Virus record (IMG/VR): IMGVR_UViG_3300023184_000026 | Location: 186,001 to 250,000 of that record | Direction: 5' to 3' (one strand) | DNA: 64,000 nt | Shown: positions 1 to 64,000 of the stretch, one piece after another | Position numbering within the stretch: position 1 is the stretch's first letter | Layout of the letters: every line of letters begins with the position of its first letter | Made by a program: the position numbers and the translations under genes | Notes under the pieces: generated by a model | Told to the model about the DNA's origin: nothing | What the model saw: only the letters and a program-made list of their open reading frames with translations | Database searches by the model: none

Positions 1-88
1 TGAGCATGATGAACCTGCTGATGCATCTATTATTTCAGAAAATACATCTGATGCGCCAGCAACTGGCAGCATTGAATATAGCAAGTAA
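1..88 (+). CDS. 3' end of an upstream gene (partial)
   Basis: Open frame from base 2 (EHDEPADASIISENTSDAPATGSIEYSK) to TAA at 86-88. Confidence 0.5.
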   Translation, partial: EHDEPADASIISENTSDAPATGSIEYSK

Positions 89-395
89 AATATATAATAT
101 TTAAAATTTAGGTAGCCAGTATAATAGCATAAATTATGATAGCGTTTTATATCATAATTTATGCTTTTTTTGTGCTCAAAACATACTAGGATAATTTAGG
201 TACCCCCACCTAGCATATATACAGATATGCTATATACAACAGCAACAAAACAAAGTAATATTTAACAGTAATACAAAGTAAAATATTTAGGTACCCCCCC
301 CCCACTTCTTATATGCTTGACAAACAGCATATAGTGTATATAACTGATAGCGACAAACCAAATATAGGCTAGTCAAACAACTAAACAAAAACAAT

Positions 396-794
396 ATGCT
401 AAACGTAGTAACAATGGTAGGTAATGTGGTGGCTGATCCATCCAACAGAAGCACAGGAACAGGTAAAAGTGTCAGTACACTTCGCCTTGCGGTTAATAAC
501 CCACTCAATGATAAAGAAGTACTATTTATCAATGTAGATACATGGGAAAAACAAGCTGAATTCGTTAGTAAGTTTGTGAAGAAAGGCAGCATGGTAAGTG
601 TTGTTGGACGACTCAAACAAGATGATTGGGAGAAAGATGGTGTTAAGCGTACATCATATGCCATTGTGGCTGAACGAGTCAACTTCATTGGCGGCAAAAA
701 GAAAGATGATGCTGTTAAAGTTGCTGTTGTAAGTGATCAAAGTGAAGATTTTGATGATGCTGCATTTGCATCTGCGGCTGGTATAAAGAGTTGA
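396..794 (+). CDS. ssb: single-stranded DNA-binding protein
   Basis: N-V-x-x-VGNVVADP start, LAVN, FINVDTWEKQAE, KKGSMVSVVGRL, acidic C-tail; classic SSB OB fold. Confidence 0.93.
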   Translation: MLNVVTMVGNVVADPSNRSTGTGKSVSTLRLAVNNPLNDKEVLFINVDTWEKQAEFVSKFVKKGSMVSVVGRLKQDDWEKDGVKRTSYAIVAERVNFIGGKKKDDAVKVAVVSDQSEDFDDAAFASAAGIKS

Positions 795-809
795 TTATCA
801 AAATGTTAC

Positions 810-840
810 AAAACCCCGATTTTTTCGGGGTTTTTTCTTT
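810..840 (+). terminator. intrinsic terminator after ssb
   Basis: AAAACCCCGA-TTTTT-TCGGGGTTTT plus T run. Confidence 0.85.
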
Positions 841-841
841 A

Positions 842-992
842 TAGCTATATACAGTTTTATACAAGCTATATACAAAATATTATAGCTTATATACTTTTTG
901 TTATACGCTATATACACTTTTATACAAGCTATATACTTTTTGTTATAGCGTATATACAAAACATTATAGCGTATATACAATATTATATAGCA
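842..992. repeat. imperfect tandem repeat, ~7 units of ~21 bp with GC(T/G)TATATAC-like core
   Basis: gctatatacagttttatacaa / gctatatacaaaatattata / gcttatatactttttgttatac / gctatatacacttttatacaa / gctatatactttttgttata / gcgtatatacaaaacattata / gcgtatatacaatattatata. Confidence 0.85.
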
Positions 993-1244
993 AAAATTCG
1001 TTATATAATATGCACTATATAGAGAATATATGTTGTATCAAGAACAATATAGCATATATGGTTTTGTCAAAAAAACCTATATAACAGGGCACCAATTCAA
1101 TTATATATGAAATTTAAAAAATGTCAAACACATAAAAATTTATATCAAAAATTATTTGCTCGACTTTTTATAAAAAATAGTTTATAATAACGTATGGGGA
1201 GGAACCCAAAATTTTAAAAAAATTGGAATGAATATTCACGCAAT

Positions 1245-1335
1245 TTGAGCAGCCTCCGGTCCCCCACCCATCGGCCACCCTTTCGGGACTCACCGTAGTT
1301 CGGCTTTTCGGAATCGCTCTCCTACTTCCACCGTG
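1245..1335 (-). ncRNA. putative structured RNA behind the only leftward copy of the early promoter
   Basis: Minus-strand TCGACT-ttttataaatttctgt-CATTAT at ~1368-1341, followed by ACG (no ATG) and a GC-rich segment with stems GAGC/GCTC, TTCCG/CGGAG, CCG-AACTA-CGG, CCC-GAAA-GGG. Confidence 0.45.
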
Positions 1336-1457
1336 CTTTAATAATGACAGAAATTTATAAAAAGTCGAGAACAATCAGCCATGTGTGTGCCAACCAACAT
1401 CACTTTTTTCAACGATTGTTCTCGCTTTTTCTATAAAAAGTAGTCAGTGTTGGCAGC

Positions 1458-2051
1458 ATGAATTCACGAGAAACCGCCATGCTGCACTTTGCGCAGGTCT
1501 ACACCGGACAGCCGTTCACTGGCACGCAGGTTGAACGTGAGCTTATCATGATGATGCTCACCAACAGCCAAGGCAGCGTTGGGCTTGAAGAGGCACTTTG
1601 TGGCATCTTGAACCTCCAGCAAACGGTATCAAAGCATGGGTTTGACGCCATTGACACCGCGACCAACGTGCGATATGAACTCAAGCCAACCATGCAGCAC
1701 AAGCCCACGGCACGCTACAATGACGTGACGCCAAAGAAGATTCATGAGATGAATCAATGTGAGAACATTGTGGTGTTTGAAGCTCATTGTGACGGAAGAA
1801 TGATTTTTCTTGCCAAAGTGAATGGAAAGCATGTTGCAACATTGCTGCAAGAAAAATTCATTGCTCGCCAGAAATCAATTGAAGCTAACAAAAACAAAGG
1901 CACTCGCCAAAGCCACGGCATTTATTTGAACGAGATTGTTGAACGATTTGGAAAAAATTCTGTTGATGTTGTTTACTATTTTCCAAATAACAAGTTTCAC
2001 AGAAAAACCAAGCAATTACTTGAATTGAAAGATGCAATAAACAATCTTTGA
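1458..2051 (+). CDS. putative PD-(D/E)XK restriction-endonuclease-like nuclease
   Basis: HGFDAID...RYELK motif; early promoter 35 nt upstream. Confidence 0.5.
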   Translation: MNSRETAMLHFAQVYTGQPFTGTQVERELIMMMLTNSQGSVGLEEALCGILNLQQTVSKHGFDAIDTATNVRYELKPTMQHKPTARYNDVTPKKIHEMNQCENIVVFEAHCDGRMIFLAKVNGKHVATLLQEKFIARQKSIEANKNKGTRQSHGIYLNEIVERFGKNSVDVVYYFPNNKFHRKTKQLLELKDAINNL

Positions 2052-2092
2052 GCATTGACATTTTATAAAAAATCAATCAAGCTTTAGCCAAC

Positions 2093-2365
2093 ATGAAGAC
2101 CACATACAGCACCGTGATATTTTGTTCATCTAGTTTCAAATGGGCAGACAATTCATCTGGCACTTGTAAAAAAAGTGAGTTGATTACAACTGGCTTCCCT
2201 CTTGGCAATAAGCATATGGCTGGTGAATACAAGGGCGTGTTTATCAAAAGCATCAAGACTGGTGTTGTGAAATACTTTGAACCAGTTCACGATGAAGATG
2301 GTTATGACGGTGAATTTATGATCTATAAAAATGAAGATATTTTTATCAGTATTTGGAATTATTGA
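2093..2365 (+). CDS. hypothetical early protein
   Basis: ORF behind promoter copy at 2056. Confidence 0.75.
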   Translation: MKTTYSTVIFCSSSFKWADNSSGTCKKSELITTGFPLGNKHMAGEYKGVFIKSIKTGVVKYFEPVHDEDGYDGEFMIYKNEDIFISIWNY

Positions 2366-2404
2366 CTGGACATTCTATAAAAAGTAAAATACTCTGTTTT
2401 AATT

Positions 2405-2680
2405 ATGAAATATGTAGCCAAAGACATCTATGCATTGGAGCGTGCTGACATTGAATTGTCTTACAATGGCAAGAAAATGGACACTGAACCAACTGACGGT
2501 TATACCAGTACAATGGACTGCATACTGAGTATGCAAAGGCTTGTTAAAATGCTGGACATTGATTGCGAAAAAATTACTGCCGTTTTGATCATCAATCGTG
2601 AAACTACGTTTGTAACCAATCTGAAAGAACTAAGTGCAGTTGTTGACAATTGGCTTCCAAATGATCCTTATTGTTCGTGA
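2405..2680 (+). CDS. hypothetical early protein
   Basis: ORF between near-identical promoter copies at ~2367 and ~2695. Confidence 0.75.
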   Translation: MKYVAKDIYALERADIELSYNGKKMDTEPTDGYTSTMDCILSMQRLVKMLDIDCEKITAVLIINRETTFVTNLKELSAVVDNWLPNDPYCS

Positions 2681-2722
2681 AACTGATTTTGTGCTGGACA
2701 TTCTATAAAAAGTAAACCATAC

Positions 2723-3385
2723 TCATTTCACAAACCTGCCATCTTTTCCACGGGGACATTTACTGGTTAGTCCTCTCCACCATCCAGTCGGAATTTCTTT
2801 TGATTTTTCGTATTTTTTATTAGAAATTCCATCTGTTATCCAACAGCTTCCTAATAGCCACGTGCGAGTTTTTTCTATACTTTCAGCCGACATTGTTTTA
2901 CCCAAATGCATTTTTCTATGATGTTCCTTACGTTCTTCGCTCCATATGGTGCCAGATGCATACGTGTTACCAATCAGTGAATTGGATATTTTATTTCTTG
3001 ATTTGATTGTATGATATCGCCCCTCCATCGGGCCGTTGGCTGGAATTGCTATGTTATACCCTCTCACTATTGAATTGTAAAATTCAACCCAGTGAATTTC
3101 TTTTGAAGTTAAAAGTTCTTTTATTGGCTCACACTCTTCCAAAATTACTTTATCAAAATTATCATATCCATACTTCTTCAAAGCATTATATAATTTTGTC
3201 TGTGCCTTGCACTCATGACGTTTGTATCTTCCCCATCTTGTATAAATATTATCGGCACTTTGTCCGATATACCATTTTCCGTTAGTTTTGTTTCTTAGAC
3301 CGTAGATACCGCAACATTTGGCGTTTGAGGATTTTTTCTTTATTTCGTTCGTAGTATCGTTTTGATTTTGTTCGGTTGTTTGCAT
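2723..3385 (-). CDS. GIY-YIG homing endonuclease with NUMOD3-like repeats
   Basis: GIYGLRNKTNGKWYIGQS, LYNALKKYGYDNF, GYN; C-terminal basic helical repeats and WITDG; start uncertain (nearest in-frame ATG 3385). Confidence 0.9.
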   Translation of the reverse strand: MQTTEQNQNDTTNEIKKKSSNAKCCGIYGLRNKTNGKWYIGQSADNIYTRWGRYKRHECKAQTKLYNALKKYGYDNFDKVILEECEPIKELLTSKEIHWVEFYNSIVRGYNIAIPANGPMEGRYHTIKSRNKISNSLIGNTYASGTIWSEERKEHHRKMHLGKTMSAESIEKTRTWLLGSCWITDGISNKKYEKSKEIPTGWWRGLTSKCPRGKDGRFVK

Positions 3386-3425
3386 CAATTTCTTCTTTCG
3401 TAGTGTATATTTTTTTTCTTCCCAT
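3282..3425 (-). CDS. 47-aa basic protein overlapping the GIY-YIG 5' end in another frame
   Basis: MGRKKIYTTKEEIDANNRTKSKRYYERNKEKILKRQMLRYLRSKKQN; directly after TATTTATTGAT; paralogue at 22530-22703. Confidence 0.7.
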   Translation of the reverse strand: MGRKKIYTTKEEIDANNRTKSKRYYERNKEKILKRQMLRYLRSKKQN

Positions 3426-3524
3426 ATCAATAAATATAGAGGTGAGAGAATAAAAGTGAGAGAAATCGTCATTATTTTTCGTTTTTTTCTGGACTTTTTA
3501 TAAAAACCGTTCATAGTTCTATTC

Positions 3525-4931
3525 ATGACCATTGATACCACGCAATTGATCGGCCCGCAGCCCGACCATGTAAAACGCCTCGTTGATTCTATTTACATCA
3601 ACGGGTTCGCTCTTGACATGAGCGAGACTGGGACTGGTAAGAGTTATTGTGCGGCGGCAGTTGCGAGGGAACTGGGTTGCGATGCCACTCGTCCGCTGGT
3701 GCTCATTGCACCAAAACCGATTTTACCACAATGGGCCAAGATCTTGTCCAGCTTCAATCTCAAGCCATATGTTGCCATCAACTATGAAAAGCTTGGGCGT
3801 GGCAACACCAAATATATGAAGTGGAAGAAACAGAAGTGCATATTGAAGCCATGGGTTGAAAATGCCGTCATGGATGCTCCGGAATTCAATTTGCCCAAGG
3901 ATGCATTGGTCATTCTGGACGAAGGACACAAATGCAAAGGCAATCATAGCACGAATTCATGGATGATGATCATGCTCAAGGAACAGGGCTATAAGGTGCT
4001 TGTGGCGTCTGCTACGCTTGCCACTACGCCAATGGAACTCAAGGCTGCTGGCTATTTGGCAGATCTGCACAGTCTGCATAACTTTGACCACTTTCTGCGT
4101 CAGCATGGTGCGGAGTGGGTTGGTCGGTTTGGTGCCATGTCGTGGGATGCTGCGTCTGTTGCTGCCAAACACAGCATGATGTTGCTCAATGAATATTTCT
4201 TTGACACTCGCAGATGCGCATCGCGTTTGACTGTGGACGACTTTGGTACATTGTTTCCAGAGTCTCATATTGTGGCAGAAGCTTATGACCTTGGAACTGC
4301 CACTGGTAAAATCAATGATATCTATGATGACATGGAAGCTGAAATTGCCAAGTTGGATGAACGTGCTGGCAATTATAGCGAACATATCTTTGCTATCATG
4401 ATGGAAGCTCGTCGTCGTTCTGAACTGTTGAAGGTTCCTTTCTTTGTTGATACCATGGAGGATCTTTATGATGAAGGCAAGAGTGTAGTATTGTTTGTGA
4501 ACTTTCAAGACACTGTTGATGCTATTGTAAAGCGTCTGGAGAAGATGAAGAAGTTCAAGGACACTATTGGATATATTGTTGGCGGGCAACATCATAAAAC
4601 TCGTCAGAAAGATATTGAAGACTTCAATGCTGACAAAAAACGCATCATGGTTGTGAACATCAAGGCTGGAGGCGTAGGCATCAGTCTGCATGACCTCAAC
4701 GGCAATCACGCACGTGCCAGCATCATCAGCCCCAACTTCAGTGCGTTTGAGCTGGTGCAGGCTTTGGGGCGTGTATGGCGTCAGGGTGGCAAGACCAAGT
4801 CGTTTCAGAATATTGTGTATGCAGCTGGCACAATTGAAGAAAAAGCTTGTCATCGCGTTCAGTTTAGAATGAACAACTTGAGCACGCTCAATGATGCTGA
4901 TTTGCGAGAAGGCATCAAAATGTTTGGTTAA
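3525..4931 (+). CDS. superfamily 2 (SNF2-like) helicase/ATPase
   Basis: Walker A ETGTGKS, DEGH box, SAT motif III, GGVGISL, QALGRVWRQG motif VI. Confidence 0.9.
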   Translation: MTIDTTQLIGPQPDHVKRLVDSIYINGFALDMSETGTGKSYCAAAVARELGCDATRPLVLIAPKPILPQWAKILSSFNLKPYVAINYEKLGRGNTKYMKWKKQKCILKPWVENAVMDAPEFNLPKDALVILDEGHKCKGNHSTNSWMMIMLKEQGYKVLVASATLATTPMELKAAGYLADLHSLHNFDHFLRQHGAEWVGRFGAMSWDAASVAAKHSMMLLNEYFFDTRRCASRLTVDDFGTLFPESHIVAEAYDLGTATGKINDIYDDMEAEIAKLDERAGNYSEHIFAIMMEARRRSELLKVPFFVDTMEDLYDEGKSVVLFVNFQDTVDAIVKRLEKMKKFKDTIGYIVGGQHHKTRQKDIEDFNADKKRIMVVNIKAGGVGISLHDLNGNHARASIISPNFSAFELVQALGRVWRQGGKTKSFQNIVYAAGTIEEKACHRVQFRMNNLSTLNDADLREGIKMFG

Positions 4932-4939
4932 GTGAAATT

Positions 4940-4976
4940 GAGTCGGGTTGAGTGGTATCAACCCGACTCTTTTTTT
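4940..4976 (+). terminator. intrinsic terminator
   Basis: GAGTCGGGTTGA-loop-TCAACCCGACTC plus T7. Confidence 0.85.
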
Positions 4977-5022
4977 ATTCTTTCTGCTCGACTTTTTATA
5001 AACTGCTGTCATTGTTATGAGC

Positions 5023-5241
5023 ATGACGCTACAACAAATCAAAGACGCGGTTGAGGCTGGTAAGACGGTGCATTGGGCAACCACGGCATACACGGTCCTC
5101 AAAGACCCGCTGCGTGACGGTACGTTTCAATGGCTCATCGGCTGTGACCACGGACGATACAACCCGAGCTATATCGGGCTGACTTGGATGGACGGCGTGA
5201 CCGTGAATGGTCGCCCCGAAGAATTCTTCATCGGCAAGTGA
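5023..5241 (+). CDS. hypothetical early protein
   Basis: ATG 35 nt after promoter copy at 4988. Confidence 0.75.
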   Translation: MTLQQIKDAVEAGKTVHWATTAYTVLKDPLRDGTFQWLIGCDHGRYNPSYIGLTWMDGVTVNGRPEEFFIGK

Positions 5242-5287
5242 GTTTGATCTCGACTTTTTATATTTTATAAACCATAATATCAGCACG

Positions 5288-5458
5288 ATGAAAAACTACA
5301 AAATCAACGTCACGGTTCAACTGACAGTCGCCGCTGATAATGAGGATGCTCTCAACCAGCTGCTGCATGAGATGGATTACACGTTCACCAGCATTTTGCC
5401 GCGGCGCAAGATCGTGGACGCTAAGTTCACTGATATGCTAGTTGTATCGGAATATTAA
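5288..5458 (+). CDS. small acidic protein, DpnD/PcfM-like pattern
   Basis: MKNYKINVTVQLTVAADNEDA; start re-assigned from promoter spacing. Confidence 0.6.
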   Translation: MKNYKINVTVQLTVAADNEDALNQLLHEMDYTFTSILPRRKIVDAKFTDMLVVSEY

Positions 5459-5542
5459 TAGCTTACAAGATAGGGCGATATCACATAGTATCTATCATTA
5501 TTTTCTCGACTTTTTATATTTCATCAACCATACTTCTATTAT

Positions 5543-5845
5543 ATGAACGCTACATTTACCAAACACGATGATCCTTGTCATGGCTGGCTTGAAGTTCAAG
5601 AAAGTGATATCAAGGAACTTGGCGCAACTGTTAATGATTTTTCAGGATACTCTTATCGCAAAGGCAATCGACTGTTTCTTGAAGAAGATTGCGATGCTAG
5701 CAAGTTTTTTACTCTTTACAAAAACAAGCATGGTGTTTATCCAAACTATGTATCTGAACATCATGATGGTGATTTTCCAGAAGACTATGATCTTGTTTCT
5801 ATTCACCATATTCGCTTTGTGAAAATCACACCCATTGCGGTCTGA
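5543..5845 (+). CDS. conserved-looking phage hypothetical protein
   Basis: DPCHGWLEV...SGYSY...LEEDCD pattern; own promoter. Confidence 0.75.
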   Translation: MNATFTKHDDPCHGWLEVQESDIKELGATVNDFSGYSYRKGNRLFLEEDCDASKFFTLYKNKHGVYPNYVSEHHDGDFPEDYDLVSIHHIRFVKITPIAV

Positions 5846-5886
5846 TTGTATTTGACTTTTTATAAAATCTAATCATACTCTATTTT

Positions 5887-6063
5887 ATGGCTAAATACTC
5901 TGTTACTATTCAATTTGAACGCACTCAAACTATCTTAGTCGAAGCTGACTCTAAAGACGAGGCTATTGAACTGGTGAGTTTCGGCCAGTTTGACGATGAG
6001 CAAATCACCGACACCGAAGATGAAAACGTTGAAATCCTCGGCGCAAGTCTTGACAAATCTTAA
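5887..6063 (+). CDS. 58-aa DpnD/PcfM-like protein (below ORF-track cutoff)
   Basis: MAKYSVTIQFERTQTILVEADSKDEAIELV...; promoter at 5852. Confidence 0.7.
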   Translation: MAKYSVTIQFERTQTILVEADSKDEAIELVSFGQFDDEQITDTEDENVEILGASLDKS

Positions 6064-6077
6064 TCAATATATTATTT

Positions 6078-6272
6078 ATGACTTATAAACGACTGATTGA
6101 AAAATTGCAACTGCTTCCACCTGAGCGTCTAAATGACACTGTGACGGTTTGGAACGCTTGGAATGACGAATTCACTCCTGTCTGTGGCGTTACAGAGAAC
6201 AAAGAAGGTAGTGAAATTCTTGACACAAATGTTCTTGACTATGGACATTTTGTGCTTGAACTGAAAAACTAA
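6078..6272 (+). CDS. hypothetical protein
   Basis: ORF in gene run. Confidence 0.7.
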   Translation: MTYKRLIEKLQLLPPERLNDTVTVWNAWNDEFTPVCGVTENKEGSEILDTNVLDYGHFVLELKN

Positions 6273-6282
6273 ATCTTGACTT

Positions 6283-6489
6283 ATGAATAACAACAATAAT
6301 AATAAACGCGAATTTTTTAGTGACAGCAAGGGCCGCTGGGTGGGCTCTGTTGTGAATGAAGGCAACGGCAAAAAGACATATTCTGATAGCAAGGGTGCTG
6401 TTGTTGGACGTGTGCATGACAACAAGACATTTGATTCAAAGGGTAGTTTCTTTGGCAAAGGAGATATGGGTCAAAGATTGTTCAAGTAG
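6283..6489 (+). CDS. small beta-repeat protein (3x DSKG)
   Basis: FSDSKGRWVG / YSDSKGAVVG / FDSKGSFFG. Confidence 0.65.
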   Translation: MNNNNNNKREFFSDSKGRWVGSVVNEGNGKKTYSDSKGAVVGRVHDNKTFDSKGSFFGKGDMGQRLFK

Positions 6490-6529
6490 TTCTTGCTTTT
6501 TATAAAAACTCTGCTAGATTATATATCAC

Positions 6530-6799
6530 ATGCCAAACACTGAAATTGTAAAAATTCTGATTGTGAATACTGGAGCAACTCCAGTTTCAACTGAAAAGAC
6601 TGAGTTTAGTGCAACTGATGCAACTGCACTACAACAGTTTATTCTGGACGCTATCAATCGTACAGGTAAACAAAGTCATGCATTGCTCAAATATAAAGAT
6701 AAGTTTTGGGTTGCTGATCATACTGCACGCAAGGGTCACAGCAAAGAATACCACAAGCATGCCGTCAAATATCATCCATACATGAAGGAGTTGGCATAA
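6530..6799 (+). CDS. hypothetical early protein
   Basis: Own promoter at 6493. Confidence 0.7.
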   Translation: MPNTEIVKILIVNTGATPVSTEKTEFSATDATALQQFILDAINRTGKQSHALLKYKDKFWVADHTARKGHSKEYHKHAVKYHPYMKELA

Positions 6800-6802
6800 A
6801 AT

Positions 6803-6997
6803 ATGTACACTATCTACGGCGAACGATACAAAAATTATGAACCTATTGTTGATGCAAAAACTAAAGAAGTGCTTGACAATGGTGAACCAAAAACAATAAA
6901 ATTGGGAACTTGGGATAATAAAAAAATTGCAGACAACATGGCAGAAAATATCAAAAACACCGTGCCACACAGAAGTTGGAAAATTTGGGTAGAATAA
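6803..6997 (+). CDS. hypothetical protein
   Basis: Starts 3 nt after upstream stop. Confidence 0.65.
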   Translation: MYTIYGERYKNYEPIVDAKTKEVLDNGEPKTIKLGTWDNKKIADNMAENIKNTVPHRSWKIWVE

Positions 6998-7033
6998 GCT
7001 GGACTTTTTATAAAAACTAATCATACTCCTTTT

Positions 7034-7231
7034 ATGCCGAAATATTCTGTTATCGTCCAATCCCTACGCACCGAAACTATTGAAATTGACGCTGAAAACA
7101 AAGCTGCGGCTGTTGCGCTTGTGAAAGAAGGTTGCGGCGAAAAACTACCTCAATCTTTGAGCGAACAAATTCACTTCGCAGAAACAGAAGGTGATTATTT
7201 TGAAATTCTTTCCGTAGTCTTGGTAAAATAA
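7034..7231 (+). CDS. DpnD/PcfM-like small protein
   Basis: MPKYSVIVQSLRTETIEIDAENKAAAVALV; paralogue of 5887-6063. Confidence 0.7.
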   Translation: MPKYSVIVQSLRTETIEIDAENKAAAVALVKEGCGEKLPQSLSEQIHFAETEGDYFEILSVVLVK

Positions 7232-7279
7232 ACAAAAATAAGCTGGACTTTTTATAAAAACTAACCATACTAACAGACG

Positions 7280-7612
7280 ATGAATATTAAACCACTAAGC
7301 AAGAAAATCTATGACAAAGCCGTTTCTCTGGGTATCATCCAGATTATACTTAAATTCTCTGGAGGCAACGACGAAGGGTATTTGACTGTGTATGTTAATA
7401 CACAAGACGGGTTTGAGAGCAACACCGAGTTTGAACAAGAAATTGAAGGTTGGGCTTGGGAAGCGTATGGTTATAGCGGTGCTGGCGACGGCAACGACTA
7501 TGGCGACGACATTGTGTATGACCTATTGAACAAAACCGCAACGGCTAGTTCATGGTCTATGCAACGCACCGAAGGATACTCTGAGGATGCTGCGTTGGAA
7601 ATTGCTGAATAA
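7280..7612 (+). CDS. DUF6878-like acidic protein
   Basis: FSGGNDEG motif, GAGDGNDYG. Confidence 0.65.
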   Translation: MNIKPLSKKIYDKAVSLGIIQIILKFSGGNDEGYLTVYVNTQDGFESNTEFEQEIEGWAWEAYGYSGAGDGNDYGDDIVYDLLNKTATASSWSMQRTEGYSEDAALEIAE

Positions 7613-7620
7613 AACTCAAA

Positions 7621-8013
7621 ATGACACCACTCAAACACGCCGAGTCCACTGCACGCAAATGGGGCGGGCATTGGCAAGACTATATTGCTATTCACGACTG
7701 GTTTGATGCGACGAAAGTATATACTGGCGATTGGACTCATAGAGCACTTCGCCATCATAGCGCGGGTATCCAGTGGGCAGTTGAAGAGTTTGGTCATGCA
7801 ATCGTCAATTCGAGTAATCAAACCATCGCCGTCAAGTTGATCGCAGAGCAGCATTTGATGGAAGATTGTGGGTTCATTCCTACGCCAAAGGACTGGTTGA
7901 AGTGTTTGGGTGCTCATCCCGAGCCGTGGATGCTCAAGGTAGGAAAGGTTTATCAGACTCAAAGTCTTTCAATCACACCAACCATCGACGGTCTGAAAGT
8001 TGCAGTGCGATAA
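7621..8013 (+). CDS. DUF6915-like His-rich protein
   Basis: HAESTARKWGG...IHDWFD...HRALRHH...EQHLMEDCGFIP. Confidence 0.7.
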   Translation: MTPLKHAESTARKWGGHWQDYIAIHDWFDATKVYTGDWTHRALRHHSAGIQWAVEEFGHAIVNSSNQTIAVKLIAEQHLMEDCGFIPTPKDWLKCLGAHPEPWMLKVGKVYQTQSLSITPTIDGLKVAVR

Positions 8014-8328
8014 AAAAGATTATGTTTTCTGTTGGCAGCAGAATATATATGTGTATAGTGATGGTAGTTCTTTAACAATAATATACAGATAAAAAAGTGG
8101 CTCCTACGATGAACCCACGGTGCGCCTTTCGCGCCGCCAGAATAATGCAAGCAACGCAAGAAGCAGCTAAGATAATGGTGGAATGATGATGAGCAGAAAA
8201 AAATGTAAAAAATAAAGCACGCTTGTGAAAATAGTGGGCTGTGAGCCGAATGGAAAATCAGCACATATGTAAGAAAGTTATTGACAAAATTAATAAAATC
8301 TGTATAGTTATTTCAAATCAATTTATAT

Positions 8329-8402
8329 TGCAGGATGGTGTAAAAGTAGCACGCCACGCTCATAATGTGGAGACAATCGCGCGATTCGGTTTCCTGCAAC
8401 CA
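8329..8402 (+). tRNA. tRNA-Met(CAT), atypical T-loop
   Basis: TGCAGGA/TCCTGCA acceptor, CCACG-CTCATAA-TGTGG anticodon arm, T-loop CGCGATT, ACCA end. Confidence 0.75.
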
Positions 8403-8473
8403 ATTTAAAAAGAGACGATCAAAAGGTCGTCTTTTTTGTTGACTTTTATAAAAAGTAGTTCATACTTTATATA

Positions 8474-8641
8474 ATGAAACGCTACACAAGTAAGAAACAA
8501 GGATATGTTATTGTGAATGGTGAATATGTGCCTGTCAAGCAAGTGAAATTTCTTGACATTGAAGAAGACATTCAAGGCATTGATGTGATGACCTTTGAAT
8601 ATAAAGGTGAAACTCGCAAGTCGTATGTTGTGATTCGCTAA
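8474..8641 (+). CDS. 55-aa hypothetical early protein
   Basis: MKRYTSKKQGYVIVNGEYVPV...; promoter at 8439. Confidence 0.7.
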   Translation: MKRYTSKKQGYVIVNGEYVPVKQVKFLDIEEDIQGIDVMTFEYKGETRKSYVVIR

Positions 8642-8705
8642 AACTATGAACTATTCTATTCAAAATAACTTGACTTTTTATAAAATCTAATCATACTGAT
8701 ACACG

Positions 8706-9095
8706 ATGAAACTCATTACCAAAGAAATTGATTCTAAACTGACTGCTGCTGGCGACACTGGCACCAAGGTCATCTGCAAGTTCTTTAACCCCTGTGGTGC
8801 GGGCACGTGGCTCATCACAGGTCGTGACCCAGAAGAGCCAGACATTCTGTGGGGTGCTGCTGACATTGGCTTTGGTTGCGTGGAGTTTGGCACCATCAGC
8901 CTAAGCGAACTGGAGAATGTGAAGCTCAGGTTTGGGCTCAAGATTGAGCGTGATCTGCATTGCAGCGTTGAAGGTGCAGACGTGAACACGTTTCTTGACC
9001 GCGACAGTCTGTGCGGCTTGCAGGAAACCGAAGATCGCGGTGCGCACGAGGCCGTGAACACGTTTCTTGACCGCGACAGTCTGTGCGGCGTCTAA
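8706..9095 (+). CDS. DUF2958-like protein with duplicated C-terminus
   Basis: KFFNPCGAGTWLIT...GAADIGFGCVEFGTISLSELE...IERDLH. Confidence 0.8.
   Translation: MKLITKEIDSKLTAAGDTGTKVICKFFNPCGAGTWLITGRDPEEPDILWGAADIGFGCVEFGTISLSELENVKLRFGLKIERDLHCSVEGADVNTFLDRDSLCGLQETEDRGAHEAVNTFLDRDSLCGV
8981..9089 (+). repeat. perfect 37-bp direct repeat x2 with 35-bp spacer
   Basis: CGTGAACACGTTTCTTGACCGCGACAGTCTGTGCGGC at 8981-9017 and 9053-9089. Confidence 0.95.
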
Positions 9096-9096
9096 A

Positions 9097-9258
9097 ATGA
9101 ACGACAAAATTCATGCCGCTATTGGCAACTGTCCGAAATGCGGAAAACAGTTTTGGTTAAATGATGTTCCCCTCAAGGGGTTCTGTTGGGGCACCGAAGA
9201 AAAACCACACGTCCAAGTTGTAAAAAAAATTCCATCCAGCGTTCAACCTTACAAATAA
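9097..9258 (+). CDS. small zinc-ribbon protein
   Basis: CPKCG...CWG...H. Confidence 0.55.
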   Translation: MNDKIHAAIGNCPKCGKQFWLNDVPLKGFCWGTEEKPHVQVVKKIPSSVQPYK

Positions 9259-9259
9259 A

Positions 9260-9487
9260 ATGGCTAAAAAACTATATCGTATTCCTGTTGAGTGGGCTGT
9301 AACAGGCACGTTGCTTGTTGAAGCAGAAAGTCTAGAAGAAGCATTGCTTGAAGCAGAAGATGCTCCTTTGCCAGAACCCGAGGATTATATTGAAGGTACA
9401 TTTGAGATCAATCGTCAAATGATTTCGTTTGTCAACAAGAAATTGACAAAAGAAGAAAAAGATTTTTGTGAAAGAGAAATAATTTAA
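9260..9487 (+). CDS. DpnD/PcfM-like acidic protein
   Basis: KLYRIPVEWAVTGTLLVEAESLEEA. Confidence 0.7.
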   Translation: MAKKLYRIPVEWAVTGTLLVEAESLEEALLEAEDAPLPEPEDYIEGTFEINRQMISFVNKKLTKEEKDFCEREII

Positions 9488-9781
9488 AAATCTTTAACGA
9501 TTTTTTAGTTTTGTTTTGACTTAATAAAAAAAGTTGCTATTTATTATGAGTAGCAACTTTATTTTTTCCCATGAAACTCTCAAATTCATCTGGGTTTTCG
9601 TTCATATACAATCACCCTGCTCTCACCGTCGTTAAATCGACTCCTGCTTACGTCAAGATAAATCCAGAAAACAAAACAAAACTTGTGTTAGAAAAAAGAG
9701 AAGAAAACAAGAAAAAGAATTGACAATTTTATAATCGGTGACATGCTAATATATGTTAGATAATAACATTATGGGTTTGTT

Positions 9782-10843
9782 CTATTGAAATCTACCATTG
9801 GGTGCTTTATTACACCCAATTGATTCTATGGATTTTGCTCGTCTGTAACTGTTGTTGGGAACTATTATTCCCATCAGCATGCATCTCTTTTTTAATCCAA
9901 CATCACTCAACCCAAATTGAGGACCAAGTTTTGATAAAGGAGTATTATTGACCATTTCTTGCAATTGTTCTTTTTCCGGCAGTTGAATTTTTCTGGATGC
10001 ATGGTTATGAATATTGGCACATTTTTTACAACGAATTGAACGTTGTGCAATATTTTTATCACAATCTTTACACTTTTTTTGTTCTTTTTTCTTGTTTATT
10101 GGTATGTATACATCATACTGAAAATTACTTACGGGTCTATGGTGAAACTGGATATCATCTCGTGCTTCTACCGCGAAGTTCTCAATTCGAATTTGAGTAG
10201 ACCCACCACTCTTCCAAACATCATAATCAAAATCATTGAGTAGTGGTACATTGACAATTGTGTCCAGAAGCGAAGAAATATATTCGCTTTTGAAGCATAA
10301 TGAATAATGTATTTCTATTATTTTCCACCCAGCAGCAGTAATCAAATCATGTTTTTCTTGATAATATGGTTTTAATTTTCCTATAGCGTCATAGTGCTGA
10401 TTTCCATTAATTTCTAAACATACCATTTTTTCCGGAAATGCAATATCCACAGCAAATGATCTATCTATTAATGGGGTAAATTCTGGCAAAAATTTTATAT
10501 TCTTTGACAAAATAAACTCTTTTAGTTTCTCACACGGAACTGATTTAAACTTTGAATGACGTTTCCAAACGTGCTTATCTGGATTTTCTTTTAGCCACAC
10601 TTTTCTTTTGTCAGATATTATCTTCTTGGCTTCTGATGTATGCTTACGAAAACCTCCACAATCTTTACAATAGAGTGAACGTGGCTTGGCATCTTTATCG
10701 CATTTTTCACATTTTTTAACTTTTCTTCGTTTTCTGCTTGGATTTTTTTCACACCATCTAATGTGATTTGCTTTTTTGTGGGGAGATAAGTCAAATTCTA
10801 AATCACAGTGTTGACAGGTCCATTTACTCGGTGTATTTTCCAT
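9782..10843 (-). CDS. putative homing endonuclease: Zn fingers plus DUF559/Vsr-like PD-(D/E)XK domain
   Basis: CQHC...HIRWC, CEKC/CKDC; FAVDIAFPEKMVCLEINGNQHY...GWKIIEIH; C-terminal CKDC...CKKC and HTH-like tail. Confidence 0.8.
   Translation of the reverse strand: MENTPSKWTCQHCDLEFDLSPHKKANHIRWCEKNPSRKRRKVKKCEKCDKDAKPRSLYCKDCGGFRKHTSEAKKIISDKRKVWLKENPDKHVWKRHSKFKSVPCEKLKEFILSKNIKFLPEFTPLIDRSFAVDIAFPEKMVCLEINGNQHYDAIGKLKPYYQEKHDLITAAGWKIIEIHYSLCFKSEYISSLLDTIVNVPLLNDFDYDVWKSGGSTQIRIENFAVEARDDIQFHHRPVSNFQYDVYIPINKKKEQKKCKDCDKNIAQRSIRCKKCANIHNHASRKIQLPEKEQLQEMVNNTPLSKLGPQFGLSDVGLKKRCMLMGIIVPNNSYRRAKSIESIGCNKAPNGRFQ
10133..10208 (+). tRNA. tRNA-Arg(TCT), nested antisense inside the nuclease ORF
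   Basis: GGGTCTA/TAGACCC, D stem GTGA/TCAT, TCGTG-CTTCTAC-CGCGA, CTCAA-TTCGAAT-TTGAG, ACCA; 76 nt. Confidence 0.9.
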
Positions 10844-10975
10844 ATCAATATATATCCGAAATCAAACCCAAAACGCAACATTATTTAAAAATTTTATTTT
10901 CATAGTTCAAGTCACCAATTTTTGTTTGACTTTCATAAAAACTCCGCTAGAGTAAAGTGAATGTTCTTTTTTACT

Positions 10976-11047
10976 CCTCCTATAGCTCAACGGTAGAGCG
11001 AAGAACTCATAATTCTTGGGTTACAGGTTCGAATCCTGTTGGGAGGA
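10976..11047 (+). tRNA. tRNA with CAT anticodon (Met or lysidine-Ile2); no encoded CCA
   Basis: CCTCCTA/TGGGAGG, AAGAA-CTCATAA-TTCTT, GGTTCGAATCC. Confidence 0.88.
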
Positions 11048-11095
11048 CTATTTTGTTCTTTACTTTTTATAAAAATCTGCTAGAATATCTAAACA

Positions 11096-11311
11096 ATGAA
11101 AAATATCTCATTTCGCTCTCTTGTTATTGATTTGCTTGATTCGCCTGATGGCATTCCAGAACCTACTTATGTAAAGTTGGTTGAATTTGCTGAAACAAAC
11201 CATCCAGATACATATGCTGACATTTGGGATGCCACAGAAGGTGGTGATGGGAACAATGGTTATTGTGTGTATCTTGATGAAGATACTGCACAAGAATTGC
11301 GCAAAAAGTAA
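11096..11311 (+). CDS. hypothetical early protein
   Basis: Own promoter at ~11060. Confidence 0.7.
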   Translation: MKNISFRSLVIDLLDSPDGIPEPTYVKLVEFAETNHPDTYADIWDATEGGDGNNGYCVYLDEDTAQELRKK

Positions 11312-11320
11312 TTTACACGT

Positions 11321-11394
11321 GGGAGGTTAGTTTAATGGTAAAACTGGTGCTTTATAGGCGCTTGTTGGGGGTTCGAATCCCTCACCTCCTACCA
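11321..11394 (+). tRNA. tRNA-Ile(TAT)
   Basis: GGGAGGT/ACCTCCT, GGTGC-TTTATAG-GCGCT, GGTTCGAATCC, ACCA. Confidence 0.85.
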
Positions 11395-11463
11395 CTTTTT
11401 TATTGACATTTATAAAAACTCTGCTAGAGTAGATAAAGTTAAGTAGAGGTTCTTTCATATTTT

Positions 11464-11538
11464 GGTCTTGTAGCTCAATGGTAGAGCAGTTGACTTTTAA
11501 TCAATTGGTTGTGGGTTCAAATCCCACCGAGACCACCA
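11464..11538 (+). tRNA. tRNA-Lys(TTT)
   Basis: GGTCTTG/CGAGACC, GTTGA-CTTTTAA-TCAAT, GGTTCAAATCC, ACCA. Confidence 0.93.
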
Positions 11539-11541
11539 TTT

Positions 11542-11638
11542 TCAAGTAGATACCCGTTTAATGAAAATAATCGCCCAATATGTCTGAGGCTGATTACTAC
11601 GGTGCGGAAATTGACAAATACACCGAACATCTACTTGA
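11542..11638 (+). ncRNA. putative closed-stem structured RNA
   Basis: Terminal TCAAGTAGAT/ATCTACTTGA perfect 10-bp stem; inner AATCGCC/GGCTGATT and CGGTG/CACCG stems. Confidence 0.5.
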
Positions 11639-11823
11639 TTCAATTTATCCTTACTCAAAGAAGGAGGTAACTTACTCTTTGAAGGAGGATATCAGCGATG
11701 AACCCAAAAACAAGGAGGGAGTGGGCTCGGTTCCCATAATAGTGCGTGAAAGCTCGCACCATCGCACAATTTTAGTTTGACAAAATATAAAATACGTTCA
11801 TAGTTATGTATGTTCTTTTTCAG

Positions 11824-11909
11824 GCCAACTTCGCATAATCTGGCATTGCAGCACTTTTGTAAAGTGCCGTCGAAAGACATTATCGGTTCAAATCCGTTAG
11901 TTGGCTCCA
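11824..11909 (+). tRNA. tRNA-Thr(TGT) with long variable arm
   Basis: GCCAACT/AGTTGGC, GCACT-TTTGTAA-AGTGC, variable arm GTC-GAAA-GAC, GGTTCAAATCC, TCCA. Confidence 0.8.
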
Positions 11910-11963
11910 CTTTATTTATCTCATATCGCGATACTTATGTTTGTTCTTTTTACATTTTTATTT

Positions 11964-12076
11964 GAGGCGGCGGCGTGGAAGGACACGCAGCCTTTCGAGT
12001 CTATGACAACAAGAGACCCCGCTAAGTTGCGGTTAATTGGCGTTGTCAGTTGGTATCAATTCCAACCCGTCCTCTA
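11964..12076 (+). ncRNA. tRNA-like RNA with D and T arms but an expanded central region
   Basis: GAGGCGG/CCGTCCTC, GCGT-GGAAGGAC-ACGC, GTTGG-TATCAATT-CCAAC; centre TGACAAC/GTTGTCA and CCGC-TAAGTT-GCGG. Confidence 0.55.
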
Positions 12077-12081
12077 TTTTT

Positions 12082-12156
12082 GGCCCTATAGTTTATCGGT
12101 TAGAACATTCGGTTTTCATCCGGAAGGGCGGGATTCGATTTCCCGTAGGGCTACCA
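12082..12156 (+). tRNA. tRNA-Glu(TTC)
   Basis: GGCCCTA/TAGGGCT, TTCGG-TTTTCAT-CCGGA, CGGGA-TTCGATT-TCCCG, ACCA. Confidence 0.9.
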
Positions 12157-12159
12157 ATT

Positions 12160-12261
12160 TCAGACAGAGGTGCAAGTAAGTATTCTACATCCTCTGGAGT
12201 ATTGCATAAGGTGCTTGACAGCAATAAATAACAGGACTAATTATCCTGCCTCTGTATCTGA
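12160..12261 (+). ncRNA. putative closed-stem structured RNA
   Basis: TCAGA-CAGAGG / CCTCTG-TA-TCTGA terminal stem; inner CAGGA/TCCTG and TGCAA/TTGCA. Confidence 0.45.
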
Positions 12262-12440
12262 TTTAATTTTTCGTAACGCTAAAAATCGGAAGCATGAGTG
12301 ATCAATCTTCAAAAGATTCGCTGTTGCTGTAAATATTTTCACAGGTCGCTCTGTTGAAACTCTAAAGGTTATGTCGAGCGCTAGTGACCCTTGCCGGTAT
12401 CACACAGGTTGACCTCTAATCTTTAGAGAATTCTTTTTAC

Positions 12441-12582
12441 GCAGTGTTAGTGTAACTGAACTATATGAAACAAATTGGTAGGCTGAGGCGTGCTGAACGT
12501 CGCTGGAACCAGCCAAAATGAATCATTTGCACGTTGGCTTTCCAGCCAAAAGTGGGCCGCGTGTTCGGCTCACACTGCTCCA
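12441..12582 (+). ncRNA. tRNA-Gly(TCC)-like RNA with ~70-nt insertion in the D-loop
   Basis: GCAGTGT/ACACTGC-TCCA acceptor, GTGT/GCAC D stem, TTGGC-TTTCCA-GCCAA (6-nt loop), non-canonical T arm. Confidence 0.6.
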
Positions 12583-12624
12583 ATTTTTCTTGACTTTTTA
12601 TAAATTTAGTTCACTATTACTGAT

Positions 12625-12810
12625 ATGAAACTTAACCCTGGCAATTGTTACATTCAAAAGTTCTTCAATTACGATTATGAAAAATGGGATGATGAGATTA
12701 TCAAGAACAATCCATCTTGCATCTTTCATCTGATCGAGGTTGTGAAGAACAACCCAGATGACGAAAACAACTTGTTACGAAAATTTAATCTTAATCCTGA
12801 CTTTTTTTAA
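12625..12810 (+). CDS. hypothetical early protein
   Basis: Promoter at 12590, ATG at +35. Confidence 0.65.
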   Translation: MKLNPGNCYIQKFFNYDYEKWDDEIIKNNPSCIFHLIEVVKNNPDDENNLLRKFNLNPDFF

Positions 12811-12830
12811 TTTAGTTCATTCTCTGAGTT

Positions 12831-13043
12831 ATGCACTTTTATTACTTTACCACTTATACGTCAACGGAATCCACGCAAACAGGTTTTGCTTGGAAAGTTA
12901 ATTCAGCTTTGGATAAACGCGAAGTTATAAATTTTATTTCTGCCAAGTATCACGACAACAAGCCGCCTTTTGTTTCAGAAATGAAACCGAGTAACTGGAA
13001 ATTTTGCGGTAAAATGCGCAAAGAATTGTTAAAACTTTCTTGA
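12831..13043 (+). CDS. hypothetical early protein
   Basis: Promoter at ~12797; TGA stop lies inside next TTGACT. Confidence 0.65.
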   Translation: MHFYYFTTYTSTESTQTGFAWKVNSALDKREVINFISAKYHDNKPPFVSEMKPSNWKFCGKMRKELLKLS

Positions 13044-13074
13044 CTTTCTATAAAAAACAATCAATCTATTCTAT

Positions 13075-13674
13075 ATGGGCTACACACATTATTTTAAAAA
13101 CAAACCTGCTTTCACTGATAGTCAGTGGGCTGCATTGACTGAGGACGTAAAGAAACTGATTAAAAATTCAAATGTGCCGTTGGGTGATGCCAATGGTGAA
13201 ATTGGCAGCAAGCCAGTTTTTAATAGTCGGCACATCATGTTCAATGGTATCGGTGACCCATCGTCCGCAGTGACTCCGGCGCCGATCGCGCCGGGTGCGC
13301 CGACGGGAATTAGTGCGACCGGCGGCAACGGCAGCGCGACGGTGAGTTTTACGGCGCCAAGTGACGGCGGTTCCGCGATCACCGGCTACACGGTGACGGC
13401 GACGCCAGCGGGCGGAGGCACGCCGATTACAGCGACGGGTACGTCTTCGCCGATCACGGTGACTGGGCTGACCAACGGCACGAGCTACACCTTCACGGCC
13501 ACGGCGACCAACGCCATTGGCACGGGTACAGAAACAAATATATTTGCTGATAATAACACGGTTCTCAGAGACATTGAAACAATTTTGTTTGATAAGTATC
13601 GCTTGCGATCTGATGATGCGTCTGCTGCAAGTTTGGAAATTATAGAGATTGTTTGCAAGCATCTTTCTAAATAA
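13075..13674 (+). CDS. chimeric protein: phage MGYTHY-type N-terminus, fibronectin type III domain, unrelated tail
   Basis: PGAPTGISAT...ATVSFTAPSDGGSAITGYTV...TVTGLTNGTSYTFTATATNAIGTG is a textbook FN3; encoded by GC-rich DNA 13258-13527. Confidence 0.85.
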   Translation: MGYTHYFKNKPAFTDSQWAALTEDVKKLIKNSNVPLGDANGEIGSKPVFNSRHIMFNGIGDPSSAVTPAPIAPGAPTGISATGGNGSATVSFTAPSDGGSAITGYTVTATPAGGGTPITATGTSSPITVTGLTNGTSYTFTATATNAIGTGTETNIFADNNTVLRDIETILFDKYRLRSDDASAASLEIIEIVCKHLSK

Positions 13675-13694
13675 GTTTGATATTTATTAGTATT

Positions 13695-14300
13695 ATGATA
13701 AATAACATTTTTGAAAACATCGGCGGAAATAAATTCAAAGTTGTGAATGAAACAACACTGAGTCGTGTATGGCAACACATCACCAACAGCGAAAGTTTTG
13801 CTGTTATTTCTCCATTCAGAAATGAAAATACTTTAGAAAAGAACATGCAGTTGTTTGCACAATTAAAAGCAGATGTGCGTGCTTTGAAGCATGGATATAT
13901 TGAGCAAAAGTCTGGATATACATATGATGATGGCACTCCTGCTGAAGAAAGATCATTGTTTATTCCAGAAATTTCATTTGATGATGCAGTAAAGTTGGGT
14001 AAAAAATATGTTCAAGAAACCATCATTTATAAAGATGCACAACAGTTTGTTCTTTATAATCCAACGTCAAAACAAATTGTGATGAACTTTTCCAAAAAGG
14101 ATGCTGTTACATTCAATCCAGATGTTCTGAAATATGCTTATTCTCAATTCTTAAACAGCAGAACCAAAAACTCTATGAAGCCGTTTGCATTTGTTGCAAC
14201 AGAAGAATATCATATACCCAGTCGCACAGATTCATATGCAGCAATGAAAGAAAACAAAGGTTTGGCTGTTGGTCAATGGAAAATTTTGTTTAGTTATTGA
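13695..14300 (+). CDS. conserved-looking phage protein with late-type upstream motif
   Basis: TLSRVWQH...FAVISPFR...EERSLFIP...GKKYVQETI; preceded by ATATTTATT rather than the early repeat. Confidence 0.75.
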   Translation: MINNIFENIGGNKFKVVNETTLSRVWQHITNSESFAVISPFRNENTLEKNMQLFAQLKADVRALKHGYIEQKSGYTYDDGTPAEERSLFIPEISFDDAVKLGKKYVQETIIYKDAQQFVLYNPTSKQIVMNFSKKDAVTFNPDVLKYAYSQFLNSRTKNSMKPFAFVATEEYHIPSRTDSYAAMKENKGLAVGQWKILFSY

Positions 14301-14331
14301 CTTTTATAAAAACATTGTTAGTGTTGGGATA

Positions 14332-14426
14332 GTCAATCAACAGAAGCCGTAGCCTAGCGGACGCGCGGTGGGATACTGCCAGCGAAGCATTGCAGAATGA
14401 ATTAGGTCATGATGCAGTTGATTGAC
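14332..14426 (+). ncRNA. putative promoter-driven structured RNA
   Basis: Begins at the +35 position of promoter 14297 where an ATG normally sits; GTCAATCAAC/GTTGATTGAC perfect terminal stem. Confidence 0.6.
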
Positions 14427-14696
14427 AGGTTCTTTATTCAAATAATTTCCGAGGATTGATCTCCTTGGACTCTCATAATACCAACAGACTTCACGAACCT
14501 ATTGATGTTTTGGTTGCCGACAGGTATAAATCTTGATAATAATGAAATAGGCATTGGTCAAGACTGTGCGGCAACGTTAGGTGTTATGAGAGAAATTTTT
14601 ACCGTAGCGAGTTGGTCTCGTAAGTGGGTGGCGCATACTTTACAAACACGCCAGATTTGTCTCGACTTTTTATAAAATTTAGGTCTTAATATATAT

Positions 14697-15296
14697 ATGC
14701 CTCGTAAATCAATTGCTCGCATTGTTCGACCCTCTGGTATTGAAACCAGCGGCAACGGAAAATATTTTTATTGGAAATGCATTGTTTCTGGTCAAGAAAC
14801 ATTTGCTCCAGAACCACGCTTCAAGGATGTTGTCAAGAAATATGGCACTGAAGAAAAGCTGTTCAAGAATTATGTGCTGCGACCTGTTCAGAAATATGTG
14901 GATGCTGGATGGGATTCTGACAGCATCCTAGCCATTCTGAAAGCAAATGATGGCAAGCTGCCAGCATTGGACAATAAGACTGCAAAGGCTGTTAAAAAAT
15001 CCAAAGCATCCAAGAATCTATCTGTGTGTGAGGTTGAGCTAGTCAAACAGCCAGAACAGCCCAAGGTGTTGATTTTTCCTTGGAGCGGCAATCCCGACTA
15101 CTTCAAGAGTCCGCACATGCCTCTCAATTTTGAGAATGAAACTAAAAATAGTTGCGTGTATCCCAATCGCAATCTCAATGATCGTTGCTTTGGCTGTTCT
15201 GTTTATGATGTATGCCAATCGTCTGTCAAGTATTCTCTTGACGACATGAAAAAAACAACCAGTTCAGCAAAAGTCACCAAGTTGAAGTCATTTTAA
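14697..15296 (+). CDS. hypothetical protein with Cys cluster
   Basis: WKCIVSG; C-terminal CVYP...CFGCSVYDVC. Confidence 0.75.
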   Translation: MPRKSIARIVRPSGIETSGNGKYFYWKCIVSGQETFAPEPRFKDVVKKYGTEEKLFKNYVLRPVQKYVDAGWDSDSILAILKANDGKLPALDNKTAKAVKKSKASKNLSVCEVELVKQPEQPKVLIFPWSGNPDYFKSPHMPLNFENETKNSCVYPNRNLNDRCFGCSVYDVCQSSVKYSLDDMKKTTSSAKVTKLKSF

Positions 15297-15341
15297 AAAA
15301 TAAGTCTTGCTTTTTATAAAAACTCTGTCATTGTTTTATTT

Positions 15342-15680
15342 ATGGATCTTTTAACTCTTCGCCAAACCGACCTTATTGTTTCAAGCATTCGCAAAGTATT
15401 TGAAACAAATGACATCAATTATTTAAGCAGCTCTGCTTACAAGTTTCTTAATTTGTCAAGCGGATTCATTGCTCACTATAATCTTTATGGATTTCGTGCT
15501 GCTTATGACAATGTGAATGATCTCAAGGCTCAATTGGCTCAAAGTTATGCAGCAAATCAATGGAGCAATTTTCGGCCAGGTGAGCGTGATTATGATTATA
15601 TGATGCAAAAGAAAGAAATTTACAATCGAATCTGCTCATTGTTTCAGAATGAAGGATACCAATTGAATAGGAGTTGGTAA
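15342..15680 (+). CDS. hypothetical early protein
   Basis: GFIAHYNLYGF; promoter 15307. Confidence 0.75.
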   Translation: MDLLTLRQTDLIVSSIRKVFETNDINYLSSSAYKFLNLSSGFIAHYNLYGFRAAYDNVNDLKAQLAQSYAANQWSNFRPGERDYDYMMQKKEIYNRICSLFQNEGYQLNRSW

Positions 15681-15723
15681 AAATAGAGTTGCTTTTTATA
15701 AAAACTCTGACACTATCTTAAAT

Positions 15724-15888
15724 ATGAATTACAACTATCCTTACCTCGCTGGTTATTTGGAAGGTGCTTTAAAAATGCTTGCAACAGATTATGATTTTCT
15801 TGCTCTCAAAGACAGTGAATCTCGTCAAAATTATGTGCACGCTCGTATCAAAGAAGCATATGAAAGTATGCTCAAAAACCCAAACTAA
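15724..15888 (+). CDS. 54-aa hypothetical early protein
   Basis: MNYNYPYLAGYLEGALK...; promoter 15689. Confidence 0.7.
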   Translation: MNYNYPYLAGYLEGALKMLATDYDFLALKDSESRQNYVHARIKEAYESMLKNPN

Positions 15889-15935
15889 AAAATAGGTCTT
15901 GCTTTTTATAAAAACTCTGCTAGAGTGTATACCAC

Positions 15936-16163
15936 ATGAAAAACACCGCTGATGACACGATCTATCGCACGAAGGATGGAACCCGAGTGCGAATTGTTAA
16001 AGAAAAGGAATTTCCTCCAGATCCAAGCGACCCAGTGTGGCTTAGAGAAATTAAATCAAAACCTCCCGAAACACTCACCGTCGCGGAAGTCAAAAACGGT
16101 AAACGCTGGTATGGTTACAAACGCGAAGACTTGATATCCGAACCCGTATTTTCCAAAAAATAG
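15936..16163 (+). CDS. hypothetical early protein
   Basis: Promoter 15899. Confidence 0.7.
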   Translation: MKNTADDTIYRTKDGTRVRIVKEKEFPPDPSDPVWLREIKSKPPETLTVAEVKNGKRWYGYKREDLISEPVFSKK

Positions 16164-16220
16164 TCTCGCTTTTTATAAAATCTCTGCTAGAGTATTACAG
16201 TAATCAACAACACCAATAAT

Positions 16221-16523
16221 ATGTCCAATACAACTGTCACTGCCACTGAGTCCAAGCGCATCAAGTATAACTTCACGCTCAACTTTCCTAACAAGCCTTT
16301 CACGGTCAAGAGCCTGACCTCCACTGGCAATCATCCCAAGTATATCACTGCTTATATGCGCGTGAAGAAGGCTCTGGCGGCTGGCACCATCACGGTGGTT
16401 GGCGCAAAGACGCCTGCCAAGGCTCGGCGAGGCGCGCTTGAGGTGCTTTATGCGCGAGCTGATGCCAAGACTGCTGTGCCGCTGACATCTGCGGTTGAGG
16501 CAGTGACCTCTGACCTTTGCTGA
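16221..16523 (+). CDS. basic hypothetical protein, possibly DNA-binding
   Basis: Lys/Arg/Ala-rich; promoter 16166. Confidence 0.7.
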   Translation: MSNTTVTATESKRIKYNFTLNFPNKPFTVKSLTSTGNHPKYITAYMRVKKALAAGTITVVGAKTPAKARRGALEVLYARADAKTAVPLTSAVEAVTSDLC

Positions 16524-16565
16524 CTGAACATGGTCCACCAGAAAACGGTGGACCATTCATTTTTC

Positions 16566-16955
16566 ATGACGCAAAAACAAATCATAAAATCACTCAATTC
16601 TGCAACATTGTTGTTTGAGAACAACATAAATGTGGCCGGATTTAAAAAAGTAAAGTCAGCATATCGCGTCATTGATGCGTATTATCATCGTGGGCTGGGC
16701 ATCGTCGTGAAGCGACCTGCGCTCATCCTAGAACCCCGAACGCCGTCGTTTCTGTGCGTTCCTACGACCAAATTACAGCGGGGGTGGGTTGTGCAGCCAA
16801 TTGTGAAGAAAACCCGCTTAAAAGAGGCTGTAGGGGTGCTGGCGAGGCAACTAGAACCATACATTGCCAAGGGTTATGATCCTGACCTGCACGCTCAAAA
16901 CGTAGGTTGGCTACGTGAGAATGGAAAAATGGTTCCCAAACTGTTTGATTGGTGA
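16566..16955 (+). CDS. minimal protein-kinase-like protein
   Basis: SAYR, IVVKRP, DLHAQNVG catalytic loop, KLFDW metal-binding motif. Confidence 0.55.
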   Translation: MTQKQIIKSLNSATLLFENNINVAGFKKVKSAYRVIDAYYHRGLGIVVKRPALILEPRTPSFLCVPTTKLQRGWVVQPIVKKTRLKEAVGVLARQLEPYIAKGYDPDLHAQNVGWLRENGKMVPKLFDW

Positions 16956-16990
16956 TTGACTTTTATAAAAACTCTGACATAGTTCTAAAC

Positions 16991-17353
16991 ATGAACAAGA
17001 CCGACAATATTGATGCTCTGAAAAATGATATGCCGCTCACGGATTTTATTCGTGGCGTGAACAAGAAAATCAGTGATTATTGGCAACGCAACAACTTCAC
17101 GCACAATGATGCTCCCGTGGTCATGGTTGACAGCGTGGGCAAGCGTTATGCCAAACTTGCTAAGTGTGAGCGCGTGCCGCATCGCACTGGTCCGCTCAAA
17201 GCCACTGGCGTTTATTGCTTCTATGACGTAGCCACTGGCGATTTGCTCAAAGGCACTTGGAAGGCTCCTGTTGCCAAAGGCGTGCGCGGCAACGTCAAAG
17301 ATGCCAACGTGCTGACCAAGTTCACTGAACATGGTCCTGCGTATCTTCGCTAA
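16991..17353 (+). CDS. conserved-looking phage hypothetical protein
   Basis: GKRYAKL...VYCFYD...GDLLKGTWKAPVAKGVRGN. Confidence 0.75.
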   Translation: MNKTDNIDALKNDMPLTDFIRGVNKKISDYWQRNNFTHNDAPVVMVDSVGKRYAKLAKCERVPHRTGPLKATGVYCFYDVATGDLLKGTWKAPVAKGVRGNVKDANVLTKFTEHGPAYLR

Positions 17354-17422
17354 AAATAGAGTTGCTTTTTTATAAAAAATCATACATTATTATTATTTCA
17401 GTCAAACAACAACACAATACAT

Positions 17423-17719
17423 ATGATGGCCAATCCTCCCAACAACACTATCTTTCAGTATGTTCGCAACCGGCGACGGCAAAAAGTCGGCGTGGTTGTA
17501 GCTGTGAAGCGGCACGACAATACAATTGGCTTTGGTTACAGCCTGTGCGCTGTTAATCTTGGCGACAAGTTCAACCCAGAACTGGCGTTGAACATTGCAC
17601 TTGGTCGTGCCGAAGCGTTTCCGCACTTTGCTGATGAAATTCCAAGCAGCGTAGAAAATGATTGGAGTGAAATTCTGCATCGTTCTGAGCGTTATTTCAA
17701 GGACGTTGAGATTGTGTAA
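17423..17719 (+). CDS. hypothetical protein
   Basis: GYSLC...DKFNPELALNIALGRA pattern. Confidence 0.7.
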   Translation: MMANPPNNTIFQYVRNRRRQKVGVVVAVKRHDNTIGFGYSLCAVNLGDKFNPELALNIALGRAEAFPHFADEIPSSVENDWSEILHRSERYFKDVEIV

Positions 17720-17812
17720 ATAAATTTCAATGATGGGGTGCGCATATCAACTCACGCACACTTATTTTATTTTCATCTTGACTTTTATAAAAACTCTGTC
17801 ATTGTTCATATC

Positions 17813-18058
17813 ATGAAAGCATCCATTCTTCCCAACGACATTTCTGTTGTTTACTCATATCGTCCAGATGTTGCTCGTGAATATCTAACCATTGATGTTC
17901 CAAATGGTTGGGACGATGTCAAGAAGATCAGCAAAAAAGTGTTGAGCTATGATGGTCGCAAATTTACTTTTACTGGTTGGAACAGCGACAGCAATCAATG
18001 CTATTTTGCTCGCAGCTTGCATGAAACAATTGCGCCAATCGCAACTTTTGTGAAATAA
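17813..18058 (+). CDS. hypothetical early protein
   Basis: Start from promoter 17778 spacing. Confidence 0.7.
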   Translation: MKASILPNDISVVYSYRPDVAREYLTIDVPNGWDDVKKISKKVLSYDGRKFTFTGWNSDSNQCYFARSLHETIAPIATFVK

Positions 18059-18096
18059 GTGTTGCTTTTTATAAAAATTCTGTCACTGTTTTAAGT

Positions 18097-18291
18097 ATGA
18101 ACTCCTCCATCACCTTCACCGAAAAGGGTCTGTTTCTGCTCGCCGTCACTGCTCTGGAGCTTGACAGCACGCCCCAATACAGTGTTGATTATGACAATAT
18201 GACAATCAACACCGATGATGTTGATTATCTCGTGGATCTGCTGCATGAGCAGGGTGTTTTTGAGTTTATCTGTATATCGCGGCGATGCTGA
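18097..18291 (+). CDS. hypothetical early protein
   Basis: Promoter 18062. Confidence 0.65.
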   Translation: MNSSITFTEKGLFLLAVTALELDSTPQYSVDYDNMTINTDDVDYLVDLLHEQGVFEFICISRRC

Positions 18292-18406
18292 TGGCGATCA
18301 TGACCAGTTTCGCACGGATGCTGAGGCTGATGCCGACGCTCTTGCGTCTGCGGGTATGGGAGATGACGAAAGCTATGGTTATTACGGCGGCGGGGAGGAC
18401 GAGTAA
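18272..18406 (+). pseudogene. orphan 3' fragment of an acidic phage gene
   Basis: GDADGDHDQFRTDAEADADALASAGMGDDESYGYYGG, out of frame with the upstream ORF and lacking an ATG/promoter. Confidence 0.45.
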
Positions 18407-18407
18407 C

Positions 18408-18599
18408 ATGTATCTTGTAGGCGACAGATTATCATTTCCTCATAACTGTGCAACAAGCACAGGCACTGTTGCAGTTATTCATGAAAATCAAAATATGTCA
18501 TTGACATATTGGATTGATGAAGACAATGGTGAAAATGTGCTGCTTTTTGATGATGCTATAAATGTGTCACTCATTGAGCCAGAATTTCTTGACTTTTGA
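18408..18599 (+). CDS. hypothetical protein
   Basis: ATG 1 nt after stop of preceding fragment. Confidence 0.6.
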   Translation: MYLVGDRLSFPHNCATSTGTVAVIHENQNMSLTYWIDEDNGENVLLFDDAINVSLIEPEFLDF

Positions 18600-18688
18600 T
18601 TTTTCGTTGGGTTCATAAGAAAAGAGGAGGCATAAAAAACCTCCCCTTTTAGCTTGCTTTTTATAAAAACTCTGTCATTGTTTTAAGT

Positions 18689-18913
18689 ATGAACTTCAAC
18701 ACCGCATATCTCCTCGCCAACCAAGTTGCCCGAAAAGAAAAAGTGTCAATGATAGTTGTGCTGGAAGGCATTCATCGCGACGAACGCGCGCCAGAAGACA
18801 GCCACGGCTTTTGCCCAGCAAGCGCAGTTTCTATGCTGTATCGCTTCGGCAAGGTTGTTGCTATGATTCCGGCAGGAGGCACGCGGGTATCCGCCGCCAA
18901 ACTAAATAAATAA
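18689..18913 (+). CDS. hypothetical early protein
   Basis: Promoter 18654. Confidence 0.7.
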   Translation: MNFNTAYLLANQVARKEKVSMIVVLEGIHRDERAPEDSHGFCPASAVSMLYRFGKVVAMIPAGGTRVSAAKLNK

Positions 18914-18956
18914 AATAAGAGTTGCTTTTTATAAAAATTCTGATATTGTTTTAAGT

Positions 18957-19190
18957 ATGAACTTCAGCACTCACCAAATAGAAATCCTCAACGCTGCTGG
19001 CTACAACTTTCGTTGGAACAAATACACATCGGAATTTGTTTGCAACAAAAACGCAGAGGTTGGAATTTACAGTCACACTAGCGACAGTTTTGTTGCCAGA
19101 ATTCTTGACTGGGATCGTGAGACTGGCAACGAATTTTTTGTTTATCATTATTTCAAGACGTTTCAAGAAATGAAATCATTTCTGACATAA
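18957..19190 (+). CDS. hypothetical early protein
   Basis: Promoter 18922. Confidence 0.7.
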   Translation: MNFSTHQIEILNAAGYNFRWNKYTSEFVCNKNAEVGIYSHTSDSFVARILDWDRETGNEFFVYHYFKTFQEMKSFLT

Positions 19191-19194
19191 TTTT

Positions 19195-19413
19195 ATGAAT
19201 AATAATTTTACACGAATTTATTCAGCATCTGGCAAAGAAATTTTTCCCAGAGCTGGTCTTTGTTTGAACGCTGGAACCATTGTTCAAAAAAATAGTGGTT
19301 TTGTTACATTGGTCAAGTCTGCCACAATTCAAGCAAATAAAGTTACTGTGCTTGGAGATGGTCAGGGCAGAGACAAAAAAGAAATCTCTTTCTCACTGGT
19401 TGAATCAGTTTGA
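19195..19413 (+). CDS. hypothetical protein
   Basis: Stop TGA inside next TTGACT. Confidence 0.65.
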   Translation: MNNNFTRIYSASGKEIFPRAGLCLNAGTIVQKNSGFVTLVKSATIQANKVTVLGDGQGRDKKEISFSLVESV

Positions 19414-19444
19414 CTTTTATAAAAAGTCCGATATTGTTTTAAGC

Positions 19445-19627
19445 ATGATATCACCAAAAGTTGATGTAAAACCAATTGACTTCCACGGGGAAGCATATTA
19501 CACCGTCTTCATTGACGGCGAAGAGATGACCGGAGCCTATTGTGGTCTCCTGCCCGTCAAGCATCGTAACGATGCTTGGGAGGTTTCCGAAGAAATTCTG
19601 AGCGACATGAACGTTGTTGATGATTGA
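19445..19627 (+). CDS. hypothetical early protein flanked by identical promoter copies
   Basis: AGTTTGACTTTTATAAAAAGTCCGATATTGTTTTAAG on both sides. Confidence 0.7.
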   Translation: MISPKVDVKPIDFHGEAYYTVFIDGEEMTGAYCGLLPVKHRNDAWEVSEEILSDMNVVDD

Positions 19628-19664
19628 GTTTGACTTTTATAAAAAGTCCGATATTGTTTTAAGT

Positions 19665-19928
19665 ATGAACCTCACCAAAGCAGATTTTCAAAACGACTTG
19701 AACAAAGCAACTGCTATGGGTGCAGCCGCTTTTAAACGTGGCATCTTGTGTGCTTGTGCATCTGATGTTGAGTTTAGTTATTTCATCAAGAAATACAGCA
19801 CAGCTGATTGGAAATTTACCAAGCAACTGTTGAAGCTCATGGATGCTTGGCAGCGTGGTTATACGGTTGAATTCAATTCAATTATTGCCACTTGGGAAGC
19901 TGAACTATCATCTAAAAATTTAAAATAA
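19665..19928 (+). CDS. hypothetical early protein
   Basis: Promoter 19630. Confidence 0.7.
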   Translation: MNLTKADFQNDLNKATAMGAAAFKRGILCACASDVEFSYFIKKYSTADWKFTKQLLKLMDAWQRGYTVEFNSIIATWEAELSSKNLK

Positions 19929-19966
19929 GTCTCGCTTTTTATAAAAATTCTGTCACTATCTTATTT

Positions 19967-20125
19967 ATGAACTCTAAATCAATTATCACTGGCGTTGAAA
20001 TCGGCAACATTGTGTTTGAGCTGGACGAAGCTTGTGCTGCTACGAGACTAACCGAAGACGAGCATAAGTTCGCAGTTGATGCAGTTGTTGCTGCTTGGAA
20101 AGCTCAACTATCATCCAAAAAATAA
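19967..20125 (+). CDS. 52-aa hypothetical early protein
   Basis: MNSKSIITGVEIG...AAWKAQLSSKK; promoter 19932. Confidence 0.65.
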   Translation: MNSKSIITGVEIGNIVFELDEACAATRLTEDEHKFAVDAVVAAWKAQLSSKK

Positions 20126-20169
20126 AAATAAGTCTCGACATTCATAAAAACTCTGGCATTATCTATAAT

Positions 20170-20391
20170 ATGAACTCTTGGAAAACTGAAGTTTGCACAA
20201 TGTATCAAGGCAGCGAATCTTGGGCGACCAATTCTTTGCGATTTGCTTCAAAGATTGAAGCTGAAAAAGCTGGGCATGAATTGCTTTCTCGTTGGTATGT
20301 TCCAATCAAAAGTCGTGCTGCACAATCAGAAGATGCAGTGAATTATGTTTTTGATGACGCCACTGGCCGTCCAGCACCAATATCTGTTTGA
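20170..20391 (+). CDS. hypothetical early protein
   Basis: WATNSLRFA...ELLSRW; promoter 20134. Confidence 0.7.
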   Translation: MNSWKTEVCTMYQGSESWATNSLRFASKIEAEKAGHELLSRWYVPIKSRAAQSEDAVNYVFDDATGRPAPISV

Positions 20392-20418
20392 CATTTATAA
20401 AACAATTAATATAATCTT

Positions 20419-20616
20419 ATGTCATATATATCTTTAATCACCGCATTTTTTATTATCTGGAGTTTGTTTGGACTGTGTGTGCTATTCAATCTTGAAGCTG
20501 GCAGCAAACCGTCACTTCGTTTGGCTATTGTGATTGGTCCAATCATCATGATTTTTGGACTTGTTATTATTGGCTGTTTGTTGCTGATTGAAAAAACAAC
20601 AGAATGGACAAAATAG
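20419..20616 (+). CDS. small two-TM membrane protein
   Basis: Two hydrophobic stretches. Confidence 0.65.
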   Translation: MSYISLITAFFIIWSLFGLCVLFNLEAGSKPSLRLAIVIGPIIMIFGLVIIGCLLLIEKTTEWTK

Positions 20617-20653
20617 TCTTGATTTTTATAAAAACTCTGGCATAGTTAGTGTC

Positions 20654-20785
20654 ATGAAGATCAACAACACAATCAAACTTCGCAGCGTGTTCAGCTCTGG
20701 CATGAATCTGGGCAATCAGATTCACAAGACCCGCAAGGGCAAAGGCAGTTATTCTCGCAAAAATCGCAACAACAAGTGGCAGTAA
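20654..20785 (+). CDS. ArfA-like small basic protein
   Basis: HKTRKGKGSYSRK matches the KGKGSY-RK signature of alternative ribosome-rescue factor A; promoter 20619. Confidence 0.55.
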   Translation: MKINNTIKLRSVFSSGMNLGNQIHKTRKGKGSYSRKNRNNKWQ

Positions 20786-20828
20786 AAATAGAGTTGCTTT
20801 TTATAAAAAAATAGTCAGTATCTATAAT

Positions 20829-21116
20829 ATGAAAACCGTAGATGATCGCAATGAATCTCAGAAAATCACCCACAAGTGGGCAATCGTTGCCAAGGACAAG
20901 TATATGAGCGGCTGGGGTGGAGCAACAGGTGGAGCCAGCCGTGTGGCGTGGGCTGTGGAATCATATGCTAGTGTTGACAAGCTATTGAGCTGGGTCAAGT
21001 CGCGAAATGAAATGAAATATGTTAATGTCGTAAATTTGAATGATTATCGTGCTCCACGCAGCACAGCACACTTTCATGTTTATGTTGCAAATGCCAGTCA
21101 TCCTGCGTTTGACTAA
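20829..21116 (+). CDS. conserved-looking phage hypothetical protein
   Basis: DKYMSGWGGA...RNEMKYV. Confidence 0.75.
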   Translation: MKTVDDRNESQKITHKWAIVAKDKYMSGWGGATGGASRVAWAVESYASVDKLLSWVKSRNEMKYVNVVNLNDYRAPRSTAHFHVYVANASHPAFD

Positions 21117-21160
21117 AAAATAGAGTTGCTTTTTATAAAAACTCTGTCAGTATTCTAAAC

Positions 21161-21577
21161 ATGAAGATCACCAAGCACACCACAATTGCTCTGACAATCA
21201 GCGAGATCAAGCAAAGTCTGTCTGACTATCAATCCGAGATCATGCATGAAATGCTGCTTGAGTATTTCAATCTTCCATATAATTCTGACAAATTTTGTGG
21301 ATTGTCATATGACGAAAAACAAAAACTTATGGAATGGTCCAATTTGCTTGTGAAAGGCACTCATAGTGAGGAGTTTAATAAACTCAGCAATGGTCGTTGG
21401 ATTCATACGCCATCATTTAACAGCGGATTTGTTGAATTGGTTGAATCTTTTCCACATATGTTCTTGACAGTGGATTTGTTTGATGGTCTAGATGCCAAGG
21501 ATTTTAGCGTTAAAATTGTGCATAACAATGGCGATGAGACATTCGTCAACAGTGAAAATATTCTCAGCAACATTTGA
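21161..21577 (+). CDS. hypothetical early protein
   Basis: Promoter 21126. Confidence 0.7.
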   Translation: MKITKHTTIALTISEIKQSLSDYQSEIMHEMLLEYFNLPYNSDKFCGLSYDEKQKLMEWSNLLVKGTHSEEFNKLSNGRWIHTPSFNSGFVELVESFPHMFLTVDLFDGLDAKDFSVKIVHNNGDETFVNSENILSNI

Positions 21578-21620
21578 TTATTATCTCGACTTTTTATAAA
21601 AACCAGTCATAGTTTACAAC

Positions 21621-21974
21621 ATGAACTCTATCTTTTCTCCTGATCTGGTAAACAAGCCCACGGTGGTATATGGTCCACAGGTTGGCGACATATTGGTCAG
21701 CATATCTGGCTATGAGGCCAGCATTGCTAGTTGGGCCAAGGTTGTGGGTGTGACTGGCAAGAGCGTCAAGATTGTGCGCTTGCCCGCCGACAACAAATAC
21801 ACTGGCGGCGGTGGCATGGAATGGATCAGCACGCCTGCCACGGACCGCATCAAGGGCGAGACCGAAACGAAACGTTTTACTGCTGATGGCGACGGCTATA
21901 GGGTCAAGAACAACAGCTACAGCAACTATTATGTTTGGAGTGGCAAGCCAATTGAGTGCTACAACTGGCATTGA
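21621..21974 (+). CDS. hypothetical early protein
   Basis: VGDILVSISGYE...VVGVTGKSV; promoter 21586. Confidence 0.75.
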   Translation: MNSIFSPDLVNKPTVVYGPQVGDILVSISGYEASIASWAKVVGVTGKSVKIVRLPADNKYTGGGGMEWISTPATDRIKGETETKRFTADGDGYRVKNNSYSNYYVWSGKPIECYNWH

Positions 21975-22663
21975 TCTTTCAAGAAATGGCGTTTCATTGC
22001 CTCTGAGAGAGCAACCCTGTTGCTCTCATCAGAGTAATGTTTGAACAGTGCGTCGGATATTTTCTTGTTGCGTTCCTTACTGAATGTGCGACCTTTCATC
22101 CTTTCTGACATTTTTAGTCTTTCTTCTTCGGCAATGACCCTTCCACATTTTTTATTCTGCTCAGGGGTTCTTCGCTTCCGTGCATCGCTTAGTGCTTTTC
22201 TGTGAGCATCACTAAATTTTTTTCCTTTTTTTGCCGCACTTATATTTTTTCGATGTTCCGGACTGTTAGTGGCTCCTGATCTAAGGTCTCCACCATAACC
22301 GCCATCCGTTAGATTATATCCATTGTTCTTTGAGTCATAATACTTTATCCACACTATTTCTTTATTGCTGAGTTCATCTTTGTCGCATTCTTCCAGTATT
22401 ACTTTGTTGAAATTGTTTATTCCATATTTTTTGAGGGCTCGATAGATTTTAGGCTGAGTTTTACAACTTACATTATCGTATGCAGTTTTCCACCTATCGT
22501 GGATATCAACACTCAGTCCGATATACCATTTATGTGGTTTGAGTTTGTTCTGTAGTCCGTATATTCCTATCTTTTTTGACATGGTATCGGTTACGAGCAT
22601 TTTCTCTTTCTCTGTTGACATTTTTCCAGTAACTTCGCATTCTGTAAATTCTGTTGAGTTCAT
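21959..22663 (-). CDS. GIY-YIG homing endonuclease with NUMOD3-like repeats
   Basis: GIYGLQNK...WYIGLS, RALKKYG, GYNLTDGG, SPEHRKNISAAKKG; likely start ATG 22582 (MSKKIGIY). Confidence 0.9.
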   Translation of the reverse strand: MNSTEFTECEVTGKMSTEKEKMLVTDTMSKKIGIYGLQNKLKPHKWYIGLSVDIHDRWKTAYDNVSCKTQPKIYRALKKYGINNFNKVILEECDKDELSNKEIVWIKYYDSKNNGYNLTDGGYGGDLRSGATNSPEHRKNISAAKKGKKFSDAHRKALSDARKRRTPEQNKKCGRVIAEEERLKMSERMKGRTFSKERNKKISDALFKHYSDESNRVALSEAMKRHFLKDQCQL

Positions 22664-22703
22664 CGAGGTGTTCCTTTGTTCGGTTTAGTTTTTTTCTTCC
22701 CAT
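22530..22703 (-). CDS. 57-aa basic protein overlapping the GIY-YIG 5' end in another frame
   Basis: MGRKKLNRTKEHLDELNRIYRMRSYWKNVNRERENARNRYHVKK...; after TATTTATTGAT. Confidence 0.7.
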   Translation of the reverse strand: MGRKKLNRTKEHLDELNRIYRMRSYWKNVNRERENARNRYHVKKDRNIRTTEQTQTT

Positions 22704-22775
22704 ATCAATAAATAGTATTTACTTACAAAAAACCTTACAAAATTAGTTTTTATTTTAGGTTGAGTGTTCATAGTT

Positions 22776-22810
22776 GAGGGAGCAGCGTGGTGGCTGCTCC
22801 CTCTTTTTTT
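22776..22810 (+). terminator. intrinsic terminator
   Basis: GAGGGAGCAGC-loop-GCTGCTCCCTC plus T7. Confidence 0.85.
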
Positions 22811-22855
22811 ACTTTGCCGCTTGACTTTTATAATAAATAAATCATTATCTTAAAT

Positions 22856-23074
22856 ATGAAATTTGTTATCTTCTGCAATGCCGCCAATTTGAAAACCTAC
22901 AACAACACTTGGATTGTTGTAGCTGCCAACACATCATATAAAGTGTTGAACATTCAATTTGATGAATATGGCATCATACGTTCAATTGTTTTTTCTGTGA
23001 GCAATGACATTGTTGCTTTTGAACGCAGCAATATTACTGGAAAATTTGGCAGCAATTTTGCTTTGAGTGCTTGA
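22856..23074 (+). CDS. hypothetical early protein
   Basis: Promoter 22821. Confidence 0.65.
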   Translation: MKFVIFCNAANLKTYNNTWIVVAANTSYKVLNIQFDEYGIIRSIVFSVSNDIVAFERSNITGKFGSNFALSA

Positions 23075-23106
23075 CATTTTATAATAAGTAAGTCAGTATT
23101 TATAAC

Positions 23107-23322
23107 ATGAAATCCAAGAAACTTACCAAGACATACTTTGAACTCTACACGATTGGTGCCACAAGTGGTTGGGGAGAATATGACGATGAAACCTTGGACA
23201 CCACACTCAAAACACTCAAATCTGCTATGAAAGAAGCAAAAATTCTGGCAGATGAAGGTCAAACTGTCAAGATCAAGCAGGTCAAAGAATTGCTGTTTAT
23301 CAAAGGTGAAAAGGCTGCTTGA
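23107..23322 (+). CDS. hypothetical early protein
   Basis: Promoter 23071. Confidence 0.7.
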   Translation: MKSKKLTKTYFELYTIGATSGWGEYDDETLDTTLKTLKSAMKEAKILADEGQTVKIKQVKELLFIKGEKAA

Positions 23323-23353
23323 CTTTTATAAAAACTCTGACACTATCTATAAC

Positions 23354-23677
23354 ATGAACCTCGTTAATAACAAAGAAATCAAGTTCAAGAACGGTCTGGT
23401 TATTCCTGTTGGCACAAACCTAAATGTAAATTTTAAGATTGGTGGCACTGTGTGCGAACTGTCTGGTGGCAGTGCTGGCGGCGTTCCTGTGACCATGAAG
23501 CTGCGTTGCTCTAGTCTGCCACGCTACTTCACCAAGTTCAAGGCTCCTTCGCTCAAGACCATGGAAAAGTGGAGCAACGATGGTGTTGCCAAGTCAATGC
23601 TTGGTCAGGTAGTTGAGCCAGACGGCTATGACAGCGAAGGCAGTCCAAGTTGGATGCTGGTCGCGGGCATTATCTAA
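23354..23677 (+). CDS. hypothetical early protein
   Basis: PSLKTMEKW...VEPDG...PSWML; promoter 23319. Confidence 0.75.
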   Translation: MNLVNNKEIKFKNGLVIPVGTNLNVNFKIGGTVCELSGGSAGGVPVTMKLRCSSLPRYFTKFKAPSLKTMEKWSNDGVAKSMLGQVVEPDGYDSEGSPSWMLVAGII

Positions 23678-23686
23678 ATAAAAAAC

Positions 23687-23827
23687 ATGAAAATCACCTA
23701 CACTTACAGAGGCTGGTATGTATTTTACTATAACAGCAAATATGTTGCACAACATGCATATGCAACATCATATGAAGCAGACACACAAGAACAGTTGCTG
23801 AACACCATCGACGAGTTCATGAAATAA
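23687..23827 (+). CDS. 46-aa hypothetical protein
   Basis: MKITYTYRGWYVFY...; followed by terminator-like hairpin 23831-23858. Confidence 0.55.
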   Translation: MKITYTYRGWYVFYYNSKYVAQHAYATSYEADTQEQLLNTIDEFMK

Positions 23828-23893
23828 AACAAAAGGAGGAAATAACCTCCTTTTTTTTATTGCAATTTATAATAAATGTGCTAGAGTATCTGA

Positions 23894-24166
23894 ATGATGA
23901 ACACCACTGCCTCGTTCGCCGCTCGTGTCGCCGCCTTTCACGCCGCCAATGCGGTCGCAGCCGCCAATGCCAAGTACGCCGACTATCGTGTGTACCGCAC
24001 AGAGGGCGACCGCCGTGTCCTCACGGTTGAGGTGTCGTTTCCCAACGACGTTCGCAATGCCAACTTCGGCGACGTATGCTTCTACGACGCTGCCACCGAC
24101 ACCTTTCGTGACAGCACGGAGGTTGATGTGGCTGGTACCACGTTCTATGTTGAGCGGGTGGCGTGA
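23894..24166 (+). CDS. hypothetical early protein, GC-rich
   Basis: Promoter ~23859; last gene of the array. Confidence 0.7.
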   Translation: MMNTTASFAARVAAFHAANAVAAANAKYADYRVYRTEGDRRVLTVEVSFPNDVRNANFGDVCFYDAATDTFRDSTEVDVAGTTFYVERVA

Positions 24167-24294
24167 TCCACGCCACCCCCGCACGGGTGGCGGGGGGGGG
24201 GGGACGGTGGCTTTAACCCCCCACCCCTCCCCCCTATAGGTGGGGGGTTTGGTGCCTTCTAGGTGGGGTAACCCCCCCCCCCCCACGGGGGTCC
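24167..24294. other. GC-rich hairpin plus poly-G/poly-C tracts marking the end of the early module
   Basis: CGCCACCC/GGGTGGCG stem, runs of ~12 G and ~13 C, two TAGGTGGGG motifs. Confidence 0.8.
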
Positions 24295-24638
24295 ATATTC
24301 ATTCTCTATTTGGTCTCAATTTTTCTTATATACTTTTCATATATACAAAAAGCATATGTTGTGCATATATTTATCATATAGTTAAAATATCATATATCCT
24401 ATACACACTTTTATGATATTATACTCTAATTTTTGAATTTAGAATTTTTCCAATTTTTTTATATATACTTTTCATATATATCAAAAGTACCTTTTTCCAT
24501 ACCTACTTTTTCACATCATGCCCTTTGTTTTTTGAAAAAAACACGGGGCAATTTTTCATACCCAACTTTTTGTATATATCATGCATTGTTTATGTTTATA
24601 TGTACATAAATGTTTTGAGCATATACTTATTGATATAT

Positions 24639-24833
24639 ATGAAACCTAATATCTCTGAAATTGGAAAAATTGTAAAAGACATGACCAAAGATGTCACATC
24701 TGCACCAAACTATAATGCTGCTGCTGCTGAAATTGTTAAACAAGGTATTGTTGACAAAACCAATGCTCGCATGGGTTATCAAACAATTTTGACCAAGCCA
24801 CTTGCTAGAGTAACACCACCAAAGACTATATAA
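24639..24833 (+). CDS. hypothetical protein
   Basis: ATG after ATACTTATTGAT late-type motif. Confidence 0.6.
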   Translation: MKPNISEIGKIVKDMTKDVTSAPNYNAAAAEIVKQGIVDKTNARMGYQTILTKPLARVTPPKTI

Positions 24834-24869
24834 TGTCAATAGTTTCGTATATTTATATACATAAAATAT

Positions 24870-26603
24870 ATGAAAAAGCCTAGATTGCCATTTGATATAG
24901 AATTTTTGTTGGAAAGTATATTATATGAATCTCCTGACAGAATTGATTTGTCGGGAGATTCAAATCGTGCAAAAGAATCTGATGCAGCAAGACTAAACAG
25001 TCTTGGCGCAGCTGTACCAAAAACTGGTGCAACATTCAGATATTTATCTGATGATGCTTATGCGTTTTTCTTTGATGTTGAAACTGGCATAATAATGTAT
25101 TCTGAAAAAAACACTCATGGTAGCATGGAACAAATGTTGCAAACAGCTTCACATAAAGCCACCTTATATGCCGCCACGTTCAAAAACATGTATAACATCA
25201 AGCGTGATATGTTTGGTAATATATCTGCATATTCATACGCAGAAAAAGAAGATGATATTTATGGTGCCGCAACTGTGGGTTTTATTGGATTAAAGCAACA
25301 AGGTGATGATGTTGAAACAATCAGAAATTATTTACACAACAACAGAATACGTTTTCGTCAATTAGATATTAGAGGAAACGCGGATAGTTCAGCCACTGTT
25401 CCGGCTGGTAGAATTTGGGTCAAAAAAAATGCAATTAGTTTTTGGAACAGCAAAGATGAAATTGTAAATGAAAATTTTCAACTTGTTGAAAAGTTGATGA
25501 GTGCAATGAAACTTGATAAAACAAAGTTTGCTTATGAATTTATAGACACTCTAGGATTGTTTGCATATTCAGAACTTGTGGGCAATTCAAACAAAGAAAA
25601 ATTGAGTCCTGAAGAAATAAAAAAACTATTGGCGGCTCAACATCTGGATTCAAAAGCAAAGAAAAAATTGGCCGGATCAACTTATAAAGCAGATCGCTTG
25701 AAAAAAGCTGCCAAAGGATTTGATTATGCTGCTAGAGCAGATGCTGCCATTCCTGCACTTGAAGGTCATATAAAACTAAAAGATTTGATAAATGAAGATC
25801 CTGACGCTGTGGTTGGTTTGTCGGGAAAAGAAATTTCTGACTGGACAGATGCAGATGCTGTTGCTTTTATTATCACACAAAAATGCGGCATATCATATGC
25901 AGGCGGAGTTCACGGTGACATCATGGATGCAATGGAAACTTTGTATAAATATTTACGGGACAGCCCTGATGCCAGAAATTTGCAAAGAAGACTTGAACAG
26001 CATGGCATGGCTACCGATAACATAGTTGCGTTAAGAGAACTGTTGACGCAACCAAGTGCATTTCATGATTTTTTAGAAAATGGTGGCATGCGCGGAAGCA
26101 TAAATAAAAATATTAATTTTAGAAACATACAAGGAACAATTTTTGGTCGTTTGTGGAACAGAAAGAAACTAATAAGTTTTTGGAATAATACACAAAAAGT
26201 TGTGAAAAATTGGAATTGGGTAAAGAACTTTTTCAACAACATGCAAAAATTAACTGGCGACTTGAATGATTATGAAGTTGATTGGTTGGAAAGAAGTCGT
26301 AATAGATCAATGACACCATTGACCAAAGCAAGTGATGTTGATGCCAACACCGGCAAGCCAGATGCAAATCAACAAGATTTTATTTCTACACTGTTTGGTG
26401 ATGTGAAAAAAATCAAATCATTGTCACCAGAAGAAATTGAAAAATTAAATAAAAAAATTCATCTATTACCACCAGCAAAAAAGCGTGAAGCATTGTTGGC
26501 AATGGGATACAAAAATATAAAAGCAATTGAAATTGCAGATGCACTTGGCATGACTGTGGCAGAGTTTAATAACATCATGAATGTGAATGAGTCTGGTCAA
26601 TAA
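24870..26603 (+). CDS. hypothetical protein with internal domain duplication, possibly virion-internal
   Basis: ESPD...GRIWVKKNAISFWN and IKLKDLINEDPD...GRLWNRKKLISFWN. Confidence 0.8.
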   Translation: MKKPRLPFDIEFLLESILYESPDRIDLSGDSNRAKESDAARLNSLGAAVPKTGATFRYLSDDAYAFFFDVETGIIMYSEKNTHGSMEQMLQTASHKATLYAATFKNMYNIKRDMFGNISAYSYAEKEDDIYGAATVGFIGLKQQGDDVETIRNYLHNNRIRFRQLDIRGNADSSATVPAGRIWVKKNAISFWNSKDEIVNENFQLVEKLMSAMKLDKTKFAYEFIDTLGLFAYSELVGNSNKEKLSPEEIKKLLAAQHLDSKAKKKLAGSTYKADRLKKAAKGFDYAARADAAIPALEGHIKLKDLINEDPDAVVGLSGKEISDWTDADAVAFIITQKCGISYAGGVHGDIMDAMETLYKYLRDSPDARNLQRRLEQHGMATDNIVALRELLTQPSAFHDFLENGGMRGSINKNINFRNIQGTIFGRLWNRKKLISFWNNTQKVVKNWNWVKNFFNNMQKLTGDLNDYEVDWLERSRNRSMTPLTKASDVDANTGKPDANQQDFISTLFGDVKKIKSLSPEEIEKLNKKIHLLPPAKKREALLAMGYKNIKAIEIADALGMTVAEFNNIMNVNESGQ

Positions 26604-26818
26604 TTTATAGTAAATAATGTACGGCATAATCCTTTGATATAAAACATAGGATTTCTCTTTAAATATATACATTTTATTATGCACAAACAATGCATACCAG
26701 CATGCCTCATTCTATCAAAAAATGTGTATATGCTATTTTTCATGAGGGGTTATTATAAATAGTATATTTACGAAAAAAGTGGTTGACTTTTATTAAATGT
26801 GCAGCCAGTATATACAAG

Positions 26819-27007
26819 ATGAATAAAACATCCAATACAACTAAACAAACTCGCGGCGTCGGTCGTCCCAAGAACAGTGTTTCTGTGGACACACAACAGC
26901 CTGTTAAGATGGTTGGGCTACCAGCCATGATTGAGCCCACAATTCATGACATCACAGACGAACTGTCTATGCTCGACAGTTATGCCTATTCTCAGTATAA
27001 CGAATAA
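26819..27007 (+). CDS. small protein with AT-hook-like GRPK
   Basis: RGVGRPK; promoter-like TTGACTTTTATTAAA at 26783. Confidence 0.6.
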   Translation: MNKTSNTTKQTRGVGRPKNSVSVDTQQPVKMVGLPAMIEPTIHDITDELSMLDSYAYSQYNE

Positions 27008-27020
27008 AAAAACAAAAAGT

Positions 27021-27215
27021 ATGCAAAATAACACAGTTGACAATCAAACTGAAACTGCAATGTATGCCATTTTTCGGAACGGCATCCGCGTAAGCGATTC
27101 GGAGTATGACTCCAAGCTAGATGCCCAAAGGGAGTATGAGTATTGGGCGGGTATTATCAAGCGCAATCCAGATGGTAGCAAGCTTGATATTCGTCAACTC
27201 AACTATCGTCGTTAA
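27021..27215 (+). CDS. hypothetical protein
   Basis: ORF in run. Confidence 0.65.
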   Translation: MQNNTVDNQTETAMYAIFRNGIRVSDSEYDSKLDAQREYEYWAGIIKRNPDGSKLDIRQLNYRR

Positions 27216-27218
27216 TTT

Positions 27219-27422
27219 ATGAATGGACTAAAGCAAAAAATCCTGCTGGCAACCTCCGAGGACGAGGTAAAAAGTCTGCTGGCAGAAGGTAAAACATACG
27301 AGTTTGCCAGTCGCAAGACACGCAACTCGTGGGTAAATGCAGCACGCAGAAAGTCTGCTGGTGAGAAGTATGTTGCCACCAAGACCGAGAGGCCCAAGAA
27401 AAAGGCTCGCCGTAGCCGATAA
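27219..27422 (+). CDS. basic hypothetical protein
   Basis: ORF followed by hairpin 27428-27452. Confidence 0.65.
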   Translation: MNGLKQKILLATSEDEVKSLLAEGKTYEFASRKTRNSWVNAARRKSAGEKYVATKTERPKKKARRSR

Positions 27423-27456
27423 AATATAGGGGAGCATATGCTCCCCTTTTTTATTT

Positions 27457-27915
27457 ATGAAAAAATTGAACAAGAAAGATTTTGGTTGGTTGTCAATGCA
27501 ACTTTTGCGCGTAAATCCATTGTTTGATGGTATGTGGAGAACATTTGAACATATGGTATTTAACAAAGATGCTGAAAGTGTTGAGTTAGAAATACACAAC
27601 AATAATTTTAGAATTGTTGCCAATCCAAATTTTTGGAAAAAATGCGATGATACAAAAAAAGTATTTATTATCTGCCATGAAATGTGTCATGTGATGTTTG
27701 GTCATTGGCTAATCAATCCAAAGCATGACAGAGAATGGGCAAACATAGCACAAGATATTGTGGTGAATGAATATCTGTCAACTATGTTTGATACAGAAAA
27801 AATTGGAGACGATTTTGTTACTATAAAAAGCGTGTTTAAACATAAATCCGACATCATTGAACGCAGAATGGATTATACTTATTATTATAAACTGTTGCAA
27901 AAATGTCTGAGGTAA
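27457..27915 (+). CDS. putative metallopeptidase (DUF2201 N-terminal-like)
   Basis: NPNFW...CHEMCHV...ANIAQDIVVNE. Confidence 0.7.
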   Translation: MKKLNKKDFGWLSMQLLRVNPLFDGMWRTFEHMVFNKDAESVELEIHNNNFRIVANPNFWKKCDDTKKVFIICHEMCHVMFGHWLINPKHDREWANIAQDIVVNEYLSTMFDTEKIGDDFVTIKSVFKHKSDIIERRMDYTYYYKLLQKCLR

Positions 27916-28112
27916 TAATCATAACCAAACAAGAGCTTGATATATTGAAGAGTAATGGCTCAGTTTATGTATGCCAGTCATGTCGAGACTTTAAAAATAA
28001 AATAGTATTGTTGGCATATAAGCCAAACAAGATACACCAAATATTTGATGGATTTTGCGACGAATGCTCCGCCACATTGAAAAAATGCAGTAAATGCAAA
28101 TTTAATAATTAG
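27903..28112 (+). CDS. small Cys-rich protein
   Basis: CQSC, CDEC, CSKC. Confidence 0.5.
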   Translation: MSEVIIITKQELDILKSNGSVYVCQSCRDFKNKIVLLAYKPNKIHQIFDGFCDECSATLKKCSKCKFNN

Positions 28113-28458
28113 AACCCGTCGGCTGGCTTCTTGTCACCACCAAGGATGGTTTTTTTTCTAAATAAATTGAATTTCCTTGTGGATCGGTAGAAGTTATTGA
28201 ATTCCATTTTGGAGTTGGTAGTGGGCATGATGCGCTCGGAATATATAATTTTGCTGCCGAACATCCGCATATATTGCATTTTCCCATATATCCAAATGCT
28301 TCTTTATCCCAATGTTCACAAGAATTACATATATTTTTCCTAAATTCAAGTAGTTGTGGCGAAACTCTGTGAAGTCCATCTTTTGCTGCCCAATTATATA
28401 CAGCAGTTCCTAAACTTCTTGCTTTATCAACTAAATTAGGTTCTTTTCTATTTTCCAT
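28102..28458 (-). CDS. Cys-rich protein (DUF6171-like)
   Basis: RKNICNSC...KCNICGC..AK...SCP...KW. Confidence 0.7.
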   Translation of the reverse strand: MENRKEPNLVDKARSLGTAVYNWAAKDGLHRVSPQLLEFRKNICNSCEHWDKEAFGYMGKCNICGCSAAKLYIPSASCPLPTPKWNSITSTDPQGNSIYLEKKPSLVVTRSQPTGSNY

Positions 28459-28472
28459 GATACTTATATGTA

Positions 28473-28850
28473 GTGCTGAATCCAAATAAAAAAATCAATA
28501 TTCCGAAAGAATTTACACTACTTGGTCACAAATATACAGTTGTTATAAAAAAAGATTTGTTTGAAACCGAGGATTGTTATGGAAACGCGGACGAAGATTT
28601 GAAGTTGATTCAAATTCAAGATTTGGGAGAAGTAACAAAACGATATAAAGAAGACGGAAAAATGGTGGAACGAAAGTTGATCATTACAGAAGAAACAATG
28701 ATAGAAACATTCTTTCATGAAGTTGTACATATTATATTAGATTCTACAGGAGAACTAAAACTTTCTCAGAACGAAAAATTTGTGAATATGATGGGTAAAG
28801 CATGGCTAGAGATATATTTGTCTTCAGTATATGAAAAAGACTCCGCGTAA
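28473..28850 (+). CDS. HEXXH metallopeptidase-like protein
   Basis: TFFHEVVHII...NEKFV; GTG start. Confidence 0.7.
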   Translation: MLNPNKKINIPKEFTLLGHKYTVVIKKDLFETEDCYGNADEDLKLIQIQDLGEVTKRYKEDGKMVERKLIITEETMIETFFHEVVHIILDSTGELKLSQNEKFVNMMGKAWLEIYLSSVYEKDSA

Positions 28851-29202
28851 GAAGAAGTCTAATAAAGTTTTAAATTCAGAATATGAAGTTGTTGAACTTC
28901 CCAGCGACAATTCCGATATGGAAAAGTATGTGCAGGAAAACAGAAAAGAAATAAACAACAAGATTGTAAATACAATAGAGTATGCAATAACCAACAAACT
29001 TGGCGGAATAGAATTATTCTGTTTTAAAAATTCAAGTTTTGTGGTGGTCTTGCAAAGAAAAGATTTCAAGGAAAGTTTAGAAACTGTCTTTGAGTTCAGT
29101 ATGGACCATCAACAGTTTCAAATTTGTGCAAGAATTAAAAAAATTATAAGTAAATTGGATAAATTGAGTACTATATTCACATACAAAAAAATAAAAAAAT
29201 AA
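28831..29202 (+). CDS. hypothetical protein
   Basis: ORF in operon-like run. Confidence 0.75.
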   Translation: MKKTPRKKKSNKVLNSEYEVVELPSDNSDMEKYVQENRKEINNKIVNTIEYAITNKLGGIELFCFKNSSFVVVLQRKDFKESLETVFEFSMDHQQFQICARIKKIISKLDKLSTIFTYKKIKK

Positions 29203-29203
29203 T

Positions 29204-29986
29204 ATGTCAAAACAAAAACGACTGAACAACAACAAGAAAAAAAATAATGCACCAAGCCAAACATTATCTTTGTCTCAACAAACTACCAAAGATAAAAGTC
29301 CGGTTGTTCATCAAAGAAATAAAATAGATCATTATTTAACCATATTGCATAGAGAACTAACTCCGAAGCAGAAAGCTTTCATTGAGTTGGCAATGGATCG
29401 TAAAGTAAAACTGTTGCTCATATCTGGTCCGGCAGGTTCTACAAAAACATATTTGTCTGTACTAGCATCATTGATGCTCATGAATGAGAAAAAGGTCAGT
29501 GACATACTTTATGTACGAAGCATTGTTGAAAGTGCGGATGTTAAAATGGGCACATTACCCGGTGAAGCCGAAGACAAATTATCTCCATTCAAACGACCAC
29601 TGATAGACAAAATGGATGAACTTCTGCCAAAAGAAGATATTCAATATTTGATAAAAGAAAACAGAGTAGAAGGATTGCCAATTGGATATTTGAGAGGATT
29701 GAACTGGAATGCAAAAGCTGTGGTTGGAGATGAATTGCAGAATTGCACACAGAAAGAATTGATCACCATGATGACAAGAACCGGAGAATTTTGTAAAGTA
29801 TTTATGTGCGGAGATCCACAGCAATCTGACATTGGAACACGATCTGGTTTCAGAGATATATTCAATTTATTCAATGATGATGACAGCAAAGAAAATGGCA
29901 TATATACATTTGAATTTACAGATGATGACATTCTTCGCAGTGCATTGACCAAGTTTATTGTAAAAAAGATAAAAAGACTTGGGTAA
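29204..29986 (+). CDS. phoH: PhoH-family ATPase
   Basis: GPAGSTKT, MGTLPG, YLRG, DELQN, GDPQQSD, DILRS. Confidence 0.92.
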   Translation: MSKQKRLNNNKKKNNAPSQTLSLSQQTTKDKSPVVHQRNKIDHYLTILHRELTPKQKAFIELAMDRKVKLLLISGPAGSTKTYLSVLASLMLMNEKKVSDILYVRSIVESADVKMGTLPGEAEDKLSPFKRPLIDKMDELLPKEDIQYLIKENRVEGLPIGYLRGLNWNAKAVVGDELQNCTQKELITMMTRTGEFCKVFMCGDPQQSDIGTRSGFRDIFNLFNDDDSKENGIYTFEFTDDDILRSALTKFIVKKIKRLG

Positions 29987-30062
29987 TATAATAACTCTCA
30001 TTGAAAAAATGATATATATTTTGGTTGGTTATTGATATTTATAATCAAAAGATATCATTTTT

Positions 30063-32525
30063 ATGTCAAATCAGAAGACAACTGAATTACGCACGATTAG
30101 CGCAACCGATGTATCCAGAGGAGACTGGATTCCAATTGTGGATGTTAGTGAACTGACGAGTCCGACCGGAGAAACAAAAAAAATCTCAGCATCGGATTTG
30201 TCTGAGTATATTGTGTCCGGTGGCTTTGTAAATTACACCGTTCCGCAACATGGATATCAAAATTCAAATGGATTGTCTTTTGCACCGAATTTTGCTCCGT
30301 TGGATGAATTAAATATGCACTGTTATGGAAATGCTAATAATCTTGGAAACAATTTCTCTATCAACGTTCGTGCATTTATTCCATCCGATTCGTTGTTGAA
30401 TGATACTGGAAGTAGAGTATTATTCGGCGTAGGTTCGCAGGTTATAGGAATGGCAGATTATGGCACTCGTGCATATATCGGAGTTCAATCCAGCAGTTTG
30501 ATTGGATATGTGCACGATGGTGTGGTTGAAAAAATAATCGAATATCCGGATTTTATCAGAAAGTTTCCAAACAGGGCATTTGATGCAACTATAACAAAAG
30601 ATTATATTGGCAATTTCAAATTTTATGTAAATGCGGAATTGGTTGGAACATTGACCGGCATACCAAATGCCATAAATAGCTCGTATATAACAATGGGCAA
30701 TGGTCAGTCCGGAAGTCATTGGAATATCAACTGTGTAATTTATGAAGCTCATGTTTTTAATTCTGGATTGACAGGGGCGCAAGTTGCACAAAATTATTAT
30801 GGCGGAACAAGAAACAACGAAGCAACTCTTGTTTCATCATATCGTCCAGAGAATTTAAATCCCGGTCCAACGCAATGGTTGGATTCCGTGGGTGACAACC
30901 ACTTGCTTTTACCAAGAGCCGGTGCGGAGGCAACAAGTCCAAACAAGCAATTTGGATTGATATTTTTCAGCGACGGTACTTCCGGATATCTCGGAAATGG
31001 AACTCAACGAGATGTACTGCCAGACAATTATGTATTAACAGACTGCTTTGTGTATTCACCCGGTGCTCCACTGTTGTCGATAGGATCTACCGACGATGTT
31101 GCCTATGAAAATGCAAGTGGAATAGATTCATTCAATAACAACAGAGTTCCATTAGTAAGCGCGTCATACAGCAGAAATGTATTGCCGTTACTTGAACTTG
31201 GAGTTGTTCATAAGGACAAGAGCTTATATGTATTTTATAGTGCAAGTGCGGCACCATGCACTTTTAGTTTTCAAGGATACACGTCCAAATATGGAGCAAT
31301 CAATTACATTCCACCATCTCCGACGCCTACTCCTACTCCTACAATTACAATTACACCGTCGCCAATGCCGCCTACGCCGACGCCTACTATGACGGGCACG
31401 CCGACACCAACACCTCCACTTCCACCAGGAATATACTTAAGTGCAAACAGTTTCAGACTGGACGATGGTCCGTTCGTGTTTACCACGAATACAGCAATTA
31501 CATCACTCACTCGTTGGAAATTGAGAGCAAAGGTGGTCGAGTTGATTGGTGTAGATCCGCACTTGGCAAGAGAGCACATAGCAACCCGAACAGATGCTGG
31601 ATTTAATCAAAATTATTCTCCACTGAGTGTTCCACCGGTCGGAATATACAACACAGAACTATATTATGTGGAGTATGGAAATACACCAGATATATACGGA
31701 AATTATCCCGGTATTTCGGTAAACGGAGGCGCTCCATTTACACTTGTTACTATGAGTGTCGCAACTGCATCAACGTTTGTTGCTCCACTTTTTCCAGGAA
31801 CAAGTAATGTGTATTTGTCCGCATTAACATACTCACTCAACAATCCTCCATATGTTTACACGGGAAACACTTCTGTATTAAGTTATAATAGATACAAACT
31901 TCGTTGCAAAATTTCAGGCCAAAGTGGAGATGGTCTTTATTCTATCGCGAGCCCGGCGGCTGTTCACAGAACTGTTGCGTATAATAATAACTATTCCCAA
32001 ATAATACCACCCGCAGTTGGCGTCGTACCCGCTGAATTGTATTGGATCACATACGACAATGCTGGTAACGGAGCGGCACAGACATCGTCATGGAATTTTG
32101 TAACAATGTCATGCACAACGGCGTCTGGATTTTTGCCGGTTGCTCCACCGGCATATACTTCATCGGGACATCCCAATGTATATTTAAGTTATACAACGGG
32201 TAGTACAACAACGTTTAAAGGAAATAATCCTCCTTATATTTATACCACCGACCCAACTGTTCTTGCAGCATCCGCTACAGGATCTTACAGATTGCGATGC
32301 AAGATTTGGAAATGGCTTCCGGCAACTTCCGAATGGTCTCACTCCGGAGATCACTCAGCCGTTGCATGGAATAATCAATACGAGACAATACATCCACCAC
32401 TCGATTCCAGTTATGCATACAGATTTGAATTGTATTGGATAAAGTATTCAGATGGATTGTTTGGAAGCGCGGCCACAGTTTACAGCGGAACTCCATATTA
32501 TGTGTATCCAACAATCACTCCATAA
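30063..32525 (+). CDS. putative virion/tail-associated protein with LamG-like domain, Pro/Thr linker and three C-terminal repeats
   Basis: FYVNAELVG...IYEAHVFNSGLT; PTPTPTPT linker; 3x YLS...PY/FV...KLR-K...ELYW/Y. Confidence 0.7.
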   Translation: MSNQKTTELRTISATDVSRGDWIPIVDVSELTSPTGETKKISASDLSEYIVSGGFVNYTVPQHGYQNSNGLSFAPNFAPLDELNMHCYGNANNLGNNFSINVRAFIPSDSLLNDTGSRVLFGVGSQVIGMADYGTRAYIGVQSSSLIGYVHDGVVEKIIEYPDFIRKFPNRAFDATITKDYIGNFKFYVNAELVGTLTGIPNAINSSYITMGNGQSGSHWNINCVIYEAHVFNSGLTGAQVAQNYYGGTRNNEATLVSSYRPENLNPGPTQWLDSVGDNHLLLPRAGAEATSPNKQFGLIFFSDGTSGYLGNGTQRDVLPDNYVLTDCFVYSPGAPLLSIGSTDDVAYENASGIDSFNNNRVPLVSASYSRNVLPLLELGVVHKDKSLYVFYSASAAPCTFSFQGYTSKYGAINYIPPSPTPTPTPTITITPSPMPPTPTPTMTGTPTPTPPLPPGIYLSANSFRLDDGPFVFTTNTAITSLTRWKLRAKVVELIGVDPHLAREHIATRTDAGFNQNYSPLSVPPVGIYNTELYYVEYGNTPDIYGNYPGISVNGGAPFTLVTMSVATASTFVAPLFPGTSNVYLSALTYSLNNPPYVYTGNTSVLSYNRYKLRCKISGQSGDGLYSIASPAAVHRTVAYNNNYSQIIPPAVGVVPAELYWITYDNAGNGAAQTSSWNFVTMSCTTASGFLPVAPPAYTSSGHPNVYLSYTTGSTTTFKGNNPPYIYTTDPTVLAASATGSYRLRCKIWKWLPATSEWSHSGDHSAVAWNNQYETIHPPLDSSYAYRFELYWIKYSDGLFGSAATVYSGTPYYVYPTITP

Positions 32526-32530
32526 AGTGT

Positions 32531-32872
32531 ATGAAACGGCACATACATCCAAGAGGAAATCCAGAAAATTCCGTATTTGGAGTAGTTGGTAAATTTCTCG
32601 GGTCGGATAATGGTAATTATTATTCGAAAAGACGAGAGGACACTCGCAACAGTGGTTGGGATTTGTATGGAGACGACAATTCAACACAGACGCCCACTCC
32701 AACGCCAACACCAACACCAACACCGTCATATACACCACCCGTGACCAGAACTCCGACGTTGACTCCAACCACAACTACCACCAGAACTTTTACCCCGACG
32801 CTAACAGTGACGAGAACAAAAACTCCAACTCCAACCGCAACTCCAACCAAAACTATACCTTACTCTGTATAA
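32531..32872 (+). CDS. small Pro/Thr-rich protein
   Basis: GNPENSVFG...GW followed by long TP repeats. Confidence 0.7.
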   Translation: MKRHIHPRGNPENSVFGVVGKFLGSDNGNYYSKRREDTRNSGWDLYGDDNSTQTPTPTPTPTPTPSYTPPVTRTPTLTPTTTTTRTFTPTLTVTRTKTPTPTATPTKTIPYSV

Positions 32873-32875
32873 TTT

Positions 32876-33652
32876 ATGAACGAGAAATTGACAGTACATG
32901 GAAATCCCGAAAAATCAGTATTTGGACTGATTGGGTTGGATATTATTACGGACGAGGAAAAGCTCTATATAAAAGTTGAGAATGATAGTAAAAACACGGG
33001 TTGGAAAGAAATTCCACCAACACCATCACCCACACCAACCGTAACAGTAACTCCCACTAAAACTCCGATTGTTACAAAGTCGGTGCAAACTCCAACACCA
33101 ACCCCAACTATAACGAGGACACCCACGCAGACTCCTTCTGTGAGCCAAACTAGTCCACTAACGTCGCCGTCGCCTAGCAGTACCAGCAATAAAACATATT
33201 ACAATTATAATATAGTATCAAGTGGAGGCGGACAGGCAAACAGAATAGATGGACCAAATAGTGGCACGGTAAATGTTGGGTCGGGTTCAATGCAATTGAA
33301 GGCTGAAACCGATACTGGGTTTATATTCAGTGTGTGGACTGCTCCCGAAGGTGTAGTATTGTCAGATCCTTATTCGTTGAACCCGATTGCATATGGCTTT
33401 TATGTTTCCAGCAATTTTACAATCACTGCCAATTTTATATCAGACACTCCATCGCTTCCAACGTATAATATATACGCAACTGCCAATTGGCAGGGATATT
33501 TAGCCTATGAATATGTTGATAGTTTTGGCTCAGTACAGCAATCTTTCCAATATGGTTTTAGTCCCGGTCAAGTGATATCAAATGCTGGCTGTGCTAATCA
33601 AATAACAAGTGTGACATATGGTAGTGCGGAATTAACTGACCAATCGTGTTAA
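32876..33652 (+). CDS. Pro/Thr-rich protein, N-terminus paralogous to preceding gene
   Basis: GNPEKSVFG...LYIK...TGW, TP repeats, beta-rich C-terminus (GFIFSVWT...TITANF). Confidence 0.75.
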   Translation: MNEKLTVHGNPEKSVFGLIGLDIITDEEKLYIKVENDSKNTGWKEIPPTPSPTPTVTVTPTKTPIVTKSVQTPTPTPTITRTPTQTPSVSQTSPLTSPSPSSTSNKTYYNYNIVSSGGGQANRIDGPNSGTVNVGSGSMQLKAETDTGFIFSVWTAPEGVVLSDPYSLNPIAYGFYVSSNFTITANFISDTPSLPTYNIYATANWQGYLAYEYVDSFGSVQQSFQYGFSPGQVISNAGCANQITSVTYGSAELTDQSC

Positions 33653-33705
33653 AATTATTTATTATAGCTTGTATATATACAAGAACGTAGTAAACTAAAT
33701 GTTAT

Positions 33706-35010
33706 ATGAATTTTAATAAAAAAATATTTATTCAAATCGCGTCATATCGCGATCCGCAACTGGTGCCAACTATAAAGGATTGTATCGCAAATGCAAAATG
33801 GCCAGAAAATCTTGTGTTTTGCATTGCATGGCAACACTCACACGATGAAAAAATAGATGATATTAAAGATTTACCCAATGTAAAAATAATTGATATTCCA
33901 TACATGCAAAGCAAGGGAGCGTGTTGGGCGAGAAATCAAATTCAACAACAATATGATGGTGAAGAATATACTCTACAACTTGATTCACATCACAGGTTTG
34001 TAAAAGATTGGGATGAGGTCGTAATTGGCATGTATAAACAGCTTAAAAATATGGGCTACAATAAGCCATTGCTTACTGGATACATTCCGTCGTTTGATCC
34101 GGACAACGACCCAGATTCCAGAATACAAACTCCGTGGAGAATGGACTTTGATAGATTTATTCCAGAGGGTGCTGTTTTTTTTCTACCAGCGTCAATTGAC
34201 AATTGGAAGGATCTGTCGTCGCCCACACCCGCCAGATTTTACTCCGCACATTTTTGTTTCACGGGTGGAAAATTCTGCAAGGAAGTTCAGCACGATCCCG
34301 AATATTATTTTCACGGAGAAGAAATCAGCATTGCAGTTCGCGCATTTACTCATGGGTATGATCTTTTTCATCCACACCGTCTTGTGGCTTGGCATGAATA
34401 TACTCGCAAAGGTCGCGCCAAACATTGGGACGATCACTCGGCTTCTAATACAAGCAAAATTCCGGACAAAAAAGATTGGGGTGAAAGAAACCACCTATGC
34501 CATCGACGCAATCGCATATTGTTTTCAATGGATGGTGAAAAGCATGAAACAATTAATTGGGGAGTATATGGATTTGGAACTGAGAGAACGCTGCAAGATT
34601 ATGAAAAATACTCCGGTCTACATTTTGGAAAGCGTGCTGTTCAACAAGAAACTCTAGACAAGGCGTATCCACCAAATAAGAGTAGCAAATACAAAACCGA
34701 TGCTGAATGGGAGGATTCATTTCTTAAAATTTTTAAACATTGCATAGACCTTCCCATCAATCAATTTAAATTAAATGACTATGATTTTTGGTGCGTTGCA
34801 TTTGAGCGAGAAGATAACACAGTATTGTATCGGCAGGATGCTGATAAAGCAGAAATACAACGGTTGCTGGCGGAAGCCAGAGATCCATCTGGCGACAAGT
34901 ACATTAAACTTTGGAGAACATTCAATGCACCCGAGCAACCGCATCATTGGGTTGCATGGTCACACAGCGAATCAACTGGCTGGGGAGATAGAATTGTAGG
35001 AAATTTATGA
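33706..35010 (+). CDS. GT60-like (polypeptide/Skp1 GlcNAc-transferase family) glycosyltransferase
   Basis: IFIQIASYRD, SKGACWAR, LQLDSHHRF...WD, SAHFCF, FHGEE, R-FTHGYD, WHEY. Confidence 0.85.
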   Translation: MNFNKKIFIQIASYRDPQLVPTIKDCIANAKWPENLVFCIAWQHSHDEKIDDIKDLPNVKIIDIPYMQSKGACWARNQIQQQYDGEEYTLQLDSHHRFVKDWDEVVIGMYKQLKNMGYNKPLLTGYIPSFDPDNDPDSRIQTPWRMDFDRFIPEGAVFFLPASIDNWKDLSSPTPARFYSAHFCFTGGKFCKEVQHDPEYYFHGEEISIAVRAFTHGYDLFHPHRLVAWHEYTRKGRAKHWDDHSASNTSKIPDKKDWGERNHLCHRRNRILFSMDGEKHETINWGVYGFGTERTLQDYEKYSGLHFGKRAVQQETLDKAYPPNKSSKYKTDAEWEDSFLKIFKHCIDLPINQFKLNDYDFWCVAFEREDNTVLYRQDADKAEIQRLLAEARDPSGDKYIKLWRTFNAPEQPHHWVAWSHSESTGWGDRIVGNL

Positions 35011-35681
35011 TTGCGTTTTATAACAGAAAAGTCGCAGATGGGGGATTTTATATCAACATGGATCACCGAACTGATCGTAAAAAGCAGTGCGAAGACCAAT
35101 TTGCCAAGTTTGATATTTCTGGTATGGAAAGAATGGCTGGAATTGTTAAGGGGGAATACGCCGGTTGTGGAGAAGCACATAAAGAGATTATCAGGATTGC
35201 AATATCGCGCGGATGGAAATCTGTTCTAATTTGCGAAGATGATTTTTATGTGATGGACCCTCCGTCAACTGGGATTGGAGATTATTCATTACCATATAAA
35301 GAAACGATGTTCAAGTTTCTCGACCAAGCCGATAAGATAAATTGGGATGCTATGTTTTTTGGAACAATACTGCATTCTCCGTTAGTTAAGCTGGATGATA
35401 ATGTTGGAAAAATTCAATCTGCAAAATCCGCACATGCACTTGTTGTAAAAGAAAGTATGTATCAGGATATTCTTGATTGGTCATATGAAAAATATGATCA
35501 GCTTGATCATTATTATTATACAACTCTCCAGAAAACTCGCAACTTTATATCATCATATCCTATTCTAATCAATCACGGTTGGCCGCAGGAAGATATGTCG
35601 GATTTATTGAAACGTAAAACAACATATCATTATTATACTACGTCAACATACGCGGAATTTGCTGGAGAATTTAGAAAATGA
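35007..35681 (+). CDS. glycosyltransferase family 25-like
   Basis: YINMDHRTDR, GC...H, VLICEDD, SAHA. Confidence 0.8.
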   Translation: MIAFYNRKVADGGFYINMDHRTDRKKQCEDQFAKFDISGMERMAGIVKGEYAGCGEAHKEIIRIAISRGWKSVLICEDDFYVMDPPSTGIGDYSLPYKETMFKFLDQADKINWDAMFFGTILHSPLVKLDDNVGKIQSAKSAHALVVKESMYQDILDWSYEKYDQLDHYYYTTLQKTRNFISSYPILINHGWPQEDMSDLLKRKTTYHYYTTSTYAEFAGEFRK

Positions 35682-37279
35682 ACATTATTTCAATGCACGG
35701 TTCGCACAATGGATCTGTTGCATTTAATGTTGGTGACAAAATATATGTAGTTGAAATGGAACGCTTCAATGGCTATAAGAATTCCGGTATAAGCCAATAC
35801 AAGTCTATTCCAAACGCAGATATTCAACTTAAGAATATCTGTGAAATGATAAAACGCAGATATGGTATAGATAAATTTGATGTATGTGTTACCAGCTATT
35901 CGCACTCAATAAATATCATCAATGGCGAAAGCATATATGTGAAATATGAAGATAATATTCCACACGCAACGCCGCTGCATGATTTGACGCACCAATATCT
36001 TCATGCAATAGGTGCATATTATCAGTCTCCATATGAAAAGATGCTAATAATTTCTTTTGATGGTGGTGGGAATGATGGATTTTTCAATGGTTATGTTTGT
36101 GAAAGCAAGAAAGAAGCTCCAAAGCTGCTGTTCTCGGCGAAATATGATATGGGTGCATATATGACGTTTGGTCATTATTTAAAACCAATAATGCAAGAAA
36201 GTGGATTTGATGATGGCAATCTTGTATATAGTGGCAAGCTGATGGGGCTGTGTGGATACGGAAATGTGCGAGAAGAATGGTTGGAAGCATTTCGCCAATT
36301 TTACAGAACTGAAGTTTATAGTAAGAATATTCAAGAAAAACTTGCAGAACTGGGTCCAAAGGTTGGATTAAAGTTTAATTCAAATGATAGATTTGATGGT
36401 GACATTGCATATGACATCGCAGCAACTTCTCAAAAGGCATTTGAGGATGTATTCTTTGAAGTTACAGACCAGTATTTTGATAAGTATAAAGATTATGCTA
36501 TAGGCATGACCGGTGGATGTGCATTGAATGTATTGTTGAATACAGAAATCAAAAAAAGATATAACCGTCCAATGTTTGTTCCACCAAATCCAAGTGATTG
36601 TGGATTGGCGGTTGGAGGATTGTTGCATGTAATGAAGCCGGAAAAACCAATTGAAGTTATGTATTCCGGTATGCCATTATTGGACATTGACTCGGTTGGA
36701 TATTACATCTATGAGCATTCATATAATTGCGATATCAAACACAATACGCCGGTCGATGAACTGGCGAGATATATTTGTAATGGTAAGATAGTCGGCGTTG
36801 CTCGTGGAAATGCCGAGCACGGTCCAAGAGCACTTGGCAACAGAAGCATTTTTTGCGATCCAAGTTTTCCACATATGAAAGATGTGCTCAATGCTAAAGT
36901 AAAAAATAGAGAATGGTACAGACCATTTGCACCGGTTGTAAGAATTGAGGACGCCGTTAAATATTTCGAGGCATGTCAGGAATCTCCATATATGAGCTTT
37001 GCTTTCAAGGTTCTCCAAGAATATGCAGAAAAGTTGAAATCAATAACACACATTGATGGCACGGCGAGAGTACAAACATTGAAGAGAGAAATAAATCCTT
37101 GGCTATATGATCTGATAGGAGAGGTTGAAAAGATAAATGGTATAGGCGTATTGTTAAATACCAGCTTTAATGTGAATGGCAAGCCGATACTATCTACGGT
37201 CAAAGAAGCATTTAATGTATTTGATAATACACAGATGGACGGGCTGATAATCGAAGACACTTTTATTAAAAAACGTTGA
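35678..37279 (+). CDS. carbamoyltransferase (NodU/CmcH family)
   Basis: HNGS, ERF, DGGG, GKLMGL, GGCALN, D-GLA-G, EHGPRALGNRS, REWYRPFAP, HIDGTARVQ, LNTSFN. Confidence 0.93.
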   Translation: MNIISMHGSHNGSVAFNVGDKIYVVEMERFNGYKNSGISQYKSIPNADIQLKNICEMIKRRYGIDKFDVCVTSYSHSINIINGESIYVKYEDNIPHATPLHDLTHQYLHAIGAYYQSPYEKMLIISFDGGGNDGFFNGYVCESKKEAPKLLFSAKYDMGAYMTFGHYLKPIMQESGFDDGNLVYSGKLMGLCGYGNVREEWLEAFRQFYRTEVYSKNIQEKLAELGPKVGLKFNSNDRFDGDIAYDIAATSQKAFEDVFFEVTDQYFDKYKDYAIGMTGGCALNVLLNTEIKKRYNRPMFVPPNPSDCGLAVGGLLHVMKPEKPIEVMYSGMPLLDIDSVGYYIYEHSYNCDIKHNTPVDELARYICNGKIVGVARGNAEHGPRALGNRSIFCDPSFPHMKDVLNAKVKNREWYRPFAPVVRIEDAVKYFEACQESPYMSFAFKVLQEYAEKLKSITHIDGTARVQTLKREINPWLYDLIGEVEKINGIGVLLNTSFNVNGKPILSTVKEAFNVFDNTQMDGLIIEDTFIKKR

Positions 37280-37280
37280 T

Positions 37281-38978
37281 ATGAACTTTAATACAACACT
37301 AGTTACTGGATTATTTGATTTAAAGCGAGGTGAATTGGATACTGGATTTAAGCGTCCATTTAGCCAATACCTACAGCATTTTGATAAGTTGCTCAGGGCA
37401 TGTAAAAATGTTCCAATGGTAGTTTATGTAGATCCTGCACATGTAGATTTTATAAATATCGCCAGACAAGGATCTGTTGGTACAGATATAAGAACAAAAA
37501 GTGCCGATGATTTTCGTAAATGGTTTTCATTTTATGAAAAAGTAAATACTATAAGACAAGATCCAAATTGGTATAATCAGGTTGGATGGCTCGCCGAATC
37601 AACTCAAGCAAAACTAGATTTATACAATCCTTTAGTCATGAGCAAAATGTTCATGCTCAATGACGCGGCTATATTTAACCCATTTGATTCAGAAAACTAT
37701 TGCTGGATAGATGCCGGACTTACACAAACCGTGCATCCCGGTTATTTCAGTCACGATAATGTAATAGAAAAAATTGAACCATTGCTCAATAAATTTTTGT
37801 ATGTATGTTTTCCATATGAAACCGAGACAGAAGTTCATGGCTTTAAAATTGATGGTATGAATAAATATGCTAACGCCAAAGTCAATCGAGTTGCTAGAGG
37901 AGGATTTTTTGGAGGCAACAAGAAAATTTTGAGTCAAATGAACGGAATATATTACAATCTTCTGAATGATTCTTTGAGTGACGGATATATGGGAACTGAA
38001 GAAAGTATATTTACACTCATCACATATACAAATCCGGAATTGGTAAATGTTGAAATGATCAATAATGATGGACTCATGTCTACATTTTTTGAAAAAGTAA
38101 AAAAACTTCCAATTCCCAAACGCGAAGTTAGTATATCAACCGTTGATGTTCCAGAAGGAGTTGAATATTTTCAAAGCGAAAAAGAAGTTGATATGAACAA
38201 GTCTGGAAAGGGGACCAATCTTTATATCACTTGCTTCAATATTCCACAGCAGCTTCAATTGCTATTGGACAGTATTGAAAAATATAATCCAGAACTATTA
38301 ACATCTACAAACAAGTATCTGATTGATAATAGCATTGACGAAAGTACTAGACCCGCGTTTAATGAAATTGTAAAAAAATATAAATTTGAATTAATACGCA
38401 AGGGAAATATGGGTGTGTGTGGTGCAAGACAGTGGGCAGCTCAACATTTTCATGATAGCAAAGCTAAATATATCGTGTGGTTTGAAGATGATATGCTCAT
38501 GGAAAACAAAAATATTCTTTGTAAAAATGGATTGAATATGCATTGTGACAACTGGCTCGACAAATGTATCAAAATAATTGAAGAAGAAAAATTAGACTTT
38601 ATTAAGATTTCGTTTAGTGAATTTTTTGGAGATCATCACAAGCAATGGGCTTGGCATAATGTTCCACAAAACATTAAGAATAGATATTTTCCAGATGGCA
38701 CACATAAAATGACATGGAAAAATTCTGGCTGTATTGATGGATTAAGTTATTTAATTGGAGATGTTTACTATAGCAATTGGCCAAGCGTTATGACAAAAGC
38801 TGGTAATTATAAGATATTTTTGGAAACTGTGTATGCTTCGCCTTTTGAGCAGACAATAATGTCGCAAGCATATCAGATAATGAAGAAAGGAAGATTGAGA
38901 AGTGCAGTGTTGATGGCAAGTTTGGTGAACCACAACAGAGTTCATCATTATGCAAAAGATATAAGAAAAGAAGTTTGA
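37281..38978 (+). CDS. HtrL/YibB-like domain fused to a GT-A glycosyltransferase domain
   Basis: TLVTGLFD, SKMFML...NPFDS...WIDAG, GGFFGG, TEESI; C-half GNMGVCGARQ...WFEDD. Confidence 0.75.
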   Translation: MNFNTTLVTGLFDLKRGELDTGFKRPFSQYLQHFDKLLRACKNVPMVVYVDPAHVDFINIARQGSVGTDIRTKSADDFRKWFSFYEKVNTIRQDPNWYNQVGWLAESTQAKLDLYNPLVMSKMFMLNDAAIFNPFDSENYCWIDAGLTQTVHPGYFSHDNVIEKIEPLLNKFLYVCFPYETETEVHGFKIDGMNKYANAKVNRVARGGFFGGNKKILSQMNGIYYNLLNDSLSDGYMGTEESIFTLITYTNPELVNVEMINNDGLMSTFFEKVKKLPIPKREVSISTVDVPEGVEYFQSEKEVDMNKSGKGTNLYITCFNIPQQLQLLLDSIEKYNPELLTSTNKYLIDNSIDESTRPAFNEIVKKYKFELIRKGNMGVCGARQWAAQHFHDSKAKYIVWFEDDMLMENKNILCKNGLNMHCDNWLDKCIKIIEEEKLDFIKISFSEFFGDHHKQWAWHNVPQNIKNRYFPDGTHKMTWKNSGCIDGLSYLIGDVYYSNWPSVMTKAGNYKIFLETVYASPFEQTIMSQAYQIMKKGRLRSAVLMASLVNHNRVHHYAKDIRKEV

Positions 38979-39139
38979 TACATATAGTCTCATGTGTGTG
39001 ACAAAATGATACACATAAAATATGTATTTTTTATTAATTACGAGGTAAACGGTGTGACACAATATTTGGCACGAAACATGATAATGTGTATATGTCGGTG
39101 TTCATAATGAAGCCGATATAAATAAAGGATACAATAAAT

Positions 39140-39586
39140 ATGTCACTAACTAAATACACACGGGATGAGTTTCTCACCCCTTTTAATAGATTGTTTGATG
39201 AAGTTTTCAATAACTTCGGAGTAACACCATATATAGGTTCATATACAAAAACCAGTTTTCCAAAAGTGGATGTGGTTGAGTATATAGATAAACTTGTGCT
39301 AGAAGCAGATGTTGCTGGACTAGACAAAGAAGATGTGAGTGTTGAACTAGAAGGCGATACTCTAACCATTCGTGGTGGAAAGAAGCCAGCATCAACTGAA
39401 ACAGACAATAATGCTCGTTATGTTTATAGAGAAATAAAGCGTTCAAGTTTTGTTCGCTCTTTTGCTGTTGGCGAAGGTATTGATAAAAGTAAAATAAAGG
39501 TTGATTATCAAAATGGAGCAATCAAGATTATATTGCCCAGAATTAAAATTGAAGAACAAAAGCCACAAAAAGTCAAATTGCTATAA
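39140..39586 (+). CDS. small heat-shock protein Hsp20
   Basis: PKVDV, ADVAGLDKEDV, LTIRG, REIKRSSFVRSF, YQNGAIKIILP. Confidence 0.93.
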   Translation: MSLTKYTRDEFLTPFNRLFDEVFNNFGVTPYIGSYTKTSFPKVDVVEYIDKLVLEADVAGLDKEDVSVELEGDTLTIRGGKKPASTETDNNARYVYREIKRSSFVRSFAVGEGIDKSKIKVDYQNGAIKIILPRIKIEEQKPQKVKLL

Positions 39587-39708
39587 GATAAGTGTTGACA
39601 ATTGATAAAATTTTATACATTATATCATTTGTAAAGGTTATATAAAGTTCCAGTTCTTATGATAATTGGATGGTGGAGGGTGATATTGAGTTCAATCGCC
39701 CCTAATTA

Positions 39709-39735
39709 AGCCCCACAGAAATGTGGGGTTTTTTT
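39709..39735 (+). terminator. intrinsic terminator
   Basis: CCCCACA-GAAA-TGTGGGG plus T7. Confidence 0.8.
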
Positions 39736-39788
39736 GTCGTTTTTTGTGAGTTGTATATATTTATTGTTGTAACTTTATACAAAAATAT

Positions 39789-40397
39789 ATTAAAAAATCG
39801 GAATTAAAGCAGTTGATTAGAGAAGTTGTGCAAGAAGTATATTCTCAACAAGACGAAGGTATTATGGACTTTATAAAAAACCCGTTTGGAAAAAATACCG
39901 GCTCAACCGGCAAGAGATCTGACCCAAAAAATATTAAAGAAATTTACGAAAATAATTCCAAAGCAATTAAGGACATTGTAGCGGCCTTAGACCGCAAACG
40001 TCACGAAATTAAAAATCAATTGTATAAATTAGAGGCAAATGGTATCGATTGGTATGCAAATCGAACCAGCGACGGTGGATACGAGCAGAACAGCGGCGCT
40101 AACCAACGTATTTGGAATCCCGACAGGGCAGAACAAGGAAATGCGGCCTCTAAAACAAGATTTCAAGAAAAAACAAAACAATTAAAAGAATTGATACATT
40201 TTATAGAAGGGACGGCTGGGTTTGTGAGAGAATTTGAGCGCTTTCAAGAAGAATCTGTTATCACTAAACCCTATAGAATAAATAGTAGTGTATATGTCAA
40301 AGATCTCAATGATTATGTCGAAAAAATATCCGATAGCCTTCGTCGTTATGGTCTTGATACCGCATCGAAATTGTTAAAACAATTTCCTTCGGCATAA
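39789..40397 (+). CDS. hypothetical protein with KKSELKQLIRE leader; apparent ATT start
   Basis: ATT AAA AAA TCG GAA TTA AAG CAG TTG ATT AGA GAA parallels the ATG start of 62387. Confidence 0.7.
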   Translation: MKKSELKQLIREVVQEVYSQQDEGIMDFIKNPFGKNTGSTGKRSDPKNIKEIYENNSKAIKDIVAALDRKRHEIKNQLYKLEANGIDWYANRTSDGGYEQNSGANQRIWNPDRAEQGNAASKTRFQEKTKQLKELIHFIEGTAGFVREFERFQEESVITKPYRINSSVYVKDLNDYVEKISDSLRRYGLDTASKLLKQFPSA

Positions 40398-40442
40398 CCT
40401 GTTATCGCAGGCGTGAATAAAATATAATACATATTTTACACC

Positions 40443-40483
40443 AAAAGAACCCCAAACATAAAGTTTGGGGTTCTTTTTTTTTT
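40443..40483. terminator. bidirectional-type intrinsic terminator
   Basis: AAAAGAACCCCAAAC-loop-GTTTGGGGTTCTTTT plus T run. Confidence 0.8.
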
Positions 40484-40508
40484 ATAATATATACTATACT
40501 TATATACT

Positions 40509-42077
40509 ATGAACTTTTTAGCATTTTTAGTATTATTGAGTGCAATAGCAATATCTGCGTGTGGCGCGTATTTTAGTATCGTTGGTTTAAAGTTGTTGTT
40601 TGTTGGCGGCGGCATATCAATTATAATAATGGGAAGTGCTCTTGAAATTGGTAAAATTATCACTGCCACATTTCTCAAACAAAAATGGAATGACATAAAT
40701 ATCCTCATGAAAACATATATGGTAATTGCAACCATATTTCTCATGGGTATAACATCAGTTGGTATTTACGGATATTTAAGTGCGGGATATACGGCTACAA
40801 ACATTGCAGTGCAAGGATATGAACAGCAAATAGAATCAAATAATATAAAAGTTGCGGAGATAAACAGTGAAATAGACATCATAAAGAAGTCTGATTATAA
40901 TGCGGATGAAATTGCTGCCGCTGATGTCAATAGAAAGAAGTTTATAGAACAAAAACTTCAAGTAGTTGCACAAAAAAATCAACAAATTGAAAACATACGT
41001 AAAACAGCAAATACAAACAAGGATGCGTCTTCTGACGTAATGGCAGCAAAACAGGCACTTGAGATTTCAAAATCATCATCTGACAATGACATATCCAGAG
41101 AACTTGAACAAATCAAACTGTATAATACACGTTTGGAAATATTGGACAAAGAGATGCAGAAATGGATGGAAGAAGGAACTGGTGGATTGTTTAAAAAGAA
41201 TGGGTTGGACAAGGCCAGAACGGTTAAAGATGGACAATCTAAAGAACGCTCAGACATAGATGCTCAGATTAAATCTTCACAAGATAGAATTGAAAAATTA
41301 CGTTCTCAGTACGCTTTGCAAGTCAAAGCATACAACGACAGAGTTTCTGAAATAGAAAACAGAAGCAATTCGCAAAGAGGTGAAATAGAATCAAATATCA
41401 AAAAAATTGAAAAAGAAAACGATGAAATAATGACATCAATTGATGTATACAACAAAGAATCCGACAGTAAGGTAGTATCTTTGAATTCTAAAAAAACAGA
41501 ATTGATTGAAGATGGGAAGAAAAAAATATCGGAATATAGAAAAAGTATACAGGATCTAAAAAATGAAAACACAACAATAAAAGAAAAAATTGTTCACACG
41601 GACGTTGGTACATTCAAGTTCATCGCAAACAGTTTGGGTATTCCGTTGGATAAAGCGGTAAATTATTTCATATGGTCAATCATGGCGGTTTTTGATCCGC
41701 TTGCAATAGCGTTGGTTCTGGCCTTCAACACAATGTTGAAAAATAAAGATGATATGCAACTTGCAATTGTTCCAACACTGACGCCGGAACCTACACCCAC
41801 TCCAACACCCACTCCAACACCAAGCGTCACTCCAACACAGACAATAACTCCAACCCCAACGATAACAGAAACTCCAAGTACCACCCCAATTGAAACCGCA
41901 ACTCCAACCCCAACTCCAACGAAAACATCAGAACCAACATCAGGTTCCGAAGTCACCAAGGATAATTACGAAATGGCATTGAGAAATATGGTAGAATCGG
42001 TAATAATAAATCAATCGCCACCAGTGCCGTCTCCTATATTAAGAGAATCTGAGTATTTCAGTCGCCCACAACCATAA
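40509..42077 (+). CDS. membrane-anchored coiled-coil protein with Pro/Thr tail
   Basis: Three N-terminal TM segments (SIVGL, LEIGK, TSVGIYGYLS), long coiled coil, VFDPLAI TM, TP repeats. Confidence 0.8.
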   Translation: MNFLAFLVLLSAIAISACGAYFSIVGLKLLFVGGGISIIIMGSALEIGKIITATFLKQKWNDINILMKTYMVIATIFLMGITSVGIYGYLSAGYTATNIAVQGYEQQIESNNIKVAEINSEIDIIKKSDYNADEIAAADVNRKKFIEQKLQVVAQKNQQIENIRKTANTNKDASSDVMAAKQALEISKSSSDNDISRELEQIKLYNTRLEILDKEMQKWMEEGTGGLFKKNGLDKARTVKDGQSKERSDIDAQIKSSQDRIEKLRSQYALQVKAYNDRVSEIENRSNSQRGEIESNIKKIEKENDEIMTSIDVYNKESDSKVVSLNSKKTELIEDGKKKISEYRKSIQDLKNENTTIKEKIVHTDVGTFKFIANSLGIPLDKAVNYFIWSIMAVFDPLAIALVLAFNTMLKNKDDMQLAIVPTLTPEPTPTPTPTPTPSVTPTQTITPTPTITETPSTTPIETATPTPTPTKTSEPTSGSEVTKDNYEMALRNMVESVIINQSPPVPSPILRESEYFSRPQP

Positions 42078-42154
42078 ATTGTTTTATTATATATTGACAA
42101 AATCCGATAATTAGATATATATGTGAGTTGTATAGTAAAACTATTCACATATCA

Positions 42155-42769
42155 ATGATTTACAAAATTATTAAGGACAAAGAATTCTTACGAAAGCCAA
42201 CATCTCCAGTTAATTCTATTGAAGAGGGGCAGCAAATAGCAAATAAACTTATAGAAGCACTTGATTTCCACAAAGTGGGAATTGGATTATCCGCCAATCA
42301 AATCGGAATATCTAAAAGTGTTTCGATTGTGCGAGCAAGAAAAGATCAGCCGCCCATCATATTAATGAACCCAGTGATAACAGAGAAAAGTGATGAAAAA
42401 ATCATTTATATAGAAGGTTGTTTGAGTATTCCGGGAAAATCTGGCAGCACAATTCGAAACATGAAGGTTACAGTTAATACTCTCAACCACGCAAATTCAT
42501 TACCATTTGGACCAGATAATGAGCCAGTCACCAAAGATAGCATTTATAGTGACTATGGTGTACTGGAGAGTGTGTGTATTCAACATGAAATAGACCATTT
42601 AAACGGCAAACTTATCACAGACGATGGAGTTCGTTTTGTTAAGAATATTGAGAAAAAAATAAAACATGGAAGAAATGATAAAGTAGTAATTGAAAAAAAC
42701 GGAGAAACCCAGTATATAAAATATAAAAAAGCAATGGAATTTGTTGAACAAGGATGGAAAATACTATGA
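42155..42769 (+). CDS. def: peptide deformylase
   Basis: GIGLSANQIG, EGCLS, QHEIDHLNG. Confidence 0.93.
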   Translation: MIYKIIKDKEFLRKPTSPVNSIEEGQQIANKLIEALDFHKVGIGLSANQIGISKSVSIVRARKDQPPIILMNPVITEKSDEKIIYIEGCLSIPGKSGSTIRNMKVTVNTLNHANSLPFGPDNEPVTKDSIYSDYGVLESVCIQHEIDHLNGKLITDDGVRFVKNIEKKIKHGRNDKVVIEKNGETQYIKYKKAMEFVEQGWKIL

Positions 42770-42918
42770 ACATTAACCTAGACAATCTTGAAGAAGCAAA
42801 AGAATTGCTTGAATATGCACTGGAAAACCGCCGATGGATTGAAGTTGAAGAAGCACTCGAAATACTGAAAGAGTCTCTTGGATACGAAATCGGAGACTCG
42901 GAAGAAGAAAGTGAGTAA
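42766..42918 (+). CDS. 50-aa acidic protein
   Basis: ATGA overlap with def stop; MNINLDNLEEAKELLEY... Confidence 0.6.
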   Translation: MNINLDNLEEAKELLEYALENRRWIEVEEALEILKESLGYEIGDSEEESE

Positions 42919-42921
42919 CTT

Positions 42922-43176
42922 ATGTGGATAATAATAATATTGATGATATTATTTCTAATATCAACGTGCGCCTTATCGTATGCATGCTATAACATGATTA
43001 AGAAAATTGAAATGTATGAATCTTGGGTTTCGGAATTTAGAGACGAGGTCAACCAAATGTATAGCAGAATAAAATCGGTAGATGATAGAAATTTATTTGA
43101 AAAAGATGACGACGTGGGTGGAACTTTTTCCGATATACTAAAAATAACAAAAGAGTTCAACGATAGATTTGGTTGA
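42922..43176 (+). CDS. small membrane protein
   Basis: N-terminal TM; FEKDDDVG. Confidence 0.7.
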   Translation: MWIIIILMILFLISTCALSYACYNMIKKIEMYESWVSEFRDEVNQMYSRIKSVDDRNLFEKDDDVGGTFSDILKITKEFNDRFG

Positions 43177-43200
43177 ACAAAAATATTTAAATAAAATAAC

Positions 43201-44085
43201 ATGAATAAAAAGAAAAATTTGAAAAAGTCGAAAACATCCAAGATAAAAAAAATGGAAAAGAAACGTGTAGAAAAACCTATACGTGTGAAAAAAATAAAAA
43301 TCAATCCAACTTTTGAAAATACATCGGAAATTTTAAAAAGATCAAGAGGCAGGCCCAAGGGTACTAAAAATAAAAAATTAGAAGAAACAGTTCCGAAGAT
43401 ATCGAATGTGTATTTCACGCCTGATACCGAAGCGGCGATTGTTGCATACAATAGTACCGACGACGCAAGAGAAAAAGATAGAATATACAACGAGCATATT
43501 CAGCATGCCTTTTTAAAAATAGCAGAAAACATTTATAATACTTTCAAATTTAGCTATGCTGATGTAAGTCCTCTTGAAATCCAAAAACAAGCCATATCAC
43601 ACATGGTGGCAAACATGAGCAAATATGAAGCTGGAAAAGGCAAGGCATTCAGCTACTTCAGTATTGTTGCTAAAAATTGGTTCATATTGGACAACAACAT
43701 GACCTATAGGAGATTTAAAAAGCACGTTGAAATTTGTGAGCAAACGGGTGAGTCTGGCGAATTTGTGGTTGAACCGGAACATCGAAAGCGAGAAAGCGAA
43801 GCTAAAGAATTTATTAAGTTGATGGTTGATTATTGGGACAAGAACGTTAACAAACTTTTCAACAAAGAGAAGGATTTAAAGATAGCATATGCTGTGGTTG
43901 AAATATTCAGAAATTCGGACAGAATAGATGTATATAATAAAAAAGCACTGTATCTATATATACGAGAAATAGCCGACTGTCCGACTCAAAAGATTACCAA
44001 AGTGATCAACAAGATGAAATCTGCTCAAAAAATTATAGCCGAGGAATATCTTAACAGAGGCACAATTGGTGGAGCAACTATCTAA
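43201..44085 (+). CDS. putative phage sigma-factor-like protein
   Basis: YFT..TE.AI..YN, KIAENI, YEAGKGKAFSYFSIVAKN (region-2-like), C-terminal HTH-like; N-terminal RGRPKG. Confidence 0.55.
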   Translation: MNKKKNLKKSKTSKIKKMEKKRVEKPIRVKKIKINPTFENTSEILKRSRGRPKGTKNKKLEETVPKISNVYFTPDTEAAIVAYNSTDDAREKDRIYNEHIQHAFLKIAENIYNTFKFSYADVSPLEIQKQAISHMVANMSKYEAGKGKAFSYFSIVAKNWFILDNNMTYRRFKKHVEICEQTGESGEFVVEPEHRKRESEAKEFIKLMVDYWDKNVNKLFNKEKDLKIAYAVVEIFRNSDRIDVYNKKALYLYIREIADCPTQKITKVINKMKSAQKIIAEEYLNRGTIGGATI

Positions 44086-44107
44086 ATATATATTATAATA
44101 TCTATTT

Positions 44108-44491
44108 ATGAACATGAATAGTGACATAGAGATATACAAAGGTAAAAATTTCTCAGACCTGTGTAAAGATATAATAAAAAATAGTGAAGAAAAAAAGAAT
44201 CAAATAGATATTTTGATCACGGATCTTCGTGAAATGATTAAAACAATCAACGATGCTACAATGATTGTTCCTCTTTTAAAAGAGTATTTCGATGTTGGTG
44301 TGCGAAACGATGAGCAACTAATCAAACTTGCTGCCATTATTCAAAGATTGATGGCTGGCAAGGTTGGTGCGGACGGTGATGGTGGAGGTATGTTGCTTAC
44401 CGACGAAGAAAGAAAACAACTTATGACAACAGTCGAAGAAACGGCAAAGCAGCTAAGTACCAAGGAAGTTTCAAATAGACAATCAAAATAG
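44108..44491 (+). CDS. hypothetical protein
   Basis: IVPLLKEYFDVGVRNDEQLIKLA; head of structural gene run. Confidence 0.75.
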   Translation: MNMNSDIEIYKGKNFSDLCKDIIKNSEEKKNQIDILITDLREMIKTINDATMIVPLLKEYFDVGVRNDEQLIKLAAIIQRLMAGKVGADGDGGGMLLTDEERKQLMTTVEETAKQLSTKEVSNRQSK

Positions 44492-44494
44492 TAT

Positions 44495-45916
44495 ATGGCA
44501 CATTCAATAATAGAAAGACGCGGTGAGCAGAATGTCAAGCAGAATGACATGTTGGCATCCAAGAAGTTTGTAATTGAAAGAAAACCCGACAGCATATTTT
44601 TTTACGAACTGGAAGAAGCTGTTGTATTGGACGTAATAATGGACGAGTCGCATTATATGTTTAATAAATCAACGCTCGATCCTGAACAATGGCCACCCAA
44701 TATAGATGGAAGTGCTCCAAGTGAAAAAGATCCAGACTATTCTTGGATAGGTAAAATAAAGTTTAGATTTTTTAAAAGTGACATCAATGTTGAAACTCAA
44801 CTTTTAAATTGGGCATCTCCGATTGAAAACACCGGAATTGTAGAGTATCCATTGATAAATGAAATGGTCATTGTTGGAAAGTACATGGATCAATATTTTT
44901 ATACAAGAAAGATCAATACAAGTTACAATGTAAATTCAAACGCATTAATTTATGCAGAAAGAATTTCCGGTGGTGTTGATGAAAACCTCGATGAAGATGG
45001 AGAGAAGATAAACGGTCCAGTTTCTACAATGAATTATGCCGGAGGCTCAAACTATACCGGAGTTCTTGGCTCTTATTTCAAATTTAATCCAAAGATACGA
45101 GCATTGAGATCGTTTGAAGGAGATACAATTCTTCAATCTAGGTTTGGGTCTTCGATTAGATTTGGAGCATACGATTTTACAAGAAATAATGATAATGGGC
45201 TTGGAGAATATTCCGACAAAGGAGGAAATCCAATGATTTTGATACGAAACCGACAAGCTCCGATAAAAGGTGCTGACGGTAAAACTGCCAAAGGATTGAC
45301 GCTGGAAAATATAAACAGTGATGGTTCATCCATTCATCTCACTTCGGGTAAAACCCAATCAAATTTTACACCAAACACAACTACCGGTATGGTTAATGTA
45401 ACCAAATCAATAAAATTTCCATCAAAGTTGGACGGTGAACAGATTGTATTTAACAGTGATAGATTAATATTTTCGGCCAGATCAAATGAAATGATGTTTT
45501 TTTCCAAAAAATTTATAACTATAACTACGGATCAGGTATTAAGTTTAAATTCATATGGAAATACAACCATAACTTCTGCAAATGGAATAATGACTTTGAA
45601 TGCGGCGAAGATATATTTAAATTTCAACAAAGATGCTCCAAATGAGCAACCGGTATTGAAGGGACGAGATACTGTGCTTTGGATGTATACCTTGTGCGAT
45701 TGGATGCTTTTAAGTGTAAATACTCAAATACAAATGCTATCTGCATTGATCTCACATTTTCACATAACAAAGGTTGGGCCGACCACACCGGCTCTGCCTC
45801 CAGCGGCGATCTTGTGGATTGAACAATTGCAATCACTTTTTGCATCACAGACAAGCTTGATTGCCCTTCGCTCTCAATTGAGTTCATTGATGAGCAGCCG
45901 AGTATTTATTGGATGA
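44495..45916 (+). CDS. putative baseplate hub/spike (gp5-like) protein
   Basis: YPLINEMV OB-like region, EGDTILQSRFGSSIRFG, GEQIVFNSDRLIF, QPVLKG; upstream of gp25-like gene. Confidence 0.6.
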   Translation: MAHSIIERRGEQNVKQNDMLASKKFVIERKPDSIFFYELEEAVVLDVIMDESHYMFNKSTLDPEQWPPNIDGSAPSEKDPDYSWIGKIKFRFFKSDINVETQLLNWASPIENTGIVEYPLINEMVIVGKYMDQYFYTRKINTSYNVNSNALIYAERISGGVDENLDEDGEKINGPVSTMNYAGGSNYTGVLGSYFKFNPKIRALRSFEGDTILQSRFGSSIRFGAYDFTRNNDNGLGEYSDKGGNPMILIRNRQAPIKGADGKTAKGLTLENINSDGSSIHLTSGKTQSNFTPNTTTGMVNVTKSIKFPSKLDGEQIVFNSDRLIFSARSNEMMFFSKKFITITTDQVLSLNSYGNTTITSANGIMTLNAAKIYLNFNKDAPNEQPVLKGRDTVLWMYTLCDWMLLSVNTQIQMLSALISHFHITKVGPTTPALPPAAILWIEQLQSLFASQTSLIALRSQLSSLMSSRVFIG

Positions 45917-45920
45917 TAAT

Positions 45921-46988
45921 ATGAGTATATTAAGCATAAGCACCGCGCCTCCAACACGAAGAACACTCAGTAATACTACTGTTAATAAACCTCGCTATAT
46001 TGCATTTTCAGTTGAAACAGCACCTGGTAATTATGCTAGATCAACTCCCGGTGGAGTTAATATATCAAATTTATTGAGTCAACAGCGTGCACCATCGCTT
46101 GGAATTCCAAGACTGAGACTGACTCCAAATTTTAATGTTTTTGGATCTTATCGTAGAGGTGGAGTCAGTACATCAACCGGTGGATTGAATTTGAGTGCGA
46201 CAATAAATGGTAGAAAAATTGGAATACCAACCAATGCTCGCGGAGTGGTTGGAGCTATTGCATCCGCATATGGAGCACCAACAACTATGGGTGGTGCAAT
46301 TGCTTTCGCAACGAGAAAATTGGATAATGCACTACCGCCGCTCAATGAGGCATTGGCAACCTTTGGCATACCAACAAATATAAGAGTCATAGTTGGCGAC
46401 CTTGGATTGGAATTTCCAAAAATTCCAGATTTTCCAGGATTGGACAAAATAGGACTATATCTTGGTGCTGGAAAAAAGTGGATAGCCGAGCAACTCGCGA
46501 AATATACTACGATATGTCCCCCGTTTATTCCAGGTTTGAAAATTAATATGGGTATGGCGTTGGCAGCACTATCCATTATCAGGGCACTTATGAAAAACAG
46601 TCCAAGCGAAATATTGAAACATCTCTTGAGCCAAATTGCAGACGATATTGTTGGTCAAGTAATGGATCAAGTAAATGATGCTGTGGATAAAACTGGAATA
46701 AATGAAAAGATAGGAGACTTAAAAGACCAAATTGGCGGGGTTCTGGGAGCCGCACAGGGGCAATTTGAATTGAACTTTAAAATATCAAACCCACCCAGAA
46801 CTGAAACTGATGAAGAAGGTAACGTGACAGAAATTGCGCCCGAAGTACCAAAATCCGGTATACCCACGTTAGGAGATGCATTTCCGTCCATAACATCTGA
46901 ACTTCAGGCAAAAGTGGAGATAAATCAATCGGAATTTATAAGTCAAAATTCTCAACAAAAGACATATACCTTTCCACCAACCGGATAA
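45921..46988 (+). CDS. hypothetical structural-region protein
   Basis: Long ORF in baseplate cluster. Confidence 0.7.
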   Translation: MSILSISTAPPTRRTLSNTTVNKPRYIAFSVETAPGNYARSTPGGVNISNLLSQQRAPSLGIPRLRLTPNFNVFGSYRRGGVSTSTGGLNLSATINGRKIGIPTNARGVVGAIASAYGAPTTMGGAIAFATRKLDNALPPLNEALATFGIPTNIRVIVGDLGLEFPKIPDFPGLDKIGLYLGAGKKWIAEQLAKYTTICPPFIPGLKINMGMALAALSIIRALMKNSPSEILKHLLSQIADDIVGQVMDQVNDAVDKTGINEKIGDLKDQIGGVLGAAQGQFELNFKISNPPRTETDEEGNVTEIAPEVPKSGIPTLGDAFPSITSELQAKVEINQSEFISQNSQQKTYTFPPTG

Positions 46989-47028
46989 TAATTAAAAATA
47001 TTGTATATTTATATAAGGAACCATATAT

Positions 47029-47481
47029 ATGAAAAAGAACGAACTAGTAGATATTATAAGAACTATCGTAAAAGAAGAAGTTAATAATGCACTTCCACAA
47101 CTTCTGATGGAAGTATTGGCTGAAAAAATAACTCAGAATTCAGACGCCATATTAGAGTCCAAAAGGCCGATGGCTTCGATACCAACAAAAACTACAAATT
47201 TCAATGTAAAGTTTGATGGTCCGGCAAAGCAACAAACTCCACAGCCTATGAAGATGTTTGCAAAAAATCCAATCCTCAATCAGATTCTGAATGAAACTGT
47301 CGGTGGAGTTCCATATGAAGAAGAATCCGCACCATCGGCAATGGATGTCATCAAAACTCTTCCAATTGAAACATTGAATGAAAATAAAGAAATGGCGGCA
47401 GTTGCGAATGCACTGTCGCGCGATTATTCCAAATTACTAAAGGCTGTTGACGCCAAGGCAACAGCAAAACGTCAGGTATAA
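47029..47481 (+). CDS. hypothetical protein with MKKNELVDIIR leader
   Basis: NPILNQILNET, RDYSKLLKA. Confidence 0.75.
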   Translation: MKKNELVDIIRTIVKEEVNNALPQLLMEVLAEKITQNSDAILESKRPMASIPTKTTNFNVKFDGPAKQQTPQPMKMFAKNPILNQILNETVGGVPYEEESAPSAMDVIKTLPIETLNENKEMAAVANALSRDYSKLLKAVDAKATAKRQV

Positions 47482-47483
47482 AA

Positions 47484-47894
47484 ATGGTAACTCCGTCACA
47501 GACATATGGAATATTATTGCCTATAACTCATGGGCCGCAGGGATTTTTTAATTCAAGCTATGACATTCTCGAACAGATAAAAAGCAACCTTAATGTACTT
47601 TTGAGAACGAGAAAAGGCGAGCGTAGAATGAATCCGGAATTTGGATCTGGTTTGTGGAACATCTTGTTTGAAAATTATACAGATGATATTACCCCTATGG
47701 TAAAAAATTCCATACAAAGAGATATTGCAAAATGGATGAGTTATGTAAAAATTCAAGACATTCAAATTTATACCAGTAGCGCGGAATACAAAGACAAAAA
47801 CAAAGTTGGAGTAAAAGTATTATTCACGGTACCAAGTGCGGGTATCAACAAAACACAAACCATCGAAGTTGCCGTAAATTCTGGAAATATATGA
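47484..47894 (+). CDS. baseplate wedge protein, gp25/GPW family
   Basis: QIKSNL..LL.T.KGER.M.PEFGSGL...LFE. Confidence 0.88.
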   Translation: MVTPSQTYGILLPITHGPQGFFNSSYDILEQIKSNLNVLLRTRKGERRMNPEFGSGLWNILFENYTDDITPMVKNSIQRDIAKWMSYVKIQDIQIYTSSAEYKDKNKVGVKVLFTVPSAGINKTQTIEVAVNSGNI

Positions 47895-49846
47895 TACTAG
47901 ATACACCAAAATCATTTCAGCCGGATAAAAAAGATGTAAAATATCTCAATAAAGATTTCACTCAGTTGAAACAATCGTTGATGGATTTTGCTAAAACATA
48001 CTATCCAAACACATACAAGGATTTTAGCGATGCTTCTGCGGGCATGATGTTTATTGAAATGGCTGCATATGTTGGAGATGTGTTGTCGTATTATATAGAT
48101 TATCAATTTAAAGAATCTATGTTGGTTAATTCGGAAGAACGTAAGAACATAATCGATGCCGCTAGATCGATGGGATATAAGATGAAGCCAATATCACCAT
48201 CAGTCACAAAGTTGGATGTATATCAACTTGTGCCATCGAAGATGAACACAGGCGGTCAAATGGTTCCCGACCTAAACTATTCTCAAATCATAAAAGCTGG
48301 TATGTCAACTACCAGTGATAGCGGAATATCATTTTTAACAAATTCTCCTGTAGATTTTACAGTGGATACAAAAAACGATCCACTGGAGGTATCCGTGTTT
48401 CAACGCAATGCAGCCGGTCAACCCGATTTTTTTGTGTTAAAAAAGACGGTTGATGCATTTTCTGGTAGAATTGTTACAAAAACGGTGTCTATTGGAAATC
48501 CGTCTCCATTCTTAAAAGTATATTTGGACGAACCAAATGTAATTGAGGTAATGGATATATACGATTCCGATGGAAATCGCTGGCATGAAACGGATTATCT
48601 CGCACAAGATCTTGTACCGGTCAACTACGAGAACATTTATAAAAACGATAATACTCTATCGGTATACAGAGATACTTCTCCGTTTTTGTTGAGATACTTG
48701 CGCACAGCAAAAAGATTCGTGACAGGAGTTGGTGCCGACAATACCACATTTTTGGAATTTGGGTCTGGCACAAGTATCAAAGAAGACGAACTCATTGTTC
48801 CAAACGCATTCACCGTTAGTAAGCCTACCACATTCAGAGCTGAAAATATTGCATATGATCCATCTAACTTTCTGTCGTCAAAGTCATTCGGCCAGGCTCC
48901 ATCAAACACCACCCTGACAATTAGATATGTTGTTGGTGGAGGAATAACTAGCAATATAAATTCCAACTCCATAAAAAATATTAGCTCGGTGGAATTTTTC
49001 GGAGATTTGACCGAGATAGGAAAGCTTGAATTGGATCTTACAAATCTCGTGCGCCGTTCCGTCAAAGTAAATAATCCCATTTCCGCGTCGGGTGGAAGAA
49101 GCGCCGAAACAAACGATGAAATAAGAAATAACGCACTTGCTTATTTCGCCGCACAAAACAGAGTTGTTACTCAGGGAGATTACGAGGTAAGAACATTTGC
49201 AATGCCATCAAAATATGGATCTATAGCAAAAGTTTATGCAGTAACTGATACGCAACTTGATATGGCAAACATACAAGCGACTCCGACGGAAACTCAATCG
49301 GGCCGTTTTTCTCCGGGCACAATTAACAAAGTCAACCCAAATAAAAATAATCAGTTCGCTATAAATCTTTATATATTATGTTATGACAACAACCAGCGGT
49401 TAATCACATCAAACGAAGCTATTCGCCAAAATTTGAAAAATTATCTAAATCAATATAGAATGTTGACAGACAGTGTAAATATGATTGATGGATATATCAT
49501 AAATATAGGAATAGATTTTACGGTAATTGTATACAAGAATTATAATAAACGAGAAGTTCTGGCAAATTGTTTAACATTGGTTCAACAATTTTTTGATATT
49601 AATAACATTAAATTCTGTCAACCTATTAATTTAAGTCGCCTTCAATTGGAAATCGCAAAAGTGGATGGAGTACAATCTGTGACATATTTGAATGTCAAGA
49701 ATTTAACCTTAAAAGATGGGGATTATTCTCCGCATGAGTATAATATAGGAAAAGCTACTGTCGATGGAGTTATATATCCATCAATTGATCCAAGTGTATT
49801 TGAAGTCCGCTTTCCATCAAAAGATATAGTGGGGCGTGTAGCGTAA
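47891..49846 (+). CDS. baseplate wedge protein (T4 gp6/baseplate-J-like)
   Basis: KDF..LK..L..FAK.YYP..Y.DF, AYVGDVLSYY.D, ASGG...ET.DEIR, QNRVVT..DY. Confidence 0.85.
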   Translation: MILDTPKSFQPDKKDVKYLNKDFTQLKQSLMDFAKTYYPNTYKDFSDASAGMMFIEMAAYVGDVLSYYIDYQFKESMLVNSEERKNIIDAARSMGYKMKPISPSVTKLDVYQLVPSKMNTGGQMVPDLNYSQIIKAGMSTTSDSGISFLTNSPVDFTVDTKNDPLEVSVFQRNAAGQPDFFVLKKTVDAFSGRIVTKTVSIGNPSPFLKVYLDEPNVIEVMDIYDSDGNRWHETDYLAQDLVPVNYENIYKNDNTLSVYRDTSPFLLRYLRTAKRFVTGVGADNTTFLEFGSGTSIKEDELIVPNAFTVSKPTTFRAENIAYDPSNFLSSKSFGQAPSNTTLTIRYVVGGGITSNINSNSIKNISSVEFFGDLTEIGKLELDLTNLVRRSVKVNNPISASGGRSAETNDEIRNNALAYFAAQNRVVTQGDYEVRTFAMPSKYGSIAKVYAVTDTQLDMANIQATPTETQSGRFSPGTINKVNPNKNNQFAINLYILCYDNNQRLITSNEAIRQNLKNYLNQYRMLTDSVNMIDGYIINIGIDFTVIVYKNYNKREVLANCLTLVQQFFDINNIKFCQPINLSRLQLEIAKVDGVQSVTYLNVKNLTLKDGDYSPHEYNIGKATVDGVIYPSIDPSVFEVRFPSKDIVGRVA

Positions 49847-49902
49847 ATATAGCTCAAATTTATTTGAGGCGGCGTATATTTATAATGTGAATAATATAGC
49901 AC

Positions 49903-51189
49903 ATGCACTACTTTTTATATCCAACTAAAGACGCATACATAAGCAATCTTCCAGCCTATATGTATAAAAATACAGGATTGGACGAACTGCTTGAAGTGGA
50001 AAAGCGAATATCTACCAACGGATGCTCCAGCGTAGTTCAATATACGGAACTGGTCGGATACACGGCATCAAGTTGCGAATTGTTGAGTGGTTCATTTTCG
50101 GGATCATTTAATCCGGAGTCAACCAGTTCTGTTGTCATTTCCAGTTCATACGAACCAAGATACACCAACACAATGAGTTCGGTTGTTTCAAGAGCACTAC
50201 TTCGTTTTGATTTGGACGATGTTGCAACCGCAATAACAAATAACGAAATAATAAACCCTAAATTTTACCTCAATCTGAAAATATGTGAGTCCGTTGAAGT
50301 TCCAACAAAATACACATTATTTGCTTATCCAATTTCTCAATCTTGGGATATGGGCACCGGTTATAAATATGACGGATCAACCTCACCGGATGGTGTAAAT
50401 TGGAAATTCAGTAGAGCGGATCAGATTGAAAAGTGGTGGAGTACAGGATCATTCACGGATTGTGGTGGCGGCGGTGTGTGGTGGATAGACAGCAATACCA
50501 AAAAATCCGGTTCAGCCATTGACACACATATATATATTTCTGGAAGCTATAGTGCCAAACAGGACTTTGATTATCAAACAAGCGATGTTAAAATGGAAGT
50601 AACTAGCATGGTGCTTGGGTGGTTAAATGAAGAAATTCAAAATAATGGTTTAATTTTGATGCACAGCGATGAATCAAGTTCTGTTGAATATGGAACTTTG
50701 AAATTCTTCAGCAAAGAAACAAATACTATATATTCACCATATCTGGATGTTGCGTGGGATGACTCTGTTTTAAGTTGGGAGTCACCAGGATTTGATACAG
50801 GAAGTGCCAGCCCAATTCAAATTCGAGATGCCGTAGTTGGCATAAAAAACATGGCCACGGAATATAAGTTTGGATCAATCATCAGACTGGATGTTAGTCC
50901 CAGAAAAAGATATCCTCAAAAGACATTTACGAACAAACTTTCCGATTATTTATCACAGTACTATCTACCATCATCTAGTTTTTATCAAATAAAGGACGCC
51001 GAGAGCGAGGAAAATATATTGCCATATGATAATTTTACTCGTTTGAGCTTTGATTCAAATGGAAATTATTTCATGCTAGACACAACTGGTCTACCGTCAG
51101 AAAGATACTACAAGGTTCAAATAAGAACAGAGCAAAGCGGGTCTATAATGACATTTGATATCCCAACACCATTTAAGATTTCAAGATGA
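49903..51189 (+). CDS. putative virion structural protein
   Basis: KDAYI...NTGLDE.LE, SRALLRFD, NNGLIL, FFSKETNTIY.PYL...WDD. Confidence 0.7.
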   Translation: MHYFLYPTKDAYISNLPAYMYKNTGLDELLEVEKRISTNGCSSVVQYTELVGYTASSCELLSGSFSGSFNPESTSSVVISSSYEPRYTNTMSSVVSRALLRFDLDDVATAITNNEIINPKFYLNLKICESVEVPTKYTLFAYPISQSWDMGTGYKYDGSTSPDGVNWKFSRADQIEKWWSTGSFTDCGGGGVWWIDSNTKKSGSAIDTHIYISGSYSAKQDFDYQTSDVKMEVTSMVLGWLNEEIQNNGLILMHSDESSSVEYGTLKFFSKETNTIYSPYLDVAWDDSVLSWESPGFDTGSASPIQIRDAVVGIKNMATEYKFGSIIRLDVSPRKRYPQKTFTNKLSDYLSQYYLPSSSFYQIKDAESEENILPYDNFTRLSFDSNGNYFMLDTTGLPSERYYKVQIRTEQSGSIMTFDIPTPFKISR

Positions 51190-51407
51190 ATCCAAACCCA
51201 ACTTTGCAAGGATACAATCAAACCGACATAGAAAAAATAACTCGCAGCGGTTCGATCATTCCAAATATTGATAGTAGTGGAAATTTGATAATACAGAATG
51301 CTCCTGATCAGATATATAGTTCATCTATTACAATAGAGTTGATAAATGCTGTGTATATTCCAACTAAAGTAGAAACGAAGATTGATCCTACATTTTACGA
51401 ATTATAA
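51186..51407 (+). CDS. hypothetical protein
   Basis: ATGA overlap with upstream gene. Confidence 0.65.
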   Translation: MNPNPTLQGYNQTDIEKITRSGSIIPNIDSSGNLIIQNAPDQIYSSSITIELINAVYIPTKVETKIDPTFYEL

Positions 51408-51412
51408 GTTAT

Positions 51413-54400
51413 ATGGAAAATTTGAATAATAGTTTGCAATTCATATCATATCCCTCGAAATCTTTGGGTCATGGATCTACATTGTCTCGGTCGGACATTA
51501 TTTTTTACACAGAAAATCAAACTTCCAGTAATTTTCCGTTCGGTAAATCGGAAAAAGACATCATAAATGTTGGCGTATATGAGCTAAGTGGTGAATTTGT
51601 TGCTTCCACAACCATTTATTCCAGTGGTTCTTACACAAAACACACCGCGTCATATTATGATTCTTTTAATCAGTATAATCAATACTCATACAAGAAATAT
51701 AATAGTGATTTTTTCATTGTTGGTAGCGACCAAAAGTCACTGCTATTTGATGTAAGCAGATGCTTGAATTCTATTGGAGTGCAGGATGGAAACTACAAGC
51801 TATATGTTGAATTAAATAGAAATATTGTTGGAAATGAAAAACAAAACGGCGAGAGACTTATCATCAATACTATTTCTACCGGAAGACAAGAAATAACATT
51901 GATACCTCAAACGCTGAGAGGTACCGATTCGGAAATAAATCGAGAATATGATATATTTTCCAACAGTCGACTTCAATTGAAAGATGTTGTTGAAGAAATA
52001 TCAACGAATATTTCCAATCCCCAAATATACAACATTTATAATCTAGTGATGGAATCCAATCCAAGTGGATCGGCTGCTCTGAAGTATAATTATGGACTCA
52101 AAACGGACGTTGACGTAATAAACTTTTTGACCGACATATATTACGGAGTATCAACCGGAAATTACAAATCAAATAGACAAATTGCCAACAATAATATTCT
52201 TGGAATATATAATCAGTTCAATAATTGGATGTATCAGAATTATGAAGCTGGAGTTACATTCCAAATTATACAGGATTATTATTACAGTTTGTTTTTGTTT
52301 ATTGTTGATAGAGAACTCAACAATATCACAAACAAACGTCCAGATAGTTTTCCCCAAATTGTTGAATTTTTACAAACTATATTTTACAACGAAATATTTT
52401 ATCCCGCGATTTATGAGGCAGAACTCAAGCGAAATATAGATTTATCCGGGTATTTTAAGTATTACTTAAATTTTACAAATGGTCAAAAAATATCGATAAT
52501 CAATCAAAAATTGATTCCAACTCAAGATCCAAGGTTCTATGATTATTTAGCACTTAAAATAATAGATCCATTGCCACAAAATTTTGACTTGGGTGCAGAG
52601 GCGTGGATCACATGTGATTTTGGATTCTTGCCAATTGTACAGAATTTATTTTATTTTTCAAAGACGGAAATTAAAACAATACCGTTGAGAGGACCAAATT
52701 TTCTTGTAAAAATAGAAAATGAGGGAAATTCCACGCAAGCTTTGTCGATGGATGAGCTAATTTCTGTCACCGGAAGTGCATACAATGAATTGGCAAAGAA
52801 GATAAGTTCGCGTGAAAACCAACTGATTGATACTACGAATTACAGAAACTTTGAAAATTTTGTAAATTTTTCTTCGGCGGATATTAGACTTCAAGCATTT
52901 GGTGGTAAAAGAAAGCAAATCGATTCTTTGTATTATGAAATAGACACCGTTAACGCCAAACTTGTTTCGAATCCAAATGATGCATTTTATTTAAAAGAAA
53001 AATCCGATGCAAATTCTCAAATAGATGAGTTGGAGGCTGGAATGGATGGATATGAAAGATTTTTGTATGAAAATCCCGGTTGGTATATAAAACATGGAGA
53101 GGGAGTTGATGGATACACGTCGGCATCATTCTATGATAAAAATAATGGAGGTTCATTGATAAATAATTTGCCACAGTTCATTATAGAGGATGCAAGCAAC
53201 AATGCCGATTATATAAAGTTTGTGGCCATGGTTGGTCATTTTTTTGATAATATTTCATTGACTATAAAACAGTTAACTGAAAAAAATAATTATTCAAGTT
53301 CTCCAAATTTTGGAATATCCTTGGATATTGTTGGAGATATGCTTCGTTCACTTGGGTGGGATGCGGAAATATCAAAAGATAACCTTCCGCTTATTCTGGC
53401 GTCATTCTCAAAAAACGATTTTGACCCAGAATCTGAATTTTATTCTCAAGCCAGAAATCTTTCCGAAGAACAAAGAAACCAAATAATATGGAAAAGATTA
53501 TTGAATAGTCTTCCTTTCATATACAAAGCAAAGGGGACGGAAGCATCATTGAATGCATTAATTTCATGCTTTGGCGTTCCAAAGAATATCATTAAAATAA
53601 AAGAATATGGCGGAATATTAAATACGAGCAATCTTACCGATACTACAGAACATATCGTGGAAGAAGTAAAATACGAGCCATATTTCAGCGGAAGTTTTGA
53701 GTATTTCGTTCTTAATTGGACCGGTAGTGCAAAGACAATTGAATTCAATTTCAGATTTGATCCAGCAAAAACAAGTGAATCTGGTACGGTTTTTAGATTG
53801 GCAAATTGTTCTGATAATTGGGTGGTTGGTGCTGTTCGCGACAGAGGAAATGATTGGGGGAAATTATTTTTCAGTATAGATGATGGGTATGGAAATGTTA
53901 AGACCGCAGTTACATCACGCGCCCCAATATTTGATGGAAATTCTTACCACGCAATGGTAAAGAGAAACGATGTTGATGTTCATTTCAATGCAACTATAAA
54001 TTTGGATGAATATCCAACCAGATATGACCTACTTCTTCAAAAATCGGAAGATGATAGAATAACTTACAGTGTAACTTCCAGTATGTTCGTGAGTGGAAGT
54101 TTCAATAATTCTTTTGGTACTGGTGAGTATCTGTATATAGGAAATTACAATCAAAGTACTGCGTCTTTAAATATCGACCCAGAGGCTTTTTTTGGAAATA
54201 TTGACGATATACGAGTATGGGAAACTCCATTATCGACCGCACGTTTTGAGGCACACACACTTCATAGAAATGCATATGACCTCGAAGATCCTATGGAAAT
54301 GATTTCTGATAATTTGTATAGAATATCATTTGAGCGACCAGTCGATCTTTATAGTACCGAATCATACGCGGTGAACTTGAATAATTTATCATTTAGAAAA

Positions 54401-56143
54401 GATTTTCCAACATTTGGAGCCGCAAACTTTCCAGAATCTTTTGGTAAATTGGAGAGATTGTCATATTGCGACCCATCCGAAGGCCCGTCGTTTCCATATC
54501 AGTTTTCTCGCAAGGACGTGCGAATGATAATGAAAATTCCCGATTATGGGTCCAGTAAATTCAGAAGTAATAAAATTAATTATGTAGAACAAGAACTTTC
54601 CACAAATCTTTCTCCAGATACACGAGCGTCATATATGACGAGTGAACTGATAAGTACAGATTCAAACAAGCTCGGAATATTTTTCTCTCCGTCGGAAATG
54701 CAAAATACGGAAATCATTAAGTTCTTTGGTGAATTTCCATTGGGAGATTTGATTGGAGATCCAGCATCCGTTTACAAAAATTCTTACGATAAATTTGAAA
54801 GATTTAGACAGATATATTATGACCAAGGATTTGGAAATATTGATTTCACATTCTTCATGAATATTGTTCGATTCTATTTTGACAAGGCAATGTTCAAATA
54901 TATAAAGGGGATAATTCCGGCCAGAGCAAAATTGGTGGACGGTATATTGATTGAACCGAGCATACTGGAAAGACCAAAGTTACAATTGAAGCCGCTGGTG
55001 AAAGAGAACATAGATCAAAAAACTGGCGAAACTTATTCAAAAAGTAAAATTAGCGTTGTAAAAGATCCGGATAGAGTTGGAATATTGAGACAGGAATACA
55101 GAGGAATTGCAACATATTCGGATGTAAATCAAGTATTTTTTCCGGCGGAACAAGATCAATATGGTTTTGAAATTTATGGAAATAACGGATTGACATATTA
55201 TAATGGAAATTATTATAGGGCGGATGTAATACCATACACGAAAAAATATCAAGTGTCGCAAAAATACGTTGCTCCATATTCTCAATTGAATGAAAACCAG
55301 ATAGTGAATGATTTTTCGGGAAAAACGGAAACAATCACAAACACTTATTATAAGGTTAATATTGCAAAATTGCCGGTTGTGGACAGATATCCAATGACTG
55401 CATCGGTTTCTCCAAGAGGCCAAGCTATACCAAAAACATATTTCAGCGGAAGTTTATATTTTGATGCCGGTATGCGCGGTTGGCAAGATTATGCTACAAC
55501 CAATTCTCACAAGCTTATGGGAATAATATCCGGTTCGGTAAATGGATTGGATGTAGTGCAGTATCCTTACATAGATCCAATATACGGTGCAATTACGAAT
55601 GGTACGATTGTAAATCCAGGAATTATTATATCGGGAAGTATGTTCCAAAATGGATGTCCAGTTACATATTCTGGATATTTTGATGTTGATGGTGGTGTTC
55701 AATCGTTTGAAGGCTATATATACGGGCATTTCAGTGGAAGTTTTTTTGCTGGGAATTATTCAAGTTCAATATATGAACGAACGGTGTATAATATTCAATT
55801 TATATCAGAAGCTCCCACATCGTCGATATTTAATATATTTTCCACACATGGTTCGGGCGATTTATTTGCGCCGCTGGCTTCTGGTCTAAATTATCGCAAG
55901 ATTTACTCCATGGAATACTATCCAACAAGCTCCAAATTATTGAATGGTTACATGGAAACTCATCACAAATATAGCAAATTGCAGTTTTCTCAAAAAGAAA
56001 TTAACGCATATCAAACAAATCCAATAACCAAAGTCCAAACCAATTATAAATGGAAACGTAGTAGTCAAAATAAAAAAACTACTGTAGATCCAAAGACTGG
56101 ATTGACCGACAATACTGATGCGGTTATTGTGAAAACTATATAA
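51413..56143 (+). CDS. large baseplate/tail protein with LamG-like domain
   Basis: MVGHFFD, LPFIYKAKGT..SL.ALI.CFG (tail protein I-like), FFGNIDDIRVW, IEPSILER. Confidence 0.75.
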   Translation: MENLNNSLQFISYPSKSLGHGSTLSRSDIIFYTENQTSSNFPFGKSEKDIINVGVYELSGEFVASTTIYSSGSYTKHTASYYDSFNQYNQYSYKKYNSDFFIVGSDQKSLLFDVSRCLNSIGVQDGNYKLYVELNRNIVGNEKQNGERLIINTISTGRQEITLIPQTLRGTDSEINREYDIFSNSRLQLKDVVEEISTNISNPQIYNIYNLVMESNPSGSAALKYNYGLKTDVDVINFLTDIYYGVSTGNYKSNRQIANNNILGIYNQFNNWMYQNYEAGVTFQIIQDYYYSLFLFIVDRELNNITNKRPDSFPQIVEFLQTIFYNEIFYPAIYEAELKRNIDLSGYFKYYLNFTNGQKISIINQKLIPTQDPRFYDYLALKIIDPLPQNFDLGAEAWITCDFGFLPIVQNLFYFSKTEIKTIPLRGPNFLVKIENEGNSTQALSMDELISVTGSAYNELAKKISSRENQLIDTTNYRNFENFVNFSSADIRLQAFGGKRKQIDSLYYEIDTVNAKLVSNPNDAFYLKEKSDANSQIDELEAGMDGYERFLYENPGWYIKHGEGVDGYTSASFYDKNNGGSLINNLPQFIIEDASNNADYIKFVAMVGHFFDNISLTIKQLTEKNNYSSSPNFGISLDIVGDMLRSLGWDAEISKDNLPLILASFSKNDFDPESEFYSQARNLSEEQRNQIIWKRLLNSLPFIYKAKGTEASLNALISCFGVPKNIIKIKEYGGILNTSNLTDTTEHIVEEVKYEPYFSGSFEYFVLNWTGSAKTIEFNFRFDPAKTSESGTVFRLANCSDNWVVGAVRDRGNDWGKLFFSIDDGYGNVKTAVTSRAPIFDGNSYHAMVKRNDVDVHFNATINLDEYPTRYDLLLQKSEDDRITYSVTSSMFVSGSFNNSFGTGEYLYIGNYNQSTASLNIDPEAFFGNIDDIRVWETPLSTARFEAHTLHRNAYDLEDPMEMISDNLYRISFERPVDLYSTESYAVNLNNLSFRKDFPTFGAANFPESFGKLERLSYCDPSEGPSFPYQFSRKDVRMIMKIPDYGSSKFRSNKINYVEQELSTNLSPDTRASYMTSELISTDSNKLGIFFSPSEMQNTEIIKFFGEFPLGDLIGDPASVYKNSYDKFERFRQIYYDQGFGNIDFTFFMNIVRFYFDKAMFKYIKGIIPARAKLVDGILIEPSILERPKLQLKPLVKENIDQKTGETYSKSKISVVKDPDRVGILRQEYRGIATYSDVNQVFFPAEQDQYGFEIYGNNGLTYYNGNYYRADVIPYTKKYQVSQKYVAPYSQLNENQIVNDFSGKTETITNTYYKVNIAKLPVVDRYPMTASVSPRGQAIPKTYFSGSLYFDAGMRGWQDYATTNSHKLMGIISGSVNGLDVVQYPYIDPIYGAITNGTIVNPGIIISGSMFQNGCPVTYSGYFDVDGGVQSFEGYIYGHFSGSFFAGNYSSSIYERTVYNIQFISEAPTSSIFNIFSTHGSGDLFAPLASGLNYRKIYSMEYYPTSSKLLNGYMETHHKYSKLQFSQKEINAYQTNPITKVQTNYKWKRSSQNKKTTVDPKTGLTDNTDAVIVKTI

Positions 56144-56196
56144 AAAAATAAGAAAAAAGAGAATGGCGTATATATTTATTAGGAAAGTAACACTAT

Positions 56197-56826
56197 ATGG
56201 CGTATATCAATAATCAGACAATCACTGTGGATGCGGTTCTCACAAAAAAGGGCAGAGAATTGCTGGCGGCAAAAGGCGGTCTTAATATCACATCGTATGC
56301 TCTTTCGGATGATGAAATTGATTATAGTTTGTATCAACCAAATCACCCACAGGGATCGGCATATTATGACCTCGCCGTTCGTAATACTCCGGTGTTTGAA
56401 GCATTCACAGATGAAACTCAAGCTTTAAAATATAAGCTAGTAACATTGCCTTCTGGACAGACTTCAATCCCAGTTATCAGTCTTGGTCAAAGTTCCATCA
56501 ACGTTGACAATGATTACAAAGGAGAGGTTGTTGTTGTTCCAAGCACAAATCCAGCGTACAACACCACACTTGGATACACTGCAATTTTAGCTAATAAAAC
56601 CGTTGGCACTATTGTTGGAGAGCAGCTTCAGACCGCAACAACTGCAACAATTCCAACATTCATTGGGGATGTTTCGTCCACAACTGCACAAGTAGCACTT
56701 GGATTAAGATTTAGATTTGTACCAAATATGTCATTGACCACTACAACTGGAACTACTCTAACAATCATTGGCAACGAGAGTGGTGGGTCAATTTCGATCC
56801 CAGTCACTGTTAACGTAAGAAATTAA
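56197..56826 (+). CDS. putative virion structural protein
   Basis: VDAVLTKKGRELLA...LSDDEIDY.LY. Confidence 0.75.
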   Translation: MAYINNQTITVDAVLTKKGRELLAAKGGLNITSYALSDDEIDYSLYQPNHPQGSAYYDLAVRNTPVFEAFTDETQALKYKLVTLPSGQTSIPVISLGQSSINVDNDYKGEVVVVPSTNPAYNTTLGYTAILANKTVGTIVGEQLQTATTATIPTFIGDVSSTTAQVALGLRFRFVPNMSLTTTTGTTLTIIGNESGGSISIPVTVNVRN

Positions 56827-56836
56827 TTAAAATCAT

Positions 56837-57946
56837 ATGATCTTCAAGCAATTTGATCAAACGGACATAGTGGCGGGAAGATCCCAGCCAGTGTCCACCG
56901 GAATGTGGAGCGACGGCGAAACGAACTGGTCTCAGTTTTATACCAGCAGTATTCAAACGACGCAGTCATCATCGCTGTATGAACCGTTAAATGGACTGTA
57001 TTATACCAACGTTTATGATTATCCAGTAGCGTCCGCCAGTTCCGACGTATATTTTTCGATTACGTATGGTCACTCCGCAGGATCGGGTTCTTCAACATTC
57101 GACAAAAACGCGTCACAGGGAAGTTTGATATATCCAACAAAGGCAATATACAATCAATACCGAAATTTACTGTTGGCACCCGGTGATTCTAAATTTACAT
57201 TTGTTAAATCGGATAATAACGGAAACCAGACACAGATTGATTCTGATGATATTTACGCAATTTCATTTAGAGGCACAAAATACAAAGATCGTTTAGATCC
57301 CGGCCAATTTGAATTTACACTAAGTGGGTCCAGTGGAGCAAATGGAAAAATTACACTGATAGATGATTCCAGAATTAATCCGGAAACTGGTGTGCAGACT
57401 GGTGGAAAGCGTTATAATCTTATACGAGGTTCGATTGAAAGCGGATCTTTGTCCACGACAAAAAATTACGAAGCAATTGGATCTATATACCCAGACTTGG
57501 GAATAATCATATTGAACCCGACAGTTCTTCAGTCGTTGGTTGGAAATGTTGGTGGAATATCCTTGAACGATTATACTTCAAACTATTGGGGTGATGGATT
57601 TGCACGAATGCAGAATGTTCTCTTCGCATCTATAAAACAGGGTGCGGCTGCGTTGCCAATGAAAGCGAGAGTAACTGAATATGTTCCCGCTCGTCATTAT
57701 TTTGTGAGAGTAAAGAACCAAGAGTATAATTACAGCAACAATCCAACATTTATTATATCTGACAAATCTAGTTCGGAGTATGGTAAATTGAGATTCACCG
57801 ATTTTTATACCAATCCAAAAGTATATGTAACCTCGGTTGGTCTATATAATGAAACAAACGACTTGGTTGCTGTTGCAAAACTGAGTCAGCCGTTATTAAA
57901 AGACTTTACCAACGAGTGTCTTATAAAAATTAAGATAGATGTTTAA
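56837..57946 (+). CDS. putative tail/baseplate structural protein
   Basis: C-terminal EYNYSNNPT...YVTSVGLYN...LVAVAKLSQP. Confidence 0.75.
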   Translation: MIFKQFDQTDIVAGRSQPVSTGMWSDGETNWSQFYTSSIQTTQSSSLYEPLNGLYYTNVYDYPVASASSDVYFSITYGHSAGSGSSTFDKNASQGSLIYPTKAIYNQYRNLLLAPGDSKFTFVKSDNNGNQTQIDSDDIYAISFRGTKYKDRLDPGQFEFTLSGSSGANGKITLIDDSRINPETGVQTGGKRYNLIRGSIESGSLSTTKNYEAIGSIYPDLGIIILNPTVLQSLVGNVGGISLNDYTSNYWGDGFARMQNVLFASIKQGAAALPMKARVTEYVPARHYFVRVKNQEYNYSNNPTFIISDKSSSEYGKLRFTDFYTNPKVYVTSVGLYNETNDLVAVAKLSQPLLKDFTNECLIKIKIDV

Positions 57947-58076
57947 CTAATAAAAGTTAAATTTTACATTGTTTAAGTAGTGTGTTTTGGGATGGGTTAT
58001 AAAGAAATGTTGTCAATTGTAAAAACTCGCTCTATCGGCAAGTGAATACTCAAACATTGATTATATTTATCTATAT

Positions 58077-61000
58077 ATGATAAAGCAGTTCTCCGCAGGA
58101 GATATCACAGTAAGACCATTTAAGACTTTCAAACACTGGAGCGTTCAGAGTGTACATCTTGGTCATAAGGATGCATATGGATTTAATACTTATTATGATA
58201 ATCTGTGTGAAGTTAATGAGGGAATAAAAAATACTTCCATATTTTATCCATCTGGGAGTTCATATTATACAGCGTCAGTTGAATTGATTAATCCATCTGG
58301 AAAATATGCCAGAAATATATACAGCCTCACAGACTCCATGTTTTATCGCAACAAGAAAAATTTTATGGAGTTGTTTGGTGTTGAAAGTATTGTAACGGAC
58401 ACGGCAACTGGAAAAAAGGAAGTAAGAAATATACACGATAGAGTTGTTACTTTGGCACTAAATCAAACAAATTTTGGTGAAAAAATAAGACCGGAAACCG
58501 TTGAAATAGTGGACAATTCCAATCCACATGCCACATATATCATCAAAGATGATGGATATACCAATCTTTATATCACGGGATCACATTTTTCTGAATACAC
58601 ATATTTGAGTGCAATGAGGAACATATATCCTCGACCGTATTGGAACACTTCAAGTGGGGAATTTCATTTGAATTTATTAGACGGAGAATCCAAGCATATA
58701 GATGTTGATACCGCAAAAGAATATCTTAAACTTGGCATGAATGTTTCGTATACCGGTACATCCGATTATTTATACGATTCAAGTTCGTTGGTTGATACAT
58801 TTCAATCGGATAATGAACATTTTGGAGAAGCAGTTAGCTCGTGGTATAAATATGTTGTGGCCGGTTCATCTATAGACAAATATAATTTGAATACGGGAAG
58901 TCAAGGCTATGCGGCCATATTCAAATATGATGATAATTTGGGAATTCACAGACCAATAAAGAAATTTACATCGCCGTTGAGAGACGTTGGATTCTTGCAA
59001 GACTTTGATATAGACAAGACATTTCCATACACTGTGGAGAATTTGCAAAATAGTGGTTCGTATTTTACTGACACATTTGGACAGTCTGTGTCTGTCCGTG
59101 ATAACTTTTTGGCAGTTGGGTCATCGTCCGGTTCAATATGTTTTCCAACCGGTTCATATCCAGGATATGTGTTTGTGTATGATAAATACAAAGGCGGAAC
59201 CGATAATTGGGGGTTGATAAATATTATACAAGGAAATTCAAATGGAGATAATTTTGGTAAATCGGTTTCATTGGACAGAGATACCCTCGCCATAGGCGCA
59301 CCGGGAGTCAGCGGTTCGGGTGCCGTGTATATCTTCAGACGAAAACAATACATGAGCGGTGGATGCGATGCAATTGAAACAAGTTCGTTTTGGCAAACAT
59401 TATCTCCGGAAACGGACTTGTGCGACGAAATTATATCAGAATCCGGTTCTTTGATTATATACAGCGAAAGACCAATTCCTTGGACATACTCGTCGATGGC
59501 ATATACAAGTTCAAGCATCGAACTTTTAAGCGGATCAATGTCGGCATCTTATGATCCAAATTCTACGGATACAAGAAGAGTATCAAGTTCATATTATCGA
59601 GTCGAAAATGGCGCTTGGTCTGGAAGTTATAGTTGGGAATATGAAGCCATCCTCACTTCCAGTGTTTTATCACTGGGAGACAACTTTGGATGGTGCGTTG
59701 CACTTGATTCTGGCAGCTTGTTTGTTGGAACAAACAAGACCGGAAATGGATATGCAACATTGTTTACATGCTCTTATTACTCATCTTCCGTCGGCGATTG
59801 TCCAACGGCTTCTTGGGGAGAAGCAAAAACATTCAGAAGAGATGGTACATATGGTGACTTGGATATGTCTTCTCAATTCTATTCAATTGACGTGACGGGT
59901 GTATCAATATCGGACGATGGATTTGGTACGTCGGTTGCGATTGGTGGAAAAAACCTTGTAATTGGATGTCTTCGCGACAAGGCATTTATTCCATATGCGT
60001 CATATACAGGATCACCGACCAGTCTGGGTTCTGCGTATTTTTATAGAAATGACTATCGCTGCGGTTCTCTGGGATATTGGCAAGTGTTGAAAACATTTGG
60101 CGATAGAAAATATCAGTATAATAATAATTTTGGGAAATCCGTGTCTCTGGGAGGATTATATAGCGCGATCACTTCTTGGTCCGACAAAGTTGGAAGAAAT
60201 GTTGATTACTTCAATGGTGAATATATCATAGACGATTTATTATACCAAGCAAGTTCATCGGATGATCCAAATGGAGTGCTGGGTAGAGTTGCCATATACA
60301 AATACAGTGATGTAAATGAAACATGGCAATTGACAGAAACCATACGACGCAACAAAGAAGCAAATAAGCCATCAAATATTTATGGATATTCAGTTTGCTT
60401 ATGCTCAGATTTCATGGTTGTGGGTGCGCCGGTTGTTCATTTTGCAACTGCGAGTGCCACGGCTTCGGTGTACGATCCAAACAACCTTGTTGATTTTCCG
60501 GCAAATTGCTCCGGTTCTGTGTATGTTTACAACGTCACAAATCTTGAGGACAATCCGCTTATAGGAAATGTATTTTACAAAAATGGATATTTTGCACTTA
60601 CTCACACGGGATCAAATTATCGCGATATATTTACAAAAACCGGATCGGGTGGGTTTGACCTAACGTATCAAGGATCACATACAATCTATGAACACGAATA
60701 TCTGACATCTATTCGACCGGGCGAATTTAATTATAGTACAAATCCAACATCATTGGTAAAAACTCCATTAATGTTTGACGTAAACCAAGATGGTGTGTTT
60801 GATTTTCTTGACGTTGATTTGATAATGAGATTTTTTCAAAAAAGAAAATTCTTTGAAGAATTTATTTTCGACGATAATGGTGTAGTACTTGAACAAAGTT
60901 CAAACGCTGATAATAGTTGGTGGGGAGATGATATTCTACAACTTGAATCCGAAGACGTACTGCTTCAGGAACAAACAGGCAGTGCAGCTTATATTGCAAG

Positions 61001-61439
61001 TTCTTCATTCAATGCTTTCACAAAAACTGCATATGACTATATTCAGAGCAATCTTATTGACACGGAATTGCTTGATATAGATGGTGACGGTAAAATCAAC
61101 ATGAATGATGCGAACATACTTGCATTATATTATTTAGAACGACTTGTTCCACAAAATCTGATACCTTTATTATCACCGGCCTCAACAAGAAAATATGTAA
61201 GGGATATAAATGATTATCTCAATCCATATTGCCATACTGATATTCACAAGGTCAATCCACATTTCTTGGAATATGAATATAGTTCATCATATGATCCCAC
61301 CGGTTCATATCTGGCACCATTTATAACAACTGTTGGATTATATGATGGAAATGAGCTTGTGGCGGTTGGAAAATTGGGCAGACCTGTTAAAAATTTAATA
61401 GATTGGCCCGTTAATATCATTGTTCGTTTTGATACATGA
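58077..61439 (+). CDS. tail-associated protein with FG-GAP-like propeller repeats and two EF-hand/dockerin-like loops
   Basis: FGQSV, FGKSV...LAIGAP, FGWCV, FGTSV, YGYSV...VVGAP; DVNQDGVFDFLD, DIDGDGKINMND; same C-terminal domain as upstream gene. Confidence 0.8.
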   Translation: MIKQFSAGDITVRPFKTFKHWSVQSVHLGHKDAYGFNTYYDNLCEVNEGIKNTSIFYPSGSSYYTASVELINPSGKYARNIYSLTDSMFYRNKKNFMELFGVESIVTDTATGKKEVRNIHDRVVTLALNQTNFGEKIRPETVEIVDNSNPHATYIIKDDGYTNLYITGSHFSEYTYLSAMRNIYPRPYWNTSSGEFHLNLLDGESKHIDVDTAKEYLKLGMNVSYTGTSDYLYDSSSLVDTFQSDNEHFGEAVSSWYKYVVAGSSIDKYNLNTGSQGYAAIFKYDDNLGIHRPIKKFTSPLRDVGFLQDFDIDKTFPYTVENLQNSGSYFTDTFGQSVSVRDNFLAVGSSSGSICFPTGSYPGYVFVYDKYKGGTDNWGLINIIQGNSNGDNFGKSVSLDRDTLAIGAPGVSGSGAVYIFRRKQYMSGGCDAIETSSFWQTLSPETDLCDEIISESGSLIIYSERPIPWTYSSMAYTSSSIELLSGSMSASYDPNSTDTRRVSSSYYRVENGAWSGSYSWEYEAILTSSVLSLGDNFGWCVALDSGSLFVGTNKTGNGYATLFTCSYYSSSVGDCPTASWGEAKTFRRDGTYGDLDMSSQFYSIDVTGVSISDDGFGTSVAIGGKNLVIGCLRDKAFIPYASYTGSPTSLGSAYFYRNDYRCGSLGYWQVLKTFGDRKYQYNNNFGKSVSLGGLYSAITSWSDKVGRNVDYFNGEYIIDDLLYQASSSDDPNGVLGRVAIYKYSDVNETWQLTETIRRNKEANKPSNIYGYSVCLCSDFMVVGAPVVHFATASATASVYDPNNLVDFPANCSGSVYVYNVTNLEDNPLIGNVFYKNGYFALTHTGSNYRDIFTKTGSGGFDLTYQGSHTIYEHEYLTSIRPGEFNYSTNPTSLVKTPLMFDVNQDGVFDFLDVDLIMRFFQKRKFFEEFIFDDNGVVLEQSSNADNSWWGDDILQLESEDVLLQEQTGSAAYIASSSFNAFTKTAYDYIQSNLIDTELLDIDGDGKINMNDANILALYYLERLVPQNLIPLLSPASTRKYVRDINDYLNPYCHTDIHKVNPHFLEYEYSSSYDPTGSYLAPFITTVGLYDGNELVAVGKLGRPVKNLIDWPVNIIVRFDT

Positions 61440-61476
61440 CATTATATTTATAATAAACAAATAGGAGAATATCATT

Positions 61477-61803
61477 ATGCCAGAAATACTAGGACCAACG
61501 CCAAGACCATCATCAACAGAATCGCTGCTTGATCTATATAAAAATATTCGCACCAGTCAACCATTTGGTATACGCTCACATCTTACACGAAATACTATAA
61601 ACAGTATGGCTTGGGGTCTGGGCAAACAGGCAGGTGCTCCAAATTATATGACAACACGTCGTAATGCAGATACGCAGTATGAACGCACATTCCAGCCAAG
61701 TCAATTTTTAGTATATGCTCCACTAAGAGTCACATCATTCAATGGATATTCACTGAAATATGCTCAAAATGCATACAATCACGATAATCGTAATTATTAT
61801 TAA
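61477..61803 (+). CDS. hypothetical protein
   Basis: Late-type motif and AGGAG upstream. Confidence 0.7.
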   Translation: MPEILGPTPRPSSTESLLDLYKNIRTSQPFGIRSHLTRNTINSMAWGLGKQAGAPNYMTTRRNADTQYERTFQPSQFLVYAPLRVTSFNGYSLKYAQNAYNHDNRNYY

Positions 61804-61823
61804 TTAAAATAAAAAAAGGTTAT

Positions 61824-62315
61824 ATGAAAGTATTGGGATTGGATTTATCCACCACAACTTGTGGTTGGGCTGTAGCAGAAAATAAGATTATTATTGGTGC
61901 TGGATTTGTTGATATTTCTGATGTGATTGAGTATGCTGCCAAAGCAGAACTTATTATAACTGCTTTAAAAGGTCAAACTTTTGAGAAAATAATGATTGAA
62001 GAAAGCTTGTTTGGATTTGCTGGCGGAGGCACTTCGCAGCAAGTTATAATCAAACTTGTGAAAAACAAGGCAGTTGTTGGTTATATCTTAGAAAACCATT
62101 ATAAATTGAAAGTAGAAAGCATACATGCTCAAACAGCACGAAAGAAAGCATTTGGAATTGCAAGAATCAAAGGAATAAAGTCAAAAGTGTTTGTAAAAGA
62201 GCAAGTTGAGAAACTATATGACATGAAGCCTTGGACTATTCTTAATAAAAAGGGCAATGAAGAAAAAAGAATGGAGGACGTAAGAGACGCTATAGTATTA
62301 AGTTTAGCGGGTTGA
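61824..62315 (+). CDS. RuvC-like Holliday junction resolvase
   Basis: VLGLDLSTTTCGW, IMIEE, K..VK..V, D..DAI. Confidence 0.85.
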   Translation: MKVLGLDLSTTTCGWAVAENKIIIGAGFVDISDVIEYAAKAELIITALKGQTFEKIMIEESLFGFAGGGTSQQVIIKLVKNKAVVGYILENHYKLKVESIHAQTARKKAFGIARIKGIKSKVFVKEQVEKLYDMKPWTILNKKGNEEKRMEDVRDAIVLSLAG

Positions 62316-62386
62316 TATATATTTCGTTTTTTTTTGATATTATCATATACTTATTGATATAAGATTTAACAGATAAACATAATATT

Positions 62387-62953
62387 ATGAAAAGAAGCGA
62401 ACTAAAACAATTGATCAGAGAAACGATTGAAGAGCAAATGATCCAAGAATCAGAAGCCGTTGACAACTTGATAAAACATATCCAAGCATTGTCAAAAGAA
62501 GAACAGGGAATTCTTCAAAATAAATTGACCAACTTGTTCAAAACATCAAAGTCTGGTTCCTTGCAGGACGCATATAATGAGCTTGCAAAAAATGGTAAGA
62601 TAGTTATCATGCGCAGCGAAAAAAATAGAAATCAATTGATGGGATTTTTACAGTATAAAGATCAATTTTTGAACGACGAAAAATGCATAACCAGTAAAGA
62701 ATACGTAAAATATAATGCAAACGCATTTGCAGAAGAATATCCAAACCTTGCGTTTGCGTTTAAAAATAATCCAGAATTGATGATTCCGTCGGTAGGTCTT
62801 GATGACGAAAGAGTTCCCAGCCCGCTCAGAGGACATGGCACTTCTATGAAAGACCAAATAAGGGGTATCACGGGGTCTTGGAAAAAAAGACTTGGTGGGG
62901 CAGACATAAAAGTGGAACTTGATAAAAATCTTGAGCGCGACATGCCGAAGTAA
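62387..62953 (+). CDS. hypothetical protein with MKRSELKQLIRE leader
   Basis: After ATACTTATTGAT; terminator-like hairpin 62996-63023. Confidence 0.75.
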   Translation: MKRSELKQLIRETIEEQMIQESEAVDNLIKHIQALSKEEQGILQNKLTNLFKTSKSGSLQDAYNELAKNGKIVIMRSEKNRNQLMGFLQYKDQFLNDEKCITSKEYVKYNANAFAEEYPNLAFAFKNNPELMIPSVGLDDERVPSPLRGHGTSMKDQIRGITGSWKKRLGGADIKVELDKNLERDMPK

Positions 62954-63066
62954 AAGCGCCGATATTATAACTTCTTAACAGCATTATCGGTTCATAAACC
63001 CGCCAAAATACGGCGGGTTTTTTATTGGTTGACTGATTGAATGTTTTGTGTATAGTGACTATGTAA

Positions 63067-64000
63067 ATGTCGTCGCTAAAAACATCAGAACTCACAATTT
63101 TAGTAAATAATGTTCTAAAAGACACAGGACGACTGCGTAAAGGAAATAATTTACAATATCATTGTCCAAAATGTCATCATCGCAAGCGAAAATTGGAAGT
63201 GTGTCTTGATGCTCCAAATGCTTGGCATTGTTGGACATGTAATATAAAAGGCAGAGGATTATATTGGTTGTTGAAACTTGCACAAGCCACGCAAGAACAG
63301 TTCAACAAGTTGGAATCTCTTGTAGGAGCACATGTTTCTAAAAATAGTTTATCAGAGTTTGATAAAAAAATTGCGTCACTAACTTCAAATAAAGTATATG
63401 AAGATTATAGTGAAATATTATGTTTGCCAGATGAGTTTAAAAGTTTGGCGGAAAATGATGCTAGTATAGAATATCGCATTGCATTGAACTATGCAAAAAA
63501 ACGCAAACTATCATTTTGTGATATTATAAAATACAACATTGGATATTGCAGCAAAGGACCATTTGCCAATCGTATTGTATTTCCGTCATATGATAAAAAC
63601 AATAACTTAAACTTTTATAGTTGTCGCAGTTATTATGATGATGGTTACAAATACAAAAACAGCGAGTTTAGTAAAAATATTGTAGGATTTGAAAACCTTG
63701 TTGATTTTGATTTTCCAATTTATTTATGCGAGGGTGCTTTGGATGCCATCTCAATAAAAAGAAATGCAATTCCACTTTTTGGAAAAACTTTGAGCGCAAA
63801 ACTAAAAGCAACAATTGTACAAAGCAAATGTCCAGAAGTGAATATTGTGTTGGATGATGATGCATTGAATAATGCAATTCGCATCGCAGAATATATAAAC
63901 TCTATTGGTAAAGTATCCAAGTTGATACAACTGCAAGGCAAAGATCCAAATGTTTTGGGTTTTGCTGCAACAATGGAAAAGATTAGAAAAACAGATGTGC
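63067..64000 (+). CDS. DNA primase (partial, runs off window; absent from ORF track)
   Basis: CPKCHH...WHCWTC zinc finger, YNIGYC, RIVFPSYD, TOPRIM LCEGALDA and VLDDDA. Confidence 0.9.
   Translation, partial: MSSLKTSELTILVNNVLKDTGRLRKGNNLQYHCPKCHHRKRKLEVCLDAPNAWHCWTCNIKGRGLYWLLKLAQATQEQFNKLESLVGAHVSKNSLSEFDKKIASLTSNKVYEDYSEILCLPDEFKSLAENDASIEYRIALNYAKKRKLSFCDIIKYNIGYCSKGPFANRIVFPSYDKNNNLNFYSCRSYYDDGYKYKNSEFSKNIVGFENLVDFDFPIYLCEGALDAISIKRNAIPLFGKTLSAKLKATIVQSKCPEVNIVLDDDALNNAIRIAEYINSIGKVSKLIQLQGKDPNVLGFAATMEKIRKTDV

What the first reader, a model, noticed from the sequence alone, without database searches (positions are those of the whole stretch)
13258..13527. 270-bp GC-rich fibronectin-III domain spliced in frame into an AT-rich phage gene
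Seen: an abrupt switch to GC-rich, GCG/ACG/GGC-coded DNA for 90 codons encoding one FN3 repeat, joined at ...FNGIGD| and |TETNIF.... Known: such FN3 repeats are typical of large bacterial surface proteins. Inference: very recent capture from a GC-rich bacterium (possibly the host), creating a three-part chimera; a host clue and a snapshot of gene birth in the array.
Basis: partly seen in the sequence, partly recalled or inferred. Interest (0 to 1): 0.65.

Follow-up and report, generated by a model that had tools for sequence, protein, structure and literature searches.

The report
Foreign FN3 domain replaces phage gene core
In one clone of a 297-kb freshwater jumbo phage, a single GC-rich fibronectin-III repeat from an unidentified GC-rich organism has replaced, in frame, the conserved middle of a small phage gene of unknown function; it is a real and recent example of ordinary phage gene mosaicism, not an insertion into an intact gene and not a clue to the host.

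Summary
Window 13258-13528 (271 nt, 68.5% GC) is the most GC-rich stretch of the 297-kb, 37%-GC phage genome. It has foreign codon usage (four-fold GC3 0.80 against 0.27) and encodes the genome's only FN3 domain, read in frame inside ORF 13075..13674.

It is not an assembly artefact. The same junctions occur in 12 contigs from separate assemblies and in bridging Logan contigs at the same depth as the flanks.

It is a replacement, not an insertion. Sister phages (94-99% identical flanks) and a minor allele in the same lake carry 349-352 nt of AT-rich native sequence there. That deleted stretch held almost every invariant residue of a family of 133 protein clusters of about 225 aa.

The insert is almost exactly one period of a tandem FN3 array of the kind found in giant surface proteins. 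Its composition matches such arrays, and each junction shares only about 3 nt with the phage sequence.

No near-identical donor was found: about 87-89% nt in lake contigs, 79% or less in anything I could fetch.

The phage shows almost no Shine-Dalgarno use, and its nearest cultured relatives infect Microcystis and Flavobacterium. The donor is therefore probably not the host.

The most likely outcome is a tolerated in-frame loss of the ancestral function. A new function is possible but untested.

The parts
13075..13674 (+). Chimeric ORF of 199 aa plus stop: native N part, foreign FN3, native C part.
   Evidence: ORF list. The exact protein (P0027) is encoded on 12 contigs from separate assemblies. 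The six contigs fetched are 100% identical to the window over 1.3-6.6 kb.
13075..13257 (+). Retained first 61 codons of the native gene (strand 1, helix 1 and strand 2 of its N domain, ending ...FNGIGD).
   Evidence: 97%, 93% and 87% aa identity to L002, L003 and L004. Nucleotide homology to relatives stops exactly at 13257. Secondary structure is taken from the AF2 model of the native protein.
13258..13528 (+). Foreign GC-rich segment of 271 nt: a Pro/Ala-rich linker plus one complete FN3 domain, roughly one period of a tandem FN3 array.
   Evidence: GC 0.685 and four-fold GC3 0.80. Pfam fn3 E 2.2e-13. AF2 and Foldseek give an FnIII fold. The units of tandem arrays L167 and L168 align over the whole of 13259-13529 at 72-79% nt. 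Lake contigs at about 87-89% nt show a 282-nt repeat period.
13529..13674 (+). Retained last 48 codons plus stop of the native gene (a linker and a two-helix C-terminal hairpin).
   Evidence: Homology to L002 resumes at 13529. From about 13543 to the stop there is one mismatch against native allele L176. The helices appear in both AF2 models.
13255..13257 (+). Left junction. The GAC is present in the phage (GGTGAC) and at the end of the linker of the donor-type arrays seen in lake contigs, giving about 3 nt of possible microhomology.
   Evidence: Alignment A1. Letters between repeat units in X7 and X12 contigs end ...CTCGAC before the insert-like sequence (table 5c). This is inferred from about 88%-identical relatives, not from the true donor.
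13529..13531 (+). Right junction. The CAG is shared by the native alleles (..CCCAGAAAC) and by the donor-type linker (..GTACCAGCTC), giving about 3 nt of possible microhomology.
   Evidence: for the native alleles; table 5c for the donor-type linker. Inferred.

Best explanation
Shown:
- A 271-nt piece of GC-rich foreign DNA (13258-13528) has replaced, in frame, the central 349-352 nt of a conserved jumbo-phage gene of about 225 aa and unknown function.
- The piece equals almost exactly one repeat period (linker plus one domain) of a tandem FN3 array, of the kind found in giant bacterial surface proteins.
- The event is real and confined to one clone. It is younger than the split from sister strains whose flanks are 94-99% identical.
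- The native allele still co-occurs at low depth in the same lake and dominates in another.

Inferred mechanism: two illegitimate crossovers or template switches, each at about 3 nt of shared sequence (GAC on the left, CAG on the right). Both fall in the inter-domain linker of the donor array, one period apart.

Inferred consequence:
- The swap removes strands 3-5 and helix 2 of the N domain, together with almost all family-invariant residues (H64 E65 T66, F76-x-F78 C79 K80 T81 A82-x-K84 P85 Y86 D87, V90, S108 D109 G110).
- It also removes the small PriA-3'BD-like beta-barrel. The ancestral activity is therefore almost certainly lost.
- The product would be an intact FN3 domain tethered between a 61-residue N remnant and a two-helix C hairpin.
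- I think it is most likely a tolerated, in-frame null or neutral allele of a dispensable accessory gene, not a newly functional gene.

The donor is an unidentified GC-rich (63-70% GC) organism of the lake community, and probably not the phage's host.
For: Real, not an artefact:
- 12 contigs from ENA, JGI and Logan assemblies encode the exact protein. The six fetched are 100% identical to the window.
- In run X5 (another sample and study), contigs 13196-13493 and 13464-13598 bridge both joints with no differences. Their depths are 748 and 776, against 796-840 in the flanks.

Replacement, not insertion:
- L002 (226 aa), L003 (233 aa), L176 (225 aa) and 133 family clusters carry an AT-rich native core between the same N and C parts. 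Only the window's protein has fn3.
- Homology breaks at 13257 and resumes at 13529.
- Reads show a joint 13257->13529 with 349 other letters between the two sides, in X5 (depth 5.6) and X7 (depth 49, on a 1,322-nt contig).
- 349-271 = 78 nt = 26 codons, which gives the family's common length of 225 aa.

Loss of the conserved core: of 9 invariant and 14 nearly invariant columns in alignment A2, all but M1, G2, Y6, F56, N57 and G58 lie in the deleted stretch. The native AF2 model has pLDDT 88.5.

Foreign and recent:
- Four-fold GC3 is 0.80 against 0.27.
- The third-position base spectrum is A .08, C .33, G .43, T .16, against .05/.34/.45/.15 in donor-type array L167.
- There is one copy in the genome and it is the only fn3.
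- The retained parts have no private substitutions at conserved positions.

One array period:
- L167 and L168 are tandem arrays with a 273-nt period whose units align across the whole insert.
- Lake contigs at about 87-89% identity 'go back' 256-258 nt with 24-26 letters between, which gives a 282-nt period.
- 40,767 representative proteins match, led by proteins with up to 62 repeats.

Host unlikely to be GC-rich:
- A strict SD motif precedes 1 of 229 starts.
- The baseplate wedge protein is closest to Microcystis phage Mel-JY01 (44%) and to Flavobacterium phages (36.5%).
Against: - The capture is in frame, in the domain's own reading frame, and comprises exactly one intact domain. For random breakpoints the frame and strand alone would fit about 1 time in 18. 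That hints at selection on an expressed product and so at some function.
- The FN3 clone is about 130 times deeper than the native allele in run X5. It is at least not unfit, although this reflects the whole genotype.
- The retained N and C parts show no decay. That fits either recency or continuing constraint.
- The microhomology is read from relatives at about 88% identity, because the true donor was not found.
- The support comes from assembled contigs, not raw read pairs or long reads.
- A second GC-rich island (23894-24290) has kept 60-62% GC across relatives diverged by 5-9%. GC contrast alone is therefore a weak clock.
- The host is inferred, not known.
Confidence: 0.7

Rival explanations
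1. Neofunctionalised chimera. The FN3 domain, held between the retained N segment and the C-terminal helical hairpin, gives the protein a new binding role. Selection for that product would explain why the capture is in frame and spans exactly one intact domain.
For: - The domain is in its own reading frame, complete and confidently folded.
- The breakpoints lie one array period apart in the linker.
- The clone carrying it dominates in X5 and is seen in three studies.
- The flanking parts show no decay.
Against: - Nearly all invariant residues of the host family and half of its N-domain fold are gone. In the AF2 model of the chimera, strand 1 drops to pLDDT 45 and pTM is 0.51.
- The allele occurs in only one clone among 133 family clusters.
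- There is no signal peptide and no link to virion proteins in the PHROG or NCBIfam searches.
- No expression data are available.
Confidence: 0.2
2. Assembly chimera: a GC-rich bacterial read cluster wrongly joined into the phage contig.
For: The compositional switch is very sharp. FN3-like sequences from other organisms are abundant in the same lakes, with summed depth rising over 13376-13509 in X7 and X12.
Against: - Identical junctions occur in 12 contigs from different assemblers and samples.
- Bridging contigs have the same depth as the flanks in an independent run.
- Both joints preserve the reading frame and the FN3 frame.
- Homology to native alleles resumes exactly after the insert.
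Confidence: 0.01
3. Simple in-frame insertion of FN3 into an otherwise intact gene, leaving the host protein's function in place.
For: The ORF is uninterrupted, and its N and C parts are homologous to one phage gene.
Against: - Native alleles carry 349-352 nt, about 117 aa, between the same two points. That stretch is absent here.
- It contains the family's conserved core.
Confidence: 0.02
4. The donor is the phage's own host, a GC-rich bacterium, so the insert is a host clue.
For: - The phage carries tRNAs that read A-ending codons (Arg-TCT, Ile-TAT, Lys-TTT, Thr-TGT, Glu-TTC), as expected if the host is richer in GC than the phage.
- A second GC-rich island is present.
- The best database matches include freshwater groups such as Acidimicrobiaceae MAGs and Limnohabitans.
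Against: - Shine-Dalgarno use is almost nil.
- The nearest cultured relatives infect Microcystis and Flavobacterium.
- The best matches in named genomes are only 71-76% identical and are spread over many phyla.
- No match at E<=1e-30 was found in 401 sampled Acidimicrobiia-class genomes or 401 genomes of the family of the Limnohabitans hit.
Confidence: 0.1

Closest known systems
Phage genome mosaicism by illegitimate (non-homologous) recombination, with novel joints at gene or domain boundaries (Hendrix/Hatfull model; from my own knowledge, not checked here)
   Same: A foreign segment is joined at sites with only about 3 nt of shared sequence, flanked by highly similar phage DNA. Sister genomes carry a different sequence between the same flanks.
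   Different: - Both joints lie inside one small gene and preserve the frame.
- The source is not another phage module but one repeat of a GC-rich tandem array.
- Both alleles are caught co-existing in natural samples.
Promiscuous Ig-like/FN3/BIG2 domains on tailed-phage structural proteins (Fraser et al. 2006; from my own knowledge)
   Same: A single FN3-type beta-sandwich domain appears in a phage protein whose homologues lack it. The PHROG matches of the domain are to minor tail proteins and a central tail fibre protein.
   Different: - Those domains are appended to capsid, tail or fibre proteins and leave the host protein intact.
- Here the carrier is a small non-structural gene in a region of tRNA genes and small genes of unknown function.
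- The domain replaces the carrier's conserved core.
Evolution of BACON-domain tandem repeats in crAss-like phages (PMC6949934; title and abstract seen)
   Same: Beta-sandwich repeat domains of bacterial surface-protein type occur in phage genes and act as hot spots of change.
   Different: That work concerns tandem repeats within the phage protein, with host-like composition. Here there is a single unit, compositionally foreign, in a clone-specific allele.
Tandem FN3 arrays of giant bacterial surface proteins (e.g. metagenome contigs L167 and L168; Acidimicrobiaceae MAG loci L083 and L084)
   Same: - Same domain subtype.
- Same linker motif (..SSAVTPAPIAPGAPTGISAT..).
- Same GC and third-position spectrum.
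- Unit length 273-282 nt against 271 nt.
   Different: - The phage holds one unit, not an array.
- The best identity in fetchable sequence is 79% nt and 73-78% aa, so none of these is the donor.

Membership tests
Pfam fn3 (PF00041), fibronectin type III domain | Profile match above the curated gathering score | tested here: met
   50.6 bits against a cut-off of 25, E 2.2e-13, residues 75-155, profile positions 2-79 of 84. Found again by a six-frame search of the genome at 52.4 bits.
Pfam fn3 (PF00041), fibronectin type III domain | Seven-strand beta-sandwich fold | tested here: met
   AF2 predicts strands 77-83, 87-93, 102-111, 118-122, 127-130, 138-146 and 150-158, with block-mean pLDDT 88-97. 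Foldseek against PDB gives 131 matches at E<=0.001. The top 50 listed are all FnIII domains, with TM 0.75-0.79 by target and rmsd about 2 A.
Unnamed phage protein family of about 225 aa ('MGYTHY' family; 133 clusters, no Pfam) | N-terminal M-G-Y-x-H-Y start and the F-N-G-x-G-D strand | tested here: met
   M1, G2, Y6, F56, N57 and G58 are present. Identity to L002, L003 and L004 over residues 1-61 is 87-97%.
Unnamed phage protein family of about 225 aa ('MGYTHY' family) | Conserved core H64-E65-T66 ... F76-x-F78-C79-K80-T81-A82-x-K84-P85-Y86-D87 ... V90 ... S108-D109-G110 (the invariant and nearly invariant columns) | tested here: not met
   The whole stretch is absent and replaced by FN3. The protein descends from the family but no longer has its defining core.
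Unnamed phage protein family of about 225 aa ('MGYTHY' family) | C-terminal two-helix hairpin (..ILFDKYRLRS..CKHLSK) | tested here: met
   45 of 47 residues are identical to P0127. Helices 163-173 and 179-197 appear in the model.
Ig-like/FN3 decoration domains of phage virion proteins | The carrier is a virion structural protein (capsid, tail or fibre) | tested here: inconclusive
   The native protein has no PHROG, Pfam or NCBIfam family. Its only fold resemblances are weak: PriA 3'BD at Z 6.5 and an ArdC-N-like cluster at TM 0.48. It lies beside tRNA genes, not among the baseplate genes at 47.9 kb. Virion proteomics was not possible.
Intein or homing-endonuclease insertion | In-frame insert with splicing blocks or an endonuclease domain, leaving the host protein complete after removal | tested here: not met
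   The insert is entirely linker plus FN3. Removing it does not restore the host protein, because 349 nt are missing.
Diversity-generating retroelement target | A near-identical template repeat elsewhere in the genome | tested here: not met
   The 270-nt segment has a single match, itself, in the 297-kb genome. tblastn finds no second copy.

The most novel reading that the evidence does not exclude
The capture of exactly one array period, in frame and with both breakpoints in the inter-domain linker, is not luck followed by drift. It would reflect either a mechanism that mobilises single FN3 repeat units out of tandem arrays into unrelated genes (for example one-unit excision products or template switching at linkers), or positive selection for a new FN3-displaying phage protein. 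On that reading this clone and its co-occurring native allele are a natural before-and-after pair for domain-level gene innovation.
Probability: 0.1. Interest if true: 0.6.

Novelty: new member of a known kind. Interest (0 to 1): 0.4.

Why it matters
The case is unusually clean and well bounded. It shows domain-scale horizontal transfer into a phage gene with both joints defined to within a few bases. The ancestral allele is known, and both alleles are present in public lake metagenomes. That makes it a useful worked example for three things: how illegitimate recombination builds mosaic phage proteins, how long compositional contrast lasts, and why a foreign island is not by itself a host clue. 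It does not reveal a new kind of system. Its functional meaning is probably the loss of an accessory gene's activity.

Tried and rejected
Donor searches, none of which found a near-identical source:
- blastn of the insert against 50,697 phage records: no match.
- Peptide-pattern scan of 185,579 species genomes. Best 73-76% aa and 71-75% nt, scattered over many phyla.
- BLAST of the insert against 401 sampled genomes of the class of the Acidimicrobiaceae hit and 401 of the family of the Limnohabitans hit. Nothing at E<=1e-30, but only two candidates per genome were scored.
- The 5.8-billion-protein search, which admits only proteins of 110-348 aa: best 69-78%.
- The exhaustive representative search: 40,767 hits, led by giant multi-repeat proteins, mean identity 70% or less.
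- Metagenome scan with a codon-degenerate linker pattern. It returned the phage's own contig plus two tandem-array contigs at 72-79% nt.
- The lake contigs at about 87-89% seen by read laying could not be fetched for binning.

Function of the native gene:
- Pfam gave only weak sub-threshold hits: PriA_3primeBD at E 7e-4 and a phage ProQ-C-like domain.
- PHROGs and NCBIfam gave nothing.
- Foldseek against PDB gave no match at E<=0.001.
- VIA-align gave Z 6.5 to the PriA 3'BD for residues 124-177, and Z about 5 to AdoMet-decarboxylase-like folds for the N domain. These are within the noise range the tool itself states.
- The Atlas returned only 'hypothetical' viral clusters and a weak ArdC-N-like row at TM 0.48.

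Other checks:
- No paralogues of the N or C part in the genome, so there is no 'array' of this gene.
- The promoter and terminator scan around the gene was uninformative.
- My six-frame GC3 scan was swamped by out-of-frame collagen repeats and was discarded.
- The other large GC-rich stretches (genome 5006-8190 and 288122-289149) were rejected as foreign. They are Gly-X-Y repeats; four-fold GC3, measured on the first, is 0.28.

Full report
**Context.** The window is bases 186001-250000 of a 297,258-bp IMG/VR virus record. CheckV rates it 100% complete, and it has 37.1% GC. It is a myovirus-like jumbo phage, with a baseplate wedge protein, a helicase, a glycosyltransferase and a carbamoyltransferase. 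Six tRNA genes lie at 10133-12156, just upstream of the finding.

ORF 13075..13674 (+, 199 aa) reads MGYTHY...FNGIGD | 90 residues | TETNIF...CKHLSK.
- Bases 13258-13527 are 68.5% GC, against 37.9% in the rest of the ORF. GC by codon position is 0.50/0.79/0.77, against 0.43/0.35/0.36 in the flanks.
- In a 200-bp scan this is the GC maximum of the whole genome: 0.70, against a mean of 0.371 and SD 0.060.
- At four-fold sites 80% of codons end in G or C. The genome value is 27% (SD 0.10 over 1,928 ninety-codon windows; 99.9th percentile 0.75).
- The phage's other large GC-rich stretches are collagen-like Gly-X-Y repeats in fibre-like genes. The 1,515-aa gene has an ordinary GC3 of 0.28. Their GC therefore comes from amino-acid content, unlike the finding.
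- The 90 residues match Pfam fn3 (E 2.2e-13, 50.6 bits against a cut-off of 25).
- It is the only fn3 in the genome and the DNA is single-copy.
- AlphaFold2 predicts a seven-strand sandwich with block-mean pLDDT 88-97. Its best PDB matches are all FnIII domains.

**2. It is not an assembly artefact.**
- The exact 199-aa protein is on record on 12 contigs from ENA, JGI and Logan assemblies. They include a 290-kb and a 47-kb contig.
- The six places fetched are 100% identical to the window over 1.3-6.6 kb.
- I laid Logan contigs of four runs on 11500-15500. In run X5 (a sample and study not flagged as the source), contigs 13196-13493 and 13464-13598 bridge both joints with no differences. Their depths are 748 and 776, against 796-840 in the flanks.
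- These are contigs, not raw reads. Read-pair support is still worth getting, but a chimera reproduced identically by several assemblers and samples is not credible.
- The full stretch is held by runs from three lake or freshwater studies of 2018-2019.

**3. It is a replacement, not an insertion.** A scan of IMG/VR found three related phages with the same gene.
- L002 (226 aa) and L003 (233 aa) share both the N part (97% and 93% aa) and the C part. L004 (143 aa) shares the N part only (87% aa).
- Between ...FNGIGD and ETN... L002 and L003 carry about 117 residues of ordinary AT-rich sequence, not an FN3. L004 carries the first part of that core and then ends.
- Nucleotide homology between the window and L002 stops at 13257 and resumes at 13529. 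The flanks are 94-96% identical.
- The closest native allele, L176 (P0127, 225 aa), has one mismatch from about 13543 to the stop codon of the ORF.
- The reads show the same thing in nature. A joint from 13257 to 13529 has 349 other letters in between. It occurs in X7 (depth 49, on a 1,322-nt contig with flanks 95-98% identical) and as a minor form in X5 (depth 5.6, against about 750-800 for the FN3 form).
- 349-271 = 78 nt = 26 codons, which gives 225 aa. That is the commonest length in the family.
- The foreign segment is therefore 13258-13528 (271 nt). It displaced 349-352 nt. Both lengths are 1 modulo 3, so the frame is kept.

**4. What was lost.**
- The native protein belongs to a family of 133 clusters in the 5.8-billion-protein collection. 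None of the listed members has a Pfam domain except P0171 (PF09378), and only the window's protein has fn3.
- In a 64-sequence alignment the invariant columns are G58, E65, K80, T81, K84, P85, Y86, V90 and G110. The nearly invariant ones are M1, G2, Y6, F56, N57, H64, T66, F76, F78, C79, A82, D87, S108 and D109. Everything from H64 onward lies in the deleted stretch.
- The AF2 model of the native protein (pLDDT 88.5) has three parts: an N domain of order strand-helix-strand-strand-strand-helix-strand (residues 1-110), a small beta-barrel (119-160) and two C-terminal helices (188-225).
- The chimera keeps only strand 1, helix 1, strand 2 and the C-terminal helices.
- In the AF2 model of the chimera the FN3 is confident. 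Strand 1 falls to pLDDT 45, the joints are below 50, and pTM is 0.51.
- The native function is unknown. The only leads are weak:
  - the PriA 3'-DNA-binding domain for the barrel (Pfam E 7e-4 in L003; Z 6.5);
  - an ArdC-N-like Atlas cluster at TM 0.48.

**5. Where the insert came from.**
- A codon-degenerate pattern from the linker found two short GC-rich metagenome contigs, L167 (67% GC) and L168 (63% GC).
- Both are tandem FN3 arrays with a 273-nt period. Their units align to the whole insert (13259-13529) at 72-79% nt.
- They carry the same inter-domain motif...GTGTASSASSAVTPAPIAPGAPTGISAT....
- Lake contigs in X7 and X12 are closer, at about 87-89% nt. They 'go back' 256-258 nt with 24-26 letters between, which means a 282-nt period.
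- The insert is therefore one period of such an array minus about 11 nt, and both donor breakpoints fall in the linker.
- The insert's composition is indistinguishable from L167. GC is 0.685 against 0.671, four-fold GC3 is 0.80 against 0.82, and the third-base spectrum is nearly identical. No amelioration is visible.
- The letters between units in the X12 and X7 contigs end ...CTCGAC before the insert-like sequence, and in X12 they read ...GTACCAGCTC after it. The phage has GGTGAC on the left and CCCAGAAAC on the right. The only shared sequence at the joints is therefore about 3 nt (GAC, CAG). That fits illegitimate recombination or template switching, but it rests on relatives and not on the true donor.
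- No near-identical donor was found in phage records or species genomes.
- The protein searches did no better. The representative search shows that this FN3 type is typical of giant proteins with dozens of repeats.

**6. Age.**
- The FN3 allele is seen in only one clone, with no variants across assemblies.
- The retained N and C parts have no private substitutions at positions conserved in 18 close homologues.
- Sister strains with 94-99% identical flanks have the native core.
- GC contrast alone is a weak clock. A second GC-rich island (ORF 23894..24166 plus G and C runs to about 24290) is shared at 94% aa and 91-95% nt with related phages and is still 60-62% GC there. One of those phages is on the same contig as native-core L003. 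The FN3 swap is therefore younger than that island.

**7. Host.**
- A strict Shine-Dalgarno motif precedes 1 of 229 long ORFs. A loose motif precedes 11%, against 7% at control positions, and the upstream regions are A-rich.
- The baseplate wedge protein is closest to Microcystis phage Mel-JY01 (44%), to an uncultured 484-kb phage, and to the Flavobacterium 'immuto' phages (36.5%). Two of the tRNA genes also match tRNA genes of phages, the tRNA-Glu matching the Flavobacterium phages.
- From established knowledge, Bacteroidota use almost no SD and cyanobacteria use little. This points to a low-GC host, so the GC-rich donor is probably not the host.
- How a phage of such a host met 65-70% GC DNA, twice, is unexplained.

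**8. Interpretation.**
- Shown: a real, clone-specific, in-frame replacement of a conserved gene core by one foreign FN3 repeat, with both alleles co-existing in lakes.
- Inferred: microhomology-level illegitimate recombination, loss of the ancestral function, and a donor other than the host.
- I favour a tolerated in-frame null or neutral allele of a dispensable accessory gene.
- Two read joints hint that some strains lack the whole block (12629->15302 and 12825->14452). Their shorter sides are only 24-29 letters, so this is weak.
- The main rival is a functional new chimera. Its best argument is that the capture is in the domain's own frame and spans exactly one intact domain, which random breakpoints would seldom give.
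- Nothing here distinguishes selection for a foldable, harmless product from selection for a new activity.

**9. Comparison and novelty.**
- This is phage mosaicism by illegitimate recombination, a known process.
- The passenger is of a known promiscuous kind: Ig-like and FN3 domains on phage proteins. BACON repeats in crAss-like phages are a comparable case (PMC6949934).
- It differs in three ways. The carrier is a small, apparently non-structural gene. The domain replaces the carrier's core instead of being appended. The ancestral and derived alleles are both observable in public data.
- I rate it a new member of a known kind, of moderate interest.

Noticed in passing
window 23860-24300: A second compositionally foreign island. 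A free-standing 90-aa ORF (23894..24166 +, 60% GC, four-fold GC3 0.72, no Pfam or PHROG family) is followed by about 120 nt of long G runs and C runs. It is conserved at 94% aa and 91-95% nt in three related IMG/VR phages and is still 60-62% GC there, so it is an older acquisition than the FN3.
   Followed up: partly
window 10133-12156: A cluster of six tRNA genes: Arg-TCT, Met-CAT, Ile-TAT, Lys-TTT, Thr-TGT and Glu-TTC. All but Met read A-ending codons, which fits the phage's AT-rich codon usage. The tRNA-Arg call (10133-10208 +) lies inside the 353-aa minus-strand ORF 9782..10843 (zinc-ribbon-rich, with a weak RAP-domain hit), so one of the two calls may be spurious.
   Followed up: no
whole genome (G000); upstream of 229 ORFs: Shine-Dalgarno motifs are almost absent (strict motif 1 of 229) and the leaders are A-rich. 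This suggests a host with SD-independent initiation, Bacteroidota-like or cyanobacterial. The nearest cultured relatives by baseplate wedge protein are Microcystis phage Mel-JY01 and the Flavobacterium 'immuto' phages.
   Followed up: partly
G000:C1:4718-9265 (L161) and G000:C1:288122-289149 (L162), outside the window: Very long collagen-like Gly-X-Y repeat proteins. One is a 1,515-aa ORF with about 1,100 residues of GTS/GSS/GAA triplets and a fibre-like C-terminal part. They account for the genome's other large GC-rich stretches, with normal phage codon usage in the 1,515-aa ORF (GC3 0.28).
   Followed up: partly
window 13695-14300: The gene just downstream of the chimera matches DUF3293 (E 2.7e-6, above the cut-off) and, more weakly, the S-adenosylmethionine lyase family and a PHROG 'SAM-dependent methyltransferase'. 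It is conserved next to the native gene in L002 and L003. This could be an anti-restriction-type neighbourhood.
   Followed up: no
window 11311-13075 compared with L002, L003 and L176: In L002, L003 and L176 the gene directly follows the homologue of the 71-aa ORF at 11096..11311. In this phage about 1.7 kb with four of the tRNA genes and several small ORFs lies between. Around the swap, the N part is closest to L002 (about 97% nt) but the C part is closest to L176 (one mismatch from about 13543 to the stop). This is a homologous-recombination mosaic in a hot spot for rearrangement.
   Followed up: partly
window 12629-15302 and 12825-14452: Read joints suggest that some related strains lack the whole block holding this gene and its neighbours (skips of 2,672 and 1,626 nt in X12 and X7). 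The shorter sides are only 24-29 letters, below the tool's own caution line.
   Followed up: no
window 13308, 13359, 13431: At three third-codon positions the insert has A (GGA, CCA, ACA). Several related FN3 contigs from the lakes have G there. This could be the first G-to-A drift toward phage composition or simply donor variation. Overall composition shows no amelioration.
   Followed up: partly

Follow-up and report, generated by a model that had tools for sequence, protein, structure and literature searches.

A free-standing GIY-YIG homing-endonuclease cassette in which two genes are read from the same bases very probably lies at 21966–22751 on the minus strand of a 64,000-nucleotide stretch of viral DNA (the window, by which the whole stretch analysed is meant). 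This high confidence covers both the anatomy of the cassette and the reality of its two genes, one for the nuclease and one for a small basic protein. The window corresponds to bases 186,001–250,000 of a 297,258-bp IMG/VR virus record, which has 37% G+C and is complete according to CheckV. Near-identical DNA is confined to freshwater and lake metagenomes, and the nearest cultured phages share only 20–35% identity, in a helicase; therefore, the source is an uncultured freshwater jumbo phage, the host of which is unknown. The features of this cassette (cassette 2), its surroundings and a related cassette in the same window (cassette 1) are as follows, with all translations made by table 11.

21966–22751, minus strand: mobile cassette of 786 nt, delimited by the empty-site allele
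22722–22743, minus strand: two direct repeats, ATTTTGTAAG and TTTTTGTAAG, with a period of 12, operator-like
22708–22714, minus strand: TATTTAT box starting 11 nt before the peptide ATG, a putative −10 element
22530–22703, minus strand: gene for the small basic protein of 57 aa (MGRKKLNRT...)
22572–22703, minus strand: conserved 44-residue domain of the small protein, from alignment A2 and the AlphaFold2 model
21959–22663, minus strand: GIY-YIG homing endonuclease ORF of 234 aa in the +1 frame, with its ATG 40 nt after the peptide ATG
22530–22663, minus strand: dual-coding overlap of 134 nt, corresponding to the 30-residue N-terminal extension of the nuclease
22313–22570, minus strand: GIY-YIG catalytic domain, nuclease residues 32–117 (PF01541)
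22217–22267, minus strand: NUMOD3-like DNA-binding motif of borderline score, nuclease residues 133–149
21621–21974, plus strand: convergent flanking phage gene
22776–22803, plus strand: intrinsic terminator of the flanking plus-strand gene
2723–3462, minus strand: cassette 1, comprising two copies of the repeat TTCTCTCAC, a box, a peptide gene and a GIY-YIG ORF
3282–3425, minus strand: peptide gene of cassette 1, 47 aa
2723–3385, minus strand: GIY-YIG ORF of cassette 1, with its ATG at +40

The Mobile Unit and its Insertion Site

Contigs of lake metagenomes, compared over 20800–23700, contain an empty-site allele in which 21965 is followed, after ten other letters (CATCACTAAG), by 22752. This allele was found in contigs of X10 (DNA) and X15, and the same allele is present in X12; the filled allele coexists in X10 (contig 4, 21755–22791), and X8 contains a filled variant with a third repeat copy. 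Such assembled contigs show presence, not transcript ends. Since exactly 21966–22751 is missing from the empty allele, the mobile unit consists of the two direct repeats, the TATTTAT box, the peptide gene and the nuclease gene, and the original prediction that the peptide belongs to the mobile unit is thus supported.

The cassette is intergenic, between the end of the flanking gene and the terminator of that gene (22776–22803, plus strand), which the insertion has separated from it. The last two sense codons and the stop codon of the nuclease come from the flank. The predicted 16-nt overlap of the nuclease 3′ end with the convergent gene at 21621–21974 (plus strand) held, the nuclease stop codon being located inside the latter, which ends in ECYNWH before its stop codon in the filled allele versus ECYNHH in the empty one. 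No intron family was detected at E ≤ 1 in 21400–23200, and no Rfam family at the cassette.

Nuclease of the Cassette

The nuclease matches TIGR01453 over residues 31–211 with 90.2 bits (cut-off 56) and PHROG 314 with an E-value of 4e-35, and the homing-endonuclease models of PADLOC match it too. PF01541 scored 20.7 bits on the nuclease ORF, just below its cut-off of 22.6, and 23.7 bits, above the cut-off, in the genome search; NUMOD3 is borderline, at 18.8 bits versus a cut-off of 20.4. The protein is therefore classified as an ordinary I-TevI-like GIY-YIG homing endonuclease, with the reservation that cleavage of the empty allele is inferred and that no assay data exist. Its first 30 residues are outside every family model. 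When viral contigs were searched with the nuclease, only one weak relative was obtained.

Three Diverged Cassettes in One Genome

The original prediction described the present cassette as a second copy of the one near the start of the window, on the grounds of an upstream string shared with about 3411–3436, a 57-aa basic ORF, and a nuclease in the +1 frame with the peptide stop beyond the GIY codons. Each of these elements was confirmed. The 26-nt string TATTTATTGATATGGGAAGAAAAAAA is found at 3411–3436 and 22689–22714 (both minus strand) with 0 mismatches; the window contains no further match allowing up to 3 mismatches, 100 shuffles gave 0, and the 21-nt core of the string occurs only twice in the entire 297,258-bp genome. 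The small ORF at 22530–22703 (minus strand) starts with MGRKKLNRTKEH, and its stop codon (22530–22532) is downstream of the GIY codons (about 22555–22563), so that the two ORFs overlap by 134 nt.

The term second copy held only in part, because the same elements are present but the cassettes are not near-identical. Outside the 26-mer, cassettes 1 and 2 have approximately 60–70% of nucleotides in common, and their nucleases share 44–54% identity in the catalytic domain only. The 26-mer is the most conserved part across the whole cassette family. The two cassettes of the window are thus diverged paralogues rather than recent copies; a recent duplication as the source of the 26-nt identity is rejected, since the remainder has diverged and the string is a family-wide conserved core. 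The predicted count of two cassettes was extended to three: a third is located outside the window at genome position 138,537 (plus strand), and its peptide is 58% identical to the 57-aa peptide. The peptide gene has exactly three copies in the genome, all of them at GIY-YIG genes; no peptide accompanies the fourth GIY-YIG gene (genome position 282,174) or two HNH genes.

The Small Basic Protein is Encoded by a Real Gene

In viral contigs, a search with the peptide yielded 47 loci. These were collected with peptide-derived patterns and cannot show how many homing endonucleases are without the peptide. When 1.84 billion representatives were searched with a profile of 40 distinct peptides (alignment A2), 262 clusters (50% identity) matched, including 45 at E ≤ 1e-10; nearly all of the 262 are stand-alone ORFs of 44–83 aa.

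At all loci the peptide frame is open for 45–60 codons in A-rich sequence. Residues M1, G2, R3, Y25 and Y40 are invariant, and K4, K5, L6, N7, R8 and R23 nearly so; G2, Y25 and Y40 are kept even though the third positions of their codons vary, and substitutions elsewhere are conservative (R/K, Y/F/W). The entropies at codon positions 1, 2 and 3 of the peptide frame are 1.10, 0.89 and 1.32, respectively. In ten close pairs, which are non-independent and were compared over codons 15–41, changes synonymous for the peptide and non-synonymous for the nuclease numbered 72 (2.67 times the expectation) versus 19 of the opposite kind (0.79 times), and omega over the same bases is about 0.20 for the peptide frame versus about 1.06 for the nuclease frame. 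According to the original prediction, a peptide frame free of purifying selection would be the refuting result; this was tested and not found. The small ORF is, in all likelihood, a real gene under purifying selection, a judgement made jointly with that on the anatomy and the nuclease gene.

Two readings in which the product is of no importance were weighed against this evidence. In the first, the ORF would be non-coding and its conservation would reflect a DNA or RNA signal, such as a promoter, a ribosome-binding site of the nuclease or a homing site. In its favour, the conserved codons for K10 and E11 (AAGGAA) contain an AAGGA resembling a Shine-Dalgarno sequence, which in cassettes 2 and 3 stands 8 nt before the nuclease ATG. 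The open codons at all loci in A-rich sequence, the codon-type entropy pattern and the lack of an Rfam family or a stable structure all speak against it, and it is all but excluded. In the second, the ORF would be a uORF-like translational governor of the nuclease, the translation of which matters and the product of which does not. The expression of homing endonucleases is tightly restrained, as in the case of I-TevI, and the start codons are 40 nt apart near the presumed 5′ end, so that ribosomes on one frame must cross the other start. However, the strong amino-acid conservation (omega, invariant residues with variable third positions, conservative substitutions) and the occurrence of the same domain in frame within longer proteins argue against it, and this governor is judged highly improbable, more so than the frameshift considered below.

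Fold and Family of the Small Protein

The conserved 44 residues comprise an MGRKKLNRT arm followed by a helix bearing two R-Y-Y/W motifs. AlphaFold2 on alignment A2 predicted an extended basic arm (residues 1–9) and one long helix (residues 10–43) with a pLDDT of 88.5. No known family accounts for the protein in the libraries searched: Pfam, NCBIfam and PADLOC contain no family for it; neither do the PHROGs, the best E-value being 0.005 for phrog_17714, of unknown function; its profile gave only insignificant matches to PDB sequences (E ≥ 0.19); and the ESM Atlas returned only unnamed clusters of 53–59 aa. An AT_hook lead from the Atlas was sub-threshold (0.89, with AT_hook in 14% of one cluster), and the R-G-R-P core of the AT-hook is absent from the peptide, which begins with M-G-R-K-K. 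Since tblastn against 50,697 GenBank phages also gave no match, the family is so far restricted to metagenomic viral contigs.

Two Frames Kept in One Stretch of DNA

The nuclease frame shows its own mark of use across the overlap. For 37 distinct overlapping loci, scored from peptide codon 15 to the peptide stop, stop codons in the +1 frame numbered 0 versus 40.6 ± 5.0 expected (minimum 23) from synonymous shuffles in which the codons were those of the peptides themselves. Stops are not avoided in the +2 frame (146 versus 140 expected), and as an internal control three loci without the long overlap have 2, 6 and 3 stops in the +1 frame. Every overlapping locus also has a +1-frame ATG, either at +28 to +40, inside the peptide's D/N-E codons, or 5–44 nt before the peptide ATG; only L035 departs from this, with its ATG at +73. 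Because the nuclease frame is kept open and its own ATG is always present, both frames are inferred to be translated. Translation of the nuclease frame through the overlap is held to be as probable as the two-real-genes reading of which it is part, and no expression data bear on it: none exist for the cassette, the sole well-covered RNA run (X15) being from a phage with the empty allele and leaving the cassette uncovered.

The selection on the two frames is unequal. At the amino-acid level the peptide frame is constrained, and the nuclease frame shows stop avoidance only; the first 30 residues of the nuclease are the +1 reading of the small gene and are otherwise free.

Alternatively, a single protein might be made from both frames, either through programmed +1 frameshifting of the ribosome or through slippage of transcription on an A run; in it, the peptide would be the N-terminal domain of the nuclease, like OrfA-OrfB in IS3/IS1 transposases. 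In-frame versions do occur in nature (L044, P0042 and P0064), and A-rich runs lie near the junction, such as GTCAAAAAAGAT in this cassette. Several points oppose this rival. First, a late frameshift would need neither a nuclease frame free of stops across the whole overlap nor an ATG of its own that is always present. Second, the frame relation is +1, versus −1 in IS elements. Third, no common shift site or slippery heptamer is found at the junction across loci, and the predicted fold of 22500–22710 (minus strand, 211 nt) is no better than those of shuffles (z = −0.41). Fourth, P0042, a GIY-YIG fusion, has lost its second RYY motif and kept the +40 ATG; it looks like an indel derivative, and the idea that it proves a functional fusion was rejected. 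In L045 and L018 the overlap is short, as in ordinary two-gene operons. The rival is accordingly regarded as very improbable, and a trans-frame product is inferred to be unnecessary, given the nuclease's own ATG and stop-free overlap, in the absence of protein data. A −1 slip at A_AAA_AAC, leading from an upstream nuclease-frame ATG into the peptide frame, was considered separately and rejected, since L023 has no such heptamer and the peptide ATG is invariant.

A Module Shared among Nuclease Families

Each of the 47 loci has a nuclease gene linked to that of the peptide. The downstream proteins include two classes of GIY-YIG nuclease (SGIYKI and CCGIYGL), zinc-finger/NUMOD3 proteins, an HNH enzyme, DUF723 and DUF4379 treble-clef proteins, and an MTES_1575 restriction-endonuclease-like protein (PD-(D/E)xK-like). 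The small protein itself appears in three arrangements, as a long overprint, as the upstream gene of a two-gene operon, and as an in-frame N-terminal domain of HNH nucleases. Among the last, P0062 carries four motif repeats and an HNH domain in frame, is found on five contigs and has a TATAAT box 5 nt before its ATG; P0074 and P0103 are also in-frame fusions to HNH proteins. The peptide can thus be regarded as a domain that acts together with homing endonucleases and here stands alone.

Upstream Repeats and Presumed Promoter

A TATTTAT-like box is present in most related loci and begins 11–14 nt upstream of the first ATG, whichever frame that belongs to. Ahead of this box, most loci carry a pair of direct repeats, in some cases a set of three, at a period of 11–15 nt; each repeat consists of a T-rich part and a variable, class-specific core. 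A few related loci show no clear repeat pair. The box was not called in a sigma-70 consensus scan, the host being unknown. In this genome the repeat motifs are found only at the three cassettes, and the idea that repeats and box derive from a general phage promoter was rejected for this reason.

The class of the repeat core matches the signature of the peptide helix one-to-one in at least seven classes, listed here with the core first.

GTAAG: helix RMRSYW
GTCAC: helix WR.RRMRYYN
CTAAT: helix R(L/V/Q)(R/K)R.Y
CCAAC: helix YERFY
CTCAC: helix RS.RYY
CTAC: helix RERQMRYYW
TTCGT: helix RMRYYW.H

Nuclease types are mixed within these classes, the core following the helix and not the nuclease. Between cassettes 1 and 2, both repeat and helix differ, and the 26 nt between those parts are identical. 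The match may nevertheless be mere linkage, which remains possible because the two parts are 30–100 nt apart and independent contrasts are lacking.

Proposed Role of the Small Protein

As the repeat core tracks the helix signature rather than the nuclease type, a cassette-specific DNA-binding protein, whether regulator or partner, is favoured; its function has not been shown. In the preferred explanation, the small protein would be a sequence-specific DNA-binding module that recognises the pair of direct repeats ahead of the box and thereby controls the cassette's own promoter. The TATTTAT box would be the −10 element of that promoter and would give rise to a leaderless mRNA or one with a very short leader, an inference for which transcript data are lacking. 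Such an mRNA would explain why the two ORFs have to start within about 45 nt and hence why they overlap, and both ORFs would compete for the same ribosome-loading region. The outcome would be an expression module that is portable and has been joined by recombination to many different nucleases.

The explanation as a whole is favoured, by a modest margin. That the small protein binds DNA is likewise the better-supported side of a question not yet settled, being inferred from composition, fold and domain context only, with no match to a known DNA-binding family. That it binds its own repeats as an autoregulator is also an inference without binding data, and the balance tips slightly against this step. 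A bolder reading is no more than possible: the 44-residue arm-plus-helix would be a new minimal sequence-specific DNA-binding domain, the helix of which reads the variable core of 5–7 nt, and together with repeats and box it would form a portable self-regulating module exchanged among homing endonucleases of at least three catalytic superfamilies.

The main rival to promoter control is that the small protein acts in trans as a subunit of the nuclease and aids target binding or cleavage on the empty allele, as the non-covalent counterpart of the in-frame N-terminal domain of some HNH enzymes. The existence of the three in-frame HNH fusions, one with four motif repeats, and the unbroken linkage of peptide and nuclease genes support this idea. 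It is also general knowledge that homing endonucleases are built from small modular DNA-binding units (NUMOD/IENR), which is in keeping with a subunit. However, one peptide class pairs with different nuclease families, which must have different targets, and the peptide class follows the upstream repeats, not the nuclease. A predicted complex of peptide and nuclease gave an ipSAE of 0.00 without controls and is evidence neither way. On these grounds a subunit is considered unlikely, and control of the cassette's own promoter is retained as the preferred role.

Comparison with Known Systems

Free-standing GIY-YIG homing endonucleases of phages (I-TevI/Seg-like; TIGR01453, PHROG 314) resemble the present one in having a catalytic domain followed by NUMOD3-like motifs, of only borderline score in the present case, in their intergenic location without an intron, and in presence/absence polymorphism with altered flanking codons. 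The known ones, however, are single genes, the proteins of which start a few residues before GIY, whereas the present ORF starts 30 codons earlier, and this stretch is overprinted by a second conserved gene and preceded by a 5′ region with its own repeats and box. The orfA/orfB pairs of IS3 and IS1 are likewise mobile, with a small basic upstream ORF that overlaps a catalytic ORF, and have relatives fused in frame; unlike them, the present pair has a +1 rather than a −1 relation, its second ORF has its own ATG and remains open throughout the overlap, and the loci have neither a slippery site nor a stimulatory structure in common.

In I-TevI autorepression, the homing endonuclease limits its own transcription through its DNA-binding part at a promoter operator. 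The concept is similar to that proposed here, but the binder would be a separate 57-aa protein and the operator a direct-repeat pair, both of which are inferred in the absence of binding data. NUMOD/IENR modules are, like the present one, short and helical and occur with GIY-YIG and HNH nucleases; the present module is repeated up to four times in P0062. The present module has no match in Pfam NUMOD or other libraries, a negative result that extends to the motif repeats of P0062 for Pfam NUMOD/IENR, and it is N-terminal and usually a separate ORF in another frame. Finally, overprinted phage pairs such as lambda Rz/Rz1 and those of phiX174 similarly produce two proteins from the same bases, with one frame constrained and the other largely free; what sets the present overprint apart is that it is part of a mobile homing cassette and that unrelated nuclease families exchange its module. 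The full arrangement, namely an overprinted small gene with a repeat-bearing 5′ region that is mobile as one and swapped among nuclease families, was not found in the full-text literature searched, nor in any family library. The nuclease is of known type, and the arrangement is a variant that is apparently undescribed.

Free-standing homing endonuclease genes are generally treated as one-gene selfish elements. The present element contains a second conserved gene, placed in another frame over the start of the nuclease, and the same module stands before nucleases of the GIY-YIG, HNH and PD-(D/E)xK types in many freshwater phages. It is also a clean example of overprinting, with constraint on one frame and no more than an absence of stops in the other, and gene callers split or miss such cases. 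Should the small protein regulate or aid the nuclease, the view of how such elements restrain their own toxicity and how they spread would change, and the family would offer a DNA-binding module of very small size, together with matched binding sites that vary in nature.

Related cassettes and their variants

The genome contains one more cassette of the same kind, located outside the window.

G000:C1:138480-139560 (whole-genome coordinates), + strand: third cassette

Its direct repeats are TTTTGTAAG/TTTAGTAAG, and its 54-aa peptide, which begins MGRKSHNLTKEQ, is identical to that encoded by a viral contig (locus L008). The +1 frame is a GIY-YIG ORF with its own ATG at +40, counted in nucleotides after the peptide ATG. 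As for repeat number, a natural variant of cassette 2 in one lake metagenome run (X8) has a 12-nt insertion at window 22721 that yields the direct repeat in a third copy, and three copies are also found at another viral-contig locus, L009. One 43-kb viral contig harbors three peptide cassettes (L013, L025, and L044) within 10 kb, at 23.5-33 kb; the last of these, a short ORF with the peptide and a zinc-finger in frame, has the appearance of a decayed element.

Hypothetical proteins of two mushrooms, Candolleomyces eurysporus and Pleurotus pulmonarius (P0068 and P0085), contain one or two copies of a motif very similar to that of the peptide (MGRKKLYATEEERKEA..RxYY; GRPKIYTTPE..); these proteins resemble the cassette-1 peptide (MGRKKIYTTKEE).

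Surrounding sequence features

The motif GACTTTTTATAAAAAC, with the variant TTGACTTTTATAATAAAT, recurs approximately 20 nt upstream of + strand genes and probably represents the promoter type of the phage itself. Many related cassettes are also flanked by this GTCAA/TTGAC motif.

Window 3490-3510, 21590-21610, and 22821-22848: recurrent motif
Window 8329-12153, + strand: five clustered tRNA genes (48-80 bits against Rfam RF00005)
Window 23900-24300: sharp island of 62-66% G+C (genome average, 37%)

The island directly adjoins a stretch of 20% G+C (window 24300-24500), and open frames on both strands give G/P/A-rich translations.

A GIY-YIG gene without the module

A fourth GIY-YIG gene also lies outside the window.

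G000:C1:282165-282950, + strand: GIY-YIG gene, N-terminus MDKSGIYKI

No peptide ORF accompanies this gene, which also lacks a long N-terminal extension and a repeat/box region. It provides a useful internal contrast to the peptide-bearing cassettes.

What the first reader, a model, noticed from the sequence alone, without database searches (positions are those of the whole stretch)
30063..38978. Candidate mucin-type virion glycosylation system: Pro/Thr-repeat proteins directly upstream of GT60-like, GT25-like, carbamoyltransferase and HtrL-GT genes
Seen: three consecutive genes with (PT)n/Thr-rich tracts (30063, 32531, 32876; a fourth at 40509) are followed by a tightly coupled four-gene run (ATGA overlaps at 35007 and 35678). 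Known: GT60 enzymes are polypeptide alpha-GlcNAc transferases (Dictyostelium Skp1 GlcNAc-T; trypanosome mucin-initiating enzymes acting on Thr-rich peptides), GT25 enzymes extend glycans, and NodU/CmcH enzymes O-carbamoylate sugars. Inference: initiate-extend-decorate pathway building a carbamoylated O-glycan on virion proteins (shielding, stability or receptor binding). Alternatives: host-surface modification, or DNA modification by the carbamoyltransferase.
Basis: partly seen in the sequence, partly recalled or inferred. Interest (0 to 1): 0.75.

Follow-up and report, generated by a model that had tools for sequence, protein, structure and literature searches.

The report
Phage mucin-type protein glycosylation cassette
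A freshwater jumbo phage carries a glycosyltransferase operon, led by a relative of the enzymes that start mucin-type O-glycosylation, right beside its only Pro/Thr-tract proteins, and this pairing recurs across many related phages, so the phage probably sugar-coats its own proteins.

Summary
Window 30063-42077 holds four of the only five Pro/Thr-tract genes in a 297-kb lake jumbo phage. Three lie directly upstream of an overlapping four-gene operon: GT60 (PF11397, E 2e-71), GT25-like, NodU/TobZ-type O-carbamoyltransferase, and an HtrL_YibB protein with a second domain.

Evidence for protein O-glycosylation of the PT tracts:
- The GT60 model (pLDDT 95) is closest to polypeptide GalNAc-transferases (Z 20-22.5) and has their DxH motif.
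- In 76 distinct related phage loci, the gene just upstream of GT60 has a PT tract in 38/71 cases, against 4% of distant genes. These PT proteins fall in at least 8 unrelated families.
- Eight GT60-positive genomes carry (TP)4 repeats. Three GT60-negative relatives (834 kb) carry none.
- The fifth PT gene abuts a second glycosyltransferase cassette.
- The cultured relative XacN1, with the same cluster, has stained virion glycoproteins.

The conserved core is GT60 plus the HtrL-like protein. The genes between them, including the carbamoyltransferase, vary between phages. DNA modification is unlikely because the genome has no ThyA or TET homologue. Host-surface remodelling is less likely because the enzymes are soluble. 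Virion location, sugar identity and carbamoylation remain inferred. I rate it a new variant of a known kind, with confidence about 0.6.

The parts
30063..32525 (+). 820-aa candidate substrate. It has an N-terminal LamG/ConA-like lectin domain (about aa 1-410), a PT tract, and then three divergent repeats of about 120 aa. It has no signal peptide or TM segment.
   Evidence: ORF. Weak Laminin_G_3 hit, E 0.0017. The separate 411-aa homologue in L012 hits the same family at E 1.8e-5. Atlas neighbours are viral LamG proteins. No TM segment. Repeats were seen by eye in the sequence printed.
31299..31436 (+). PT tract of the 820-aa protein (aa 412-458)
   Evidence: Composition scan; hexamer tandem repeats at 31318-31355.
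32531..32872 (+). 113-aa protein: a 45-aa N-terminal motif (HGNPExxVFG...NxGW) followed by a PT/Thr-rich tail (tract about 32666-32782)
   Evidence: Start at the ATG is supported by homologues in L007-L010. Hits phrog_15511 through the tract only.
32876..33652 (+). 258-aa paralogue: the same N-terminal motif, a PT tract (33005-33157), and a C-terminal domain of about 150 aa
33706..35010 (+). GT60-like retaining GT-A glycosyltransferase and predicted initiating polypeptide HexNAc transferase. Catalytic domain is aa 1-317 with DxH at D93-S94-H95. It also has a beta-rich C-terminal domain at aa 340-434.
   Evidence: PF11397 E 2.1e-71. phrog_24687 E 1e-171. AF2 model pLDDT 95.3. Top 37 Foldseek hits and top 29 VIA-align entries are all ppGalNAc-T, Z up to 22.5. 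D93 and H95 are invariant.
35007..35681 (+). GT25-like glycosyltransferase (invariant EDD motif at E77-D78-D79), predicted glycan extension
   Evidence: The window's own Pfam hit is sub-threshold. 18 of 20 homologues pass PF01755. The profile hits PDB 9crz 'putative glycosyltransferase R655' at 1e-17, procollagen galactosyltransferase 1 at 1.7e-15 and a bacterial GT25 at 7e-12. ATGA overlap with the upstream gene.
35678..37279 (+). NodU/CmcH/TobZ-type O-carbamoyltransferase (Kae1-like N domain plus YrdC-like C domain), predicted to O-carbamoylate a sugar hydroxyl
   Evidence: Carbam_trans_C E 8e-63 and Carbam_trans_N E 4e-20. phrog_1601 E 6e-116. PDB matches include 7xb6, TobZ, the novobiocin carbamoyltransferase and GdmN. 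The motif 'GPRALGNRS' is TobZ-like.
37281..38978 (+). Two-domain protein: HtrL_YibB domain (aa 4-257) plus a C-terminal domain of about 260 aa with an invariant E402-D403-D404 motif, possibly GT-A-like. It is the conserved partner of GT60.
   Evidence: PF09612 E 5.7e-16. Atlas shows a viral family of more than 3000 members, with sister clusters carrying PF00535. 68 distinct homologues lie next to GT60 in relatives. Conserved motifs. The fold was not obtained.
40509..42077 (+). 522-aa membrane protein (TM segments within aa 1-90 and at 384-410, with a long coiled coil between) and a C-terminal PT tract (41760-41945). It is a possible further substrate but probably not a virion protein.
   Evidence: Homologues with a PT tail lie just past the cassette in L027, L058 and L061. 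SMC-like coiled-coil hit.

Best explanation
The operon 33706-38978 encodes four soluble, cytoplasmic enzymes. I propose that they build a short O-linked glycan on Thr (and Ser) residues of the Pro/Thr tracts of phage proteins encoded beside it: 30063, 32531 and 32876, and possibly 40509.

Step 1 is inferred from family, fold and motif. The GT60-like enzyme is a retaining GT-A transferase with the DxH metal site. It would transfer a HexNAc, most likely alpha-GlcNAc from UDP-GlcNAc, onto Thr in the extended PT peptide. This is what protist polypeptide alpha-GlcNAc transferases and animal ppGalNAc-transferases do on mucin domains.

Step 2 is inferred. The GT25-like enzyme and the two-domain HtrL-like protein would add further sugars.

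Step 3 is inferred. The TobZ/NodU-type enzyme would use carbamoyl phosphate and ATP to O-carbamoylate a sugar hydroxyl.

The genes between GT60 and the HtrL-like gene differ from phage to phage (other GT-A enzymes, FkbM methyltransferases, carbamoyltransferase), so related phages would make different glycans on the same kind of stalk.

The substrates combine small globular or lectin/adhesin-like domains with mucin-like PT stalks and have no signal peptides. They are therefore probably glycosylated in the cytoplasm and then mounted on the virion exterior as fibres or whiskers. There the glycan would stiffen and protect the linkers or mediate adhesion.

Shown here: gene content, family membership, fold, and the statistical link between PT genes and the cassette. 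Inferred: acceptor, donor, order of steps, virion location and biological role.
For: 1. Family and fold. PF11397 E 2e-71. The AF2 model has pLDDT 95. Residues 1-317 superpose on ppGalNAc-T catalytic domains at Z 20-22.5, and the best other GT-A reaches 17.5. The DxH motif is invariant, and DxH is the GT27/GT60 hallmark (PMC7185993). GT60 enzymes are polypeptide alpha-GlcNAc transferases acting on Ser/Thr-rich domains (PMC8724618).

2. Within the genome. Only five PT-tract ORFs exist in 297 kb. Four flank this operon. The fifth sits directly upstream of a second cassette of GT2, FkbM methyltransferases and a GT10-like gene.

3. Across phages. In 76 distinct GT60 loci (58-100% identity), PT tracts occur in 46-51% of loci in the 2 kb upstream, against 0-15% elsewhere. 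The gene at offset -1 has a tract in 38/71 loci, against 17/427 distant genes (Fisher P 2.6e-24). Near versus far per-gene rates are 27% and 3.9%, or 0.19 and 0.03 when averaged over 31 sequence clusters. Flanking PT proteins fall in at least 8 homology groups with at least three unrelated N-terminal domains. Some carry LamG, PKD, InlB-B-repeat or DUF285 domains.

4. Genome-level co-occurrence. (TP)4 repeats occur in 8 of 8 GT60-positive genomes. They occur in 0 of 3 GT60-negative relatives, totalling 834 kb.

5. The enzymes are soluble. Only 1 of 307 cassette proteins has a TM-like segment, against 72 of 765 flanking proteins.

6. The cultured relative XacN1 has the same cluster, with ORF334 as the GT60 homologue at 49% identity. 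Its virion proteins gave at least two periodic-acid-Schiff-positive bands, and its authors proposed phage-encoded glycosylation (PMC5852040).

7. The GT25-like profile's nearest solved relatives include procollagen galactosyltransferase, a protein-glycosylating enzyme.

8. An independent lineage points the same way. Burkholderiales GT60 genes sit in T6SS clusters next to VgrG spikes that carry PT tracts.

9. Pieces of the operon occur in lake metatranscriptome assemblies.
Against: There is no biochemical evidence for this phage, and no bacterial or phage GT60 has been characterised.

The PT link is not universal. 28 of 76 loci have no PT gene within two genes of the block. One GT60-positive genome (G003) has only two (TP)4 hits, both far from the cassette.

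In the Xanthomonas phages most PT genes lie far from the cluster. The PhoH-to-PT-protein synteny exists there without the cassette beside it, so part of the adjacency in this window may be inherited gene order.

Loci are phylogenetically related, so the P values overstate independence.

GT25 and HtrL_YibB families are otherwise known from LPS/LOS loci (PMC4172580).

In 28 of 76 loci a family-B DNA polymerase lies 4.5-7.6 kb downstream.

The 522-aa PT protein is a membrane protein.

PT linkers can function unglycosylated.

RNA-library contigs may derive from carried-over DNA.
Confidence: 0.6

Rival explanations
1. Host envelope remodelling. The enzymes would modify the host's LPS/LOS core or another surface glycan during infection, for example to block superinfection. 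The PT proteins would be unrelated neighbours.
For: GT25 and HtrL_YibB are typical of LPS/LOS outer-core loci (PMC4172580). LPS core glycosyltransferases are soluble or peripheral enzymes, so the absence of TM segments does not exclude this reading. A jumbo-phage review interprets variable phage glycosyltransferase clusters as surface-polysaccharide modifiers (PMC7824862). O-carbamoylated LPS sugars exist (own knowledge).
Against: This reading does not explain the 7-fold enrichment of PT-tract genes beside the cassette, nor the genome-level co-occurrence of 8/8 against 0/3. The lead enzyme belongs to a polypeptide-glycosylating family and fold. The cassettes contain no flippase, polymerase or lipid-carrier transferase: 1 of 307 proteins has a TM-like segment. 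The same module occurs in phages of very different hosts (Xanthomonas, unknown freshwater hosts), whose LPS cores differ.
Confidence: 0.13
2. DNA hypermodification. The glycosyltransferases and the carbamoyltransferase would decorate hydroxymethyl-pyrimidines in phage DNA to evade restriction.
For: A phage carbamoyltransferase of this superfamily makes 5-carbamoyloxymethylcytosine (PMC8670742). Phage glycosyltransferases can glycosylate 5hmC (bioRxiv 2023.12.21.572611). A DNA polymerase lies near the cassette in 28 of 76 loci and in the Xanthomonas phages.
Against: This genome has no ThyA-family gene, so no dCMP or dUMP hydroxymethylase. It has ThyX instead and no Tet/JBP hit. The known 5hmC carbamoyltransferases co-occur with ThyA homologues; carbamoyltransferases on unmodified contigs sit beside glycosyltransferases. 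At the discriminating positions (TobZ G421/R423) the window enzyme reads G/R like TobZ, whereas the characterised DNA enzyme reads C/T. In four other GT60-positive genomes the ThyA homologue is at least 75 kb from the cassette and has the Asn ('PFNIAS') that marks dUMP rather than dCMP specificity. The carbamoyltransferase is absent from most cassettes.
Confidence: 0.05
3. The PT tracts are plain, unglycosylated flexible linkers. The cassette would make a free or small-molecule glycoconjugate, and the adjacency would reflect a shared hypervariable 'accessory' region of these genomes.
For: PT linkers are widespread and work without sugar in many bacterial proteins (own knowledge). Carbamoyltransferases of this family act on antibiotics and Nod factors (NodU hit). 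The region between PhoH and the baseplate genes holds auxiliary genes such as Hsp20 and peptide deformylase.
Against: Large structural proteins elsewhere in this window (1576 aa and 1120 aa) have no PT tracts, so PT tracts are not this phage's general linker. PT genes of unrelated families recur at the same position relative to GT60. GT60-negative relatives lack (TP)4 repeats altogether. The cassettes contain no aglycone-building enzymes such as PKS, NRPS or aminotransferases.
Confidence: 0.12

Closest known systems
CAZy GT60 polypeptide alpha-GlcNAc transferases of protists (Dictyostelium, Trypanosoma cruzi) and the related GT27 animal ppGalNAc-transferases
   Same: Pfam family PF11397. GT-A fold closest to the GT27 catalytic domain (Z 22.5). 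DxH instead of DxD. Predicted acceptors are Thr/Pro-rich mucin-like tracts.
   Different: This enzyme is encoded by a bacteriophage, is soluble and cytoplasmic, and has no Golgi anchor. It carries its own beta-rich C-terminal domain of about 95 aa instead of the ricin lectin domain of GT27. It is partnered with an HtrL_YibB protein. Its activity is untested.
Virion glycosylation in mycobacteriophages (Che8 and relatives; Freeman et al. 2023, as summarised in PMC11256854) and self-encoded glycosylation in chloroviruses and mimiviruses
   Same: Virus-encoded cytoplasmic glycosyltransferases decorate the virus's own structural proteins. Tailoring enzymes (methyltransferases and others) vary between strains. 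The GT25-like profile's best solved relative is a glycosyltransferase named R655, which by my own knowledge is a mimivirus protein.
   Different: The initiating family (GT60) and the substrate design are different: dedicated PT-stalk proteins encoded next to the cassette, rather than the capsid or tail-tube subunits. The hosts are not actinobacterial. The glycan may be carbamoylated.
Xanthomonas jumbo phage XacN1 (ORF334-ORF330) and Xoo-sp13 (gp304-gp300)
   Same: Homologous GT60 (49-51% identity), carbamoyltransferase (42%) and HtrL-like protein (43%) in the same order. The genomes are rich in TP-repeat proteins. XacN1 virions contain Schiff-positive glycoproteins.
   Different: Their carbamoyltransferase is 765 aa. 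Two unrelated genes replace the GT25-like gene. Most PT genes lie far from the cluster. The published work only suggested that the glycosyltransferases might glycosylate virion proteins and did not link them to PT tracts.
O-carbamoyltransferases TobZ, NodU/NolO, NovN and CmcH
   Same: Two-domain architecture and conserved YrdC-like motifs. Their substrates are sugar or antibiotic hydroxyls.
   Different: It is far below the NodU equivalog cut-off (155 bits against 1000). It sits in a protein-glycosylation context. The acceptor is unknown.

Membership tests
GT60 / Pfam PF11397 (polypeptide alpha-GlcNAc transferase) | Sequence match above the curated Pfam threshold | tested here: met
   241.7 bits against a cut-off of 21, E 2.1e-71.
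GT60 / Pfam PF11397 (polypeptide alpha-GlcNAc transferase) | DxH metal-binding motif replacing DxD (shared only with GT27) | tested here: met
   D93-S94-H95 in 'QLDSHHRF'. D93 and H95 are invariant in 39 sequences. The motif's significance is taken from PMC7185993.
GT60 / Pfam PF11397 (polypeptide alpha-GlcNAc transferase) | GT-A fold nearest to the GT27 ppGalNAc-T catalytic domain | tested here: met
   VIA-align Z 20-22.5 over about 275 residues for 29 ppGalNAc-T entries. The next fold class reaches Z 17.5 or less. Foldseek E 2e-9.
GT60 / Pfam PF11397 (polypeptide alpha-GlcNAc transferase) | Transfers GlcNAc from UDP-GlcNAc to Thr, Ser or Hyp of a polypeptide | not testable with these tools
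   Only indirect support is available, from the association with PT-tract genes. The docking attempt gave no answer.
GT25 (Pfam PF01755) | Sequence match above the curated threshold | tested here: inconclusive
   The window protein scores 17 bits against a cut-off of 24. 18 of 20 aligned homologues match at E <= 0.01, best E 4e-20. The profile hits GT25 structures at 1e-17 to 7e-12. The EDD motif is invariant.
NodU/CmcH/TobZ O-carbamoyltransferases | Both Carbam_trans_N and Carbam_trans_C domains present, with the GPRALG.RS motif | tested here: met
   72.9 and 211.4 bits. The alignment to TobZ and 7xb6 shows the motif conserved.
NodU (NCBIfam NF041651 equivalog) | Score above the equivalog cut-off | tested here: not met
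   155.5 bits against a cut-off of 1000. It belongs to the same superfamily but is not a NodU orthologue.
Phage 5hmC carbamoyltransferase / DNA hypermodification system | Genome encodes a hydroxymethyl-pyrimidine source (ThyA-family hydroxymethylase or TET/JBP dioxygenase) | tested here: not met
   No PF00303 hit. ThyX only. No PF12851 hit, although the control genomes were also silent for that family.
Phage 5hmC carbamoyltransferase / DNA hypermodification system | Residues at TobZ positions 421 and 423 differ from sugar carbamoyltransferases (C/T in the characterised enzyme) | tested here: not met
   The window enzyme has G/R ('GPRALGNRS') like TobZ. The DNA enzyme printed in PMC8670742 has 'GPRALCNTT'.
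HtrL_YibB (PF09612 / TIGR02192) | Domain match | tested here: met
   PF09612 scores 59.4 bits against 24.1 over residues 4-257. The TIGR02192 equivalog cut-off is not reached (61 against 265), so this is a family member and not a YibB orthologue. The function of the family is unknown.
Host O-antigen/capsule conversion systems (Gtr, Wzx/Wzy-dependent) | Membrane components: flippase, polymerase, lipid-carrier transferase | tested here: not met
   None of the four enzymes has a TM segment. 1 of 307 cassette proteins in 61 loci has a TM-like segment.
Phage virion glycosylation (mycobacteriophage type) | Glycan covalently attached to virion proteins, dependent on phage glycosyltransferases | not testable with these tools
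   Only precedent is available: Schiff-positive virion bands in XacN1, which carries the homologous cluster.

The most novel reading that the evidence does not exclude
The GT60 plus HtrL-like module may be a widespread prokaryotic and phage counterpart of eukaryotic mucin-type O-glycosylation. It would act in the cytoplasm and be dedicated to Pro/Thr stalks of contractile-machine and fibre proteins: phage whiskers or fibres and, in Burkholderiales, T6SS VgrG spikes. Hypervariable tailoring cassettes (methyl, carbamoyl, extra sugars) would give each phage lineage its own surface glycan.
Probability: 0.3. Interest if true: 0.8.

Novelty: new variant of a known kind. Interest (0 to 1): 0.66.

Why it matters
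Self-encoded glycosylation of virions is established for giant algal and amoebal viruses and, recently, for a few mycobacteriophages. It is regarded as rare in phages.

This module is abundant. More than 7,500 GT60 homologues were found in public data, and the HtrL-like partner forms a viral cluster of more than 3,000 members. The phage recurs in lake metagenomes from 2017 to 2024.

If confirmed, many environmental jumbo phages would display mucin-like, variably decorated glycoproteins. That would bear on virion stability, adhesion and host recognition, and on how PT 'linkers' in phage proteins are interpreted. It would also supply a soluble, single-polypeptide Thr-glycosylating enzyme with a simple acceptor motif. 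Such an enzyme is attractive for glycoengineering in bacteria.

Culturable carriers (XacN1, Xoo-sp13) make the idea directly testable.

Tried and rejected
- Complex prediction of GT60 with the 113-aa PT protein gave no answer (score 0.00, partner pLDDT 24). This is neither support nor evidence against.
- Megablast of the region against GenBank phages found no match.
- phmmer and profile searches of the GT60 and HtrL-like proteins against PDB sequences found nothing significant.
- hhalign of the HtrL-like profile against the GT60 and GT25-like profiles was not significant (probabilities 1.4% and 2.4%). A GT-A fold for the HtrL-like C-terminal domain therefore rests only on its EDD motif and on Atlas neighbours.
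- A prolyl-hydroxylase route (Hyp-linked sugar, as on Skp1) has no support, because the genome has no 2OG-FeII_Oxy_3 hit.
- Literature searches for PF11397 with phage, or for mucin-like or threonine-rich phage glycoproteins, found nothing relevant.
- Freeman et al. 2023 could not be read.
- The promoter and terminator scan gave no convincing signal inside 30063-38978. Strong terminators appear only at 39708-39731 and 40443-40477. This is compatible with co-transcription but is weak evidence.

Full report
WHAT IS THERE

The window is bases 186001-250000 of a 297,258-bp virus record rated 100% complete. It is a jumbo phage. Its sequence recurs in freshwater and lake metagenomes from 2017 to 2024. 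By baseplate-wedge similarity its nearest cultured relatives are a Microcystis phage and Flavobacterium phages. The host is unknown.

PhoH (29204-29986) is followed on the + strand by these genes:
- An 820-aa protein.
- A 113-aa protein.
- A 258-aa protein.
- Four tightly packed genes, 33706-38978, with ATGA overlaps at 35007 and 35678 and a 1-nt gap at 37280.
- Hsp20.
- A 194-aa ORF.
- A 522-aa protein.
- Peptide deformylase.
- From about 47.9 kb, baseplate genes.

PT TRACTS

I used a simple composition rule: a 20-aa window with at least 5 Pro, at least 6 Thr and at least 14 Pro+Thr+Ser. Only five ORFs in all six frames of the whole genome carry such a tract, and four lie between 30063 and 42077. 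A (TP)4 DNA pattern gives 21 forward-strand hits against 1 for the reversed control.

The 113-aa and 258-aa proteins share a 45-aa N-terminal motif and are paralogues. The 820-aa protein has a LamG/ConA-like N-terminal half, then the tract, then three divergent C-terminal repeats. None of these three has a signal peptide or TM segment. The 522-aa protein is different. It has TM segments at both ends of a long coiled coil and a C-terminal PT tail.

THE ENZYMES

33706-35010 is a clear member of PF11397, the Pfam family corresponding to CAZy GT60 (E 2e-71), and matches a phage family over its full length (phrog_24687).
- An AlphaFold2 model built on 39 homologues has mean pLDDT 95.3.
- Its catalytic domain superposes on polypeptide GalNAc-transferases (GT27) at Z 20-22.5 for 29 entries. 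The best other GT-A enzymes reach 17.5.
- D93-x-H95 is invariant. [quoted passage not shown]
- A beta-rich C-terminal domain (aa 340-434) is specific to the phage and HtrL-linked clade. Burkholderiales homologues stop matching near residue 340-386.

35007-35681 is only marginally GT25 on its own. However, 18 of 20 homologues pass Pfam. Their profile finds the structure of a glycosyltransferase named R655, procollagen galactosyltransferase 1 and a bacterial GT25 (E 1e-17 to 7e-12). An EDD motif is invariant.

35678-37279 is a two-domain O-carbamoyltransferase of the TobZ/NodU/NovN/GdmN kind.

37281-38978 has an HtrL_YibB domain (aa 4-257) and a second domain with an invariant EDD motif. Language-model neighbours are a viral family of more than 3,000 members, and some sister clusters carry GT2 domains. 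I could not obtain its fold.

COMPARATIVE TEST

I fetched 92 IMG/VR loci with a GT60 homologue (58-100% identity), which gave 76 distinct GT60 sequences.

Architecture:
- PT-tract gene(s), then GT60, then one to seven variable genes, then the HtrL-like gene. Another PT gene often follows.
- 61 of 76 loci show GT60 followed by the HtrL-like gene.

The variable genes include GT25-like and other GT-A enzymes, a PLOD-GT-like enzyme, FkbM and other methyltransferases, and DUF3431. A carbamoyltransferase is present in only a handful of lineages.

Position of PT tracts:
- They occur in 46-51% of loci in the two 1-kb bins upstream of GT60.
- They occur in 0-4% of loci inside the cassette.
- They occur in 4-15% of loci further away.

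By gene position:
- The immediate upstream gene has a tract in 38 of 71 loci, against 17 of 427 genes four or more positions upstream (odds ratio 28, P 2.6e-24).
- The loci are related, so I also averaged over 31 clusters of GT60 sequences at 80% identity or more. The PT rate per gene is then 0.19 beside the block and 0.03 away from it.

The flanking PT proteins are not one family. After masking the tracts they fall into 21 homology groups, 8 of them among the upstream neighbours. At least three unrelated small N-terminal domains are each followed directly by a PT tract, often in a beads-on-a-string layout. Some carry PKD, InlB-B-repeat, DUF285 or LamG domains typical of adhesins.

The link is not universal. 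28 of 76 loci have no PT gene within two genes of the block.

GENOME-LEVEL TEST

All eight GT60-positive genomes examined contain (TP)4 repeats:
- This genome.
- XacN1 (30 hits at one mismatch or fewer) and Xoo-sp13 (72 hits at two or fewer).
- Five further IMG/VR genomes (2-26 hits).
- Reversed-pattern controls give 0-1 hits.

Three GT60-negative relatives chosen by baseplate similarity have none in 834 kb and no PF11397.

Within this genome, the fifth and only other PT gene lies at genome 61548-62198, outside the window. It is followed directly by a GT2, two unknown genes, an FkbM methyltransferase, a GT10-like protein, a second methyltransferase and DUF6395. Every PT gene of this phage therefore abuts a glycosyltransferase cassette.

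EXPERIMENTAL PRECEDENT

Xanthomonas phages XacN1 and Xoo-sp13 and two Stenotrophomonas phages carry the GT60 homologue at 47-51% identity. In XacN1 and Xoo-sp13 it is followed by a carbamoyltransferase, two unknown genes and the HtrL-like protein.

The XacN1 paper reports at least two periodic-acid-Schiff-positive bands among virion proteins. It suggests that the phage's glycosyltransferases (ORF328 and ORF334) make them (PMC5852040). ORF334 is the GT60 homologue.

XacN1's 3313-aa ORF325 sits beside the baseplate wedge genes, 3 kb from the cluster, and carries TP repeats. Xoo-sp13 encodes a 'mucin-16-like protein' right after PhoH. That is the same PhoH-to-PT-protein order as in the window, although the cassette there is 110 kb away.

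RIVALS

DNA hypermodification.
- In favour: a phage carbamoyltransferase that makes 5-carbamoyloxymethylcytosine is known (PMC8670742).
- Against: such enzymes co-occur with ThyA-type dCMP hydroxymethylases. This genome has no ThyA-family gene, only ThyX, and no TET/JBP hit.
- Against: the window enzyme keeps TobZ-like residues where the DNA enzyme differs.
- Against: in four other GT60-positive genomes the ThyA homologue is at least 75 kb from the cassette and has the Asn that marks dUMP specificity. The fifth was not resolved.
- In favour, and worth recording: a DNA polymerase lies 4.5-7.6 kb downstream in 28 of 76 loci.

Host-surface remodelling.
- In favour: GT25 and HtrL are LOS-locus families, and core glycosyltransferases are soluble, so this stays possible.
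- Against: it does not explain the PT association, and the cassettes lack any membrane component.

Hydroxyproline route.
- It has no support, because the genome has no P4H-type oxygenase.

EXPRESSION

Contigs from three lake metatranscriptome libraries cover parts of the 258-aa gene and all four enzyme genes. X18 and X19 carry a 96-97% identical strain, and X20 holds identical pieces. DNA carry-over cannot be excluded. No strong terminator lies inside 30063-38978.

CONCLUSION

The best reading is a phage-encoded, cytoplasmic, mucin-type O-glycosylation system. A GT60 enzyme would initiate on PT stalks of dedicated phage proteins. A conserved HtrL-like two-domain protein and a variable set of tailoring enzymes (here GT25-like and an O-carbamoyltransferase) would finish the glycan.

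What is shown: family membership, fold and the genomic association. What is inferred: acceptor, donor, carbamoylation of the glycan, virion location and function. The published XacN1 suggestion did not connect the enzyme family with PT tracts or recognise the conserved module. I therefore rate this a new variant of a known kind, with confidence about 0.6.

Noticed in passing
genome G000:C1:61548-69500 (outside the window; L102:7549-15469): This is a second PT-to-glycosyltransferase locus. The genome's only other PT-tract gene (216 aa) is followed directly by a GT2, two unknown genes, an FkbM methyltransferase, a GT10-like fucosyltransferase homologue, a second FkbM-like methyltransferase, DUF6395 and a P-loop kinase. 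rIIA and rIIB lie just upstream.
   Followed up: partly
L135:2878-13131 (Ralstonia sp. 25C chromosome), L139 (Achromobacter) and about 20 other Burkholderiales loci L131-L169: Bacterial GT60 homologues sit at the end of type VI secretion blocks: TssF, TssG, TssA, a fimbrial-like protein and GT60. A convergent Rhs protein and a VgrG spike follow. The VgrG C-terminal part carries a PT tract in 6-7 loci. No control set of T6SS clusters without GT60 was examined.
   Followed up: partly
L105, L109, L113, L116, L121 and others (Saprospiraceae, Gemmatimonadota MAGs): The GT60 plus HtrL-like gene pair also occurs on contigs of bacterial genome assemblies, some longer than 1 Mb. The pair is therefore not phage-only. 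Short MAG contigs may be phage DNA binned with bacteria.
   Followed up: no
window 29204-32525; Xoo-sp13 record 107422-111639 (L020): PhoH is followed by a large PT-tract protein both here and in Xoo-sp13, where it is annotated 'mucin-16-like protein'. In Xoo-sp13 the glycosyltransferase cluster is 110 kb away.
   Followed up: partly
window 40509-42077; L027, L058, L061: A membrane protein (N-terminal TM bundle, about 290-aa coiled coil, a further TM segment, C-terminal PT tail) recurs just downstream of the cassette in distant relatives. Its role is unknown.
   Followed up: no
window 10133-12156: A cluster of six tRNA genes: Arg-TCT, Met-CAT, Ile-TAT, Lys-TTT, Thr-TGT and Glu-TTC.
   Followed up: no
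window 32600-33110: In lake DNA and RNA assemblies the (TP)n-coding repeats attract contigs from many other organisms (word depth 174 against 27.7). They also give 'skip' joints between the tracts of the 113-aa and 258-aa genes (32721 to 33086, sides of only 21-23 letters). These may be repeat-driven assembly artefacts or real length variants.
   Followed up: no
L014:5506-8262 and 27 other loci; L003, L021: A family-B DNA polymerase lies 4.5-7.6 kb downstream of GT60 in 28 of 76 loci, and a DNA polymerase lies about 5 kb upstream in the Xanthomonas phages. The cassette therefore often borders the replication module.
   Followed up: partly
window 58077-61439 and 51413-56143: A 1120-aa protein carries FG-GAP repeats and a dockerin-type motif. 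A 1576-aa protein has no family hits. Both lie downstream of the baseplate wedge gene (47891-49846) and have no PT tracts.
   Followed up: no
window 39708-39731 and 40443-40477: Two strong intrinsic-terminator-like hairpins (10 and 15 bp stems with T runs) follow Hsp20 and the 194-aa ORF. None of comparable strength lies within 30063-38978.
   Followed up: no
G004:C1:31500-32291 (L187): The ThyA-family homologue of one GT60-positive genome lacks the canonical 'PFN' and 'PCH' motifs found in the other four. I did not examine whether it is a hydroxymethylase.
   Followed up: no
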